Shown: in pieces, positions 1-32,493 of the stretch
Layout: every line of letters starts with the position of its first letter
How positions within the stretch are numbered: the first letter of the stretch is position 1
Source: Anaerolineae bacterium
Lineage (GTDB): Bacteria > Chloroflexota > Anaerolineae > UBA4142
DNA length: 32,493 nt
Direction: 5' to 3'
Assembly: GCA_026417715.1 (NCBI GenBank)
Contig: JAOACU010000003.1
Coordinates: 1-32,493, forward strand
The notes under the pieces: generated by a model
Databases searched by the model: none
What the model saw: the letters and a program-made list of their open reading frames with translations, nothing else
What the model was told of the DNA's origin: nothing
Translations under genes and position numbers: made by a program

Positions 1-596
1 TCACGGGACCGCTCACACCGCCGTACTATCGCGCGAACGTGAACGATTTGTTCTGCTATCAAAAGAACTGGGAACGCGCGCGACAACTCTTGACCGATGC
101 TGGGCGCGCATCGGGCTTGCGTTTCAAAATTATGGTGCCGTCCGACAATGTGACCCTCACGACTGCCGCGCAAAAAATCCAAGCACAGTTACGCAAAGCC
201 GGCGTGGAAACCGATTTGGAAGTGCTTGAACCCGGTGTGTACGGCGATCGCTGGTACAAAGCCGATTTCGACGCGGCACTCGCTTCGCCCAACGGCTATC
301 CCGACCCCGATGTGATGCTCACACCTTACTGGCATAGCGCGGGCGAAATCAATCGCATCGCGAATTATCGTGATGCGGAACTCGATCGCTGGTTGGAACA
401 AGGACGCGCGACGTTAGAGCCAGAAAAACGCAAACCGATTTACGATCAAATTCAAAAACGACTTGCCGAAGCCGTGCCTTGGGTGTGGCTCTTCTCTGGC
501 TACGACTATCGCGTGATGCAACCGTACGTCAAGGGATTCACGCCCTTGCCAAACGGTTCGATCATCTACGCGCGTGAAATCTGGTTAGACAAGTGA
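1..596 (+). CDS. ABC transporter substrate-binding protein, family 5 (peptide/nickel type), C-terminal fragment; 5' end lies outside the window
   Basis: The reading frame is open from nt 3 to the stop at 594-596. The C-terminal sequence (..ANYRDAELDRWLEQGRATLEPEKRKPIYDQIQKRLAEAVPWVWLF..PYVKGF..) has the pattern of the C-terminal lobe of DppA/OppA/NikA-type solute-binding proteins. Confidence 0.75.
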   Translation, partial: TGPLTPPYYRANVNDLFCYQKNWERARQLLTDAGRASGLRFKIMVPSDNVTLTTAAQKIQAQLRKAGVETDLEVLEPGVYGDRWYKADFDAALASPNGYPDPDVMLTPYWHSAGEINRIANYRDAELDRWLEQGRATLEPEKRKPIYDQIQKRLAEAVPWVWLFSGYDYRVMQPYVKGFTPLPNGSIIYAREIWLDK

Positions 597-605
597 TTGT
601 TTGAT

Positions 606-649
606 CCACGAACACGAATTTTCTTCGTGTTCCTTCGTGCCCTTCGTGG
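606..649. repeat. CACGAA/TTCGTG word hairpin repeat (family A, copy 1)
   Basis: The sequence is ccacgaacacgaa-ttttc-ttcgtgttccttcgtgcccttcgtgg. A 9-bp inner stem forms between gaacacgaa and ttcgtgttc, and the outer ccacgaa pairs with ttcgtgg. TTCGTG recurs at 624, 634 and 643. A related copy lies at 16985-17027. Confidence 0.7.
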
Positions 650-662
650 AAAATCCTTACGA

Positions 663-1487
663 ATGCCTGAACTACCCGAAGTCGAGACGATTGCGCGCGA
701 TTTGCGCCCACTCTTGATTGGACGTACCATCGTCAACGCGCGCGTGCATTGGTCGCGTACGATTGCCACGCCAAACGCGCGCGCGTTCGTGCAACAGATT
801 CGCGCGCATCGCATCACAGACATTACGCGGCGCGGCAAGTATTTGATTTTTCATCTGCATCACAGCGCACCCAAGTATTGGCTGGTGCACTTGCGAATGA
901 CCGGCGGTTTTCATCTCGTCACCCCCGAAACGCCGCGCGACGTGCACACGCACGTCGTCGTGCAACTCGACGATGGCAGTGAGTTGCGTTTTCGTGACCC
1001 GCGCAAGTTTGGGCGAATGTGGCTAGTGGACGATGTGCAACGCGTCGCGGGCAAGTTGGGACCCGAGCCGCTAGAAATTTCCGCGCGTGAATTTTGCGCG
1101 CGCCTTGCGCAACGACGCGGACGCTTGAAACCGTTACTCCTCGACCAGACGTTCGTCGCCGGCATTGGCAACATCTATGCCGACGAGTCGTTGTGGTACG
1201 CGCGCCTGCATCCCTTGCGTCGTGTCGAATCGCTCACGCGCGCCGAGTGTGCACGCTTGCATCGCGCGATTCGCCACGTCTTGACGCGCGCGATTGCGCT
1301 TGGCGGTACGAGTATTGATGTGATGTACAAACGCGTCAATGGCAAGAGTGGCGGTTTCACTGAGAGTTTGCGCGCGTTCGATCGCGAAAAACGACCGTGT
1401 CGCCGTTGTGGCACGCCGATTCAAAAAATCGTGGTGGGACAACGCGGCACCCATTTTTGTCCCACGTGTCAACGTGCACCAAGTTGA
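663..1487 (+). CDS. mutM: Formamidopyrimidine-DNA glycosylase (Fpg/MutM)
   Basis: The N-terminus MPELPEVETIARDL matches the catalytic Pro2/Glu3 signature. The C-terminal zinc finger CRRCGTPIQKIVVGQRGTHFCPTCQ is present. I take ATG 663 as the start; the ORF-track start at 597 adds 22 aa that fall inside the repeat. Confidence 0.95.
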   Translation: MPELPEVETIARDLRPLLIGRTIVNARVHWSRTIATPNARAFVQQIRAHRITDITRRGKYLIFHLHHSAPKYWLVHLRMTGGFHLVTPETPRDVHTHVVVQLDDGSELRFRDPRKFGRMWLVDDVQRVAGKLGPEPLEISAREFCARLAQRRGRLKPLLLDQTFVAGIGNIYADESLWYARLHPLRRVESLTRAECARLHRAIRHVLTRAIALGGTSIDVMYKRVNGKSGGFTESLRAFDREKRPCRRCGTPIQKIVVGQRGTHFCPTCQRAPS

Positions 1488-1529
1488 CAGCAAAACCAAA
1501 ATCGGCGATAGTGTAAGCAGACGAAGATT

Positions 1530-3203
1530 ATGAAATCTACGCTTCAGAACATTCCCTTTTTTGCTGGGCTGGACGACCACGTCCTCGAAGCCGTTTCGCG
1601 ACGCTTGAAACGCGAACACTATCACAAAGGCACAGCCGTCTTTTTGGAAGACGAGCCGGGTGATTGTATGTACATCATCGAAAGTGGTCAGATCAAGATT
1701 GTGACCGAACGTGGCAATCAAGAAAAAATTCTCAGTTATCTGGGACCCGGCAATTTCTTCGGCGAGATGGCACTTTTGTTAGGGGAGCGTCGCTCGGCAA
1801 CCGCGCGCGTGGTGATTGACGCCGATTTACTCGTTCTGCGCAAAGACGATTTTGATGAACTGTTGCAAATTCATCCCCAAATCGCGCTCAAGATGTCGCA
1901 AGAGTTGGGTCGCCGCTTGACCCAAACCAGTACCGAGCCGCCCTTGCGCGAGGAATTTAACATTGTGACTGTGCTGGGCATTGCTACCCCTTTGTTAGCG
2001 CGACATCTGGCGCAAGTGACTGGTGAGACTGTCGTCATTCTCGATTTGGGTGGACTCGCCAACGTGACGCTCGATGTCACCGCGCTACGTCAAGCGAATG
2101 TGATATTGTTTCGCGAGGACATTTACAGCCCCGAAAAATTAGCGGATCGCTTGAGTCAGTTAGTCGAACAATACTATTGGGTGCTTCTCTCCACTGCACC
2201 GTACGAGACACCGCTCACGCTCAAAGCCATCGAACTTGCCGATATGACTGTCCACATCGGCGAGAAAGAACCGAATTGGCTCAGAATGGTTGCGCCCAAA
2301 GGTTATTGGCGCGTGGATGCCCAACCGCCGGCGATTCAACGCTTGGCGCGTCGCATCGCTCAACGTCTTGTGGGGCTAGCCCTCTCGTCTGGGAACGCGC
2401 GCGGAATGGCACATATTGGCGTCTTGCGTGTACTCGAAGAAGAAGGCATACCGATAGATATGCTCGCTGGGACAAGTGCGGGCGCGGTCTTTGCCGCGTT
2501 GTATGCCGCCGGTCGCTCGGTGGAAGAGATGACCCAGTTCGCGTTGTATGTGGAAAAGCAGTATAATTTTTTGACAGGATTCAAGTATTGGGATTTTCGT
2601 CTCCCCCCGCGCGCAGGATTGATCAAGGGCGATGTGGTCTTGGACTATTTGCGACGATGGGTGTACGACAAGTCGTTTGACGAATTGAACATCCCGTTGT
2701 ATATTGTAGCCACCGATCTGATTTCGGGTGAAGAGATTATTTTCGATCGCGGTTCGGTTGCCGAAGCCGTGCGCGCGAGTATGAGCGTGATCGGCATCTT
2801 TGAACCGGCACAAGTAGCAGGTCGCTTTTTGATTGATGGCGGTTCGGTCAATCCCGTTCCCACCCAAGTTCTCGCCGATCGTGGCGCCAGCATCATCTTG
2901 GCAAGCAATGTGATTCCCAGTTTGGAGGATCGTATTCATCGGCGCACATTGCGACGCGAAGGCAGATTACCTAGTTTGATGAACATTCTGACTGGCGCCC
3001 TTGAAATTATGGAGAGCGAAATCATCCGCACGCGTTTGGGACCGGTGGACGTGTTGATTCAACCCAACGTCGCACAGTACGGTACGATGGAATACGACAA
3101 AGCCGCTGAAATCATCAAGCGTGGCGAAGAAGCCGCGCGCACACAAATCCCAGCGATTCGGCAACGCTTGGCACCCAAACCGCGCAGACGACTCGCTGCA
3201 TAG
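1530..3203 (+). CDS. Cyclic-nucleotide-binding domain / patatin-like phospholipase fusion protein (NTE/RssA-like), paralog 1
   Basis: The N-terminal CAP_ED-type domain carries the phosphate-binding cassette FFGEMALLLGERRSATA. The patatin motifs are the oxyanion loop ALSSGNARGMAHIGV, the nucleophile elbow GTSAG (nt 2469-2483) and the catalytic Asp in LIDGGSVNPVP. A roughly 120-aa middle domain separates the two. Confidence 0.85.
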   Translation: MKSTLQNIPFFAGLDDHVLEAVSRRLKREHYHKGTAVFLEDEPGDCMYIIESGQIKIVTERGNQEKILSYLGPGNFFGEMALLLGERRSATARVVIDADLLVLRKDDFDELLQIHPQIALKMSQELGRRLTQTSTEPPLREEFNIVTVLGIATPLLARHLAQVTGETVVILDLGGLANVTLDVTALRQANVILFREDIYSPEKLADRLSQLVEQYYWVLLSTAPYETPLTLKAIELADMTVHIGEKEPNWLRMVAPKGYWRVDAQPPAIQRLARRIAQRLVGLALSSGNARGMAHIGVLRVLEEEGIPIDMLAGTSAGAVFAALYAAGRSVEEMTQFALYVEKQYNFLTGFKYWDFRLPPRAGLIKGDVVLDYLRRWVYDKSFDELNIPLYIVATDLISGEEIIFDRGSVAEAVRASMSVIGIFEPAQVAGRFLIDGGSVNPVPTQVLADRGASIILASNVIPSLEDRIHRRTLRREGRLPSLMNILTGALEIMESEIIRTRLGPVDVLIQPNVAQYGTMEYDKAAEIIKRGEEAARTQIPAIRQRLAPKPRRRLAA

Positions 3204-3226
3204 TTGATGCGAGGTCACAAACGGTA

Positions 3227-4894
3227 ATGAAAGAATATCTCCGTACGGTACCCCTGTTCCACACCCTTGACGATGCGGCACTCGAACTGGTCGCCCAACG
3301 CATCGAATACAAACGCGTGAACAAAGGTGCCTCCGTCTTTCTGGCGGGCGAGCCCGGCGATTGTATGTACATCATCAAGAGCGGCATCGTCAAGGTGGTG
3401 TCGTACTACGAAGGCGAAGAACGCTTTATCCTCTACTTGGGTCCTGGCGATTTCTTTGGTGAAGGCGCCGCGCTGTTCGGTGGTCATCACTCGGCGAGTG
3501 TGTTCGTGGTGCTGGATGCGGAACTGTTGCTTCTCTCGCATGATGATGTGACCGCGCTGATGCAACAATTCCCTTCGATGAGTTTGACGATCATTCGTGC
3601 ACTCCACCAGCGTTTGCGCCTCTCCTTGCGCGCGCCTATTCAAACCAAGCAAATCAACATTATCGCTTCCATCGGACTGTCCACGCCATTATTGGCGCAA
3701 TACATTGGCGAAGTCACCGGCGAAGAGGTATTGTTACTCAATCTGGACACGGCGTTTCCTGCTCTGGACCGCGAGGCACTGGCGCGCGCGAATGTGCGCT
3801 GTCAATGTTTAGAACATCCGCTAGACGCCGATGATTTACCGCGCTATTTGAGTCAATTGGTACAACAATACTATTGGGTGATTCTGTGGCTCGAAGCGGA
3901 AGAGCGCCCGCTCTATCGCAAAGCCATCGAATTGGCAGACCTGTGCGTGGTGTTGGGTGTTGTTGAACGCCAAGCGGCAGCGCACTTGATGCCAGAGCCC
4001 TTGTACGCTGATGCCGAGTCTGCAGCCATCTACAAACTGGCGCGCAGGATCGCTCAGCGTCAAGTGGGTTTGGCACTATCAAGTGGCAACGCGCGGGGGA
4101 TGGCGCACATTGGCGTACTCAAAGTATTGCGCGAAGAAAATATTCCGATTGATTTCATCGTCGGCACAAGTGCCGGCGCGCTCTTTGGCGCAATGTACGC
4201 CGCAGGACGTAGCATCGAAGAAATGACCCAGTTCGCGCTTCAGGTGCGTTTGGAGTACAACTTTTTGACGGGCTTTCGCAACTGGGATTTCAGTATCCCA
4301 CCGCGTTGGGGACTCATCAAAGGGAATATGTTTCTCAAGCAACTGCAACGCTTGTTCCCCGACGAAACGTTTGAAGGTTTACAAATACCGTTTGCCGCTG
4401 TTGCCACCGACCTTATCTCTGGTGAAGAGATTATCTTTGAACGCGGTCCCCTCGCCGAAGCCCTGCGCGCGACGATGAGCGTCGGTGGCTTTTTGGAACC
4501 CGCGCGACACGAGGGGCGTTTGCTGATTGATGGTGGCGCGGTCAACCCAGTGCCCGTCCAAGTCTTGACCGCGCGCGGAATGAATATCACGATTGCTTCC
4601 AACGTCATTCCCACCTTGCACGAGCGCGTGCGTTGGAAACGTGGGCAACTCGAAAAAGATCGCGCGACGCTGATTGATATTATGCTGAACGAACGTGAAA
4701 TTATGGAGGGCGAAATCATCCGCTCGCGAATGGCGCCCGTGGATGTCTTGATTCAACCTGACGTGGCACGCTATCACGTGCGGCAGTATGACAAGGCGGC
4801 TGAAATCATTCGCGCAGGTGAAGAAGCCGCGCGTCTGCACATTCCGCAGATTCGCAAACTCCTCGCGCCGCGTCCGCGCAAACCACTCACTTGA
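3227..4894 (+). CDS. Cyclic-nucleotide-binding domain / patatin-like phospholipase fusion protein, paralog 2
   Basis: It is collinear with the upstream gene, with long identical stretches (LARRIAQRxVGLALSSGNARGMAHIGVL, GTSAGA, IEEMTQFAL, ATDLISGEEIIFERG, LIDGGxVNPVP, APVDVLIQP, YDKAAEII). In the cNMP cassette the Arg is replaced, reading FFGEGAALFGGHHSAS. Confidence 0.85.
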   Translation: MKEYLRTVPLFHTLDDAALELVAQRIEYKRVNKGASVFLAGEPGDCMYIIKSGIVKVVSYYEGEERFILYLGPGDFFGEGAALFGGHHSASVFVVLDAELLLLSHDDVTALMQQFPSMSLTIIRALHQRLRLSLRAPIQTKQINIIASIGLSTPLLAQYIGEVTGEEVLLLNLDTAFPALDREALARANVRCQCLEHPLDADDLPRYLSQLVQQYYWVILWLEAEERPLYRKAIELADLCVVLGVVERQAAAHLMPEPLYADAESAAIYKLARRIAQRQVGLALSSGNARGMAHIGVLKVLREENIPIDFIVGTSAGALFGAMYAAGRSIEEMTQFALQVRLEYNFLTGFRNWDFSIPPRWGLIKGNMFLKQLQRLFPDETFEGLQIPFAAVATDLISGEEIIFERGPLAEALRATMSVGGFLEPARHEGRLLIDGGAVNPVPVQVLTARGMNITIASNVIPTLHERVRWKRGQLEKDRATLIDIMLNEREIMEGEIIRSRMAPVDVLIQPDVARYHVRQYDKAAEIIRAGEEAARLHIPQIRKLLAPRPRKPLT

Positions 4895-4905
4895 GTCCAA
4901 CTCCT

Positions 4906-6147
4906 ATGCCTCGCACCACTAGCCGTTCCGATATAGAAGCCAGTACCGAACTGCACAAACGCATCGCTCACCTTGAGCAACGTATCGCCGAACTCGAAGC
5001 CCTGCAAGAGGTCGCGCTAGTCTTTTCATCGGAACTGCGTCTCGATCGTTTGCTCGCGCTCATTCTGTCTAGCGCGGTAGATGTGATGAAAGCGAATGCT
5101 GGATCACTGCTCTTGCACGACGAGGCGACGAATGAACTGGTCTTTCAAGTAGTGCAAGGTGGCGGTGGCAAGGCGTTGCGCCAAAAACGCATTCGCAGTG
5201 ACGAAGGGATTGCGGGCTGGGTCTTTTCTAAACGTCATCCTGTCATCGTGCATGATACCTCGGCAGACCCACGCCACCTCACGCGGATTGACGAATCGCT
5301 TCGCTTTCACACCGCCGCGATGGTCGCCGCGCCACTGCTTTACAAGAACAAACCGATTGGCGTCATCGAAGTCATCAACAAAAAATCGGGTGAACAATTC
5401 ACCGAGCGCGATCAAGATTTGTTGATGGCGTTTGCCGCTCAAGCCGCTGTCGTCATCGAAAACGCGCGCTTGTATCAACAAGTGGTCACCGAACGCGATC
5501 GGCTTCTCATCGTCGAAGAGCAAGTGCGCCGCGAACTGGCGCGCGAATTGCACGATGGACCGGCGCAACTCCTCTCCGCGATGACGATGGGCTTGCGTTT
5601 CCTGCGCCAAGTGATTACGCGCCAGCCCGACCGCATCGAAACAGAAATCAGCGAACTGGAACGTTTGGCAACCCAAGCCCTGCGCCAAGTGCGTAACCTC
5701 TTGTTCGATTTGCGTCCCGTTGCACTTGAAACTCAGGGCTTGCGCGCCGCACTCGAAATCTACGTCGAACGCCTGCGCGAGAGCGACAACGTCCAACTCC
5801 ACCTCGATGTTCGTGACCTCAAGACCCGCTGGACACCCAAAGTGGAAGCCGCGCTCTTTTCGATCATTCAAGAAGCCGTTGGGAATGCCAAAAAACACGC
5901 GCAACCCAAAAACATTTGGATCACGGCGCAACGGCAAGGCGAAAAGATGATCTTGCGTGTGCGCGACGATGGACGCGGGTTTGATCTGGCGCAGGTCGAA
6001 AACTCGTACGCGCAACAAGGCAGTTTGGGCTTGTTGAATATGAAAGAGCGCGCCGAAATCGCCCACGCTAAACTTGAAATTGCTTCTCAGCCGGGCAAAG
6101 GAACAACGGTAACGTTGAGCGTGCCGATGCAGCCAACACGCGCGTGA
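4906..6147 (+). CDS. GAF-domain sensor histidine kinase (HisKA_3/NarL-class)
   Basis: An N-terminal coiled coil is followed by a GAF-like block (..AGSLLLHDEATNELVFQVV..EGIAGWV..PLLYKNKPIGVIEVINK..). The H-box ELHDGPAQ is of HisKA_3 type. The HATPase_c motifs are EAVGNAKKHA, RDDGRGF and GLLNMKERA...GKGTTV. An alternative TTG start at 4891 overlaps the upstream stop (TTGA). Confidence 0.9.
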   Translation: MPRTTSRSDIEASTELHKRIAHLEQRIAELEALQEVALVFSSELRLDRLLALILSSAVDVMKANAGSLLLHDEATNELVFQVVQGGGGKALRQKRIRSDEGIAGWVFSKRHPVIVHDTSADPRHLTRIDESLRFHTAAMVAAPLLYKNKPIGVIEVINKKSGEQFTERDQDLLMAFAAQAAVVIENARLYQQVVTERDRLLIVEEQVRRELARELHDGPAQLLSAMTMGLRFLRQVITRQPDRIETEISELERLATQALRQVRNLLFDLRPVALETQGLRAALEIYVERLRESDNVQLHLDVRDLKTRWTPKVEAALFSIIQEAVGNAKKHAQPKNIWITAQRQGEKMILRVRDDGRGFDLAQVENSYAQQGSLGLLNMKERAEIAHAKLEIASQPGKGTTVTLSVPMQPTRA

Positions 6148-6168
6148 GGTACACACGGGTAATCCCGA

Positions 6169-8322
6169 ATGTTATTTACCCCAACGCATTTTCGCCATCT
6201 CCTCGCAGTGGTGTTCGGCTTTTGCCTTCCCCTCTTATGCATTGTTGCAACGCCAACTCAAGCCCAAACCCCCACGCCTATCTTTGTCCCCATCGCACTC
6301 ACACCACTTCAACGCGATACGCCCATCGAACTGACCGCGCTTACGCTCGATGCTGACATTCTCGAAGTGCAAGGACGCACGATTATCAGTGGCACTTCGA
6401 CATTCAAACTGCACAATACCGATCGTCTCAACGATTGGCAAGGCGCGGTGGGTTTTCCAACGTGGGCAGGTGATCCGTATGCCTTCGATCCCGCGCGCCT
6501 CGAATCGTTCAGCGTGAGTGTGGATGGCGTCCGCATCCGAACGTTGACACCCGCGCGCGCAGATTTAAGAATCGGCGCGAGTGTGCGCGCAGTGGATTGG
6601 TACACCTTCACATTGACACTTGAAGGCGATGAAAAGAAAATCGTGCGATACGATTTTCGACAGGACTTGGGCGATGGCGCGTTCGCGCGATTTACCTATG
6701 GACTACTCCCTGCTGCACATTGGAAAGGCAACATTGGCAGTGCGCGCCTCACACTCAATTTTCCCGGCTTTACGACGCTCGAACAAATCATCGCCTACGA
6801 TCCACCCGATCCTGAATTCGATGGCACAAGTCTAACGTGGCGTCACATCAGCAAACTGCCGACCGCGAATCCCACGCTCACTTTTTTGCGTCCGTCCGTT
6901 TGGAATGACCTGCAAGCCAAACGTCGCGACGCGCTGACGAATCCGAATAACGCGAATGCGCGTTTCGCGCTTGGCAATCTCTTGCGCCAACTCGCGCAAC
7001 TCGATTCGCCGCGCCGCGACAGTTTTTACAGCCAAGCCACCGCCGAGTTGGAAACAGCCGTGCGACTCGATCCGAACCATCGTGCCGCGCGCCAAGCCCT
7101 CGCCGCGCTCTACGAAGCGCGCGCCGGCGATGCGACGGGTTCGCGCAATCCCGCGTATGTGCAACTTGCGATCGCGCAATGGGAAAAGTTGATGGACGAT
7201 GCAAACGCGCGCAAGCAACTTGCCGAAGATTATTTTTATCTGGGCTTGGACGCGCACACACGACGCGCGTTTGCCGATGCCGCCGCGTACTACGACAAGG
7301 CACACGCGCTTGCCCCCAACGGCGCAGGTCCCCTTTACACGCCTGAGCGATTGGCAGCCCAGCGCCGCGCGCTGAACGTGGCGTGGGCGAACGCCTTGCT
7401 CGATCAAAACGATTGGGACGCGGCGTTACCTAAGGCGCGCGCGGCACTCGGCGATGCGTTCTTGGCAACGGTAACACCACCCACGTTTCACATCACATCG
7501 GCGCAAGTGAATACCGCCACTGCGACGCGCACGATGCGTTTTACGCTGACGCCACTACGCGTTGCCGAAACACAGAACGATGTGAGTGGTGTGATCGCCG
7601 CGTGGCGCGCTGCTGGCGCCGATGTGAATCTGGCAAGCGATGGTACGAATTTCGTACTCACGTTGACGGTGCCACACCAAACGCCACTACAACTGCGCGA
7701 TGCGATGCGCACACTTGCCGCACTGTTACCTGCGCGCGCCGAGTGGGCACTCGTACGCGCGATTCTCTCACCCAGCGACATTGATTGGCAAGAGACGGAC
7801 GAGTGGCTGACCCACACGATGCAGTATCGCGAAGCCGTAGATTTGTCGTCAGCGTGTCGCGCCTTCACCACGCAACTCGATACGCTCACGCAAAATCTCA
7901 AATCGTTGGAAAACATCTCTGCTGACGACGACGAAGCCCAACTCAAGCGCGCGTTACTGCGCTACGCGCAGCGCGGTTGGCAAGCGACGCTGGCAAGCGG
8001 TCACGCGATTTATCGTGCGGGCGCGCAAGAAGCGCGCGTGGAACCGTGCACCGCCAAGACGCTCAAGTGGTCATCGTCGGTGTGGCGTCCCGTGCGTGTA
8101 GCAATCGTTGTGGGGTTGATCGAACTTGTGGGGATAATCGTTTTGCTGGCGCGTTGGCGCGGACGACGGAGGACGGAAGACGGAGGACGGAGGACGGACA
8201 ACGGAGGATGGAAGACGAATGACGAAAGTAGTCCTTTTGACTTTTTACCGCAAGTCTCTGTCCTCCATCAAATCCCCTTCGCCATATACAACTCACCCAA
8301 CTCGAAACCCAAGCGGCGATAG
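6169..8322 (+). CDS. Hypothetical exported/membrane-anchored protein with central TPR-like repeats and a C-terminal TM anchor
   Basis: The N-terminal signal-like segment is FGFCLPLLCIVATPTQAQ. A beta-rich N-domain is followed by TPR-like helical repeats (ALGNLLRQLAQLD..ELETAVRLDPNHRAARQALAALYEA..YFYLGLDAH..AAAYYDKAHALAPN). The C-terminal TM helix is VRVAIVVGLIELVGIIVLLARW. The last ~55 aa are encoded by a heptamer repeat and by sequence antisense to the Elp3 3' end, so the true C-terminus is uncertain. Confidence 0.6.
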   Translation: MLFTPTHFRHLLAVVFGFCLPLLCIVATPTQAQTPTPIFVPIALTPLQRDTPIELTALTLDADILEVQGRTIISGTSTFKLHNTDRLNDWQGAVGFPTWAGDPYAFDPARLESFSVSVDGVRIRTLTPARADLRIGASVRAVDWYTFTLTLEGDEKKIVRYDFRQDLGDGAFARFTYGLLPAAHWKGNIGSARLTLNFPGFTTLEQIIAYDPPDPEFDGTSLTWRHISKLPTANPTLTFLRPSVWNDLQAKRRDALTNPNNANARFALGNLLRQLAQLDSPRRDSFYSQATAELETAVRLDPNHRAARQALAALYEARAGDATGSRNPAYVQLAIAQWEKLMDDANARKQLAEDYFYLGLDAHTRRAFADAAAYYDKAHALAPNGAGPLYTPERLAAQRRALNVAWANALLDQNDWDAALPKARAALGDAFLATVTPPTFHITSAQVNTATATRTMRFTLTPLRVAETQNDVSGVIAAWRAAGADVNLASDGTNFVLTLTVPHQTPLQLRDAMRTLAALLPARAEWALVRAILSPSDIDWQETDEWLTHTMQYREAVDLSSACRAFTTQLDTLTQNLKSLENISADDDEAQLKRALLRYAQRGWQATLASGHAIYRAGAQEARVEPCTAKTLKWSSSVWRPVRVAIVVGLIELVGIIVLLARWRGRRRTEDGGRRTDNGGWKTNDESSPFDFLPQVSVLHQIPFAIYNSPNSKPKRR
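8161..8223. repeat. Heptamer tandem array GGARGAC x9 (family F)
   Basis: The array reads ggacgac ggaggac ggaagac ggaggac ggaggac ggacaac ggaggat ggaagac gaatgac with an exact 7-bp period. A partial inverted word, gtcctcc, lies at about 8261. The array sits at the convergent junction of two genes and translates as RRTEDGGRRTDNGGWKTNDE in the upstream ORF. Confidence 0.8.
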
Positions 8323-9911
8323 TACTCGCGCGTGCCAATCGCCGCGATGACGGCAAGACGTTTGAATCCGTTCGCGCGCGCGATTTGTGTCGCGTGTTCA
8401 ATCAATTCCGCACCCAAGCCCGCGTGTTGTGCCTCGCCCGTACTCTCCGCGCCGATTTCGAGGGCGCGCCCGTACACGTGCACCTCACGAATCATCGCAC
8501 AGTCGCGCACTTCGTCCAAGATGTCTTCGCACGGCGCATCGGGTAAGGGCAACGATAAACGCAGAAACGCGGCAAGCCGATGACGCGGCGTGACGAAACT
8601 CAAAAAGTGTTCGGTGGTCACATCGGTTGGGTACGTGAGCACATCGAGGCGCAATTCTGCGCGCGTGATTTTTTCGTTACGAATTTCGCGACAACGAATG
8701 CATTGGCACGCCAGTCCACGCGCGCGCATTTCGCGTTGCACCACCAGTCGCAAATCGGAAGTGGTGTTGCCCGCGACGATGTAACTCGCGGGAATGTCGC
8801 GCACGACGCGATTGATGCGACAGTACGGTGGCACCATCGCTTTGCACGCGATCAACAATTCAATGAGTTCGGCTTCGGTGTAGGGTTGATATTCGCCGTT
8901 CTGCCAGCGCGCATACAACTCGGTACCTTCGAGCAAACTGCACGGGTAGATTTTGAGTTCGTCGGGACGCAGTGCAGGATCGCCCCACAAGCGCGCAAAA
9001 TCCGCGCGATCCGATTCGAGTGTCGCGCCGAGCAGATTCGGCATCCAATGCAAATGCAGTTTGAAACCGGCGAGTCGCAACAAGCGCATTGCGCGACGCG
9101 TGTCCGCAACGGTGTGTCCGCGCTTGTTCGCCGCGAGAATTTCATCGTCGAGTGATTGCGCGCCCATCTGCACTTTGGTTGCGCCGAGCGCGCGCAAACG
9201 ACGCACCTCGTCGAGTGTGACGTAATCGGGACGTGTCTCCATCACCATCCCAACGTTGCGATGCGCGGCGGTCTCGTTGAGACGTTGCGCTTCCGCTAAC
9301 GATGACGAATCGCGTTCGTTCATCGCATCGAGGCATCGTTGCACAAACCACTCTTGATACGCGCGCGGATACACCGACCACGTGCCCCCCAAAATCAGCA
9401 ATTCGATTTTATCCGTGCTGTGTCCCATCGTTTCGAGCGTACGAATACGTGCAAACGTTTGCGCGTACGGATCGAAACGATGCTCTTCCGCGCGTTGCGC
9501 GCCCGGTTCAAGTGGCAGGTAACTTTTCGGAAAACCTTCGGCTTCGGGGCAAAAGATGCATTTGCCCGGACACGGATACGGTCCCGTCATCACTGCCACT
9601 GGCGTCACACCCGAAAGCGTACGAATCGGTTTGAGTTGCAAACGTTCGAGAAGCGCGCGCTCGAACGGAATGACACCGCGCGCAACAAGTTGCCGATACG
9701 CGTCCACGATGCGTTCTTTGGGCACAGGACGATCGCCCGCGTGGATGTAACGTGTGATCAACTGATTCAGTTTTTGGCGCGTCCACTCTTCTTCCGCGCG
9801 CACTGCATCGAAGAGAGCCAAAAGCGCGTCACGTTGCACGTCCACATCGAGCGGGACATTGCGCTTGGCTTGCCATTCGCGGCGCGCGCGTTCACGTTCT
9901 TCAAAATTCAT
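8268..9911 (-). CDS. elp3: Elp3-family radical SAM / GNAT acetyltransferase (tRNA U34 carboxymethyl-type modification enzyme homolog)
   Basis: The radical-SAM cluster motif is PCPGKCIFCP (CX3CX2C), preceded by KPIRTLSGVTPVAVMT. The C-terminal GNAT/KAT block is REVHVYG..GEAQHAGLGAELIEHATQIARANGFKRLAVIAAIGTREYYRRLGFELGELYMAK. I prefer ATG 9911 as the start; the ORF-track start at 9953 is a TTG that overlaps the divergent gene. Confidence 0.9.
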   Translation of the reverse strand: MNFEERERARREWQAKRNVPLDVDVQRDALLALFDAVRAEEEWTRQKLNQLITRYIHAGDRPVPKERIVDAYRQLVARGVIPFERALLERLQLKPIRTLSGVTPVAVMTGPYPCPGKCIFCPEAEGFPKSYLPLEPGAQRAEEHRFDPYAQTFARIRTLETMGHSTDKIELLILGGTWSVYPRAYQEWFVQRCLDAMNERDSSSLAEAQRLNETAAHRNVGMVMETRPDYVTLDEVRRLRALGATKVQMGAQSLDDEILAANKRGHTVADTRRAMRLLRLAGFKLHLHWMPNLLGATLESDRADFARLWGDPALRPDELKIYPCSLLEGTELYARWQNGEYQPYTEAELIELLIACKAMVPPYCRINRVVRDIPASYIVAGNTTSDLRLVVQREMRARGLACQCIRCREIRNEKITRAELRLDVLTYPTDVTTEHFLSFVTPRHRLAAFLRLSLPLPDAPCEDILDEVRDCAMIREVHVYGRALEIGAESTGEAQHAGLGAELIEHATQIARANGFKRLAVIAAIGTREYYRRLGFELGELYMAKGI

Positions 9912-9919
9912 GGTATAAT
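9891..9919 (+). promoter_or_regulatory. Candidate sigma70-type promoter (TTCACG-17-TGgTATAAT) for the methyltransferase gene, possibly giving a leaderless or near-leaderless mRNA
   Basis: The -35-like TTCACG is at 9891-9896. After a 17-nt spacer, an extended -10 TGGTATAAT is at 9911-9919. The ATG at 9930 is only 10 nt downstream of the -10, and no Shine-Dalgarno sequence lies between them. Confidence 0.35.
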
Positions 9920-9929
9920 CATCAACCCG

Positions 9930-10649
9930 ATGGATGAGCAAATCGTCAGACAATTGATTGACATCAACAAAAAATTTTATTCCGAGTTTGCGTCCGCGTT
10001 TTCGGAGACACGCTCTAGCGCGCAGACGCGACTCGACCGAATTGTAGCGTACATCGGCGATGCTGGCAAGATTCTCGATGTCGGTTGCGGCAATGGACGA
10101 CTTGCCGAACGTTTGGATCGCGAAGGCAAACGCGCGCGCTATGTGGGTGTGGATGCTTCACCGCAGATGATTACGATTGCACGCGCGCGTCAGATGCGTT
10201 TGCATCACCTCACTGCCGATTTTTTCGTTGCCGACATCACGCAACCGCATTGGAGCGCGCCGATTGCGCACGAAACGTTCGATATTGCGATTGCCCTCGC
10301 CGTGTTGCACCACATTCCCAGTTTCGATTTGCGCGCGCGCGTTTTGCACGATTTGCGCGCGCTCCTTGCGCCCGGCGCGCGTTTGGTGTTGACCAACTGG
10401 GCATTCGATCGCAACGAGCGACAACGCAAACGCATCGTCGCGTGGTCGCACGTCGGCGTGGATGAACGCGCGCTCGAACCCGGCGATGCGCTCCTCGTGT
10501 GGCAACGCGGTGGGGTGGGCTATCGGTATTGTCATTTGATTACACCCGATGAAATGCAACGCCTTGCGGAGCACAGCGGTTTCCAAGTCGTCAAGCAATA
10601 CTATGCCGATGCGGATTTGAATTTGTATAGTGTATTGCGTAGTGCGTAG
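9930..10649 (+). CDS. Class I SAM-dependent methyltransferase, Trm9/ALKBH8-MT-like
   Basis: The SAM motif I is ILDVGCGNGRL. The N-terminal FYSEFASAFSETR resembles the Trm9 block ..IAPHFSxTR. FDIAIALAVLHHIPSFDLRARVLHDLRALLAPGARLVLTNWAF resembles Trm9 FDFAISIAVVHH..R..v...l.r.LrpGG..li..WA. YRYCHLITPDEMQRL resembles the Trm9 RYYHlf.eGEL block. The ORF-track start at 9339 is antisense to elp3 and is rejected. Confidence 0.75.
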   Translation: MDEQIVRQLIDINKKFYSEFASAFSETRSSAQTRLDRIVAYIGDAGKILDVGCGNGRLAERLDREGKRARYVGVDASPQMITIARARQMRLHHLTADFFVADITQPHWSAPIAHETFDIAIALAVLHHIPSFDLRARVLHDLRALLAPGARLVLTNWAFDRNERQRKRIVAWSHVGVDERALEPGDALLVWQRGGVGYRYCHLITPDEMQRLAEHSGFQVVKQYYADADLNLYSVLRSA

Positions 10650-10705
10650 TGCGTATTGCATATTTTATCACGCATCACGCAATACGAAATACGCAGTATT
10701 CAGTG
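10628..10705. repeat. Heptamer inverted array GTAKTGC x4 / (A)TCACGC-AATACGC x4 (family D, copy 1)
   Basis: The left array is gtattgc gtagtgc gtagtgc gtattgc, followed by the loop atatttt. The right array is atcacgc atcacgc aatacga aatacgc agtattc. The period is an exact 7 bp and the arms are imperfect reverse complements. The left arm encodes the last residues (..VLRSA*) of the methyltransferase. Confidence 0.75.
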
Positions 10706-10743
10706 TTCAGCCAGCGGTAAGTGTTTGCAAGAGCAATTCCAAT

Positions 10744-10772
10744 TTGACAAGCCCACTGTCTTGTGCTACATT
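10744..10772 (+). promoter_or_regulatory. Candidate sigma70-type promoter of the thiamine operon (TTGACA-17-TACATT)
   Basis: TTGACA at 10744-10749 is separated by a 17-nt spacer from TACATT at 10767-10772. This lies about 15-20 nt upstream of the riboswitch P1 helix. Confidence 0.55.
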
Positions 10773-10787
10773 CATTGTTGAAAATTG

Positions 10788-10886
<99 letters not shown>

Positions 10887-10897
10887 TTAAAATCCTT

Positions 10898-10928
10898 TGC
10901 CACCCAAGATCGGGTGGCATTTTGTTTT
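10898..10928 (+). terminator. Intrinsic terminator / riboswitch expression platform
   Basis: The stem tgccaccc (10898-10905) pairs with gggtggca (10912-10919) around the loop aagatc. It is followed by ttttgtttt and lies between the aptamer and the cytX Shine-Dalgarno sequence (GGAGGTG). Confidence 0.8.
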
Positions 10929-10944
10929 AAGGTTGGAGGTGAGA

Positions 10945-12345
10945 ATGACAAGTGTATTTACTCAAATGCGCCAACGTCTTTTGCCCAAGATTCAAGCGCC
11001 CCCAGAGTGGGGCATCGAGCCCGTACCTGCCACGCAACGTGTGCTGAGTGGGTTGGACTATGCAATTCTCTGGGGCGATTTGGGCATCGGTTTACTCGTG
11101 ATGTTGGCAGGTACGTTTTTGGTACCCGCACTCGGACTCGGCGATGCAATGCTCGCCATCGTCATCGGCAGTGCGCTCGGGTGCTTTTTGCTTGCACTTG
11201 TCGGTGTCATCGGTGGTCAAACCGCAGTGCCCACAATGGTACTCTTGCGTCCGATTCTGGGTGTGCGCGGTTCGTACGTCGCCAGTGCGTTGAACGTCCT
11301 GCAATTGATGGGCTGGACGATTTTCGAGTTTATCGTGATGGGCTTTGCCGCCGATGCGCTCAGTCGCGCGCTCTTTGGCGTATCGAGTCTGCCGTTGTGG
11401 ACTGCCGTATTTGCAGGCATTGTGATTTTGATGGGCTTGGGTGGTCCTCTCGCGGTCGTGCGCGAGTGGATGAGAAAATTTGCGGTCTGGGCAGTCTTGC
11501 TGATTACCCTTTGGCTCACCTTCAATTTGCTGACGCAACACTCGATAGTCGAGTTGTGGCACAAACGCGGTGCAGGTGGTTTACCTTTCTGGGTGGCTGT
11601 AGATTTAGTGATCGCGATGCCGATTTCATGGCTTCCGCTCGTTGCCGATTACAATCGCTTTGCGCGCCAAGCCAAGCACGCGTTTGCCGGCACCTTCATC
11701 GGTTACTTTATCGCCAACGTGTGGTTCTATGCGTTGGGCGCGCTGGTGCTATTGACCGCGCAAATCACACAAGAACCCAAAGGTTTCGTCAGCGCGATCG
11801 CGCTTTCGGGTGGTTGGCTCGCCTTGTTGATCTTGGTCGTGCACGAGACCGATAACGCGTGGGCAGACCTCTACTCGACCGCTGTCTCGACGCAAAATGT
11901 TTTCCCGCGCGTCAAACAACGCTGGCTCATCATCGGCATCGGTTTGCTTGCGTATCTGATTGCTGTTCTGATTGACATTACCCAGTACGAATTTTTCCTG
12001 TTCCTGATTGGCTCGTTCTTCGTGCCACTCTTTGGCGTTCTCGTTGCCGATTATTTCATCGTGCAACGACGCAACTATCGCGTGGACGAACTCCAACGCG
12101 GTGCCGCTGGATCGTATTGGTATCGTAGCGGTTTCAACGTACCCAACCTACTCGTCTGGCTCGTTGGGGTCGTTGTGTATCACATCACCAATCCCGGCAC
12201 ACTCGATGCGACGCTGGTGAAGGGTTGGGCGCAAATGATGCCGCCCGCCTTGACTGCGTGGGGTGGTTCGTTGCCAAGTTTCATCGCCGCGTGCGCGCTC
12301 ACCGTACTGGTGGGTCTCGTCACTAAAGGTAATCAGCGTGGATAA
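10945..12345 (+). CDS. cytX: NCS1 (purine-cytosine permease) family transporter, probable hydroxymethylpyrimidine transporter CytX
   Basis: The protein is a 12-TM-type polytopic membrane protein. It begins ..PATQRVLSGLDYAILWGDLGIG.., typical of NCS1 permeases. It is the first gene behind a TPP riboswitch, and GGAGGTG lies 5 nt upstream of ATG 10945. The ORF-track start at 10897 falls inside the terminator. Confidence 0.65.
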   Translation: MTSVFTQMRQRLLPKIQAPPEWGIEPVPATQRVLSGLDYAILWGDLGIGLLVMLAGTFLVPALGLGDAMLAIVIGSALGCFLLALVGVIGGQTAVPTMVLLRPILGVRGSYVASALNVLQLMGWTIFEFIVMGFAADALSRALFGVSSLPLWTAVFAGIVILMGLGGPLAVVREWMRKFAVWAVLLITLWLTFNLLTQHSIVELWHKRGAGGLPFWVAVDLVIAMPISWLPLVADYNRFARQAKHAFAGTFIGYFIANVWFYALGALVLLTAQITQEPKGFVSAIALSGGWLALLILVVHETDNAWADLYSTAVSTQNVFPRVKQRWLIIGIGLLAYLIAVLIDITQYEFFLFLIGSFFVPLFGVLVADYFIVQRRNYRVDELQRGAAGSYWYRSGFNVPNLLVWLVGVVVYHITNPGTLDATLVKGWAQMMPPALTAWGGSLPSFIAACALTVLVGLVTKGNQRG

Positions 12346-13144
12346 CTTGATCGTCGCCGCGCAACGCGCGCTTGCGCGCGTACGCGCCGAGCAACCACTC
12401 GTTCACCTCATCACTAATTTTGTGACAATGGCAGAGGTTGCCAACGCGGTCTTGGCAGTTGGTGCGCGCCCCGTGATGGCACACGCGGAGGAAGACGTCG
12501 CCGAAATCACACCGACCGCGCGCGCGCTGGTGTTGAATTTAGGAACACCGTCGCGTGAACGCCTTGACGCGATGCTTGTTGCCGCGCGCGTGGCGCGCGA
12601 GCATCGCATTCCGATTGTGTTCGATCCTGTCGGTGTGGGTGCAAGTACGTTTCGGCGCGCGTGTGCCACGCGTTTGTTGGACGCTGGCGGCATTACGATT
12701 GTACGCGGCAACGCCGGCGAAATCGGCGCGCTGGCAGGCGTAGCGAGCGCAATGTCGGGTGTGGATACCCTGCACGCGGACTATGATCGCGCGCGCGTGC
12801 TTACCGAACTCGCGCGCGCGTATCGGGTGGTGGTTGTTTGCACGGGTGCAACTGATTGGGTCGCCGACGGCGCGCGCGTTGTCATCGTTGAAAACGGTCA
12901 TCCCTTTTTGAAACGCATCGCCGGCGCCGGCGATATGCTAGATGCACTGATCGCCATAGCCGCGACCGTCGAAAGTGATGCGTTGCTTGCCGCAACGTGC
13001 GGTTTGCTGTGGATTGGTATCGCGGCAGAGCAAGCCGCGCGCACTAGCGATGGCATCGGAACTTTTCACACGCGCTTGTTCGACGCGCTCGACGCGCTGG
13101 ATGATGCGACGATTCAGCGCGCAGCGCGCGTCAAAATTCTATGA
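12338..13144 (+). CDS. thiM: Hydroxyethylthiazole kinase
   Basis: The blocks PLVHLITNFVTMAEVANAVLAVGARPVMA, IVFDPVGVGAS.FR, VRGNAGEI and AGAGDML match ThiM. The GTG start at 12338 overlaps the cytX stop by 8 nt. Confidence 0.9.
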   Translation: MDNLIVAAQRALARVRAEQPLVHLITNFVTMAEVANAVLAVGARPVMAHAEEDVAEITPTARALVLNLGTPSRERLDAMLVAARVAREHRIPIVFDPVGVGASTFRRACATRLLDAGGITIVRGNAGEIGALAGVASAMSGVDTLHADYDRARVLTELARAYRVVVVCTGATDWVADGARVVIVENGHPFLKRIAGAGDMLDALIAIAATVESDALLAATCGLLWIGIAAEQAARTSDGIGTFHTRLFDALDALDDATIQRAARVKIL

Positions 13145-13152
13145 ATCCGACT

Positions 13153-13224
13153 CAACGAATCTGGAACGAATAAGCGAATGTGTCGCGCGATTTGTTTATT
13201 CGTTGTGTATTCGTTGACGCGAAT
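13153..13224. repeat. ACGAAT/ATTCGT word hairpin element (family B, copy 1)
   Basis: The sequence is CAACGAATctggaacgaataagcgaat...tttattcgttgtgtATTCGTTGacgcgaat. The termini CAACGAAT and ATTCGTTG are perfect inverted repeats shared by all four B copies. It lies between thiM and thiW. Confidence 0.75.
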
Positions 13225-13250
13225 GTATAAAAAATCTACAGGAGGTCAAA

Positions 13251-13745
13251 ATGCACACTCGTCGCGTTGCCTATGCTGTCGTTTTGACGGCACTAGCGGT
13301 CATTCTCTCGCCGTTCTTCATTCCGATTGGTCCCGCCAAAGTTTTCCCGGCGCAACACATGGTCAATGTGATTGCGGCAACCTTGTTGGGACCCTGGTAC
13401 GCGCTCGCTGTTGCGTTTGCGGCATCGGTGATTCGCAATGCGACCGGGATGGGCACCTTGTTCGCGTTTCCCGGCAGTATGATTGGCGCGTTCTTGGCGG
13501 GCTATGTGTTTCTCTGGACGCGCAATCTGTTTCTGGGCGCGCTCGGTGAAATCATCGGCACAGGTATCTTGGGCGCGCTCGTGAGCACCTTGATTGTCGC
13601 ACCGATGTTTATGAACCGCGTGATGGATGCTACCGCGTTGATCGTGCCGTTCTTGGCAAGCACCACCGGCGGTTCAATCATCGCGCTCGTGGCTTTGTTC
13701 ATCTTGCGACGCGCCGGCGTCATCAAAAAGATGCCTCTCGACTAG
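13251..13745 (+). CDS. thiW: ECF transporter S component ThiW (thiazole precursor)
   Basis: The 164-aa protein has 5-6 TM helices, with ..LSPFFIPIGPAKVFPAQHMVNVIAATLLGPWYA.. and ..FAFPGSMIGAFLAG.., typical of ThiW. A strong Shine-Dalgarno sequence (AGGAGG) lies 6 nt upstream. The gene sits in a thi operon next to ECF A/T genes. Confidence 0.8.
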   Translation: MHTRRVAYAVVLTALAVILSPFFIPIGPAKVFPAQHMVNVIAATLLGPWYALAVAFAASVIRNATGMGTLFAFPGSMIGAFLAGYVFLWTRNLFLGALGEIIGTGILGALVSTLIVAPMFMNRVMDATALIVPFLASTTGGSIIALVALFILRRAGVIKKMPLD

Positions 13746-13800
13746 TACGCGCGTCGCGATTTAACCATTCAAGGTATCTAGTCAGCCCTGCTGGATTTCA

Positions 13801-13867
13801 GCCACAGAGCACACAGGGATCACAGAGAAACTTTTGTTTTCTCTGTGTTCTCTGTGTTCCCTGTGGC
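13801..13867. repeat. CACAGRG/CYCTGTG nonamer-period hairpin (family C)
   Basis: The sequence is gccacagagcacacagggatcacagagaaa-cttttg-ttttctctgtgttctctgtgttccctgtggc. CACAG occurs at 13803, 13812 and 13821, and CTGTG at 13843, 13852 and 13861, giving a 9-bp period. The arms are about 26/30 complementary. Confidence 0.8.
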
Positions 13868-13879
13868 ATACAAGCACAT

Positions 13880-13963
13880 CAACGAATGAATAACGAATAA
13901 ACGAATGGACGAATAAACGAACAAACGAATGAACTTTATTCGTCCAGTATTCGTTGACGCGAA
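13880..13963. repeat. ACGAAT/ATTCGT word hairpin element (family B, copy 2)
   Basis: The sequence is CAACGAATgaataacgaataaacgaatggacgaataaacgaacaaacgaatgaactttattcgtccagtATTCGTTGacgcgaa. ACGAA recurs with an 8-bp period from 13893 to 13925. The 3' end (GTATTCGTTGACGCGAA..AAAAATCTA) is nearly identical to copy 1. Confidence 0.8.
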
Positions 13964-13975
13964 AAATCTAGACGT

Positions 13976-15643
13976 ATGGCACTTGTCGAACTCGTGAATG
14001 TGCAGTATCGTTATGCCGACGCCACAACGGACGCGTTGAGTGACATCCATCTCAGCATCGCGCCCGGTGAATTTGTATTGCTCGCTGGCGCAAGTGGGTC
14101 AGGCAAATCAACACTGTGTCGTCTGTTCAACGGACTGATTCCACACTTTTACGACGGCACACTCGGCGGTACGGTGTACGTGGATGGCTTGGACACGCGC
14201 GCACACTCGGTTGCCGAATTGTTTGCGCGGGTGGGAATGGTGTTTCAAAATCCCGAAGCGCAACTCTTCAACAGCACCGTCGAACGCGAAATCACTTTTG
14301 GGTTGGAGAGTTTGGGATTACCGCGCGACGAGATTCACGCGCGCGTGAACTGGGCACTCGACCTGACACACCTTACTCACTTGCGCCAGCGCGCGCCGTT
14401 TGAACTTTCGAGTGGCGAACAGCAAGCCGTTGTGATTGCCGCGATGGTCGCGCTGCGTCCGCGTCTTTTGGTGCTCGACGAACCTTACGCCAATCTGGAT
14501 GCCGATGCAGTGACGCGCGTGCGCGCGATTCTGCGCGACATCCACGCGCAAGGGACGACTGTGATTTTGACCGAACATCGCCTTCACACGACACTTGCCG
14601 ATGCAACGCGTCTGATGGTGATGGATCGCGGACGCATCGTGCGCGATGGCGCGCCGCGTGACATCTTGCGCGAGGATGTTTCGGCGTGGCGATTGAATGT
14701 GCCATACGTCGTTCAGTTGGCGCGACGCGCAGGGTGGCGCGAGACACCTCTGTCCGTTTCCGAAGCCGTAGCACTCGCGCGCGCGTACGGCAATGTGCCG
14801 AATGTGTCGCGTCGCAATGGTCAGGCAGAAAACGCGCCTCCGCCCGATGCGTCGCGCGTGATCGAAATGCGCCAAGTCAGTTGTCAACGCGATGGGCGGA
14901 CGATTTTGCGCGACGTGTCGTTCAGCGTTGCACGCGGCGAAAGTATCGCGCTGATTGGACGCAACGGCGCCGGTAAAACGACACTGCTACGACTCTTGAA
15001 CGGCTTGCAGTTACCGTCGCACGGTCACGTGATCGTGATGAATCAAGACACGCGGCGCGCGCGCGTCTCGACACTGGCGCGCGAGGTCGGCATCGCTTTT
15101 CAAAATGCCGACGCACAATTTTTCAAGACACGCGTGCGCGACGAAATCGAGGTGGCACCGCGCGCCTTGCAACGACTCGACCGCGCGTGGTTAGAGCAGT
15201 TGTGCGAGTGGTTTGAATTGTCACCGCTATTGGAGCGTTCGCCATTCACACTGAGCGAAGGCGAAAAGAAACGCGTGGCGATTGTGGCGATGCTTGCCGC
15301 GCGCCCAACGATTCTCGCGCTCGATGAACCGACGACAGGACAAGACGCTGTGTTTCGCGCGAACTTGGTGCGCGTGTTGCGCGAACTCCAAACGCGTGGG
15401 ATGACGATTCTGGTTGCTACGCACGATGTCGAATTCGCCGAGCAAGTCGCAGCGCGTTGGCTCGTGCTCGGCGAAGGCACACTCTTGGCGGATGCAACTC
15501 CCGATCAAGTGATGCGTGATGCCGCGCTATTGGCGCGCGCGGCACTACAACCTACCGCACAGTGGCAATTTCAACACGCGTGGCAACAAGTCGGTTTGTT
15601 AGAAACTGCTGCGACGAATACACAACGAATGAACACATCATAG
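13976..15643 (+). CDS. ecfA: ECF transporter ATPase, fused tandem EcfA-EcfA' (CbiO-like) protein
   Basis: Two complete ABC cassettes are present. The first has GASGSGKST / LSSGEQQ / LLVLDEP. The second has GRNGAGKTT / LSEGEKK / ILALDEP. The last ~10 codons (..TNTQRMNTS*) are encoded by repeat B3. Confidence 0.85.
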   Translation: MALVELVNVQYRYADATTDALSDIHLSIAPGEFVLLAGASGSGKSTLCRLFNGLIPHFYDGTLGGTVYVDGLDTRAHSVAELFARVGMVFQNPEAQLFNSTVEREITFGLESLGLPRDEIHARVNWALDLTHLTHLRQRAPFELSSGEQQAVVIAAMVALRPRLLVLDEPYANLDADAVTRVRAILRDIHAQGTTVILTEHRLHTTLADATRLMVMDRGRIVRDGAPRDILREDVSAWRLNVPYVVQLARRAGWRETPLSVSEAVALARAYGNVPNVSRRNGQAENAPPPDASRVIEMRQVSCQRDGRTILRDVSFSVARGESIALIGRNGAGKTTLLRLLNGLQLPSHGHVIVMNQDTRRARVSTLAREVGIAFQNADAQFFKTRVRDEIEVAPRALQRLDRAWLEQLCEWFELSPLLERSPFTLSEGEKKRVAIVAMLAARPTILALDEPTTGQDAVFRANLVRVLRELQTRGMTILVATHDVEFAEQVAARWLVLGEGTLLADATPDQVMRDAALLARAALQPTAQWQFQHAWQQVGLLETAATNTQRMNTS

Positions 15644-15673
15644 CACGATTCGTTGATGCAAATTCATTGTTGG
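15613..15673. repeat. ACGAAT/ATTCGT word hairpin element (family B, copy 3, shorter)
   Basis: The sequence is gacgaatacaCAACGAATgaacacatcatagcacgATTCGTTGatgcaaattcattgttgg. It spans the ecfA stop codon and the ecfA-ecfT gap. Confidence 0.65.
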
Positions 15674-15682
15674 CGATCAGGA

Positions 15683-16342
15683 ATGTCAATGTTCGATCCG
15701 CGTTCCAAACTTGTGCTCGCGCTCGCGTGGTCAACTCTCGTGATGCTCGCGACGCGCTGGGAGATACTCGGTATCATCAGCATCGTCACGTTGGGTACAG
15801 TTGTGGTACTTGACCACACCTCAGCGTGGCTCAAGACTATGCGCGCGCTCGTGCCGATGACGCTCTTTCTCGTCGCGGTGATGCTGTGGGCGTTCGATGC
15901 AAACACAGCATTGATGAGTGCGTTGCGTCTGCTCCTCTTGACCACAACCTTTTTCCTGTTCTTTCGGACGACTGCCCCCGAGGATATGGCGAACGCGCTC
16001 GTGGCGAGTGGCGCGCCGTACGCTCTCGCATTCATTATTACGACCGCGATGCAGTTCGTCCCTGTTCTCGCGCGCAAGATGAGCGAGGTTAGAGACGCGC
16101 AACGCGCGCGCGGCATTCCTTTGGAAAACAATGTGGCGAGTCTGCGATACTATCCTGCCCTGATTGTGCCGCTACTCATCCAAACCTTTCTACTTGCCGA
16201 GCAACTGGCTGAGGCGATGGAAGCACGCGGCTTTGGCGCGCCGCGGCGTACGTTCGCACGCGCGTACGTGTTGCAACGTCACGATTGGGGACTGATCTTG
16301 GTATCATTCCTTCTCATTCTCGTAGGATGGTGGTTACGATGA
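15683..16342 (+). CDS. ecfT: ECF transporter transmembrane (T) component (CbiQ/EcfT family)
   Basis: The polytopic membrane protein carries the EcfT-type cytoplasmic helix motif ..VRDAQRARGIPLE... It follows the ECF ATPase gene, and its stop overlaps the thiE start (ATGA at 16339-16342). The start is uncertain (ATG 15653, 15656 or 15683). Confidence 0.8.
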   Translation: MSMFDPRSKLVLALAWSTLVMLATRWEILGIISIVTLGTVVVLDHTSAWLKTMRALVPMTLFLVAVMLWAFDANTALMSALRLLLLTTTFFLFFRTTAPEDMANALVASGAPYALAFIITTAMQFVPVLARKMSEVRDAQRARGIPLENNVASLRYYPALIVPLLIQTFLLAEQLAEAMEARGFGAPRRTFARAYVLQRHDWGLILVSFLLILVGWWLR

Positions 16343-16986
16343 AATCTGTGGACTATACGCTGTATGTTCTTACCGATGCCAAACTCGCGCGCGGACGTTC
16401 GCACGAGGAGGTGGTTGCCGCCGCGCTGCGTGGTGGTGCGACGTTGGTGCAGTATCGTGAAAAGAACGCCAGCACGCGCCAAATGATCGCAGAAGCAACG
16501 CGCCTGCGCGATCTCTGTCGCGCGTACGGCGTACCGCTCATCGTCAATGATCGCGTGGACATCGCGCTGGCAGTAGATGCGGACGGCGTGCACGTGGGTC
16601 CCGACGATATGCCAGTCGCACTAGCGCGCAAACTGATGGGGCGCGACAAAATCGTCGGTGCATCGGCGGGGACAATCGCCGAAGCGCGCGCGGCGATTGC
16701 CGATGGCGCGGACTATTTGGGTGTGGGCGCTATCTTTGCCACGAGTTCCAAAGCCGATGCAGGAGAGCCAATCGGTTTGGACGGGTTGCAACAAATCGTG
16801 CGTGTCAGTACGATTCCTGTCGTCGGCATCGCTGGCATCAACGCGACGAATGCGGCGAGTGTCATTCGCGCGGGCGCAGTGGGCATTGCGGTCATTTCAG
16901 CCATCGTCTCTGCCGACGATATTGAACGCGCCACGCGCGAATTGAAAACGATTGTTGAACAAGCCAAAAGAAATTTCGTCCACTAA
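16339..16986 (+). CDS. thiE: Thiamine-phosphate synthase
   Basis: The blocks YVLTD.., [49 protein letters not shown] and VVGIAGI are typical of ThiE. Confidence 0.9.
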
Positions 16987-17027
16987 GGACACGAAAAAAA
17001 TCTTGGTGTTTCTTCGTGTCCTTCGTG
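16985..17027. repeat. CACGAA/TTCGTG word hairpin repeat (family A, copy 2)
   Basis: An 11-bp perfect stem forms in aaggacacgaa-(16 nt)-ttcgtgtcctt, followed by cgtgg. It shares CTTCGTGTYCCTTCGTGG with copy 1 at 606-649. It overlaps the thiE stop codon. Confidence 0.7.
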
Positions 17028-17061
17028 GATAAAAAAGTTATTTTGTACCAAGGAGAGCAAG

Positions 17062-17868
17062 ATGAAACGAGCATTGACGATTGCAGGTTCGGATTCGGGC
17101 GGCGGCGCCGGCATCCAAGCCGACCTTAAAACCTTCGCCGCGCGCGGTGTGTTTGGGATGAGTGTGTTGACCGCGCTGACCGCGCAAAATACGTTGGGCG
17201 TGCAAGGCGTGCACGAAGTTCCACCCGATTTTATCGCGTTGCAGATTGATGCGGTTGTCAGCGATTTGGGAGTAGATGCCGTAAAAACCGGAATGCTCTC
17301 GAATGCCTCCATCATCGAGATCGTTGCCGCTAAAGTGCGCGAACATCACTTGGCGCCGCTCGTCGTGGACCCAGTGATGATCGCCAAGAGTGGCGCGCCG
17401 CTCTTGCGTGACGAGGCGCGCGAAGCATTGATTCGACAGTTGCTACCACTAGCAACGGTCGTCACCCCGAATCTGCACGAGGCGCGCGCGCTCAGCGGCA
17501 TAGACGTTACCACACTCGAAGAGATGCGTGATGCTGCGCGCGCGATTCATCGTCTTGGCGCGCGTTACGTCGTCATCAAAGGTGGACACTTGCCCGCAAC
17601 GATGGAAGCGATTGATGTGTTGTACGATGGCATTACCTTCGAGGAATTTCGCGCGCCGCGCATCGAAACCAAGAACACACATGGAACGGGATGCACGTTT
17701 GCCTCGGCGATTGCGGCTGAACTAGCCAAGGGCAATTCGGTGGCGCAAGCAGTTCGCATCGCCAAAGCGTATCTCACCGCGGTCTTGCAAGCATCGGCGA
17801 ATTTGTCACTCGGTCACGGTCACGGTCCGCTGAATCATATGGCAACCTTGATAGAACGTTCGACCTAA
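17062..17868 (+). CDS. thiD: Bifunctional hydroxymethylpyrimidine / phosphomethylpyrimidine kinase
   Basis: The blocks [44 protein letters not shown] and [13 protein letters not shown] match ThiD. A Shine-Dalgarno sequence (AAGGAG) lies 7 nt upstream. Confidence 0.92.
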
Positions 17869-17901
17869 TGCCTGACTTGAGCCCAAGATCGAAAGACAGT
17901 C

Positions 17902-17940
17902 GAGTGGCAAGCGCGTTTATGGCTTGCCACTCTTTGTCTT
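17902..17940 (+). terminator. Intrinsic terminator after thiD
   Basis: An 11-bp perfect stem forms between gagtggcaagc (17902-17912) and gcttgccactc (17922-17932). It is followed by tttgtctt. Confidence 0.7.
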
Positions 17941-18039
17941 GGGAAAAGTAAGATTTCCAAAAACCCCGTTTTGCCACATTTCTGCCCTCTGTGGGTCAAA
18001 ATGTTATGATATTGTTATCAATTCGTAACGCTTTGATGG

Positions 18040-18068
18040 TTTACAAATATCCGACTTTATGTTATACA
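18040..18068 (+). promoter_or_regulatory. Candidate sigma70-type promoter (TTTACA-17-TATACA) upstream of the BcsB-like gene
   Basis: TTTACA at 18040-18045 is separated by a 17-nt spacer from TATACA(AT) at 18063-18070. It lies in an unusually AT-rich 160-bp gap, 30 nt upstream of ATG 18100. Confidence 0.3.
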
Positions 18069-18099
18069 ATGACCAAAATGTGAGTTAAATGGTCGGAAT

Positions 18100-20253
18100 A
18101 TGTACAAAAGATTTTTGCTCGCGTGCAGTCTTGCTTTTGCGTTTGTGCTACTCGCCAATCTAGTTGCGCGCGGAGAAACCAACACGCGCACACTCACCTT
18201 TGCCGATTTGGGTTACCCGAAAGACGAAACGCTACACGGTGTTCGCGCAACGCGCGAATACGGTGTGCTGTTGCCGCAATCTTGGAATGTGCAAACAGCC
18301 ACCATCCTCGTACTGCGATTCAGTCACTCGCCAGCGTTACGTCCCAACTCTAGTCTGGCGGTGGATTGGAACGGCACACGCTTGACGAGCACACTGCTTA
18401 CAGCGGAGAATGCCAAAGACGGCGTCTTGCGTGCCGAAATTCCTGCCGCGTTGATGCGCACAGGTTACAACGTCTTGCGTCTTGAAGCGTATATGGGGAT
18501 TCAGGACGATTTTTGTTCCGATATTGACAATCCTGCGGTTTGGTTGACCGTGCATCATTCATCCTTCTTGCAAGTAAATTTCCTGACCAAGTCACCCGAA
18601 GCCGATTTGGGTACATTTCCCCTACCATTCATCGAACCCAGTTCACTCGTCACCAATACCGTAACGTTGGTGTTGCCCGATTCGCCGCGTCTCGCCGAAT
18701 TGACAGCGGCGGCAACGATCGGTGCCAAGTTGGGACAGTTGGCAGCGTGGCGACCGCTCCAATTCGATGTGCGCGCGGCATCTACTTTCGATTTGAATCA
18801 GAACAACGGTCACATCATCGTGATTGGCGCGCGCGAACGCTTGCCACGTACTCTCGACTTGCCCATCGTAAAAAAGTTAGGCACTGAAACACAATTGACC
18901 GATTGGCGCGGCGAGCCATTACCGCGCCACGCGGGCGTACTCTGGGAACAACTCACACCGCGTCGCGAGGCATTACTCCTCGTCGTCACCGGCGAAGACG
19001 ATACGGCGATGCTTACTGCCGCGCGCGCGCTTGCCAGCACACCAACGTACGCACAATTGAACGGGCCACTCGGCGTGGTGCTCCAAGTGCCACCGCCCAA
19101 AGGGAACGGTTCGATTGGACAAACGTTGACGCTGGAAGAGTTGGGGTATCGCGACATTACAGCGCAAGGTTCGCGCGAACAGACATTGAATTACGTGATT
19201 CCCTTGCCGATGGCATGGCAAATTCAAGAAGGCGCGACCTTGGATTTACACTTTGCGCATTCAGCCCTATTGGACACCAACAAGTCATCGTTGAACGTGC
19301 TGTTGAACGGAACACCTGTGGGGAGCATTCTACTCACAAGCAAAACCGCCAGCGATGGACGCGTCACGTTCACACTCCCCGCGCGCTTGTTCAAGATGGG
19401 CGAAAACACGTTGACGATTGTGAGCAACATCCAAGTCCCGCGTCCGACCAAAGACCCGACCGATTGTTTGAACACGTACTATCGCGAGGCGTGGCTGGTG
19501 GTCTATGCCGATTCGCGCTTGCGAATGCCCGGTGCACCCGCCAACTTGTCAGCGACGCTTGGCAACTATCCGCGCGCGTTCATCGGCGCGATGGACTTGT
19601 CTGATCTCACTTTCGTCGTCCCGCCCGAACCTAATCTCGCGGTTGCGCGCGCCGTAGCGTGGATCAGCGCACGACTCGGACGCTTTGCACAAGGCGAAAC
19701 CCTTGCCCCGCTGGTGGCGGACGCGCAAACACCAACTTTGACGCGCTATCAAATTATCGTGGGACGTCCTTCGCAAAACCCAGCGATTGCCAAACTGAAA
19801 GATGTGCTACCACAACCGTTCAAATCAAACAGTGACGAACCTGAACCCGTCGCGCAGGTGGCGCAAGTGTTACCACCGCGCGGCACCATCGGCTATGTGC
19901 AAGCCACCACGATAGACAAACAACCGCGCCTTGTGGTCACTGGCAACAACGACGAGGGACTGTTATGGGCAGCCGAGGCGTTGAGCGCGCCAGAACTCTT
20001 GGGCAAGTTGCGTGGCGATCTGGCGATTCTGAGTGCCGCCGCTTCGCTCACCACGCTCGAAGTGCGTACCAAAGACAATCCCACCGCGTTGGCTTTGGCA
20101 CAGCCAACCCCAACCACCAACGGCACATCAAGTATGCCGACATGGGTAATGGGTTTGACCATCGGATTGTTTCTCGTGACAGCAGTGATCCTGTTCTTGG
20201 TCGGTTGGCAATCGTGGATTGGTATGCGGATGCAAAGGCGAAGGAATAACTGA
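18100..20253 (+). CDS. BcsB-like (cellulose synthase regulatory subunit-like) periplasmic protein with C-terminal TM anchor
   Basis: It has an N-terminal signal peptide. Two repeats follow the BcsB pattern: TLTFADLGY..ETLHG....YGVLLP..W.....ILVLRFSHSPALRPNSSLAVDWNGTRL.S..L and TLTLEELGYRDITAQG...TLNYVIPLP..W....ATLDLHFAHSALLDTNKSSLNVLLNGTPVGSILL. The block FCSDIDNPAVWLTVHHSSFL is also present. A single C-terminal TM helix is WVMGLTIGLFLVTAVILFLVGW. Confidence 0.7.
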   Translation: MYKRFLLACSLAFAFVLLANLVARGETNTRTLTFADLGYPKDETLHGVRATREYGVLLPQSWNVQTATILVLRFSHSPALRPNSSLAVDWNGTRLTSTLLTAENAKDGVLRAEIPAALMRTGYNVLRLEAYMGIQDDFCSDIDNPAVWLTVHHSSFLQVNFLTKSPEADLGTFPLPFIEPSSLVTNTVTLVLPDSPRLAELTAAATIGAKLGQLAAWRPLQFDVRAASTFDLNQNNGHIIVIGARERLPRTLDLPIVKKLGTETQLTDWRGEPLPRHAGVLWEQLTPRREALLLVVTGEDDTAMLTAARALASTPTYAQLNGPLGVVLQVPPPKGNGSIGQTLTLEELGYRDITAQGSREQTLNYVIPLPMAWQIQEGATLDLHFAHSALLDTNKSSLNVLLNGTPVGSILLTSKTASDGRVTFTLPARLFKMGENTLTIVSNIQVPRPTKDPTDCLNTYYREAWLVVYADSRLRMPGAPANLSATLGNYPRAFIGAMDLSDLTFVVPPEPNLAVARAVAWISARLGRFAQGETLAPLVADAQTPTLTRYQIIVGRPSQNPAIAKLKDVLPQPFKSNSDEPEPVAQVAQVLPPRGTIGYVQATTIDKQPRLVVTGNNDEGLLWAAEALSAPELLGKLRGDLAILSAAASLTTLEVRTKDNPTALALAQPTPTTNGTSSMPTWVMGLTIGLFLVTAVILFLVGWQSWIGMRMQRRRNN

Positions 20254-20265
20254 CGTTACGCACAC

Positions 20266-20293
20266 GTAGGACAGGTTTGCCAACTTGTCCTAC
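20266..20293 (+). other. Intergenic hairpin (possible attenuator or weak terminator)
   Basis: The sequence gtaggacaggtt-tgcc-aacttgtcctac forms a 12-bp stem with one G-U pair. It is followed by atttcac, which is a weak U tract. Confidence 0.3.
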
Positions 20294-20338
20294 ATTTCAC
20301 ACCAGATTTTCTATCCTCTGCGTAAGGTGAGGGAATAT

Positions 20339-21526
20339 ATGAATGTCAAACAAGACCTTCAATTCAAATTGCTCGTGGCAACGTTGGGGGTCTGGCTTAT
20401 TCTGGGTTCACTAGTAATCGGCTGGGTGGACTCGACGTTTTATATGCTAGCGTTCGGTCTGCTCGCGCTAACGACCACGCTGACATTGATCTACTCATCG
20501 CGCTTACTCGATGTGGGAATCGTAATCGCAGGCACGCTCATTTTCGGTGTGGTGCAAGTGCTGGTGTACGGCTTCACTCCGCGTATCGTGTTTCCTGCCA
20601 TCGTTTGCCTTGTGGCGTTGAGTGGTGCAGCCGCATTAGGCACACTCGCCAATCGTCAATTTACACGCGTGAGCCAGCAATTGGAACAACAACATCGGTT
20701 GGTGGACGAGTTGCGTGTCTATGATCCCGATACCAACTTGTTGCGTTATCCGTACGCCTTGCAAACGCTCAAAAATGAGATTGCGCGCAGTCAACGGTAC
20801 AATCGTCCGCTGTGCGTGCTGTTTTTGCGCGTGAACGAACCGCCCGAGTGGATGCAACCTCAAGGTGAATTGGCAAAACGCGCGGCGTATCAACAAATCG
20901 CTGAACTTGTGCGTGGATCGCTACGCACCGTAGATGTGGCATTCTTCAACGCGACCAAGTTCGGTGCCATTCTGCCAGAGACCGATGCGGTAGGTAGTCG
21001 TCTTGTCGCTGAGCGACTCATCGAACGCATCGCGAACAAGATGCGCTTGGCTACCTATATCGGCATAGCCCATTTCCCCAGCGATGGAGTAACGGAAGAA
21101 GAACTGGTGCGCGGCGCCGAGGCTGCATTACAGTTGGCGTTGACGACAGGGCAACCTTTGGTTTTTTACGTGCAACTACGCCATGCCGTTCGTCCTGCCG
21201 CGCCCATCCAACCGTTAGATTTACCGCCAACATCTCAACCCTCGCCCCTCAACCACACCGGAATCGAATTGCACATTGCGGGATTGCGCGATCTGGCAAA
21301 TACCTTGCGCATCGAACAAGCCTTGCGCGATTACGTCGGCGCCGAGAATGTACGCACATTACGTTTTATGGATGGCACGCTCGTGCTCGAACTCAAACAC
21401 CCTCCCAGCGATTTGACGCAAAAACTTGCCGAACTCATTCCCTTGCCCATCGAACAACTCGCGCGTGAGGGTCGAACGATTCACGCGCGCGTGCAGGAGG
21501 CTAGCGTTGGAACCGCCGCGCACTAA
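20339..21526 (+). CDS. Membrane protein with degenerate (catalytically inactive) GGDEF domain retaining an RxxD I-site; PelD-like candidate c-di-GMP receptor
   Basis: About 5 N-terminal TM helices precede a GGDEF-fold pattern: DPDTNLLRY..(for D.LTgL.NR), LCVLFLRVN (for lallllDlD), LRTVDVAFFNATKFGAILPETD (for R..D.vaRyGGDEFaill..t), YIGIAHFP and AEAALQLALTTGQP. The GG(D/E)EF motif is replaced by NATKF (nt 20948-20962), while RTVD (20924-20935) is retained. The Shine-Dalgarno sequence AAGGTGAGGG lies upstream of ATG 20339. Confidence 0.7.
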   Translation: MNVKQDLQFKLLVATLGVWLILGSLVIGWVDSTFYMLAFGLLALTTTLTLIYSSRLLDVGIVIAGTLIFGVVQVLVYGFTPRIVFPAIVCLVALSGAAALGTLANRQFTRVSQQLEQQHRLVDELRVYDPDTNLLRYPYALQTLKNEIARSQRYNRPLCVLFLRVNEPPEWMQPQGELAKRAAYQQIAELVRGSLRTVDVAFFNATKFGAILPETDAVGSRLVAERLIERIANKMRLATYIGIAHFPSDGVTEEELVRGAEAALQLALTTGQPLVFYVQLRHAVRPAAPIQPLDLPPTSQPSPLNHTGIELHIAGLRDLANTLRIEQALRDYVGAENVRTLRFMDGTLVLELKHPPSDLTQKLAELIPLPIEQLAREGRTIHARVQEASVGTAAH

Positions 21527-21767
21527 CTGGTGGCTTGCACTGGTGATCGTCCTGCGCGTGATGATCTTTCTGGGTGTTTGGCTCGTTCTGTTTATGGGAA
21601 TATTTTTGGGCTATTTCACCGTGCCGTTAATTGTCCTTGCCGCGCTGACTTTGTTTTACGCCATCACCGATGCTGGCTTGGTGATTGCTCTCGTGCGTCA
21701 GCGTGCCCGTCAAGCGCGTCACACTTTTTTGCAAGCGCGCGATTCGGAATCTACCCAGAACACGTAA
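21507..21767 (+). CDS. Small hypothetical membrane protein (about 86 aa, 2-3 TM)
   Basis: AGGAGG at 21495-21500 lies 6 nt upstream of TTG 21507. The hydrophobic sequence WWLALVIVLRVMIFLGVWLVLFMGIFLGYFTVPLIVLAALTLFYAITDAGLVIALV is followed by a basic tail. It overlaps the upstream gene by 20 nt. I see no recognisable family. Confidence 0.35.
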   Translation: MEPPRTNWWLALVIVLRVMIFLGVWLVLFMGIFLGYFTVPLIVLAALTLFYAITDAGLVIALVRQRARQARHTFLQARDSESTQNT

Positions 21768-21817
21768 CTGATGTAAGTTTGCAAACTGGTACTACACAAC
21801 GGTATTAGACATCGCCT

Positions 21818-21883
21818 CAACGAATGGGCAACGAATAAACGAATGAGTACCGTGCAGATTCGTTTGTGTGTTCAATATTCGTT
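21818..21883. repeat. ACGAAT/ATTCGT word hairpin element (family B, copy 4)
   Basis: The sequence is CAACGAATgggcaacgaataaacgaatgagtaccgtgcagattcgtttgtgtgttcaatATTCGTT. It lies immediately upstream of the GT2 synthase gene. The ORF-track GTG start at 21866 falls inside it. Confidence 0.75.
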
Positions 21884-21946
21884 AAAGCGGATTTTCAAAA
21901 GCAAACCTCAACCTCTGTAGAAACTTTCTCTCCCAAAGCGTTCGTG

Positions 21947-24900
21947 ATGATGTACGACCATCCTGCGCCGTTCGTACGATTGAACGGCTTTGTGCCCACC
22001 TCTGCTGCACTCCGCGTACTTGCCGAATCGGTGGCGCGTCAATTCCTGATAGTGCCCCTGTGGCTGGAGCATACAACGCTTGTGGTGGCTTCGGCGCACG
22101 GTTTGGACAACGCCACGCTTCACACGCTTACCACAATCGTACGGCGTCCCCTGCGTGTGCTGCGCGCCACATATCCCGATGTGCGCGCCGCACTCGAGCG
22201 TTTTTATCGCGGCACAAGTCCGCGTCCATCCACGCCTTCACTTGAGCAAGCCCTGCTCCATCTTGGCTATCTCAACGCAGAGACTGTGGAGCAAGCACGC
22301 GCAGCATCGGCGAACCTTTCGCTTGCCCAAACCTGTCTGCAATCAGACTTGCTCACCGAAGACGAATTGATCGAAGCGCAAGGGTGGCAGTTCAACTTGC
22401 CACCTTTGCGTCTGCGCGGTTTGAGCACCCAGACATGTCTTGCGCCACTCATTCCTCTGGACATTGCACGCACGCAAAAAATTGTTCCGCTATGGTGGAT
22501 TCAAAACACCTTGATTGCTGGCATCACTGCGCCGAACGATGTGTCCGCACGCGTGGAACAATTTCCTTTTCCCTTGTGGCTCGCTGTATGTTCACCTACC
22601 GAGTGGAATCATCTTTACGAACGCACTTATCTCACTGGTTCCACGCGAGTCGGAGATGACGAGTCAGCAGTCGTCGAAGTGCTGTTACGCTACGGCTTGC
22701 TCGACTCCACGACGCTACATCTTGCGCGCGCGATCGCGCAGCAAACTCGGCGTCCTTTGCGCGAGGTGCTCATCTCGCGCGGTGTTTTGACCGCCCAACA
22801 ATGGCTAGAAGCGCGCGCCCATCATTGGGGCATACGCGCGGGTTACACCCCCACGCGTCGCAATGGCGATTCTGCACAACTCGCCGATCTTGTACCCGCT
22901 GCGCTGGCGCGCCAATGTGCCATCGTTCCACTTGAATACGATGCCAAGCGCGCGACACTTGTCGTTGGAATGCCGCACCCCAACGACGATGTATCCCGCC
23001 TCCTCGAAAACCTGACGCATCTACACATCGAGGCGCGCCTGCTCGATGAAGACACTGTGCACGCCGAGATGCAAAATCTGTATGGTGATGACACACCCCA
23101 GTTACCGTTGGCACCTTCTCTTGGCGATCTGTTGACAGGGCTAGGCATCGTCACACCGACCCAATGGCAACAAGCCGAAGCATCTCCCAAGCGTTTGATT
23201 GAATTGGGTTATCTCGACGAGTTCGACCTCACCACGATTCGCGCGTTGCAAACGGGCTTGCCCGCCACGCGTCTCACGCGCGCGCGTTTCGATGCTAATC
23301 TTGTGACGCGTGTTTCACCCGAACTCGCACAACGTCACCATTGCCTTCCTTGGATCATTCAAGATGGCACCGTTTGGGCAGTCATTGCCGATCCGTTCGA
23401 CACCGTCGGGTTGCAAATGCTCGAAGCCGCACTGGGTTCACCCGTGTATCCGATTCTTGCTCCGCGCCCGGCGATTGACGCGGTGATCGAACGCTTTTTT
23501 GGTGTGTCCACTCTGCGTTTGGATGACGCGACCCATTCCTTCATCGAGGCGATGATTCAGCGCGGTGTGCTCACGCATACCAGCGCGGCACGCGCGCGGC
23601 AACTCGTCGAACAAGGTGTGGCACTCGACCAAGCCATCTTGCAAGTCAGCACTCGATCAGCGCGCGATCTCACACGCACGTTCGCCGAGCATCTTGGCAT
23701 TGCTTGGGTGGATTTGCAATTGCGCGAAGAAACCACGCGCGTTTTCGATGCACTTGGACAATCCATCACGCGACGCCAAGCACACGACCCGGTGGACGCA
23801 ACCGTAGCGCGGCTGATAGATTTGGAAACGGCACGTCGCTTGAGCGCGCTGCCGATTGCGCGCACCGATGGCGCGCTCTTGGTCGCCTTTGCCAACCCGT
23901 TGTTCGACTCGGCGCGTCGTGAAATTGAATCTCTGCTCAAGACGCCCGTGCGTCCTGTCCTCGCGGCGCGTTCCGATTTGGACGAAGCCATTCAACGCGT
24001 GTTGGGTCATCAAAACATCGGCACGCGTCTCTTGCTGGCGGGTCTCATTTCGCGCGTGCAACTCAACGATGCTCTGGAATTGGCGCAACGGACTGGAGTG
24101 CGCTTGGGACGCGCGTTGATCACGCGAGGATACATTACACCAGAACAACTGGCGCAATTCCTTGCCGAGCAAGCCCATCTGCCGTTTTTCGATTTGCGTT
24201 CGGTCAAACTCGATGTCACTATGGCTCGTTGGATTGACGAAGCCACCGAGCGCGCGCTAGGCATTTTGCCGCTGGCACTCCACCAAGACGAATTGACGCT
24301 CGCGATGGTGGATCCGTTGAACGAAGAAGCCGTGCGTGTTGCCGCGCGCGTCACGGGCTATACGATTCGCCCCGTGTTGGTAAGCGAACAGGACTTGGAA
24401 GACGCGCTCGAACGCATCTACGGGAGCGAGTACTTGGGGCGCAGTGTGTCGGAACTGCTCGAACGCGCGCCAGAAGATTCGGCGTACTGGGTGTTGAGTC
24501 GCGGGCAAAAGATTGCCTTCGCGCTCATCGCGCTCGTCTCCGCGTTGTGGCTCATCACCGATTGGCGTGGGTACATCATTCTCCTCAACGCGTTTGCCAC
24601 CACATTCTACTTGGGTTTCTCGGCGTACAAATTTTATCTGGCGTATCGCGCCATCACGCATGAACTCGAAGTGCCTGTCTCGGATGAAGAAGTCGCCGCG
24701 CTCGATGCGCGCGACTTGCCTGTGTACACGATTCTCGTACCCGTGTACAAAGAAGCCGATGTGTTGCCCGATTTGTTGGAAGCGATCAGTAAACTCGACT
24801 ATCCACCAACGAAACTCGATGTCAAAGTGTTGATGGAAGCCGACGATACCGAGACGATTCAGGCGTTCGAGCGGATGAAGATGCCCGCACAGTTTCAGGG

Positions 24901-25870
24901 GATTGTGGTGCCAGTAGCACCGCCGCGCACCAAACCCAAGGCGTGCAACTATGGGCTGATTCACGCGCGCGGCGAATACGTTGTCATCTACGATGCCGAA
25001 GACTTGCCCGATCCCGATCAACTCAAGCGCGTTCTAGTCGCGTTCCGCAAATCGCCACCGAACGTGGTGTGCATCCAATCGAAACTGAATTACTACAATC
25101 GCAACCAAAACTTGTTGACCGCGTGGTTCACCGTCGAGTATTCGATGTGGTTCGACTTGTTCTTGCCGGGTTTGGATGCCAGCGGCGCACCGATTCCGCT
25201 CGGTGGCACCTCGAATCACTTTAAGCGCAGCGCGCTCATCGAAGCCGGCGCGTGGGACCCCTACAACGTGACCGAAGACGCGGACTTGGGAGTACGCATC
25301 TTCAAGCGTGGCTATCGCACTGCCATCGTAGATAGCACGACGTACGAAGAAGCCAACAGTGAAATTTACAACTGGATTCGTCAGCGTTCGCGTTGGATCA
25401 AGGGATACATTCAAACCTGGTTGGTGCATATGCGCCATCCACTTAAACTGTATCGTGAATTGGGATTCACGGCGTTCTGGAGTTTTCAGTTCGTCGTAGG
25501 CGGCACGTTCTTCGCCGCGCTCTTGAATCCGATTTACTGGTTCTTGACGACGTTGTGGTTTCTCACGCATTGGGAACTGATCCAAATCGTCTTTCCTGGC
25601 ATTGTGTTTTATTCGGGCGCATTGTGTTTGTACTTGGGTAACTTTGCCTTCACGTACTTGAACGTGGCGGGCGCAATGCGACGCGGCTATTACGATATGG
25701 TGAAATATGCGTTACTCAGTCCCTTGTATTGGGGCTTGATGAGCGTGGGCGCGTGGAAGGGCTTGTGGCAACTGGTGACCAAACCGTACTTTTGGGAAAA
25801 GACCAAGCACGGTTTGTTCCAGGGCGAACCCAGCACCGAGCGCGCTAACAAGTTGCGAGATTTGGTGTGA
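21947..25870 (+). CDS. Multi-(T2SSE_N/MshEN-like) domain protein fused to a membrane-embedded processive family-2 glycosyltransferase (cellulose/chitin/PNAG-synthase-like)
   Basis: About six N-terminal repeats have the GspE-N pattern (..a..l.vlPl....g.l.va..dP.d.......l.......v.pvla....l..al.r.yg). The last repeat is preceded by a perfect MshEN-type 24-aa motif, RLGRALITRGYITPEQLAQFLAEQ (nt 24101-24172). After the TM helices come the GT2 motifs VPVYKE, YDAED (DxD, nt 24992-25003), TED and QRSRW (nt 25382-25396), then C-terminal TM helices. No PilZ domain is visible. The start is uncertain (GTG 21944, ATG 21947 or ATG 21950). Confidence 0.85.
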   Translation: MMYDHPAPFVRLNGFVPTSAALRVLAESVARQFLIVPLWLEHTTLVVASAHGLDNATLHTLTTIVRRPLRVLRATYPDVRAALERFYRGTSPRPSTPSLEQALLHLGYLNAETVEQARAASANLSLAQTCLQSDLLTEDELIEAQGWQFNLPPLRLRGLSTQTCLAPLIPLDIARTQKIVPLWWIQNTLIAGITAPNDVSARVEQFPFPLWLAVCSPTEWNHLYERTYLTGSTRVGDDESAVVEVLLRYGLLDSTTLHLARAIAQQTRRPLREVLISRGVLTAQQWLEARAHHWGIRAGYTPTRRNGDSAQLADLVPAALARQCAIVPLEYDAKRATLVVGMPHPNDDVSRLLENLTHLHIEARLLDEDTVHAEMQNLYGDDTPQLPLAPSLGDLLTGLGIVTPTQWQQAEASPKRLIELGYLDEFDLTTIRALQTGLPATRLTRARFDANLVTRVSPELAQRHHCLPWIIQDGTVWAVIADPFDTVGLQMLEAALGSPVYPILAPRPAIDAVIERFFGVSTLRLDDATHSFIEAMIQRGVLTHTSAARARQLVEQGVALDQAILQVSTRSARDLTRTFAEHLGIAWVDLQLREETTRVFDALGQSITRRQAHDPVDATVARLIDLETARRLSALPIARTDGALLVAFANPLFDSARREIESLLKTPVRPVLAARSDLDEAIQRVLGHQNIGTRLLLAGLISRVQLNDALELAQRTGVRLGRALITRGYITPEQLAQFLAEQAHLPFFDLRSVKLDVTMARWIDEATERALGILPLALHQDELTLAMVDPLNEEAVRVAARVTGYTIRPVLVSEQDLEDALERIYGSEYLGRSVSELLERAPEDSAYWVLSRGQKIAFALIALVSALWLITDWRGYIILLNAFATTFYLGFSAYKFYLAYRAITHELEVPVSDEEVAALDARDLPVYTILVPVYKEADVLPDLLEAISKLDYPPTKLDVKVLMEADDTETIQAFERMKMPAQFQGIVVPVAPPRTKPKACNYGLIHARGEYVVIYDAEDLPDPDQLKRVLVAFRKSPPNVVCIQSKLNYYNRNQNLLTAWFTVEYSMWFDLFLPGLDASGAPIPLGGTSNHFKRSALIEAGAWDPYNVTEDADLGVRIFKRGYRTAIVDSTTYEEANSEIYNWIRQRSRWIKGYIQTWLVHMRHPLKLYRELGFTAFWSFQFVVGGTFFAALLNPIYWFLTTLWFLTHWELIQIVFPGIVFYSGALCLYLGNFAFTYLNVAGAMRRGYYDMVKYALLSPLYWGLMSVGAWKGLWQLVTKPYFWEKTKHGLFQGEPSTERANKLRDLV

Positions 25871-27510
25871 GACGCACAACGCTGAACGAAGGTCCTCCGC
25901 CAGCGCCGATTGCCAAGCCAACACTAGGACGCTACGAGGGATGGATCATTTTCGCGCTGGCGTGCACGTTGAACTTGATAACAGCGTGGTGGTTGGCGTA
26001 CGTGTGGTCTGTAGGCAACAGTGATGCCTTGTCACGCACGGCAAACGCGTTCTATGTCCTCTTCTCGCGCGATCCACACCTCGCAGCAATCGGCTTTGTG
26101 TGGCCCCCCCTACCCAGTTTGATGCAACTGCCGATTTTGCTCTTCACACGTTGGCTTGGTCAGCCCCAGTTTAGCGGTCCGATTCTATCCAGCGTGTCTG
26201 GTGCCGTCGCGCTAGTCATTCTCAATCTAATCCTTGCTCAACTGAATGTATCTCGCGCGTTGCGTTGGGGCTTGCTGGTGCTCACCCAACTCCATCCAAG
26301 TTTCTGGTACCTTGCCGCTAGCGGTCTGGCTGAAATCATCTTGCTATGTTGTCTGCTCTTGACCATCTGGGGATACTTGCTGATGCCTGAACGCGTACGT
26401 TCGTGGGCGATTGCAGGATTGGGCTTGGCATTAGGATTCTTTGTACGCTATGAAGCCCTAGCAATGATCGCGGGTATCGTGTTAGCGATTGCGATACAAC
26501 GCTGGCCCCCCTGGCGCAATTGGGAAACCGCGCTGGAAGGACGTTTGTTGTTCGTGCTATCACCGCCGGCTTATGCTATCGGACTATGGTTGTATTTTAA
26601 CTGGATGTTTACGAGCGATCCGCTCTTCTTCCAGCGCAGTGCGTATAGTCTGGCAGTGGCCCCTGATGTGGCGCGCAACGTGGGCTTGGCACATCCCTTG
26701 TTTGCCGCGATGGGCAATTGGATCAAGACGGGCGAATACGCGCTCACGCGCTTGGCACAACAAAACTTGGCATTTCTTGTCGCGATGCCGGTGATTCTTG
26801 GGCTTGCCCTTCGACGAAGCAAAATGCCATTGCTCGGTTTGTTGGTGTTGCTAGCGAGCGTGCCCTTGTTTACGGCTTATCAGGTGTATTCGGGTACGCT
26901 AGCCACGTGGATGCGGTACTGGTTTTACGCCACACCGTTTGCCGCGATACTCATCGGAGCGTGGCATGGCGCGAGCACAGGAACACGTCGTTGGGTGGTC
27001 ACGCTCGGACTTTTCGGCCTATTCGTTGCCAGCACACCTGTGACTTTGCTCGCGATGCGTGATCCGTACGCCAGTTTGGATGAGCAACGCTTGAGCGCGT
27101 ATCTGACGGATTCCGCGCAACAAATCAAATTGCGTGAACAAGATGGCTATTGGAAAGACATTCAGGACGCGCATAAACTAGCGCGTCGCGTGTATGAACG
27201 CGCGGGCGAACGTCGAGTGATGGTGGATACTGCGCGCGGCTATGCGATGATTATGCAGTATCCTCAACCAGAACGACTGGTCATCACTACGGATCGCGAC
27301 TTTGTGACAATCTTGGAAAATCCACCAGCGTTTGTAGATTATGTGCTGGTGCTCGCGCCCGAGACGAGTGGCGCCGGCTTTAATGTCATCGCTGCGCGTT
27401 ATCCTCACTTGTTCGAGAACGGGACACCTTGGGCAAAGTTAGAGGAAGATTTCACCGATACCTATCGTCACTGGCGTTTGTTTCGTGTAACGCGTCTATC
27501 TTCACAGTGA
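25867..27510 (+). CDS. Polytopic membrane protein, GT-C fold (ArnT/PMT_2-like) glycosyltransferase candidate, paralog 1
   Basis: The GTG start overlaps the synthase stop (GTGA). There are about 11-12 TM helices. The first loop, ..GNSDALSRTANAFYVLFSRDPHLAAIGFVWPPLPSLMQLP.., resembles the Asp-containing first periplasmic loop of the ArnT/PMT_2 family. A C-terminal soluble domain of about 130 aa follows. Confidence 0.55.
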   Translation: MRRTTLNEGPPPAPIAKPTLGRYEGWIIFALACTLNLITAWWLAYVWSVGNSDALSRTANAFYVLFSRDPHLAAIGFVWPPLPSLMQLPILLFTRWLGQPQFSGPILSSVSGAVALVILNLILAQLNVSRALRWGLLVLTQLHPSFWYLAASGLAEIILLCCLLLTIWGYLLMPERVRSWAIAGLGLALGFFVRYEALAMIAGIVLAIAIQRWPPWRNWETALEGRLLFVLSPPAYAIGLWLYFNWMFTSDPLFFQRSAYSLAVAPDVARNVGLAHPLFAAMGNWIKTGEYALTRLAQQNLAFLVAMPVILGLALRRSKMPLLGLLVLLASVPLFTAYQVYSGTLATWMRYWFYATPFAAILIGAWHGASTGTRRWVVTLGLFGLFVASTPVTLLAMRDPYASLDEQRLSAYLTDSAQQIKLREQDGYWKDIQDAHKLARRVYERAGERRVMVDTARGYAMIMQYPQPERLVITTDRDFVTILENPPAFVDYVLVLAPETSGAGFNVIAARYPHLFENGTPWAKLEEDFTDTYRHWRLFRVTRLSSQ

Positions 27511-27511
27511 T

Positions 27512-29098
27512 ATGCTGCCTAGAAAATTTTTCTCCGCATCACGTTTCATCTTCTTCTCCACTTTTATCCTCTACGCCGCGCTGGGCTGGATAGGCGCGTT
27601 TGTGTTGCAAACGTACAACTACGACGGGATTGCGCGCATCGCTCAAGCATTCAGCGTGTTCTCTAGTCGCGACCCGCATCTTGCCGCGATTGGCTTTGTA
27701 TGGATGCCGCTCCCAGTCCTCTCCGACTTGCCGCTGGTGTGGTTGCTCAAACCCTTCGGTTTGGTGCTGTGGGCGGGACCGCTAATGAGCGCGTTCTACA
27801 CCGCGCTCGCACTTGCCGCGCTGTACGATTTGTTGGGAGATTTTGAATTACCGCGCGTCTGGCGCGTGGTGTGGGTGCTGGGACTAGGTGCGCATCCACT
27901 CATTGTGCACAACGGCACAATGGGACTTTCCGAAGCACCGCTACTCGCGTGTTTGTTTCTGGCGTTGCGCGGCTTTATCGCCTGGGATCGCGAGAACAAG
28001 AGTTGGGGAATCCTGTGGGGAGGCATTTGGAGTGCGCTGGCAGTCTTTTGTCGCTATGAAGCGATGGCGTGGGTGGGCGTGACGACGCTCGCGCTGGTTT
28101 GGCGCTGGTGGCTCGATCCGTCGCGACATCAAGCGCGCGCGCTCCAAGCCAACATTCTGGCATACACGATGCCACCACTCTACGCGCTCGGTGGTTGGGT
28201 GTTGGTCAACTGGTTGATTATGAAAAATCCGATTTACTTTCTCGTTGGACCCGGTTCCACTGCCACAACGCCCGACACCGCTCAAGCCGTAGGACCAAGC
28301 CATCCGTTTGCGTACGCGCAAAATTCCGTGAGCGGTTCGGCTCTGTTGTTGTCGCGACAAATCGCTGACCTATCTCCTTTGCTGGCGTTGGCGACGTTAC
28401 TGCTGATCGTTCTCGTACTGTGGAAAAAAGCGTGGGGCGACCTGAGTTACCTTGCACTCGGTTGGTCTATTCTGGGTTTCACATTTTTTACTGCGTGGCG
28501 CGGCTTGTTGCCACCGTTCACCCGTTATTTCTTCTGGATTGTGCCTGCCGGCGTCATCATTGCCGCGACGGCGTATCGTTGCGCGCACAAGCGCTGGACG
28601 CGCGCCCTGACCCTTGCGCTAATGACCGTCGCGCTCTGGGCGCCGTTCACGTGGCTGATTCCACGCGCACTCGAACGTTTGCCCGATCCATATCCGTTAC
28701 GCATCGTTGGCGCGTTCTTGTTACCCCCCGAAGTGACTGACCATCGTCAGGTGCGCGGACAATTGGACGAATTCAAGATGATTGCGGCGTATCTCAATGC
28801 GCAACATCCGCCGCGCACGACACTCCTTGATGCGGCAATCGGTTCACCCTTGCTGTTTTTCCTCACCCGACCTGAAACGCTGGTGTTAACGACTGATCGC
28901 GATTTCAAACAAATTCTATCCTCACCGATTGGGCGAGTGGATCAGATACTCGTGCCTTACCCCAGTTTCGACGCGCGAGGACGTTCGGAAATTCTCAAAC
29001 TCTATCCCGCCATTTACGACGGGCAGGCGTGGACGCAGTTGGTGCACGAGTTTCCTGGACCCAACGCCTGGCGTCTGTACCGCATCGTATCACCCTAA
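27512..29098 (+). CDS. Polytopic membrane protein, GT-C fold (ArnT/PMT_2-like) glycosyltransferase candidate, paralog 2
   Basis: It starts 1 nt after the upstream stop. It shares ..YDGIARIAQAFSVFSSRDPHLAAIGFVWMPLPVLSDLP.., ..FCRYEAMAW.. and the C-terminal ..LVLTTDRDF..IL..P....D.ILV.. blocks with paralog 1. Confidence 0.55.
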   Translation: MLPRKFFSASRFIFFSTFILYAALGWIGAFVLQTYNYDGIARIAQAFSVFSSRDPHLAAIGFVWMPLPVLSDLPLVWLLKPFGLVLWAGPLMSAFYTALALAALYDLLGDFELPRVWRVVWVLGLGAHPLIVHNGTMGLSEAPLLACLFLALRGFIAWDRENKSWGILWGGIWSALAVFCRYEAMAWVGVTTLALVWRWWLDPSRHQARALQANILAYTMPPLYALGGWVLVNWLIMKNPIYFLVGPGSTATTPDTAQAVGPSHPFAYAQNSVSGSALLLSRQIADLSPLLALATLLLIVLVLWKKAWGDLSYLALGWSILGFTFFTAWRGLLPPFTRYFFWIVPAGVIIAATAYRCAHKRWTRALTLALMTVALWAPFTWLIPRALERLPDPYPLRIVGAFLLPPEVTDHRQVRGQLDEFKMIAAYLNAQHPPRTTLLDAAIGSPLLFFLTRPETLVLTTDRDFKQILSSPIGRVDQILVPYPSFDARGRSEILKLYPAIYDGQAWTQLVHEFPGPNAWRLYRIVSP

Positions 29099-29103
29099 AA
29101 TTT

Positions 29104-29133
29104 AACAGCGGACGAGGTACCTCGTCCGCTGTT
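29104..29133. terminator. Bidirectional intrinsic terminator candidate
   Basis: A perfect 30-nt palindrome, aacagcggacgaggt/acctcgtccgctgtt, would give a ~13-bp stem. It is flanked by aaaattt on the left and gagttttatcttgtt on the right. It sits between convergent gene blocks. Confidence 0.75.
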
Positions 29134-29151
29134 GAGTTTTATCTTGTTCAG

Positions 29152-29180
29152 ACCTCACAGGTCTCGGAGACCTGTGAGGT
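29152..29180. repeat. Perfect palindrome ACCTCACAGGTCTC-g-GAGACCTGTGAGGT (family G)
   Basis: Two 14-nt arms are perfectly complementary, with a nested palindrome gacctcacaggtc. It lies between the terminator and the 3' end of the MBL hydrolase gene. Confidence 0.7.
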
Positions 29181-29206
29181 TTAGAAACCTCTTTCTCCAA
29201 GAGCGT

Positions 29207-29968
29207 TTAGAACCTGAGCCGCATCAGGTCTTTACCCACAATGACGGTGCCGGTGAACGTACTCTGCGCGGCGGTACGCCACGCGCGCACATCGCATTCA
29301 GGGGGCAAATGAACCAACACCAACTTTTTCACATCGGCGCGCGTGGCTTGTTCGCCGGCTTGGCGCGCGCTGGTATGTCCATTACTATCGGTATCGAGTG
29401 TTGTTGCTTCGTGAACCAGAATGTACGAACCGCGCGCCAGATTCACCACATCGTCCAATACTTCGGTATCGCTCGAATACGTGATCGCGCGGCGCGAAGC
29501 ACGCGCTTCGATGCGTACTGCAATTGTCGGGATGATGTGACGCGTGGGAGCGGAAGAGACCGAAAATTCGGCAGTGACCAAATGCGCATTGTGGTATCGT
29601 TGGGGAACACGGTGGAATTCAATCGGAAAAAAGTTTTTAAATCGTTCCCACTCGAACGCACGCATCAACGCGCGCGTGGCGCGCAGTGTGTCGGCTAGTC
29701 CATAGATGGACAGTGGCTTTTTTCTGCCTGCCAACCACATACCCAATAGAAGAACCGAGAGCCCGTAGATGTGATCGGGATGATGATGGGTGAGGATGAT
29801 GTGATCAATTTGATCGAGCGCGACGCCGGCTTTGAGCAAACGTTGTACGGGACTGCCCGCGCAATCAATTAGAATGGCTTCGCGCTCGCCCTTGACGACC
29901 AAATAGGTATGCTCGCGCGTGGCGTCGCTGAGTGCAGCACCTGTGCCTAGCAAAATGAGTTGAGCCAT
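29207..29968 (-). CDS. MBL-fold metallo-hydrolase (RNase Z/BN-like)
   Basis: The N-terminus is LILLGTGAA. The metal-binding motif is ILTHHHPDHIYG (HxHxDH). Later blocks include ..LVHEAT.. and ..GHTSARQAG... Confidence 0.75.
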   Translation of the reverse strand: MAQLILLGTGAALSDATREHTYLVVKGEREAILIDCAGSPVQRLLKAGVALDQIDHIILTHHHPDHIYGLSVLLLGMWLAGRKKPLSIYGLADTLRATRALMRAFEWERFKNFFPIEFHRVPQRYHNAHLVTAEFSVSSAPTRHIIPTIAVRIEARASRRAITYSSDTEVLDDVVNLARGSYILVHEATTLDTDSNGHTSARQAGEQATRADVKKLVLVHLPPECDVRAWRTAAQSTFTGTVIVGKDLMRLRF

Positions 29969-30013
29969 CGTATCTCCTGTGAGAACGCGACTTGTGTGCG
30001 CGGTCGCCAGTTC

Positions 30014-31432
30014 TCATCGTCCAAACATCCAGATCAAAATCTGCGGCGTGATGTTCACTTCGATCACGGCGGCGATGAACAACAGTGGTATCACCACAAA
30101 CAAGACAATTTTAACAAAATCTGCCAACGCGCGCAAGAGGTTCTCTCCGGCGGTGAAACCTGCCGGCGGTGCGATGATAGACGCGCCGGCGCGCAACGCG
30201 AACGCCGTCATCAAGATCACAGCAGGTATTTCGATGATCCCGTGTGGTAACAGTGCCGCGAGTAAAAACACATAGCCCGTCACACCAAACCATTGTGCTT
30301 CACCCCATATAAAACCGAGCACCCCCATCGTCGCTACGATCGGCAGACACGCCAGTGTGCCAAACGAGAACAAACCGAGAAACGCTGCCACCAATAACGA
30401 ACGGATATTGTATGCCCAAATGGCATCCACCGTAAGGCGCGGGAGTACTGTCCCTTGTAATGCAGGTTCCTGACGCAACGCTTCGGGATTGAATTCGATC
30501 TTATCAATCAAGTCGGGAGGCAAAGGGTATTGTAGCGCGACTATCCAACCAACAAAAGCGGCAAAGCCCATAATCGCCACGGTGGTCGCGATTGCCAGAT
30601 AGTTCTCACGCAACAGACGTGGCACATCGTCACGATAAATGCGCACTAGGGAGAAACGCGTACCGGCAAAATGATACCAAAATGTCCGCGCGATGGAAGC
30701 CAAGTTGAGTTCATCCACCTCGCGCCCTAACAATTGTTCACGATTGAATGTACGAATGCCTGTGCGAATCAACAGTGCATTGGCAACCACCAGCGCGGCA
30801 AGAATATACCACAAGACATCGTACTGTCCCCAAAAGAGCAAAATGCTCTCGCCTTGCAACAGAAACGCCATTGGGATAATGATGAACGATGCAAGCAAGT
30901 TTGCCGCGCGCACACTCGTCGTGTGACTCGAAACGACCACCGCGCCACTCACCATCACGAATGCTTTCATCGTCGTTAGGACAACGATTTGTAACAAGAC
31001 CAGCCACTCGGGAGTGTATCGGATAGATATGTATAAACCGACAAGGTATGCCGTGATGCCTAGATAACTTGCGAGTACGGGAGGAATGGTTGCAGAGAAC
31101 AATTTGCCAAAATACAACGAGGCATCCGAAATCGGTGTGTCGAGTAGCGGCTCTAAACTGTTGCGTTCTTTCTCACCGACGAATGTTTCTAGCGCGATGA
31201 TGAGTGAAAATGAAATCGGAAAGAAAGCCACGATCATTACGGCAAAGGGCACCAAGCGCAAGGGGATGATCGTGGCGTTATACTCTTCGACGAACCGAAT
31301 CGCGAGTTGCGTCGAAGCATTCATAATCCAAGGAAAGATGAGCGTGAGAATCACAATCGGCGCGACGATGCGCCAATCGCGTAACGAGTCGCGCACTTCG
31401 CGACGGGTGATAATCAAAGCATCGTCTAGCAT
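30014..31432 (-). CDS. ABC-2 type transporter permease fused to a C-terminal SpoIIM/DUF95-like membrane domain
   Basis: The N-terminal half begins ..REVRDSLRDWRIVAPIVILTLIFPWIMN.. and has 6 TM helices, matching the ABC-2/NosY-like permease pattern. The C-terminal half (nt about 30014-30670) contains ..IWAYNIRSLLVAAFLGLFSFGTLACLPIVATMGVLGF.. and ..LLPHGIIEIPAVILMTAFALRAG.., the SpoIIM-type PHGxxExP signature. Confidence 0.65.
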   Translation of the reverse strand: MLDDALIITRREVRDSLRDWRIVAPIVILTLIFPWIMNASTQLAIRFVEEYNATIIPLRLVPFAVMIVAFFPISFSLIIALETFVGEKERNSLEPLLDTPISDASLYFGKLFSATIPPVLASYLGITAYLVGLYISIRYTPEWLVLLQIVVLTTMKAFVMVSGAVVVSSHTTSVRAANLLASFIIIPMAFLLQGESILLFWGQYDVLWYILAALVVANALLIRTGIRTFNREQLLGREVDELNLASIARTFWYHFAGTRFSLVRIYRDDVPRLLRENYLAIATTVAIMGFAAFVGWIVALQYPLPPDLIDKIEFNPEALRQEPALQGTVLPRLTVDAIWAYNIRSLLVAAFLGLFSFGTLACLPIVATMGVLGFIWGEAQWFGVTGYVFLLAALLPHGIIEIPAVILMTAFALRAGASIIAPPAGFTAGENLLRALADFVKIVLFVVIPLLFIAAVIEVNITPQILIWMFGR

Positions 31433-31487
31433 AGTCCTCTAGTCACATAGTCGAGTAGTCATATAGTCGAGTAGTCGCATAGTCGAG
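31432..31487. repeat. Octamer tandem array TAGTCNNN x7 (family E)
   Basis: The array reads tagtcctc tagtcaca tagtcgag tagtcata tagtcgag tagtcgca tagtcgag. TAGTC occurs at 31432, 31440, 31448, 31456, 31464, 31472 and 31480, an exact 8-bp period. It fills the gap between the ABC ATPase stop and the permease start. Confidence 0.85.
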
Positions 31488-31506
31488 AAAGTGAACAATG
31501 GTACGG

Positions 31507-32424
31507 CTAACTGACTAACTTGAGATACACGTCTTCCAAACTGCGTGGGGCTTGATGGAGACTCAATACTTGCGCACCGATGTCTTGCAGGCGCCGCAAG
31601 AGTAAGGGATTGGTGACTTCGGGTGTGTCGGTGCGATAGCGCATTGCATACTCGTCAGAGGAGATGATTTCCAACTGTCCATCAAGCGAAAACCAGGGAA
31701 TGTGCATTGGACGCGCTAGGCGCACTTCCCAGATGGGTGGACCCAGCAGTTCGCGTTTGAGTTCTTCGGGTTTGCCGAACGCAATCAATTTACCGCGTCG
31801 AATCACCGCGATACGATCCGCCAACGTTTCGGCTTCGTACAAGTTGTGCGTGCAGAGCACAATCGTGTGCCCACTCCCGCGCAACAAAGCAATTGCATCG
31901 CGCACTTGCTTGGCACTGTGCGGATCCATCGCTGAGGTTGGCTCGTCGAGAAAGAGGACGCGCGGCGAATGCAACATCGCGCGGATGAGTGCCATCTTTT
32001 GGCGCATTCCTTTGGAGAATTCGCCCAAGCGACGCGTGCGCGCCTCCCACAAATCGAATCGGCGCATCAATTCTTCCGCGCGCGCGCGGCATGTCGCGCG
32101 CGGCAGATGATGCAACTCGCCAAAGAAATCCAAATAGTCGAGTGGACGCATTCGCAGATACAAGCCGGGAAATTCGGTGAGATGCCCAATGAGGTGCCGC
32201 ACTTTTTGCGCGTCGCGTACCACGTCGTACCCTGCGATGCGCGCCGTGCCAAACGTCGGCTTGAGAATCGAAGAAAGCATTCGTACGGTGGTGGTCTTGC
32301 CCGCGCCGTTCGGTCCCAAGAGCGCGAGGATTTCGCCTTCATCTACCGTGAAGGTAATGTGATCCACAGCGACAAGGGTATCGAATTGTTTGGTGAGTCC
32401 GAATGTTTGGATGAGGGGGAACAT
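31507..32424 (-). CDS. ABC transporter ATP-binding protein (ABC-2 subfamily type)
   Basis: The motifs present are Walker A GPNGAGKTT, the signature FSKGMRQK, Walker B VLFLDEPTSAMD and the H-loop CTHNL. A C-terminal accessory domain follows. Confidence 0.9.
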   Translation of the reverse strand: MFPLIQTFGLTKQFDTLVAVDHITFTVDEGEILALLGPNGAGKTTTVRMLSSILKPTFGTARIAGYDVVRDAQKVRHLIGHLTEFPGLYLRMRPLDYLDFFGELHHLPRATCRARAEELMRRFDLWEARTRRLGEFSKGMRQKMALIRAMLHSPRVLFLDEPTSAMDPHSAKQVRDAIALLRGSGHTIVLCTHNLYEAETLADRIAVIRRGKLIAFGKPEELKRELLGPPIWEVRLARPMHIPWFSLDGQLEIISSDEYAMRYRTDTPEVTNPLLLRRLQDIGAQVLSLHQAPRSLEDVYLKLVS

Positions 32425-32428
32425 ATCA

Positions 32429-32477
32429 CGTATTGCGTATTACGTATCACGTATCACGTATTGCGTATTGCGTGTTA
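32429..32477. repeat. Heptamer tandem array CGTATYR x7 (family D, copy 2)
   Basis: The array reads cgtattg cgtatta cgtatca cgtatca cgtattg cgtattg cgtgtta with an exact 7-bp period. It starts 5 nt beyond the ABC ATPase start codon. Its word content (GTATTGCGTA) is shared with the element at 10628-10705. Confidence 0.8.
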
Positions 32478-32493
32478 CTGTTCGATTCTGATG

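Follow-up and report, generated by a model that had tools for sequence, protein, structure and literature searches.

In eukaryotes, the mcm5U34 and mcm5s2U34 modifications of tRNA are made by the Elongator complex, of which Elp3 is the catalytic subunit, followed by the methyltransferase Trm9-Trm112 or ALKBH8-TRMT112. In reviews of Elongator, Elp3 is credited among bacteria to Dehalococcoides alone; the enzyme of Dehalococcoides mccartyi (DmcElp3) is the sole bacterial Elp3 tested in vitro, with very weak activity, and direct evidence of cm5U or mcm5U (xcm5U) is available for no bacterium, the carriers being hard to grow (PMC7663514). A stretch of 32,493 nucleotides from a hot-spring bacterium of the Anaerolineae (Chloroflexota), referred to below as the window, carries two intact open reading frames (ORFs) arranged head-to-head, one for Elp3 and one for a methyltransferase of the Trm9 family, and raises the question of whether a two-step pathway of this kind operates in bacteria. 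We consider it probable (about 0.7) that the two genes form a conserved divergent module for wobble-uridine modification of the archaeal/eukaryotic type, in which Elp3 would produce cm5U34 and the methyltransferase would convert it to mcm5U34.

The gene pair and its Elp3 member

The elp3 gene (8268..9911, minus strand) encodes a stand-alone Elp3 of 547 aa starting at an ATG at 9911, with a radical-SAM and a GNAT/KAT domain, predicted to be a tRNA U34 carboxymethyl synthase. The neighbouring gene (9930..10649, plus strand) encodes a class I SAM methyltransferase of 239 aa, a predicted tRNA (carboxymethyluridine34-5-O)-methyltransferase. Direct reading of the sequence gives a spacer of 18 nt between the divergent start codons (9912..9929), and together with the ORF coordinates it bears out the placement of both genes, and of the start-to-start gap, in the first-pass annotation. 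A longer elp3 product beginning at a TTG at 9953 is possible; the orthologues start at the methionine of the motif MNxxERERARR. The N-terminus of the methyltransferase, MD.Q..KQL, is conserved in 22 homologues. Two promoter-like elements were identified by a consensus scan only (10/12 each): TTCACG-17-TATAAT with a TG extension on the methyltransferase side, within the 5' end of elp3 (9891..9919, plus strand), and TTGCCA-17-TACAAT, a candidate for elp3, within the methyltransferase coding region (10041..10069, minus strand). The former, if used, would give a leaderless or near-leaderless methyltransferase mRNA. No tRNA genes were found within the window. All 16 listed sequencing runs that contain the locus are metagenomic (15 come from hot springs), with no RNA-seq run among them.

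The product of elp3 scores 510.9 bits against NCBIfam TIGR01211 (cut-off 350), with residues 85-546 covering positions 49-521 of the 522 in the model, and Pfam recognizes Radical_SAM, Radical_SAM_C and GNAT domains, with GNAT matches over residues 493-537. Alignments to Elp3 proteins of solved structure run end to end, over residues 85-545 for MinElp3 of Methanocaldococcus (E 1.5e-119), 95-545 for DmcElp3 (E 6e-115) and 44-546 for yeast Elp3. All this agrees with the earlier suggestion that both the radical-SAM and the KAT half of Elp3 are present, and the motifs on which that suggestion was based can be located as C114-x3-C118-x2-C121, Q495-H-A-G-L-G500, G526-TREYYRRLGF-536 and Y542-M-A-K545. 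In a set of 74 orthologues with identity down to 54%, the radical-SAM cysteines C114, C118 and C121, which match the CP.GKCI(F/Y)CP motif of the Methanocaldococcus and Dehalococcoides enzymes, are invariant, as are Q495, H496, G498, G500, Y530 and Y531 of the KAT domain. The linker contains C402, C404 and C407, kept in 70/74 orthologues; a Zn-binding Cys triad at this place characterises the Elp3 proteins of bacteria and archaea (PMC6367351). The identity of this product as a genuine full-length Elp3 is thereby confirmed, and catalysis of cm5U34 formation is predicted for it. The protein is already annotated as Elp3 in databases.

Family assignment and active site of the methyltransferase

Public annotation calls the second enzyme merely a "class I SAM-dependent methyltransferase", and some homologues carry the JGI label benzoquinol methylase. 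Its matches in Pfam and NCBIfam are either generic class I models or sub-threshold hits to UbiG, CpaM and BchM within the core (residues 45-156); in particular, UbiG (TIGR01983) reaches 48.3 bits where the cut-off is 103, and UbiE 39 where it is 216, with only residues 45-155 aligned. The AF2 model has a pLDDT of 92, and in a Foldseek comparison with the PDB Trm9 comes only 20th (target-normalised TM-score 0.71) amid near-equal class I methyltransferases; since Foldseek fails to separate these enzymes, it is not useful for family assignment. Generic annotations and undiscriminating structural matches of this sort would fit a reading in which Elp3 alone makes cm5U or ncm5U, while its neighbour, sharing no more than a bidirectional promoter region with it, methylates small molecules in the manner of UbiE/UbiG, or proteins, and has no functional relation to it. 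However, the family-model matches are limited to the Rossmann core, whereas the match to Trm9 extends over the full length and includes the active-site residues.

Profile-profile comparison with hhalign aligned the methyltransferase with a 16-member yeast Trm9 profile with a probability of 99.4% (E 1.3e-21, 213 columns), residues 14-239 corresponding to residues 15-279 of Trm9; against Saccharomyces cerevisiae Trm9 (ScTrm9; P0300, 100% identity), the values were 98.6%, E 1.3e-15 and 195 columns. The control with E. coli UbiG gave 97.7% and E 2e-12 over 103 columns, confined to the Rossmann core. In the reciprocal direction, a Trm9 HMM searched against 11,930 ORFs of related loci matched only Elp3-adjacent methyltransferases, recovering 67 of 70 of them plus the window protein (50 bits) and passing over the other methyltransferases encoded in the same loci. 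The top match of phmmer in the PDB is Yarrowia Trm9 (5cm2_Z), which is also the sole match whose alignment reaches the C-terminal lid, including YRY(C/Y)HL; in a profile search of the PDB it is second, marginally below 3sm3, a functionally uncharacterised methyltransferase from Methanosarcina aligned over the core only. Identity to yeast Trm9 is about 28-30%. Some family members have N-terminal extensions of about 70 residues, which match nothing in Pfam; Trm112 was considered for these extensions and ruled out. The first-pass annotation had likened the enzyme to Trm9, as opposed to UbiE/UbiG, on the strength of the blocks FSETR (24-28), FDIAIALAVLHH (117-128), LVLTNWAF (152-159) and YRYCHL (198-203), all of which are present, and the reciprocal profile searches uphold that view. 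By its sequence the product is a member of the Trm9 family, and a UbiE/UbiG identity is rejected, with scores far under the cut-offs and a core-only alignment. The pairing with elp3 also outlasts gene insertions and a full turnover of the flanks (see below), and we regard the unrelated-enzyme reading as distinctly improbable.

How far the family membership extends to the active site can be judged from eight residues of yeast Trm9 whose alanine mutants abolish function, although that of Y243 retains about 10% of activity; R29, H116 and R241 were proposed to hold the cm5 carboxylate and N271 to read the uracil (PMC4678810). Seven of the eight have identical counterparts in the bacterial enzyme, Y243 being the exception, and the ScTrm9 equivalents that are kept are R29, D72, H115/H116, W145, W168, R241 and N271. 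Conservation was assessed in 64 orthologues with 34-83% identity, which share only 21 invariant positions; R28, D75, H128, W157 and R199 are all among these. In the region of the FSxTR motif F16, Y17, F24 and R28 are invariant, and the spacing of 11 from Tyr to Arg equals that of Y18...R29 in ScTrm9. The SAM-binding segment G52-C-G54-N-G56 together with D75, a feature generic to class I methyltransferases, has G52, G54 and D75 invariant and G56 in 63/64. The pair H115-H116 corresponds to H127 (58/64) and H128 (64/64), and W145 and W168 correspond in the hhalign mapping to W157 (64/64) and W172 (62/64), the latter being less certain because phmmer against Yarrowia Trm9 puts the second Trp elsewhere. 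In the R241-Y242-Y243 strand, R199 is present in all 64 sequences, followed at position 200 by Tyr (57) or Phe (7); N231, aligned with N271 by profile-profile comparison, is kept in 58/64. Position 201, the counterpart of Y243, is Cys in 31, Val in 30, Ala in 2 and Leu in 1 of the 64, and Tyr in none.

This substitution, together with the low identity to yeast Trm9 and with W191, D186, P130 and R135, which are invariant in the bacterial enzymes and match none of the Trm9 residues that were mutated, would suit a methyltransferase that is tied to Elp3 but acts on another atom or product, be it a different derivative of what Elp3 makes, a nucleotide next to U34 in the same tRNAs or Elp3 itself, so that the end product is not mcm5U. 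Yet the proposed carboxylate holders and the uracil reader are exactly the residues that are conserved, and we consider such a change of target unlikely.

Co-inheritance of the two genes and the predicted pathway

With two peptide patterns alone, relatives of Elp3 were retrieved from 259 species genomes, and linkage was counted on the closest 80, all of them Chloroflexota (labelled mostly Anaerolineae, Anaerolineales and Caldilineales, plus one label each of Thermoflexales, Ktedonobacterales and Chloroflexia). The methyltransferase gene lies upstream of elp3, always in divergent orientation, in 71 of these 80 species-level genomes, and a look-up from the methyltransferase side found the elp3 pair in 7/7 contigs; such recurrence means that the divergent pairing is not due to chance. 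The gap between the paired genes has a median of 88 nt, and is 4-30 nt in many orthologous loci, and across loci the identity of Elp3 rises and falls with that of its methyltransferase (Spearman 0.83). Flanking genes differ wholly among loci, and the pairing persists despite unrelated genes inserted between its members. Elp3 and the methyltransferase are thus shown to be tightly co-inherited across the Anaerolineae, Caldilineales and Thermoflexales lineages of Chloroflexota, and the co-occurrence across genomes, named in the first-pass annotation as a check on its reading, proves to be very strong.

The inserts between or beside the pair comprise DUF4160 or PIN-like toxin-antitoxin genes, a HEPN/nucleotidyltransferase pair, a Uma2 endonuclease, a beta-carbonic anhydrase and an EamA transporter, labels that were mostly read from ORF sequences, with Pfam support for Uma2 and DUF4160 only. 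A conserved third gene at the pair, for instance one encoding Trm112 or a thiolation enzyme, was considered and rejected, as the inserts are heterogeneous. The Trm9 enzymes of eukaryotes and Haloferax need Trm112. A jackhmmer search with E. coli YcaR as the query found no Trm112-like ORF near the pair in the window and 87 related loci (1.14 Mb in all), which bears on the part of the initial proposal according to which the module works without Trm112 only as far as a linked gene is concerned; an unlinked one may be present.

The adjacent methyltransferase is absent from five related loci whose upstream sequence is long enough to show it, which indicates that Elp3 can occur with no partner gene beside it. 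Loss of the methyltransferase in these loci, like the very weak activity of DmcElp3 in vitro, could be taken to mean that the two genes were acquired horizontally from archaea and survive as a relic, without function or almost silent. Both ORFs are intact, however, and the catalytic residues are invariant over 64-74 species, down to 34% identity for the methyltransferase and 54% for Elp3. Invariance at such divergence points to purifying selection and makes a relic very improbable.

In the module that we favour, with Elp3 and Trm9 acting in succession, Elp3 would carboxymethylate U34 at C5 to cm5U34, by means of its radical domain, which works with a [4Fe-4S] cluster and SAM, and of acetyl-CoA that sits in its KAT domain, as its orthology to biochemically characterised Elp3 suggests. 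The methyltransferase would then use SAM to form a methyl ester on the cm5 carboxylate, yielding mcm5U34; on a tRNA that is thiolated as well, the product would be mcm5s2U34. Arguments for this step are the assignment of the enzyme to the Trm9 family and the conservation of its active-site residues. Candidates for holding the carboxylate are R28, H128 and R199, and for reading the uracil N231, with W157 and W172 probably stacking on the bases.

Against the restriction to Dehalococcoides given in the reviews stand relatives of Elp3 in 259 species genomes; in the closest 80, Elp3 is nearly always paired with a Trm9-family enzyme. We found no published account of a bacterial Trm9 paired with Elp3, and the conserved pair predicts a tRNA modification, mcm5U, that has never been demonstrated in bacteria. 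A cultured carrier was sought with the Elp3 of a Caldilinea MAG, for which the best 120 named matches were all MAG or metagenome entries. These Chloroflexota classes include cultivable species, some of them aerobic thermophiles, and if one in culture carries the pair, the question of whether bacteria make mcm5U could be answered by standard tRNA mass spectrometry. The pair would also offer a compact system for learning whether Trm9 can act without Trm112 and in what way a naturally N-extended stand-alone Elp3 binds tRNA.

Comparison with known systems

The module resembles the eukaryotic system of Elongator and Trm9 in using the same two catalytic families: the radical-SAM and KAT motifs of Elp3 are intact in the window, and the Y..FSxTR, HH, W, W, RY, N signature of eukaryotic Trm9 is shared by the bacterial methyltransferase. 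On the other hand, the bacterial enzyme lacks the long insert of low complexity that yeast Trm9 contains and has Cys or Val in place of Y243, and unlike in eukaryotes the two bacterial genes form one divergent unit, with no Trm112 gene linked to the pair. The subunits Elp1, Elp2 and Elp4-6 are absent from prokaryotes (PMC7663514). In archaea, elp3 and trm9 are clustered in Sulfolobus solfataricus, and HVO_1032/Trm112 of H. volcanii makes mcm5U (PMC2584109, PMC6144793). As far as published descriptions allow the two to be likened, the archaeal system likewise has a stand-alone Elp3 without the other Elongator subunits and clustered genes, and differs from the one described here in that our host is a bacterium.

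Among individual enzymes, DmcElp3 (PDB 5L7J, 6IA6) also comes from the Chloroflexota and has the Zn triad in common with the window protein, but is devoid of the N-terminal extension of about 94 residues found in the latter. This extension is present in all 74 orthologues, with a length of 73-112 residues (in most about 90-100), is poorly conserved, and is weakly basic, with a net charge of +3 in the window protein. The extended N-terminus of MinElp3 was reported to be important for tRNA binding (PMC6367351).

It is possible, though in our opinion doubtful, that Anaerolineae and their Chloroflexota relatives decode split codon boxes by mcm5(s2)U34 by means of a self-sufficient, N-extended Elp3 and a compact Trm112-free Trm9 that together replace MnmE/MnmG; if so, it would be the first time that an Elongator-type wobble pathway is found complete in a bacterium. 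MnmE and MnmG, which make cmnm5U or nm5U34, have the same role of placing an xm5 substituent on the wobble U34, but do so by unrelated chemistry, based on a GTPase, FAD, folate and glycine as opposed to radical SAM and acetyl-CoA.

Gene arrangement in the window

The first-pass annotation had described an elp3 gene lying divergently beside a methyltransferase gene, and the positions of the two ATG codons confirm this arrangement. On the minus strand elp3 runs from ATG 9911 to its stop at 8268 and encodes a 547-aa product (P0001), the methyltransferase gene occupies 9930-10649 on the plus strand and encodes a 239-aa product (P0002), and the start codons are separated by 18 nt (9912-9929). All the motifs that the annotation had cited for both proteins were found where it had placed them. 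An alternative TTG start at 9953 would give a longer Elp3, but ATG 9911 is preferred, because orthologues start at the equivalent of this methionine (MNxxERERARR); 22 homologues of the methyltransferase share its N-terminus (M-D/N-x-Q-[LIV]-V-K-Q-L).

With so short a spacer, the promoters of both genes must sit within the partner gene. A consensus scan, which yields pattern matches only, proposes an extended -10 element (TGGTATAAT, 9911-9919) as a candidate for the methyltransferase promoter and a second promoter-like site (10069-10041) as a candidate for that of elp3. Judging by the spacing from the candidate -10, as the scan itself yields no start site, the methyltransferase mRNA would begin a few bases 5' of the ATG. 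We regard this gene as a transcription unit of its own, since a TPP riboswitch (RF00059, 77.1 bits; 10787-10897, plus strand), located 138 nt past its stop codon, heads a separate thiamine-salvage operon, which encodes a cytosine/purine-family permease, ThiM, ThiW, an ECF ATPase, EcfT, ThiE and ThiD. The 3' end of elp3 overlaps by 55 nt (8268-8322) with a convergent 717-aa membrane/TPR-like ORF (6169-8322, plus strand), which has no Pfam match and ends in a low-complexity repeat (RRTEDGGRRTDNGG...).

Besides this operon, the remaining genes, all unrelated to translation, comprise Fpg, two patatin paralogues, a GAF histidine kinase and a polysaccharide synthase cluster. The paralogues (1530-4894, plus strand) are arranged in tandem, each of ~555 aa, in which a cNMP-binding domain is joined to a patatin phospholipase. 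No tRNA gene was found within the window, and no Trm112-like ORF in 1.14 Mb of sequence (the window and 87 loci).

The Elp3 protein

The identification of P0001 as Elp3 holds: it scores 510.9 bits against NCBIfam TIGR01211 (ELP3; cut-off 350), exhibits the Radical_SAM, Radical_SAM_C and GNAT domains of Pfam, and aligns without large gaps to the solved structures from Methanocaldococcus infernus (MinElp3; E 1.5e-119, residues 85-545) and Dehalococcoides mccartyi (DmcElp3; E 6e-115, residues 95-545), as well as to those of mouse, human and yeast Elongator Elp3 (E 1e-84 to 1e-90). Both catalytic motifs are kept, the cluster cysteines C114, C118 and C121 and the acetyl-CoA motif residues Q495, H496, G498 and G500 being, like Y530/Y531, invariant among 74 orthologues from related genomes. 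Of the 74, 70 also have the linker triad C402/C404/C407; in the other four (loci L025-L027 and one more) these Zn-cysteines are all replaced together (C402S, C404D, C407W).

Compared with DmcElp3, P0001 carries ~94 additional N-terminal residues. Such an extension, of 73-112 residues (mostly ~90-100), is present in all 74 orthologues, and is poorly conserved, with only a slight basic character (net charge +3 in P0001). In archaeal Elp3 the extended N-terminus has been reported to be important for tRNA binding, and its absence may account for the weak activity of DmcElp3 (PMC6367351, PMC7663514). In public databases these proteins are already named correctly by NCBI, and 'elongator complex protein 3' by JGI. 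The curated NCBI/TIGR01211 name, 'tRNA uridine(34) 5-carboxymethylaminomethyl modification radical SAM/GNAT enzyme Elp3', denotes the MnmEG product cmnm5U, whereas the product reported for Elp3 is carboxymethyl (cm5U).

Family and active site of the methyltransferase

By Pfam and NCBIfam, METHYLTRANSFERASE (P0002) exhibits only a generic class I fold. Its top NCBIfam matches, CpaM, UbiG, BchM and UbiE, are far under their cut-offs and cover residues 45-156 only, and in hhalign a UbiG control (E. coli, validated against 4kdc) matches at 97.7% (E 2e-12) over 103 columns, i.e. the Rossmann core only, which argues against a UbiE/UbiG-like identity. The best single-sequence match in PDB is Trm9 of Yarrowia lipolytica (5cm2_Z, E 1.4e-8; a crystal construct devoid of the first 38 residues), the only one whose alignment continues into the C-terminal part (YRYCHL vs YRYYHL). 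A 22-sequence profile of P0002 and its homologues placed Trm9 second in PDB (48 bits, residues 42-224), behind a Methanosarcina methyltransferase, of unknown function, whose match is confined to the core (52 bits, residues 38-160). The AlphaFold model (pLDDT 92.1) places Trm9 at rank 20 in a Foldseek search of PDB (target-normalised TM-score 0.71), not separable from dozens of class I enzymes, and we consider the fold comparison uninformative for that reason.

Comparison with authentic full-length Trm9 was decisive and, by contrast with that with UbiG, covers the full length of the protein. The Saccharomyces cerevisiae reference (ScTrm9) agrees with all 16 residue numbers of PMC4678810 and is identical over its whole length (100% identity and coverage) to P0300, 'Trm9p [Saccharomyces cerevisiae]'. 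Our profile matches this single sequence at 98.6% (E 1.3e-15, 195 columns) and a profile of 16 named yeast Trm9 orthologues at 99.4% (E 1.3e-21, 213 columns), the latter alignment spanning residues 14-239 of P0002 and 15-279 of Trm9. Reciprocally, the yeast Trm9 HMM was run against every six-frame ORF (50 aa or longer; 11,930 in all) of the window and of 80 related loci. It matched only P0002 (50 bits, E 1.5e-13) and 67 of the 70 Elp3-adjacent methyltransferases, passing over the other methyltransferases of these loci, in support of the proposed Trm9-like character.

Eight alanine mutants abolish ScTrm9 function in vivo (R29, D72, H116, W145, W168, R241, Y243 and N271; Letoquart et al., PMC4678810), and the same authors proposed roles in holding the cm5U carboxylate in position for R29, H116 and R241, in reading the uracil for N271 and in base stacking for the tryptophans (PMC4678810). 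According to hhalign, R29 corresponds to R28 of P0002 (in FSETR, with Y18 at Y17 in identical spacing), D72 to D75, H115/H116 to H127/H128, W145 to W157, W168 to W172, R241 and Y242 to R199 and Y200, Y243 to C201, and N271 to N231. Of these equivalences, that of W168 is the least secure, since phmmer against the Yarrowia chain places the second tryptophan differently. Among 64 full-length Elp3-adjacent methyltransferases (34-83% identical to P0002) invariance is limited to 21 of the 239 positions, including Y17, R28, D75, H128, W157 and R199, while W172 is kept in 62 and N231 in 58; W191, D186, P130 and R135 are invariant residues proper to the bacterial family. Position 201, the counterpart of ScTrm9 Y243, is the one exception: it is Cys or Val in 61 of the 64 enzymes, Ala or Leu in the remaining three, and Tyr in none.

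The family is large, with 877 clusters at 50% identity (E < 1e-30). NCBI gives these enzymes the label 'class I SAM-dependent methyltransferase', and JGI labels them inconsistently (TRM9, SAM-dependent methyltransferase, benzoquinol methylase). In two members (P0152, P0164) a DUF559/Vsr-like endonuclease domain is inserted in frame between the methyltransferase motifs, and JGI names them 'very-short-patch-repair endonuclease/SAM-dependent methyltransferase'.

Linkage in Chloroflexota and the proposed pathway

One genome per prokaryotic species was scanned with an Elp3 alignment, by two peptide patterns only, and a relative was found in 259 genomes. All of the best 80 belong to Chloroflexota; most bear the labels Anaerolineae, Anaerolineales or Caldilineales/Caldilineaceae, and Thermoflexales, Ktedonobacterales and Chloroflexia occur once each. 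According to tblastn and hmmsearch, 71 of the 80 have the methyltransferase upstream of Elp3, on the opposite strand every time (median start-to-start distance 88 nt; at most 200 nt in 51 loci). Four of the nine remaining loci have less than 900 nt of upstream sequence; L042, L045, L052, L082 and L084 have the room, yet the same searches found no copy there, and in L084 a Uma2 endonuclease gene takes its place. Conversely, seven methyltransferase homologues were looked up (four at 58-77% identity to P0002, three distant representatives), and each adjoins a divergent Elp3 gene amid otherwise variable neighbours, so the predicted genomic co-occurrence was found from both directions. As expected for co-inheritance, the identities of the two proteins to their window counterparts rise and fall together (Spearman 0.83, n=67).

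Where the gap is wider, the inserted genes are mutually unrelated; read from their ORFs they include toxin-antitoxin-like modules, Uma2, carbonic anhydrase and EamA, with Pfam backing only for Uma2 and DUF4160. Small mobile-type genes have been gained recurrently between or beside the pair (L019, L026-L028, L075, L078-L079, L084, L086), by ORF reading DUF4160 or PIN-like toxin-antitoxin pairs, a HEPN/nucleotidyltransferase pair and Uma2 endonucleases, and the pair stays unbroken. Some methyltransferases, including one of the distant representatives, carry a GNAT acetyltransferase domain fused at the C-terminus (429 aa; P0180/P0286; L087:5001-6290) and are still divergent beside Elp3.

In the two-step model, which has the best support, Elp3 would use radical SAM chemistry with acetyl-CoA to form cm5U34, and the Trm9-family enzyme would then methyl-esterify it to mcm5U34. 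Homology, conservation of active-site residues and linkage support this reading, already put forward in the first-pass annotation, and from them we infer the chemistry in this organism with a probability of about 70%.

Elp3 is present in 'numerous bacteria' according to a 2026 paper (PMC13315578); our literature search found no paper linking it to Anaerolineae, nor any on a bacterial Trm9 partner. Clustering of Elp3 and Trm9 genes was pointed out in Sulfolobus solfataricus in 2008 (PMC2584109), and Trm9-Trm112 of H. volcanii was demonstrated to make mcm5U in 2018 (PMC6144793). The pair described here is a bacterial addition to this known two-enzyme pathway, widely conserved in Chloroflexota.

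Follow-up and report, generated by a model that had tools for sequence, protein, structure and literature searches.

The products of a six-gene operon of an Anaerolineae bacterium probably form an exopolysaccharide machine of the synthase-dependent, Xag/Sfz type, which would be gated by c-di-GMP and whose polymer would be glycosylated outside the membrane by GT-C enzymes; we put the probability of this reading at about 0.6. The operon is an unusual version of the widespread, named xag/sfz system and not a wholly new machine. Three features seem to be new: the GT-C-like protein as the most constant neighbour of the synthase, to which it is sometimes fused; a 5.5-unit MshEN array in which the c-di-GMP motif is kept only in the membrane-proximal unit; and two types of c-di-GMP receptors within one operon.

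The operon and its extracytoplasmic partner

In the window (the whole stretch of DNA that was analysed, 32,493 nucleotides), six ORFs are tightly packed on the forward strand between 18100 and 29098, in an operon-like arrangement (Table 1). Genes 2 and 3 overlap by 20 nt (21507–21526), the start of the small protein lying inside the end of the GGDEF gene; genes 4 and 5 share a GTGA at 25867–25870 (stop of the synthase, start of paralog 1), and a single nucleotide, 27511, separates genes 5 and 6. A preliminary description of this DNA, which had reported six co-directional genes with these overlaps and this gap, was correct on each point. The operon likely ends at a strong hairpin, found by a terminator scan as a consensus match only, between the convergent genes of the last GT-C protein and of an MBL-fold hydrolase.

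Table 1. Features of the operon and its downstream border
Feature	Position	Strand	Description
Gene 1	18100..20253	+	BcsB-like extracytoplasmic partner, 717 aa
Gene 2	20285..21526	+	membrane protein with degenerate GGDEF domain
Gene 3	21507..21767	+	small 2-TM hairpin protein, 86 aa
Gene 4	21947..25870	+	MshEN-GT2 synthase, 1307 aa
MshEN-like units 1-5	21956..24016	+	aa 4-97 (half), 95-234, 240-385, 389-524, 529-690 (family profile)
c-di-GMP motif pair, unit 6	24014..24172	+	53 residues, aa 690-742
Gene 5	25867..27510	+	GT-C-fold membrane protein, paralog 1, 547 aa
Gene 6	27512..29098	+	GT-C-fold membrane protein, paralog 2, 528 aa
Hairpin	29097..29140	.	20-bp stem, then T-rich stretch
MBL-fold hydrolase gene	29207..29968	-	faces the last GT-C gene

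Relatives keep this gene set (42–94% identity). All six genes are kept in loci L001 and L002 (74% identity), and the BcsB–GGDEF–(small protein)–synthase part is kept in L003–L005, L007, L008, L012 and L016 (42–53%). With this conservation, the arrangement is not due to chance. The synthase family comprises at least 594 species genomes and at least 2,690 cluster representatives (E <= 1e-30); the neighbour counts given below refer to 84 related loci from several phyla.

The product of gene 1 matches the Pfam family BcsB (E = 1.3e-74, two stretches) and the BcsB chains of the PDB (1.6e-16), which bears out the BcsB-type partner proposed earlier, while it misses all the NCBIfam BcsB equivalog cut-offs (for example 131 bits against 750). 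According to its hydropathy profile, it begins with a signal-like segment, and aa 678–709 form a C-terminal TM anchor. [quoted passage not shown] The hairpin topology of the small protein is predicted from sequence and hydropathy. A small TM ORF, homologous or similarly placed, directly precedes the synthase gene in 37 of the 84 loci (Chloroflexota, Actinomycetota and some Bacillota), and the small protein may complete the TM bundle of the synthase, in the way of PgaD with PgaC.

The GT-C-fold partners

The two GT-C paralogs are 29% identical, have all family-invariant residues in common, and neither has a match in Pfam. Paralog 1, which contains the motifs SRDPH, GLAE and RYE, weakly matches an NCBIfam family of putative glycosyltransferases (LA_3751/LA_3752). 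For the AF2 model of paralog 2 (pLDDT 90.2, pTM 0.91), the top 37 PDB matches returned by Foldseek are all GT-C enzymes (TM 0.31–0.58, and 0.43–0.58 among the top 19), including STT3, ArnT, DPY19, ALG9, PglB, PMT, AftB and EmbB, in agreement with the original assignment. Some homologues match Pfam PMT, PMT_2 or GtrA, and the Geobacillus counterpart of paralog 2 is named "glycosyltransferase family 39 protein" by PGAP.

The preliminary description proposed to check whether the partners co-occur with homologues of the synthase. The GT-C partner adjoins the synthase in 81 of the 84 loci across several phyla and is its most constant neighbour; the BcsB-like gene does so in 23, and most actinobacterial loci lack it. 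The GT-C proteins are thus no add-on but the most conserved partner of the synthase family. Translational coupling of the GT-C partner with the synthase is frequent, and in one protein (P0311) the two are fused (hhalign 99.1%, E = 1.7e-18). We propose that they would attach side-chain sugars to the emerging polymer, giving a branched product, and that their donors would be polyprenyl-phosphate-sugars, possibly of mannose. Next to the GT-C partner, a polyprenyl-phosphate sugar synthase similar to GtrB/ArnC is encoded in 19 loci (PDB 5ekp, 1e-67) and a ManC-like protein in 11; LPG_synthase_TM-family membrane proteins are present in L003 and L004. The window contains neither a GtrB-like nor a ManC gene, which implies that the donor supply is not encoded by the operon.

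A different role of the GT-C proteins is possible, although we consider it unlikely: they may be structural or terminal, either as a part of a translocation or assembly platform or as a ligase by which the finished polymer is transferred or anchored to an envelope acceptor. A partner that is more constant than BcsB, often coupled and once fused would suit a stoichiometric subunit, and the lack of a lipid-sugar donor synthase in the operon points in the same direction. Moreover, many actinobacterial GT-C partners, including those of Nocardioides, have neither E141 nor E183, and the acidic residue of the first outer loop of the family (EL1 Asp) is conserved only in part, so that what is conserved in the partner might be a non-catalytic role. 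On the contrary, among the Chloroflexota partners 22/23 have E141 and 21/23 have E183, the values for those from Bacillota and other phyla being 22/26 and 24/26, and positions R42/R181 are strongly conserved in both groups. The GtrB/ArnC-like and ManC-like neighbours are the signature of a working donor pathway. Last, the polymers of BcsA-like synthases, made by synthase-dependent pathways, are not lipid-linked, which would leave a WaaL-type ligase without its usual substrate. Side-chain glycosylation by the GT-C proteins is the reading that we favour.

The synthase and its two putative c-di-GMP inputs

The synthase consists of six MshEN-like units, two TM helices, a processive-type GT2 domain (Pfam Glyco_trans_2_3, 4.6e-26) and a C-terminal TM bundle. 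It has the motifs TED (1109), QRSRW (1146) and FWEKT (1282); TED and QxxRW are invariant in the homologues, together with a C-terminal FWEKTxHG loop. No PilZ domain was found in the synthase with Pfam or NCBIfam, so that the PilZ-less processive GT2 recognized at first inspection stands. The AF2 model of aa 686–1307 (pLDDT 90.9) has BcsA as its best fold match, followed by hyaluronan and chitin synthases. The GT2 core would build the polymer from a nucleotide-sugar donor, and the chain would pass through the TM bundle of the synthase itself.

That the cluster is a divergent system for cellulose or another simple beta-glucan, in which a BcsA equivalent with MshEN in place of PilZ would work with BcsB to make an unbranched beta-1,4-glucan, is improbable. 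Cellulose synthases are the usual companions of BcsB, the GT2 core has its best matches, in sequence as in fold, with BcsA (PDB 1.3e-16, Foldseek 1.4e-14), and its best NCBIfam match is CelA (7.7e-22), but the scores are far from the equivalog cut-offs, for CelA (77 bits against 699) as for BcsB, and PgaC, an XrtG-associated glycosyltransferase and hyaluronan synthases score nearly as well as the cellulose-type matches. In Listeria, the BcsB-like protein PssD serves a polymer that is not cellulose; profile searches of the window found no BcsZ, BcsC or PilZ, and the association with GT-C, GtrB-like and ManC proteins favours a heteropolymer.

It is very improbable that the GT2 protein is a lipid or primer glycosyltransferase in a lipid or protein glycosylation pathway finished by GT-C: an xagB-like gene is automatically labelled "monoglucosyldiacylglycerol synthase" in PMC4643136, the fold matches of the model include PcManGT (5e-12), an archaeal mannosyltransferase that does not polymerise and whose fold is minimal and cellulose-synthase-like, and GT-C enzymes commonly act on proteins or lipids, but the intact, invariant TED and QxxRW and the FWEKTxHG loop are typical of GT2 enzymes that work processively and translocate their chain, the top fold matches (BcsA and hyaluronan synthases) extend over the GT domain as well as the TM regions, lipid glycosylation has no role for a BcsB-like partner, and the biofilm matrix is described as lost in xagB mutants.

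Regarding the gating of the polymer synthase that we favour, the N-terminal array matches Pfam MshEN over five stretches (9.4e-70), and a profile specific to the family resolves the six units that had been perceived by eye, the first of which is only a C-terminal half unit (5.5 units). The BcsB and T2SSE_N/MshEN calls are thus both supported by profile searches. Units 1–5 do not match the c-di-GMP motif in its strict or relaxed 24-residue form, and the motif is likewise degenerate in these units in all long-form homologues. Compared with the homologues P0006 and P0007 (47% identical overall), units 1–5 are 25–38% identical, against 74–75% for the GT2 domain; they may form a conserved cytoplasmic scaffold or spacer. 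Unit 6, which is directly N-terminal to the first TM helix, contains two motifs, NIGTRLLLAGLISRVQLNDALELA and RLGRALITRGYITPEQLAQFLAEQ, joined by a 5-residue linker. It matches NF053729 (c-di-GMP_motif) of NCBIfam with 80 bits for a cut-off of 38; the second motif fits the strict published form and the first deviates only at positions 1 and 24, and the key residues are invariant in nine homologues. In the AF2 model, this N-terminal unit resembles c-di-GMP-bound MshE (TM 0.84). From these motifs, unit 6 alone of the six is predicted to bind c-di-GMP, and binding would switch synthesis on, as in NfrB and by analogy with PilZ in BcsA.

The product of gene 2 has about four TM helices (aa 25–124), a GGDEF domain (Pfam, 3.9e-6, above the cut-off) and a C-terminal extension of about 110 aa. 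Its true start is likely the ATG at 20339 rather than 20285, since relatives begin at the equivalent position. In HMMER alignments with solved GGDEF domains, RTVD aligns with the RxxD of the I-site and NATKF with GG(D/E)EF; judging from this replacement, the domain is catalytically dead. The signature is degenerate in all 12 aligned sequences (the window and 11 distinct Chloroflexota orthologues, from a cluster of 12 homologues of which two are identical), and none of the 19 strong homologues, which belong to three phyla, has GG[DE]EF. The orthologues are mostly 280–300 aa long with about four TM helices, and the R and D of RxxD are conserved. Binding of c-di-GMP at the I-site is only putative because RxxD lies four residues ahead of the degenerate signature, where the canonical spacing is five, and because 3 of the 12 aligned sequences have an imperfect RxxD; such binding may provide a second gate, as in PssE/YdaK. 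The preliminary description was right about a membrane protein with a degenerate, RxxD-bearing domain, but its likeness to PelD does not hold: the protein has no GAF domain, and for this reason it resembles PssE/YdaK instead.

Relation to known systems

That the operon matches no known layout, as the preliminary description held with regard to bcs, pel, pga, psl and alg, is not supported: a BcsB-like gene, a T2SSE_N/MshEN-GT2 gene and a gene for a membrane protein of about 500 aa are the layout of bcsB-xagBCD/sfz1-4 (PMC4643136, PMC8250860). The named clusters of this type are xagABCD in Xanthomonas and "bcsB-xagBCD", or sfz1-sfz6 (sfb), in stalk-forming Fe(II)-oxidisers (Tao 2010; PMC3609779; PMC4643136; PMC8250860); Xag is known from mutant phenotypes alone, with a regulatory tie to c-di-GMP and a biofilm phenotype, and sfz from comparative genomics alone. 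As described, Sfz2 begins, like our synthase, with T2SSE_N/MshEN and ends with a GT2 domain in which TED and QxxRW are present; Sfz1 is a BcsB-like protein encoded directly upstream, and an Sfz3/XagC-like membrane protein of about 500 aa is encoded directly downstream, where the window has a GT-C gene. A Thiobacillus MAG (L075) and a Geobacillus plasmid (L085) have the same order, and JGI names members of the family "glycosyltransferase XagB". The kinship with XagB and XagC of Xanthomonas was judged from JGI names, published similarity statements and synteny, and that with Mariprofundus likewise from descriptions. With respect to the xag/sfz descriptions, the window has 5.5 MshEN units instead of one and two GT-C paralogs, with a degenerate-GGDEF membrane protein and the small 2-TM protein as additions; a XagD/Sfz4-like hydrolase and XagA are absent, as is any outer-membrane component. 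In the passages of the xag/sfz papers that were consulted, XagC/Sfz3 appears as hypothetical or of unknown function, whereas its counterpart here has a predicted GT-C fold.

A second precedent is provided by pssA-E of Listeria monocytogenes and ydaJKLMN of Bacillus subtilis, which also combine, in one operon, a BcsB-like protein, a membrane-anchored degenerate GGDEF protein and a PilZ-less processive GT2; the RxxD I-site of PssE and YdaK binds c-di-GMP and is essential for EPS (PMC4125290, PMC5422440). These proteins were compared with ours by published description: the GGDEF partners are similar in size and in their about four TM helices, with an RxxD spacing of four residues here against five. 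PssC/YdaM is described without MshEN, unlike our six-unit synthase, and the descriptions include no GT-C gene, the additional genes being a glycosyl hydrolase (PssZ/YdaJ) and PssA/PssB or YdaL. The EPS made by Pss has Gal side groups on a beta-1,4-ManNAc backbone and is thus a branched polymer.

In E. coli NfrB, c-di-GMP binds MshEN and activates the GT2 of the same polypeptide, which has DxD/TED/QxxRW (PMC8669469). Unit 6 and the GT2 domain are 28% and 24% identical to those of NfrB, but NfrB has a single MshEN domain in the reverse order (GT2-TM-MshEN), and it works with a TPR/beta-barrel protein of the outer membrane and a periplasmic protein (NfrA, YbcH), not with BcsB, GGDEF and GT-C proteins. 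The synthase misses the NfrB equivalog cut-off (108 bits against 1170), with a match over the MshEN part only.

Three-component systems of extracytoplasmic glycosylation (Gtr O-antigen modification, ArnT, YfhO) associate a polyprenyl-phosphate sugar synthase of the GtrB/ArnC/CsbB type, a flippase and a GT-C transferase. They share the GT-C fold with our partners, next to which a GtrB/ArnC-like GT2 is encoded in the 19 related loci mentioned above. However, the window encodes neither lipid-sugar synthase nor flippase, and its GT-C proteins belong with a BcsA-like synthase, not with a pathway for O-antigen, teichoic acid or lipid A.

The MshEN–Glyco_trans_2_3 architecture was also already catalogued (Wang et al. 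2016, Supplementary Table 4), as were arrays of up to four units in (MshEN)2-4-T2SSE proteins. The best PDB sequence match of the synthase is Thermus PilF (three stretches); PilF-type ATPases likewise have tandem MshEN (GSPII) units N-terminal to their effector, but this effector is an ATPase, whereas here it is a membrane GT2 that follows six units, only the last of which is a predicted c-di-GMP binder.

Relation to named exopolysaccharide systems

c-di-GMP signalling acts chiefly through synthase-dependent exopolysaccharide (EPS) systems (cellulose, PNAG, alginate, Pel, Pss, Nfr), on which many biofilms are based. The six-gene operon is of this already known kind, c-di-GMP-gated and synthase-dependent, its family being named (xag, sfz) and its architecture catalogued. 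The description that fits it best is that of a Xag/Sfz family member from Chloroflexota with an additional receptor of the Pss/Yda type, the link being made by names, published descriptions and synteny. The preliminary description started from the premise that the cluster matches no known EPS layout, which fails because the xag/sfz and pss/yda layouts are published and the MshEN-GT2 architecture is catalogued. Its domain calls (BcsB, degenerate GGDEF, six MshEN units, GT2 without PilZ, GT-C paralogs) are all borne out by profiles and models, and the junctions it gave (a 20-nt overlap, a GTGA overlap and a 1-nt gap) agree exactly with the ORF coordinates.

Coordinates of the operon, of the MshEN units of the synthase and of flanking features
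Feature	Position	Strand	Remark
Gene 1	18100-20253	+	BcsB-like ORF
Gene 2	20285-21526	+	TM and degenerate GGDEF ORF
Gene 3	21507-21767	+	small 2-TM ORF
Gene 4	21947-25870	+	MshEN-GT2 synthase ORF
Gene 5	25867-27510	+	GT-C paralog ORF
Gene 6	27512-29098	+	GT-C paralog ORF
Terminator-like hairpin	29097-29140		20-bp stem and T-rich tail, 3' of gene 6 (terminator scan)
MBL-fold hydrolase gene	29207-29968	-	convergent with the operon
MshEN unit 1	aa 4-97		half unit, MshEN_C part only (family profile)
MshEN unit 2	aa 95-234		full unit (family profile)
MshEN unit 3	aa 240-385		full unit (family profile)
MshEN unit 4	aa 389-524		full unit (family profile)
MshEN unit 5	aa 529-690		full unit (family profile)
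MshEN unit 6	aa 686-835		full unit (family profile)
TPP riboswitch	10787-10897	+	Rfam RF00059, 77 bits
Cytosine/purine-permease-family transporter	10897-12345		directly downstream of the TPP riboswitch
thiM	12263-13144
thiW	13251-13745
ECF ATPase	13976-15643
CbiQ-type T component	15653-16342
thiE	16285-16986
thiD	17062-17868

The xagABCD operon of Xanthomonas is needed for the biofilm matrix and is repressed via the DSF/RpfG pathway, according to the sections of the literature consulted. A cluster encoding BcsB-like, XagB-like, XagC-like and XagD-like proteins was described as specific to stalk-forming iron oxidisers (Kato et al. 2015, PMC4643136) and later renamed sfz1-6 (Koeksoy et al. 2021, PMC8250860). 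In the consulted parts of the latter paper, Sfz1 is BcsB-like, Sfz2 consists of T2SSE_N and a GT2 domain with TED and QxxRW motifs, and Sfz3, of about 500 aa, is given no function. The synthase of the window resembles Sfz2, as described, in having N-terminal T2SSE_N/MshEN fused to a GT2 domain with the same motifs; the BcsB-like gene adjoins that of the synthase (as does Sfz1/CDS9), a layout also found in a proteobacterial locus from a Thiobacillus MAG (L075) and on a Geobacillus plasmid (L085). The position and size of the GT-C proteins fit the published descriptions of XagC and Sfz3, of which they are putative counterparts. The gene order of L075 is exactly the published sfz order, and its third gene is homologous to the GT-C paralogs of the window. 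Many family members carry the JGI label 'glycosyltransferase XagB'. One difference is that neither a XagD/Sfz4-like (hydrolase-like) gene nor XagA is found within 18100-29140.

The Listeria pssA-E and Bacillus subtilis ydaJKLMN operons combine, as published (PMC4125290, PMC5422440), a PilZ-less GT2 synthase, a BcsB-like protein and a membrane receptor that has an I-site in a degenerate GGDEF domain and is required for EPS production; the Pss polymer has a backbone of beta-1,4-linked ManNAc, branched by alpha-1,6-linked Gal. The operon of the window shares the PilZ-less synthase, the BcsB-like protein and a membrane degenerate-GGDEF protein with an RxxD motif, whose spacing is 4 instead of 5 and whose binding of c-di-GMP is a prediction. 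Those systems comprise PssC/YdaM, PssD/YdaN and PssE/YdaK with the companion genes PssZ/YdaJ (glycosyl hydrolase) and YdaL/PssA-B; in the operon of the window, family searches detect no glycosyl-hydrolase gene. The names of the cluster members of ten short-form representatives give no clue on Pss, Yda or Xag orthology.

Other systems are more distant. Neither the PilZ domain of BcsA nor equivalog-level BcsB, BcsZ and BcsC of cellulose systems is found, and the operon contains no GH8 (BcsZ) or TPR-porin (BcsC) gene. NfrB, the only MshEN-GT2 protein known to us to have been characterised, synthesizes a ManNAc polymer upon activation by c-di-GMP at its MshEN domain (PMC8669469), but its order is reversed (GT2, two TM helices, C-terminal MshEN) and its partners are NfrA and YbcH; with 108 bits, the match to the NfrB model NF008411 stays far under the cut-off of 1170 and covers the MshEN part only, and BLASTP gives 28% identity over MshEN and 24% over GT2. 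In Pel systems, PelD consists of TM helices, a GAF domain and a degenerate GGDEF domain, and PelF is a GT4 enzyme, whereas the window has a GT2 synthase and no GAF.

Wang et al. (2016), who defined the MshEN c-di-GMP motif, list in their Supplementary Table 4 both 'Glyco_trans_2_3 - MshEN' (NfrB) and 'MshEN - Glyco_trans_2_3' (Rsph17029_0522; Actinobacteria, Firmicutes, Proteobacteria); the ATPase arrays mentioned in the consulted parts reach (MshEN)4. The consulted portions of the c-di-GMP literature on Leptospira and C. difficile contain nothing on MshEN-GT2 proteins. Within the portions of the literature consulted, we found no earlier description of three features: that the XagC/Sfz3-type partner has a GT-C fold and is almost always coupled, in one case fused, to the synthase; that a glycosyltransferase can carry 5.5 MshEN units of which one is competent; and that one operon can encode both an MshEN-type and an I-site-type receptor.

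The synthase and the two putative c-di-GMP receptors

The synthase is a protein of 1307 aa that starts at ATG 21947, as do its homologues, and to which Pfam assigns MshEN and Glyco_trans_2_3. Pfam resolves five MshEN stretches; six units emerge with a profile that was derived from the membrane-proximal unit of the family itself. The published c-di-GMP motif, tested as a tandem pair of the 24-residue RLGxx(L/V/I)(L/V/I)xxG(L/V/I)(L/V/I)xxxxLxxxLxxQ, is confined to unit 6, where NIGTRLLLAGLISRVQLNDALELA and RLGRALITRGYITPEQLAQFLAEQ are separated by a 5-residue linker; the second motif matches the regular expression strictly and the first does so except at positions 1 and 24, the pair reaches 80 bits with the NCBIfam model NF053729 (c-di-GMP_motif), whose cut-off is 38, and its key residues are invariant across nine homologues. 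The regular expression does not match in units 1-5, and the R-h-G start of both half-motifs is missing from these units in all long-form homologues. When the window is compared with the library homologues P0006 and P0007 (47% identical overall), units 1-5 are 25-38% identical and the GT2 domain 74-75%. The inability of units 1-5 to bind the ligand apparently predates the split of the long-form lineages, and yet these units are retained, which argues for a role as scaffold, spacer or partner-binding region.

The last 470 residues form a membrane GT2 domain with the motifs D, DxD-type, TED (1109) and QRSRW (1146), and its terminal FWEKTxHG loop is conserved; neither Pfam nor NCBIfam detects PilZ in the synthase. 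In an AlphaFold2 model of residues 686-1307 (54-sequence alignment, pLDDT 90.9), two TM helices lie ahead of the GT domain, three long helices come after it, and one long helix joins unit 6 to TM1. The best structural matches of this model are BcsA, then hyaluronan synthases, PcManGT and chitin synthases, and its first 140 residues match MshE with bound c-di-GMP (TM 0.84, rmsd 2.3 Å). The matches point to no particular polymer: CelA (TIGR03030, 77 bits against a cut-off of 699), PgaC, an XrtG-associated GT and the hyaluronan synthases fit about equally well, each of them below threshold.

The second putative receptor is the product of gene 2, whose relatives begin at the equivalent of ATG 20339. 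About four TM helices are followed by a GGDEF domain (Pfam 3.9e-6, which exceeds the cut-off), in which RTVD aligns (HMMER) to the I-site RxxD and NATKF to the GG(D/E)EF/GGEEF of solved GGDEF domains, the two motifs being 4 residues apart instead of the usual 5. In an alignment of 12 sequences (the window and 11 distinct Chloroflexota orthologues), the R...D pair is kept and the signature is degenerate in all, and the spacing is imperfect in 3; GG[DE]EF is absent from all 19 strong homologues, including those of Gaiellales and Paenibacillus/Cohnella loci. Taken on its sequence, the I-site is a putative c-di-GMP receptor site with atypical spacing. Pfam finds no GAF domain in this protein, so that its architecture is of the YdaK/PssE type and the analogy with PelD made earlier was dropped. 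The protein ends in an extension of about 110 aa (aa ~300-413) without family match, which is common to three related loci (L001, L008 and L016) and missing in most orthologues (280-300 aa).

Gene 1 encodes a protein that starts with a signal-like segment, has a TM anchor at its C-terminus, and matches Pfam BcsB in two stretches (1.3e-74) and the E. coli BcsB structures (1.6e-16) but falls far under every NCBIfam BcsB equivalog cut-off, the best score being 131 bits against 750. Gene 3 encodes an 86-aa 2-TM hairpin, and a small TM ORF that is homologous or equally placed lies directly upstream of the synthase in 37 of 84 loci, a small TM ORF of any kind adjoining the synthase in 37-47. Its start at 21507 was preferred, after comparison with homologues, to a longer form from 21426 and to the alternative ORF 21530-21808.

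The GT-C-fold partner and the core of the family

Genes 5 and 6 are paralogs whose products are 29% identical and have no Pfam match. Neither product matches a curated GT-C family (PMT, PMT_2 and others), and a PDB profile search reaches only Pmt1, with E = 0.33; some homologues of the partner carry Pfam PMT/PMT_2 (PF02366 or PF13231) or a fused GtrA domain. An AlphaFold2 model of the gene 6 product (35 sequences, pLDDT 90.2, pTM 0.91) has for its top 37 PDB matches in Foldseek GT-C enzymes alone (STT3/OST, ArnT, DPY19, ALG9, PglB, PMT, AftB, EmbB), with TM scores of 0.31-0.58 (0.43-0.58 in the top 19). As modelled, the partner has the GT-C fold, in which the N-terminal part is a multi-TM module whose first outer loop is long and the C-terminal part an extracytoplasmic domain.

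Both paralogs have SRDPH (in the first outer loop), GL(S/A)E and RYE motifs, with the candidate catalytic acidic residues D54 (SRDPH), E141 (GLSE) and E183 (RYE) in each. These positions are conserved in Chloroflexota and in a group of Bacillota and other phyla, and are gone from many Actinomycetota. The partner may therefore have a non-catalytic core role, since E141 and E183 are missing in many actinobacterial partners. In the Actinomycetota loci L017-L054, the conserved acidic residues are lost in about half of the partners; BcsB is absent from most actinobacterial loci, and a PBP_like_2 lipoprotein and two secreted proteins of about 370 and 450 aa without family match recur in them.

Synthase relatives occur in at least 594 genomes, counting one per species, in Chloroflexota, Actinomycetota, Bacillota, Aquificota and Proteobacteria; with the core of unit 6 and GT2 as query, a library of 50%-identity representatives yields 2,690 relatives at E <= 1e-30, the long form (~1220-1345 aa) making up about 23 of the best 150 of these. 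The best matches are six-unit proteins of about 1300 aa from Chloroflexota MAGs (Anaerolineae and allies). Synthases of Gaiellales have three MshEN units, those of Solirubrobacterales and Nocardioides a half unit and one full unit, those of the Bacillota sampled (Paenibacillus, Cohnella, Clostridium, Sporolactobacillus, Desulforamulus, Sulfobacillus) one full unit after one or two extra MshEN_N bundles, and those of Aquificota and the Thiobacillus MAG a single unit.

All six genes are kept in metagenomic relatives that are 74-94% identical over their full length. Relatives at 42-53% keep BcsB, GGDEF, the small protein and the synthase; their one GT-C gene lies downstream or belongs to a divergent block that also encodes a GT2 and an LPG_synthase_TM protein. 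A GT-C-like protein stands next to the synthase in 81 of the 84 loci, mostly as the next gene downstream and often overlapping, while BcsB is adjacent in 23 and a degenerate GGDEF protein in 19; a GtrB/ArnC-like polyprenyl-phosphate sugar synthase (PDB 5ekp 1e-67; PgfS and ArnC models) is present in 19/84 loci and a ManC-like nucleotidyltransferase in 11/84. One library homologue, P0311, is a natural fusion of GT2 synthase and GT-C-like protein (hhalign 99.1%, E = 1.7e-18). Given the presence of the GT-C partner at 81 of the 84 loci and this fusion, the family's invariant core consists of the synthase and a GT-C-fold partner, while BcsB and the GGDEF receptor count as common, optional additions.

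The C-terminal extension of P0205 was rejected as a second such fusion (hhalign probability 7%). Six giant proteins of the library (P0244, P0252, P0270, P0226, P0262 and P0277; 1290-1610 aa) fuse a XagB-like synthase without MshEN to a polytopic membrane domain of about 450 aa and, in some, to a GtrB/DPM1-like GT2; judged by eye, their sequences appear to end in a GT4-like domain. The fusions that combine all four parts are 1400-1600 aa long. These proteins look like Rosetta-stone versions of the pathway.

The module is carried by plasmid pEF60063-1 of Geobacillus stearothermophilus (L085; CP128455.1, 3591-10328), in the order ManC-like nucleotidyltransferase, BcsB, MshEN-GT2 and a GT-C protein annotated 'glycosyltransferase family 39 protein'. 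Its location on a conjugative plasmid, amid transposase and recombinase genes, indicates that the system is horizontally mobile.

On the boldest reading, the family would be a hitherto unrecognised hybrid pathway in which a c-di-GMP-gated, BcsA-like synthase makes a backbone that is branched outside the membrane by dedicated GT-C proteins using polyprenyl-phosphate sugars; the Chloroflexota form would need both receptors, and units 1-5 would act as a scaffold, positioning the machine or making it oligomerise. This reading is tentative, and we give it a probability of roughly one in three. In the mechanism that we consider most likely, the GT2 core would polymerise a nucleotide sugar and translocate the chain; a five-helix bundle may be completed by the small 2-TM protein, as it is by PgaD for PgaC, and BcsB would take up the chain outside the membrane. 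Binding of c-di-GMP to unit 6, which is tied to TM1 by the long helix, may free the active site, the C-terminal FWEKTxHG loop being a candidate gating loop; if it works like PssE and YdaK, the GGDEF protein would be a second point of c-di-GMP input. The GT-C paralogs would put sugars from polyprenyl-phosphate donors onto the emerging chain. The window has no donor-synthesis genes, and the recurrent ManC and GtrB-like genes of its relatives hint at mannose or another hexose.

We know of no Xag/Sfz member whose polymer or mechanism is established. A GT-C-fold partner that is often found near lipid-sugar donor genes offers a concrete, testable function for XagC and Sfz3, and suggests a route to a branched polymer from a single-synthase system. 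If the hybrid pathway operates, it gives a function to the 'unknown' XagC of Xanthomonas biofilms and Sfz3 of iron-oxidiser stalks. One intact and five degenerate MshEN units, together with an I-site receptor, also make a natural experiment in signal integration.

Boundaries of the operon and neighbouring genes

The operon is bounded by the thiamine salvage block that abuts it, which runs from the TPP riboswitch to thiD and ends at 17868, and by the convergent MBL-fold hydrolase gene. An AT-rich spacer of 230 nt lies ahead of gene 1. The only RNA element that Rfam detects ahead of the operon is the TPP riboswitch, far upstream; a c-di-GMP riboswitch is not among its matches. A promoter scan of 17500-30200 is uninformative, as sigma-70-like matches are fewer than in shuffled sequence. 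An ORF at 29132-29698 (188 aa) was rejected as a seventh gene because it has no family match, is antisense to the MBL hydrolase gene and lies past the terminator. Between gene 3 and the synthase there is an untranslated gap of 180 nt (21768-21946), whereas the same genes are 6 nt apart in the 74%-identical locus L001; Rfam finds no RNA element there, and the gap could hold an internal promoter or RNA element.

Further upstream, two tandem paralogs (1530-3203 and 3227-4894, +; 557 and 555 aa) combine a cNMP-binding domain with a patatin-like phospholipase. The second is overlapped by a GAF-HisKA_3 histidine kinase gene (4891-6147), and a 717-aa protein with weak TPR matches only follows (6169-8322); the genes of 1530-8322 may form a cyclic-nucleotide-regulated lipase module. 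An ELP3-like radical SAM and GNAT protein of 561 aa (8268-9953, -) overlaps weaker forward ORFs at 8580-9155 and the start of a methyltransferase ORF (9339-10649), so that gene calls in this region need care. Beyond the hydrolase gene, an ABC-2 permease is fused to a SpoIIM-like domain (30014-31432, -; 472 aa), which is an unusual fusion, and an ABC ATPase gene (31507-32424, -) lies upstream of it.

Follow-up and report, generated by a model that had tools for sequence, protein, structure and literature searches.

A six-module MshEN array on a BcsA-like glycosyltransferase of Anaerolineae, with one predicted c-di-GMP site next to the membrane

In anaerobic digesters and sediments, Anaerolineae abound as filamentous bacteria, and the polymers of their matrix or sheath are of practical relevance. 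Chloroflexi synthesize and degrade c-di-GMP, and its outputs in this phylum are little known; members such as Anaerolinea and Chloroflexus are without PilZ, and the only protein receptor for c-di-GMP known from them is MshEN (PMC5013675 Supplementary Table 5). We analyzed a stretch of 32,493 nucleotides from an Anaerolineae bacterium (hereafter the window), in which one gene joins six MshEN modules to a family-2 glycosyltransferase. This raises the question of how many of the six modules read c-di-GMP, and what the others do. The reading we prefer, with a probability of roughly 60%, is that module 6 acts as the c-di-GMP switch of a BcsA-like synthase and that modules 1-5 do not bind the nucleotide and serve for docking or as a scaffold.

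The synthase gene lies at 21947..25870 on the + strand. According to the open reading frame list and Pfam (MshEN, Glyco_trans_2_3, Glyco_tranf_2_3, and Glycos_transf_2), it encodes an (MshEN)6-TM2-GT2-TM protein of ~1306 aa, in which the array is followed by two predicted transmembrane (TM) helices, a BcsA-like processive GT2 domain, and a predicted TM bundle. The mechanical ORF spans 21866-25870, but the true start is likely M28 or M29 (nt 21947/21950), because the orthologues (1306-1323 aa) begin with MMYD. The first-pass annotation had placed the array at 21968-24430. These positions proved exact: they are codons 35 and 855 of the mechanical ORF, the first residue of α/β unit 1 and the last residue of α/β unit 6, respectively, and all of the peptides it had quoted were found in the translated protein.

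We then examined the identity of the repeats, which had been described as T2SSE_N/MshEN-like. Pfam MshEN (PF05157) matched the whole synthase with an E-value of 9.4e-70 in 5 stretches. When modules were scanned separately, all six α/β units matched, five of them above the curated cutoff (GA = 23.1 bits): module 1 (aa 35-117) scored 46.9 bits, module 3 (aa 336-409) 26.7, module 4 (aa 463-545) 61.8, module 5 (aa 639-715) 60.4, and module 6 (aa 772-855) 67.1, while module 2 (aa 176-257) remained under the cutoff at 19.3 bits (E 1.2e-3). The modules also matched one another in BLASTP (E 1.8e-13 to 1e-3). The AlphaFold (AF2) model of the array had a pLDDT of 83.4, and in a Foldseek search of the PDB with this model, all 21 matches with E ≤ 1e-3 were MshEN, GSPII, PilB-N, or XpsE-N domains; no other fold family appeared at this threshold. 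The MshEN structure 5HTL ranked first (E 7.5e-8, TM-target 0.66), and the TM values for PilF GSPII-A and XpsE-N were 0.75 and 0.73. Profile and structure comparison, both named beforehand as possible refutations, thus uphold the MshEN identity (Pfam, NF053729, phmmer, and Foldseek).

The six modules are not built alike. The array had been described as repeats of a short helical unit followed by an α/β unit; six α/β units are indeed present, but helical units are found only in modules 2-6, and these are really paired half-motifs that form four helices in the AlphaFold model. Module 1 (21968..22216, +; aa 35-117) consists of an α/β MshEN_C-type unit alone. It is modeled as H-H-E-E-H-E-H without a four-helix unit ahead, and the NCBIfam model NF053729 ("c-di-GMP_motif, MshE-related"; curated cutoff 38 bits) gave no match at the N-terminus. 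Module 2 (22238..22636, +) has a degenerate four-helix unit (aa 125-175) before its α/β unit (aa 176-257), with E and A at the positions equivalent to the MshE glycines G11 and G40, a spacer of 3 instead of 5 residues, and an NF053729 score of 15.7 bits. In module 3 (22667..23092, +; aa 268-320 and 321-409), the helical unit is likewise degenerate, G11 and G40 being replaced by V and R, and the score is 23.4 bits.

Module 4 (23117..23503, +) carries a truncated helical unit (aa 418-462) ahead of its α/β unit (aa 463-546). It retains SLG in motif I and has G and P at the G11/G40 equivalents; compared with the relatives P0006 and P0007, a deletion of 8 residues takes out the spacer together with RLG in motif II (alignment A1, columns 401-450), and NF053729 gives 17.9 bits. 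At the same place, P0006 reads RLGELLIATGLITEAQFVEALEAG, five spacer residues, and RLGERLVNLGYLDDADLAAAFSLQ. Module 5 (23537..24010, +; aa 558-610 and 611-715) has the most degenerate helical unit, with strict motif scores of 4/11 and 1/11, I and Q at the two glycine positions, and no NF053729 match. Its helices align with those of the non-binder XpsE (2D28), and its α/β unit bears an added β-hairpin insertion (E592-599/E605-612 in model numbering). Motif registers in modules 4 and 5 were assigned manually, with the turn glycine and alignment A1 as guides, since the deletion and the degeneracy cause the automated best-motif-pair search to misplace both.

Module 6 is the membrane-proximal one. 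Its MshEN_N part (24014..24172, +) is a 53-residue predicted c-di-GMP site, delimited by NF053729 and by alignment to 5HTL residues 9-61, and is followed by an α/β MshEN_C unit (24173..24430, +; aa 770-855; Pfam MshEN; 5HTL residues 62-145). Motif I, NIGTRLLLAGLISRVQLNDALELA (aa 717-740), is separated by the spacer QRTGV from motif II, RLGRALITRGYITPEQLAQFLAEQ (aa 746-769, nt 24101-24172). Motif II fits 10/11 strict positions, with Y at one aliphatic position, just as the first-pass annotation had it. The same annotation had credited this module with the full motif, which is true of motif II to that extent, but motif I scores 8/11 and is not fully canonical: NIG replaces RLG, and the last position is A, with the Q shifted by one. 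Shuffling the array 2000 times never gave a motif score above 8/11. That the motif is kept in the membrane-proximal module alone was also borne out, as NF053729 scored 63.6 bits there, the sole module of six to pass, against 15.7-23.4 bits in modules 2-4. Equivalents of L10, G11, G18, L25, L29, R38, L39, G40, G47, L54, L58, and Q61 are all retained, and phmmer aligned module 6 end to end with residues 9-145 of 5HTL, the crystal structure of Vibrio cholerae MshEN with c-di-GMP (E 1.9e-14).

The two deviations of module 6 from the canon sit at the R9 and Q32 equivalents. In MshE, G11 and G40 are essential, since G11L and G40I abolish c-di-GMP binding, and changes at R9 and Q32 shift the affinity less than five-fold; a relaxed MshEN search motif allows N at position 1 (PMC5013675). 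PilF GSPII-B has no arginines at position 1 and still binds c-di-GMP, at 6 nM (PMC11731258). From its sequence, module 6 looks able to bind c-di-GMP. The N for R in motif I and the terminal Q out of register speak against binding, and there is a precedent in PilF GSPII-A, where one motif is nearly perfect and the structure deviates only slightly, yet binding can fail (PMC12002112).

Beyond the array, a long linker helix and two predicted TM helices (aa ~856-935; 24431..24670, +) were recognized from the models and a hydrophobic segment. The linker helix was found at 813-839 in the array model (model 1 numbering), and the TM helices at 180-199 and 201-232 in a low-confidence second model of module 6 with the glycosyltransferase. 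Hydrophobic segments flank the GT domain at aa 880-898 and aa 1209-1256, where the model is poor (pLDDT 52), and those of aa 1209-1256 mark a predicted C-terminal TM bundle of ~4 helices (25466..25870, +). Given the two TM helices, array and GT domain would both face the cytoplasm. We also considered reading a sensor-GT interface from the second model (aa 700-1334, 11-sequence alignment). With a pLDDT of 52.3, and below 50 in the GT domain, it was unusable for this purpose and lent no structural weight to any particular allosteric contact.

The GT2 catalytic domain (24686..25465, +; Pfam GT2 families) carries the processive-synthase signatures KPKACN (aa 1023), DAED (1043), TED (1136), and QRSRW (1173), which are invariant in 8 orthologues. 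Among solved structures, BcsA (4HG6/5EJ1, E ~3e-17) comes closest to the domain, and the signatures align with its motifs. By these signatures, the enzyme is a processive BcsA-like family-2 membrane glycosyltransferase and a putative exopolysaccharide synthase. The polymer is possibly a β-glucan, a suggestion that comes from the BcsB-like partner described below. An assignment as cellulose synthase was rejected: neither Pfam nor NCBIfam detected a PilZ domain in the protein, the CelA and BcsB scores are far under the equivalog cutoffs, and the FFCGS motif has not been kept.

The synthase belongs to a conserved operon on the + strand. The product of its first gene (18100..20253) is BcsB-like (Pfam BcsB, 252 bits, E 1.3e-74), a periplasmic subunit anchored by a C-terminal TM helix; NCBIfam BcsB models match with scores under their equivalog cutoffs. 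Next comes a gene (20285..21526) whose 4-TM product has a GGDEF domain in degenerate form (Pfam GGDEF, 27.2 bits) and likely starts at M19 (nt 20339), judging from comparison with the relative L081. It reads NATKF at the active site and retains RxxD as RTVD; GG[DE]EF was found in 0/36 orthologues and RxxD in 34/36. The idea that this neighbor might be a local c-di-GMP source, as DgcJ is for NfrB, was rejected on these grounds. The Pel system has a c-di-GMP receptor with a degenerate GGDEF domain, PelD, and the 20285-21526 protein is PelD-like in being membrane-bound with a lost GGDEF active site and a conserved RxxD; unlike in PelD, no GAF domain was detected in it.

A conserved small 2-TM protein follows at 21426..21767. 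It is ~90-99 aa long in relatives, where tblastn matches lie directly 5' of the synthase in 15 loci, and it was aligned with called genes in relatives L081-L083. Downstream are two paralogous genes for GT-C-like multi-pass membrane proteins (25867-27510 and 27512-29098), the first of which overlaps the synthase stop by 4 nt. Their NCBIfam matches (LA_3751/LA_3752 putative glycosyltransferase) are weak and under cutoff (E 1.8e-6 and 5.4e-8), and an orthologue in L081 has a weak precomputed PMT_2 match. A terminator-like hairpin with a 20-bp stem (29097..29140, +) closes the operon. Rfam gave no c-di-GMP riboswitch or other regulatory RNA ahead of the operon, its sole match being a TPP riboswitch at 10787-10897, and a sigma-70 promoter scan returned fewer sites than in shuffled sequence.

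We next considered how widely this organization is conserved. A word-index homologue search yielded 8 proteins each from the single sequence and from the alignment, and the breadth of the family was taken from a genome-contig scan and an exhaustive HMMER search. The six-module array, which had been called unusual, turned out to be common to ~45 species-level genomes, mostly Anaerolineae, with position-by-position orthology; it is thus a conserved family rather than a singularity. The GT-C-like genes lie downstream of the synthase in 71/79 loci, and a BcsB-like gene is linked in 40/79. The BcsB-like and degenerate GGDEF partners accompany 20 of the 21 well-flanked loci with at least 5 modules versus 3-4 of 17 with ≤3, a contrast confounded by phylogeny (Chloroflexota versus Actinomycetota).

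Whether a protein has one module or up to six, its last one usually has a competent-looking site (70/80 family members), and the penultimate one never does (0/77). Module 4 looks competent in 7/37 six-module proteins. It is still canonical in the relatives P0006 and L001, with two near-canonical RLG motifs and a 5-residue spacer, and module 2 of these proteins retains xLG in both halves; two-site sensing may occur in these lineages. The helical unit of module 6 is the most constrained stretch of the array: its dN/dS is 0.03, and 60% of its columns are invariant, compared with 15-33% in the helical units of modules 2-5. The dN/dS was ~0.15 for modules 1-5 (range 0.13-0.25), 0.08 for module 6, and 0.02 for the GT domain, indicating purifying selection on modules 1-5. 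This, together with positional orthology across ~36 six-module proteins, argues that modules 1-5 are maintained.

In the mechanism we propose, module 6, at the end of the ~850-aa cytoplasmic array and just ahead of the first TM helix, would bind c-di-GMP and allosterically license polymerization, a task that falls to PilZ in BcsA and to a C-terminal MshEN in Escherichia coli NfrB; PilZ is absent from this phylum. Modules 1-5 would be pseudo-receptors in which the fold is retained and the glycines and leucines for ligand binding are gone; they might serve through their α/β (N1E-type) units as a c-di-GMP-independent docking or oligomerization scaffold. Candidate partners are the degenerate GGDEF protein, the small 2-TM protein, and neighboring synthase copies. 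By analogy with the N1E-type unit, which binds GspL in GspE and PilZ in PilB, and from the selection signatures, this is most likely the role of modules 1-5. Foldseek also retrieved EpsE N1 from its complex with EpsL (2BH1) and PilB-N from PilZ complexes (7LKM and 7LKO), which provides a precedent for protein docking by such units.

Several other explanations deserve consideration. The first-pass annotation had raised multivalent sensing, in which several of the six modules would bind c-di-GMP with graded affinities and form a multi-threshold or cooperative switch. PilF does take two c-di-GMP via two of three domains, with affinities ~80-fold apart (PMC11731258), NF053729 still recognizes modules 2-4 (E 1e-2 to 4e-5), and the state of modules 4 and 2 in P0006 and L001, with the seven competent-looking modules 4 overall, is in line with such a switch. 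In the window protein, however, the glycine pair reads E/A, V/R, G/P, and I/Q in modules 2 to 5, at the very positions where single substitutions abolish binding in MshE, and modules 2-5 all fall under the NF053729 cutoff, module 5 being without a match. The replacement of G11/G40 in modules 2, 3, and 5 and the loss of the second RLG with the 8 deleted residues of module 4 favor docking, and multivalent sensing appears quite unlikely here. A different ligand for modules 1-5, such as another cyclic dinucleotide or nucleotide, would explain why the helical units of modules 2-5 retain a four-helix fold in the model and are under purifying selection, and MshEN can reportedly also bind cGAMP (PMC5013675). 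These units show no alternative conserved motif, though, their 15-33% invariant columns being mainly core hydrophobics; bulky or charged residues replace the pocket-forming glycines, and in module 1 the helical unit is missing altogether, which makes such re-tuning very unlikely.

The remaining alternatives concern whether the array does anything with c-di-GMP, or anything at all. The whole array might be c-di-GMP-independent, with any control passing through the PelD-like protein encoded two genes upstream. With a degenerate active site in all 36 orthologues and RxxD kept in 34, that protein could be the true, or the main, receptor for c-di-GMP, and its gene is tightly linked with large-array synthases; in addition, motif I of module 6 departs at two polar positions, and PilF GSPII-A is a near-consensus non-binder (PMC12002112). 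On the other hand, module 6 has the most conserved helical unit of the array and passes NF053729, and relatives with 1-3 modules mostly have no GGDEF-like gene while their last module still looks competent. Both inputs can also coexist, and we regard exclusive control by the GGDEF protein as unlikely. Modules 1-5 could also be functionless relics of duplication, tolerated as a spacer, which would fit the deletion in one module and a dN/dS higher than those of the GT domain and module 6. A dN/dS far under 1 in all sub-units, the retention of the six-module layout, lengths, and positional orthology at 39-58% identity, and the high fold confidence of the modules render this hardly probable.

The preferred reading, a module 6 switch with docking modules ahead of it, can be extended, tentatively and with a good deal of doubt. 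The degenerate modules might form a multivalent platform that orders the synthase, the PelD-like GGDEF receptor, and the BcsB-like and GT-C-like proteins, or synthase copies, into a supramolecular secretion array in filamentous Anaerolineae, with c-di-GMP read at module 6 and the partner RxxD (and at module 4 in lineages such as P0006 and L001). If true, this would be a new way to organize and gate a polysaccharide synthase, from pseudo-receptor domains. The operon offers a concrete, conserved candidate for a c-di-GMP output in Chloroflexi, a BcsA-like synthase with a predicted MshEN gate, and the array is a natural pseudo-receptor series, with module 4 intact in some lineages, for studying the decay and retention of c-di-GMP sites.

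The array is the largest MshEN array met in this analysis; the literature searched gives ≤4 copies, on ATPases alone, with (MshEN)2 to (MshEN)4 tabulated for T2SSE ATPases (PMC5013675 Supplementary Table 4). In the searchable literature, which leaves most subscription journals outside its scope, we found no description of a multi-MshEN glycosyltransferase or of a Chloroflexi MshEN-BcsB system. The MshEN-Glyco_trans_2_3 architecture has been tabulated for Actinobacteria, Firmicutes, and Proteobacteria, but not Chloroflexi, the example being Rsph17029_0522 of Rhodobacter sphaeroides, from bioinformatics only (Wang et al. 2016, PMC5013675 Supplementary Table 4); there, too, MshEN is N-terminal to GT2, but it is single. 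Set against MshE of V. cholerae (5HTL; PMC5013675), module 6 can be aligned over residues 9-145, is 33% identical when aligned by structure, and has the same 24 + 5 + 24 motif layout, the differences being R9 to N, Q32 to A (with the shifted Q), and the output domain. The best PDB sequence match to the array is PilF of Thermus thermophilus (6F8L, 8PDK, 9G1W; E 2.4e-23), which has three consecutive GSPII/MshEN domains, two of them binding (PMC11731258, PMC12002112), whereas the synthase has six, of which probably one binds; the output is a T2SSE ATPase in PilF and a glycosyltransferase here.

Two glycosyltransferase systems come closest. In E. coli NfrB, MshEN c-di-GMP binding and GT activity are both required for function (PMC8669469, PMC8669472), and the protein shares with the synthase a processive GT2 domain (DxD, TED, QxxRW), two TM helices, and cytoplasmic MshEN. 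The order is reversed, however, GT-TM2-MshEN in NfrB and MshEN-TM2-GT in the synthase, with one MshEN versus six. NfrB works with NfrA and YbcH, and the synthase is encoded with BcsB-like, degenerate GGDEF, and GT-C-like proteins. The NCBIfam NfrB model (NF008411) scores 108.5 bits against a cutoff of 1170, over the MshEN part only, and the synthase is not an NfrB orthologue. BcsA-BcsB (4HG6, 4P00, 5EJ1) provides the closest GT domain, in which the HAKAGN-like, DxD, TED, and QxxRW motifs align, and in both systems the operon also codes for a partner of the BcsB family that is anchored by a C-terminal TM helix. The synthase scores 77.1 bits with the CelA equivalog (TIGR03030; cutoff 699.1), and FFCGS of BcsA corresponds to PLGGTS. 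Whereas BcsA carries a C-terminal PilZ domain, the synthase has none, and its c-di-GMP input would come from the N-terminal MshEN.

The array of MshEN-like modules lies within a single forward-strand ORF of 1334 aa (21866-25870). Because the N-termini of seven full-length relatives (1306-1323 aa) correspond to M28/M29, we place the synthase start at nt 21947/21950; residue numbers are counted from 21866, not from M28/M29. The first-pass annotation had placed the repeats at 21968-24430, and these boundaries proved accurate: the first alpha/beta unit opens with codon 35 (nt 21968), and the sixth closes with codon 855 (nt 24430). All the peptides it quoted were found in the ORF.

The whole synthase matched Pfam MshEN (PF05157) in five stretches (E 9.4e-70), with Glyco_trans_2_3, Glyco_tranf_2_3 and Glycos_transf_2 matches C-terminal to them. 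This model spans only the alpha/beta (MshEN_C) half. When the array was split into six pieces and each was scanned separately, all six alpha/beta units matched nearly end to end, at 46.9, 19.3, 26.7, 61.8, 60.4 and 67.1 bits for modules 1 to 6, module 2 (E 1.2e-3) being below the cutoff of 23.1 bits. The modules also matched one another in BLASTP (E 1.8e-13 to 1e-3). In an AlphaFold2 model of aa 29-870, built from a 9-sequence alignment (mean pLDDT 83.4, pTM 0.56), modules 2-6 each consist of four helices followed by H-H-E-E-H-E-H, and module 1 is an alpha/beta unit alone, without a four-helix unit. Foldseek returned 21 PDB matches at E <= 1e-3, all of them MshEN, PilF-GSPII, PilB-N or XpsE-N domains, the top match being MshE with c-di-GMP (5HTL; E 7.5e-8, 33% identity). 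By sequence, module 6 aligned to 5HTL residues 9-145 (E 1.9e-14), and the best PDB match of the array was Thermus PilF (E 2.4e-23), itself a protein with three domains of this kind. The MshEN-like nature of the repeats was thus upheld by both the profile and the structure comparisons, which had been run as attempts at refutation. The model also predicts an extra beta-hairpin (E592-599 and E605-612, model numbering) at aa ~620-640 in the module 5 alpha/beta unit (23696-24010); the length of this insertion is kept in most six-module relatives (unit ~105 aa vs ~84 aa for the others).

The c-di-GMP site of Vibrio cholerae MshE lies in the four-helix MshEN_N half and comprises two 24-residue motifs with a 5-residue spacer (PMC5013675). 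In module 6, motif I (NIGTRLLLAGLISRVQLNDALELA, aa 717-740) matched at 8 of 11 strict positions and motif II (aa 746-769, nt 24101-24172) at 10 of 11; in the shuffle control, 0/2000 shuffles scored above 8. The spacer, QRTGV, has the canonical length of five residues. MshE residues retained are L10 (as I), G11, G18, L25, L29, R38, L39, G40, G47, L54, L58 and Q61, and the departures are R9 to N and Q32 to A, with a Q one residue later. In MshE, hydrophobic and glycine substitutions lowered affinity >10-fold or abolished binding, the reported cost of R9 and Q32 changes was <5-fold, and the relaxed search motif of Wang et al. admits N at position 1 (PMC5013675). PilF GSPII-B binds at 6 nM although its two motifs start with K and L (PMC11731258).

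Module 6 alone passed NF053729 ('c-di-GMP_motif, MshE-related'; NCBI curated, 53 positions, cutoff 38 bits), scoring 63.6 bits with glycine at both the G11 and G40 equivalents. Modules 2, 3 and 4 reached 15.7, 23.4 and 17.9 bits, with E/A, V/R and G/P at these positions. Module 5 gave no hit (I/Q), and its helices aligned best with XpsE, a documented non-binder; module 1 has no helical unit and neither equivalent. On sequence grounds, the proposal that only the membrane-proximal module keeps the full motif is correct, and binding is predicted for it, with the caveat that a domain may come close to the consensus and still not bind, as in the case of PilF GSPII-A (PMC12002112).

A scan of the orthologue alignment against one genome per species (GTDB) returned 79 loci. 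Modules were counted with an HMM from 48 alpha/beta units of eight orthologues, which is biased to the query family and agrees with Pfam on the query. Six modules were detectable in the proteins of 36 loci, and five, at full length (~1300 aa), at 8 further loci. These five- and six-module proteins, 39-58% identical to the window protein, were nearly all from Anaerolineae or other Chloroflexota, including the cultured Pelolinea submarina MO-CFX1 and Flexilinea flocculi TC1; relatives from Solirubrobacterales, Thermoleophilia and Paraconexibacter had one to three modules. An exhaustive HMMER search of 1.84 billion representatives gave 54 proteins at E <= 1e-30, mainly ~1300 aa and aligned across the whole array, and lower-ranked matches included arrays of 3-4 MshEN on T2SSE ATPases. 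The representative search also contained one GT2-(MshEN)3 protein, the NfrB-like P0101 (893 aa), with an N-terminal GT2 and three C-terminal modules, so multi-copy MshEN arrays occur on glycosyltransferases in both orientations.

The six-module array is ancient, since its modules are orthologous, place by place, to those of the window protein (module 5 in 35/35 and module 6 in 36/36 six-module proteins, modules 2 and 4 in 28 each). Two-module proteins mostly resembled the M5-M6 pair. To be called competent-looking, a motif pair needed a glycine at the third position of each motif and matches at 8 or more of the 9 core positions. The last module was competent-looking in 70/80 family members and the penultimate in 0/77; among six-module proteins, module 4 was so in 7/37 and module 2 in 2/37. 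In two divergent orthologues, P0006 and L001, module 4 carries two canonical RLG motifs (RLG...24 + 5 + RLG...24; P0006 aa 398-450, columns 401-450 of orthologue alignment A1), and module 2 retains xLG in both halves. Judged by these motifs, P0006 and L001 may each bind c-di-GMP at two or more sites. Relative to them, module 4 of the window's clade has an 8-residue deletion, and module decay is therefore lineage-specific.

Among eight orthologues, invariant columns made up 60% of the module 6 helical unit and 65% of the GT domain, compared with 15-33% of the other helical units and 15-36% of the alpha/beta units. In comparison with L080, the nearest orthologue (aa identity 94%, dS about 0.3), Nei-Gojobori dN/dS was 0.148 for modules 1-5, 0.081 for module 6 as a whole, 0.031 for its helical unit and 0.022 for TM + GT. 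Modules 1-5 gave 0.13-0.25 in more distant pairs, where dS is near saturation. Modules 1-5 are under purifying selection, weaker than that on module 6 and the enzyme.

The GT domain signatures KPKACN, DAED, TED and QRSRW are invariant in orthologues and align with those of BcsA, the closest solved structure (E about 3e-17). Assignment as a BcsA orthologue was rejected: CelA scored 77 bits vs a cutoff of 699, a PilZ domain is absent, and BcsA's FFCGS is not conserved. The array and the GT domain should both be cytoplasmic on the predicted topology, in which two hydrophobic helices lie between them.

The operon, whose genes overlap or abut in relatives, begins with a BcsB-like protein (18100-20253; Pfam BcsB 252 bits), followed by a 4-TM protein with a degenerate GGDEF domain (20285-21526, +), a small 2-TM protein (21426-21767, +), the synthase as gene 4, and two paralogous ~540-aa multi-pass GT-C-like membrane proteins (25867-27510 and 27512-29098, +). 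No Pfam family was found for the latter two, which gave only weak LA_3751/LA_3752 'putative glycosyltransferase' and PMT_2 (GT-C-like) signals. A very long, perfect terminator-like hairpin with a 20-bp stem (29097-29140, +) begins at the stop codon of the last gene. The small 2-TM protein, directly upstream of the synthase, is conserved and has a basic C-terminus; in the related loci L081-L083 its gene runs up to or into the start of the synthase gene, and in the window about 180 non-coding nt (21768-21946) lie between the two.

The GT-C-like paralogues are the most constant partner, as at least one follows the synthase in 71/79 loci, including Actinomycetota loci whose synthases have 1-3 modules. 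The BcsB-like and GGDEF-like genes co-occur in about 40 of the 79; among well-flanked loci they accompany 20/21 synthases with >=5 modules vs 3-4/17 with <=3 (Fisher p about 1e-6), a contrast confounded by phylogeny. The active-site sequence of the GGDEF-like protein is NATKF, GG[DE]EF occurs in 0/36 syntenic orthologues, and an RxxD just upstream (RTVD, aa 215-218) is kept in 34/36. Loss of the GGDEF active site with a kept RxxD marks I-site receptors such as PelD, not cyclases. This suggests that the protein is a second c-di-GMP receptor of the operon.

Elsewhere in the window, a TPP riboswitch (10787-10897, +; 77 bits) precedes a cytosine/purine-type permease, and a thiamine salvage/transport cluster follows (ThiM-like HK, ThiW, ECF ABC ATPase, CbiQ, ThiE and ThiD; genes to 17868); in L081, a close relative, the operon is likewise preceded by these thi genes. 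In each of two tandem paralogues (1530-3203 and 3227-4894, +), a cNMP-binding domain is joined to a patatin-like phospholipase, and a GAF-HisKA_3 histidine kinase (4891-6147, +) follows them. An MBL-fold hydrolase (29207-29968, -) has a sub-threshold match to the anti-Pycsar Apyc1 family (26.7 bits vs cutoff 50); an orthologue occupies the same place after the operon in L082, and in more distant relatives the hydrolase is not linked to the operon (1/79).

The synthase joins a six-module MshEN array to a processive GT2 of BcsA-like type, and its partners in the conserved operon are BcsB-like, PelD-like and GT-C-like. Its single conserved, putative c-di-GMP site adjoins the membrane, and the upstream modules are maintained but apparently dead at the ligand site. 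c-di-GMP binding by module 6 would license polymerisation, as experimentally shown for the single MshEN of NfrB (PMC8669469). Module 6 would thereby take the role of PilZ, which is absent from Chloroflexi such as Anaerolinea and Chloroflexus (PMC5013675). Modules 1-5 would be protein-docking or oligomerisation units; Foldseek also recovered the GspE/EpsE-GspL (2BH1) and Xanthomonas PilB-PilZ (7LKM) structures, in which the alpha/beta unit is the binding surface. We assign this overall picture, a module 6 switch with docking or oligomerisation modules, a probability of roughly 0.6.

Control by c-di-GMP solely via the GGDEF-like partner is unlikely: the kept RxxD speaks for that protein as a receptor, and the conserved motif pair of module 6 speaks for a site in the synthase itself. 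That several modules of the window protein bind c-di-GMP appears slightly less probable still, P0006 and L001 offering the favourable precedent and the NF053729 scores of modules 2-5 the opposing evidence. The two remaining readings of modules 1-5 seem the least plausible, to an equal degree. Re-tuning to another ligand would accommodate the continued selection and is opposed by the replaced glycines; relics would fit the weaker constraint and not the purifying selection that persists.

On our preferred reading, labour is divided clearly and testably between one predicted live sensor and five putative pseudo-receptors. The architecture can certainly be seen in domain databases; in the searchable literature, which leaves out most subscription journals, we found no description of a multi-MshEN glycosyltransferase or of a Chloroflexi operon of this kind. 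Wang et al. (2016) listed a single MshEN on either side of the glycosyltransferase domain (MshEN-Glyco_trans_2_3, and Glyco_trans_2_3-MshEN as in NfrB) and gave (MshEN)2-4 for T2SSE ATPases only (PMC5013675), whereas the window synthase has six modules on a glycosyltransferase. Three consecutive GSPII/MshEN domains, half the number found here, were described for Thermus PilF and considered so far confined to Deinococcus-Thermus PilF homologues (PMC11731258). The system is real and conserved, yet in mechanism it stands near NfrB and PilF; familiar parts (MshEN sensor, GT2 synthase and BcsB) are combined in an uncharacterised, unusually large arrangement.
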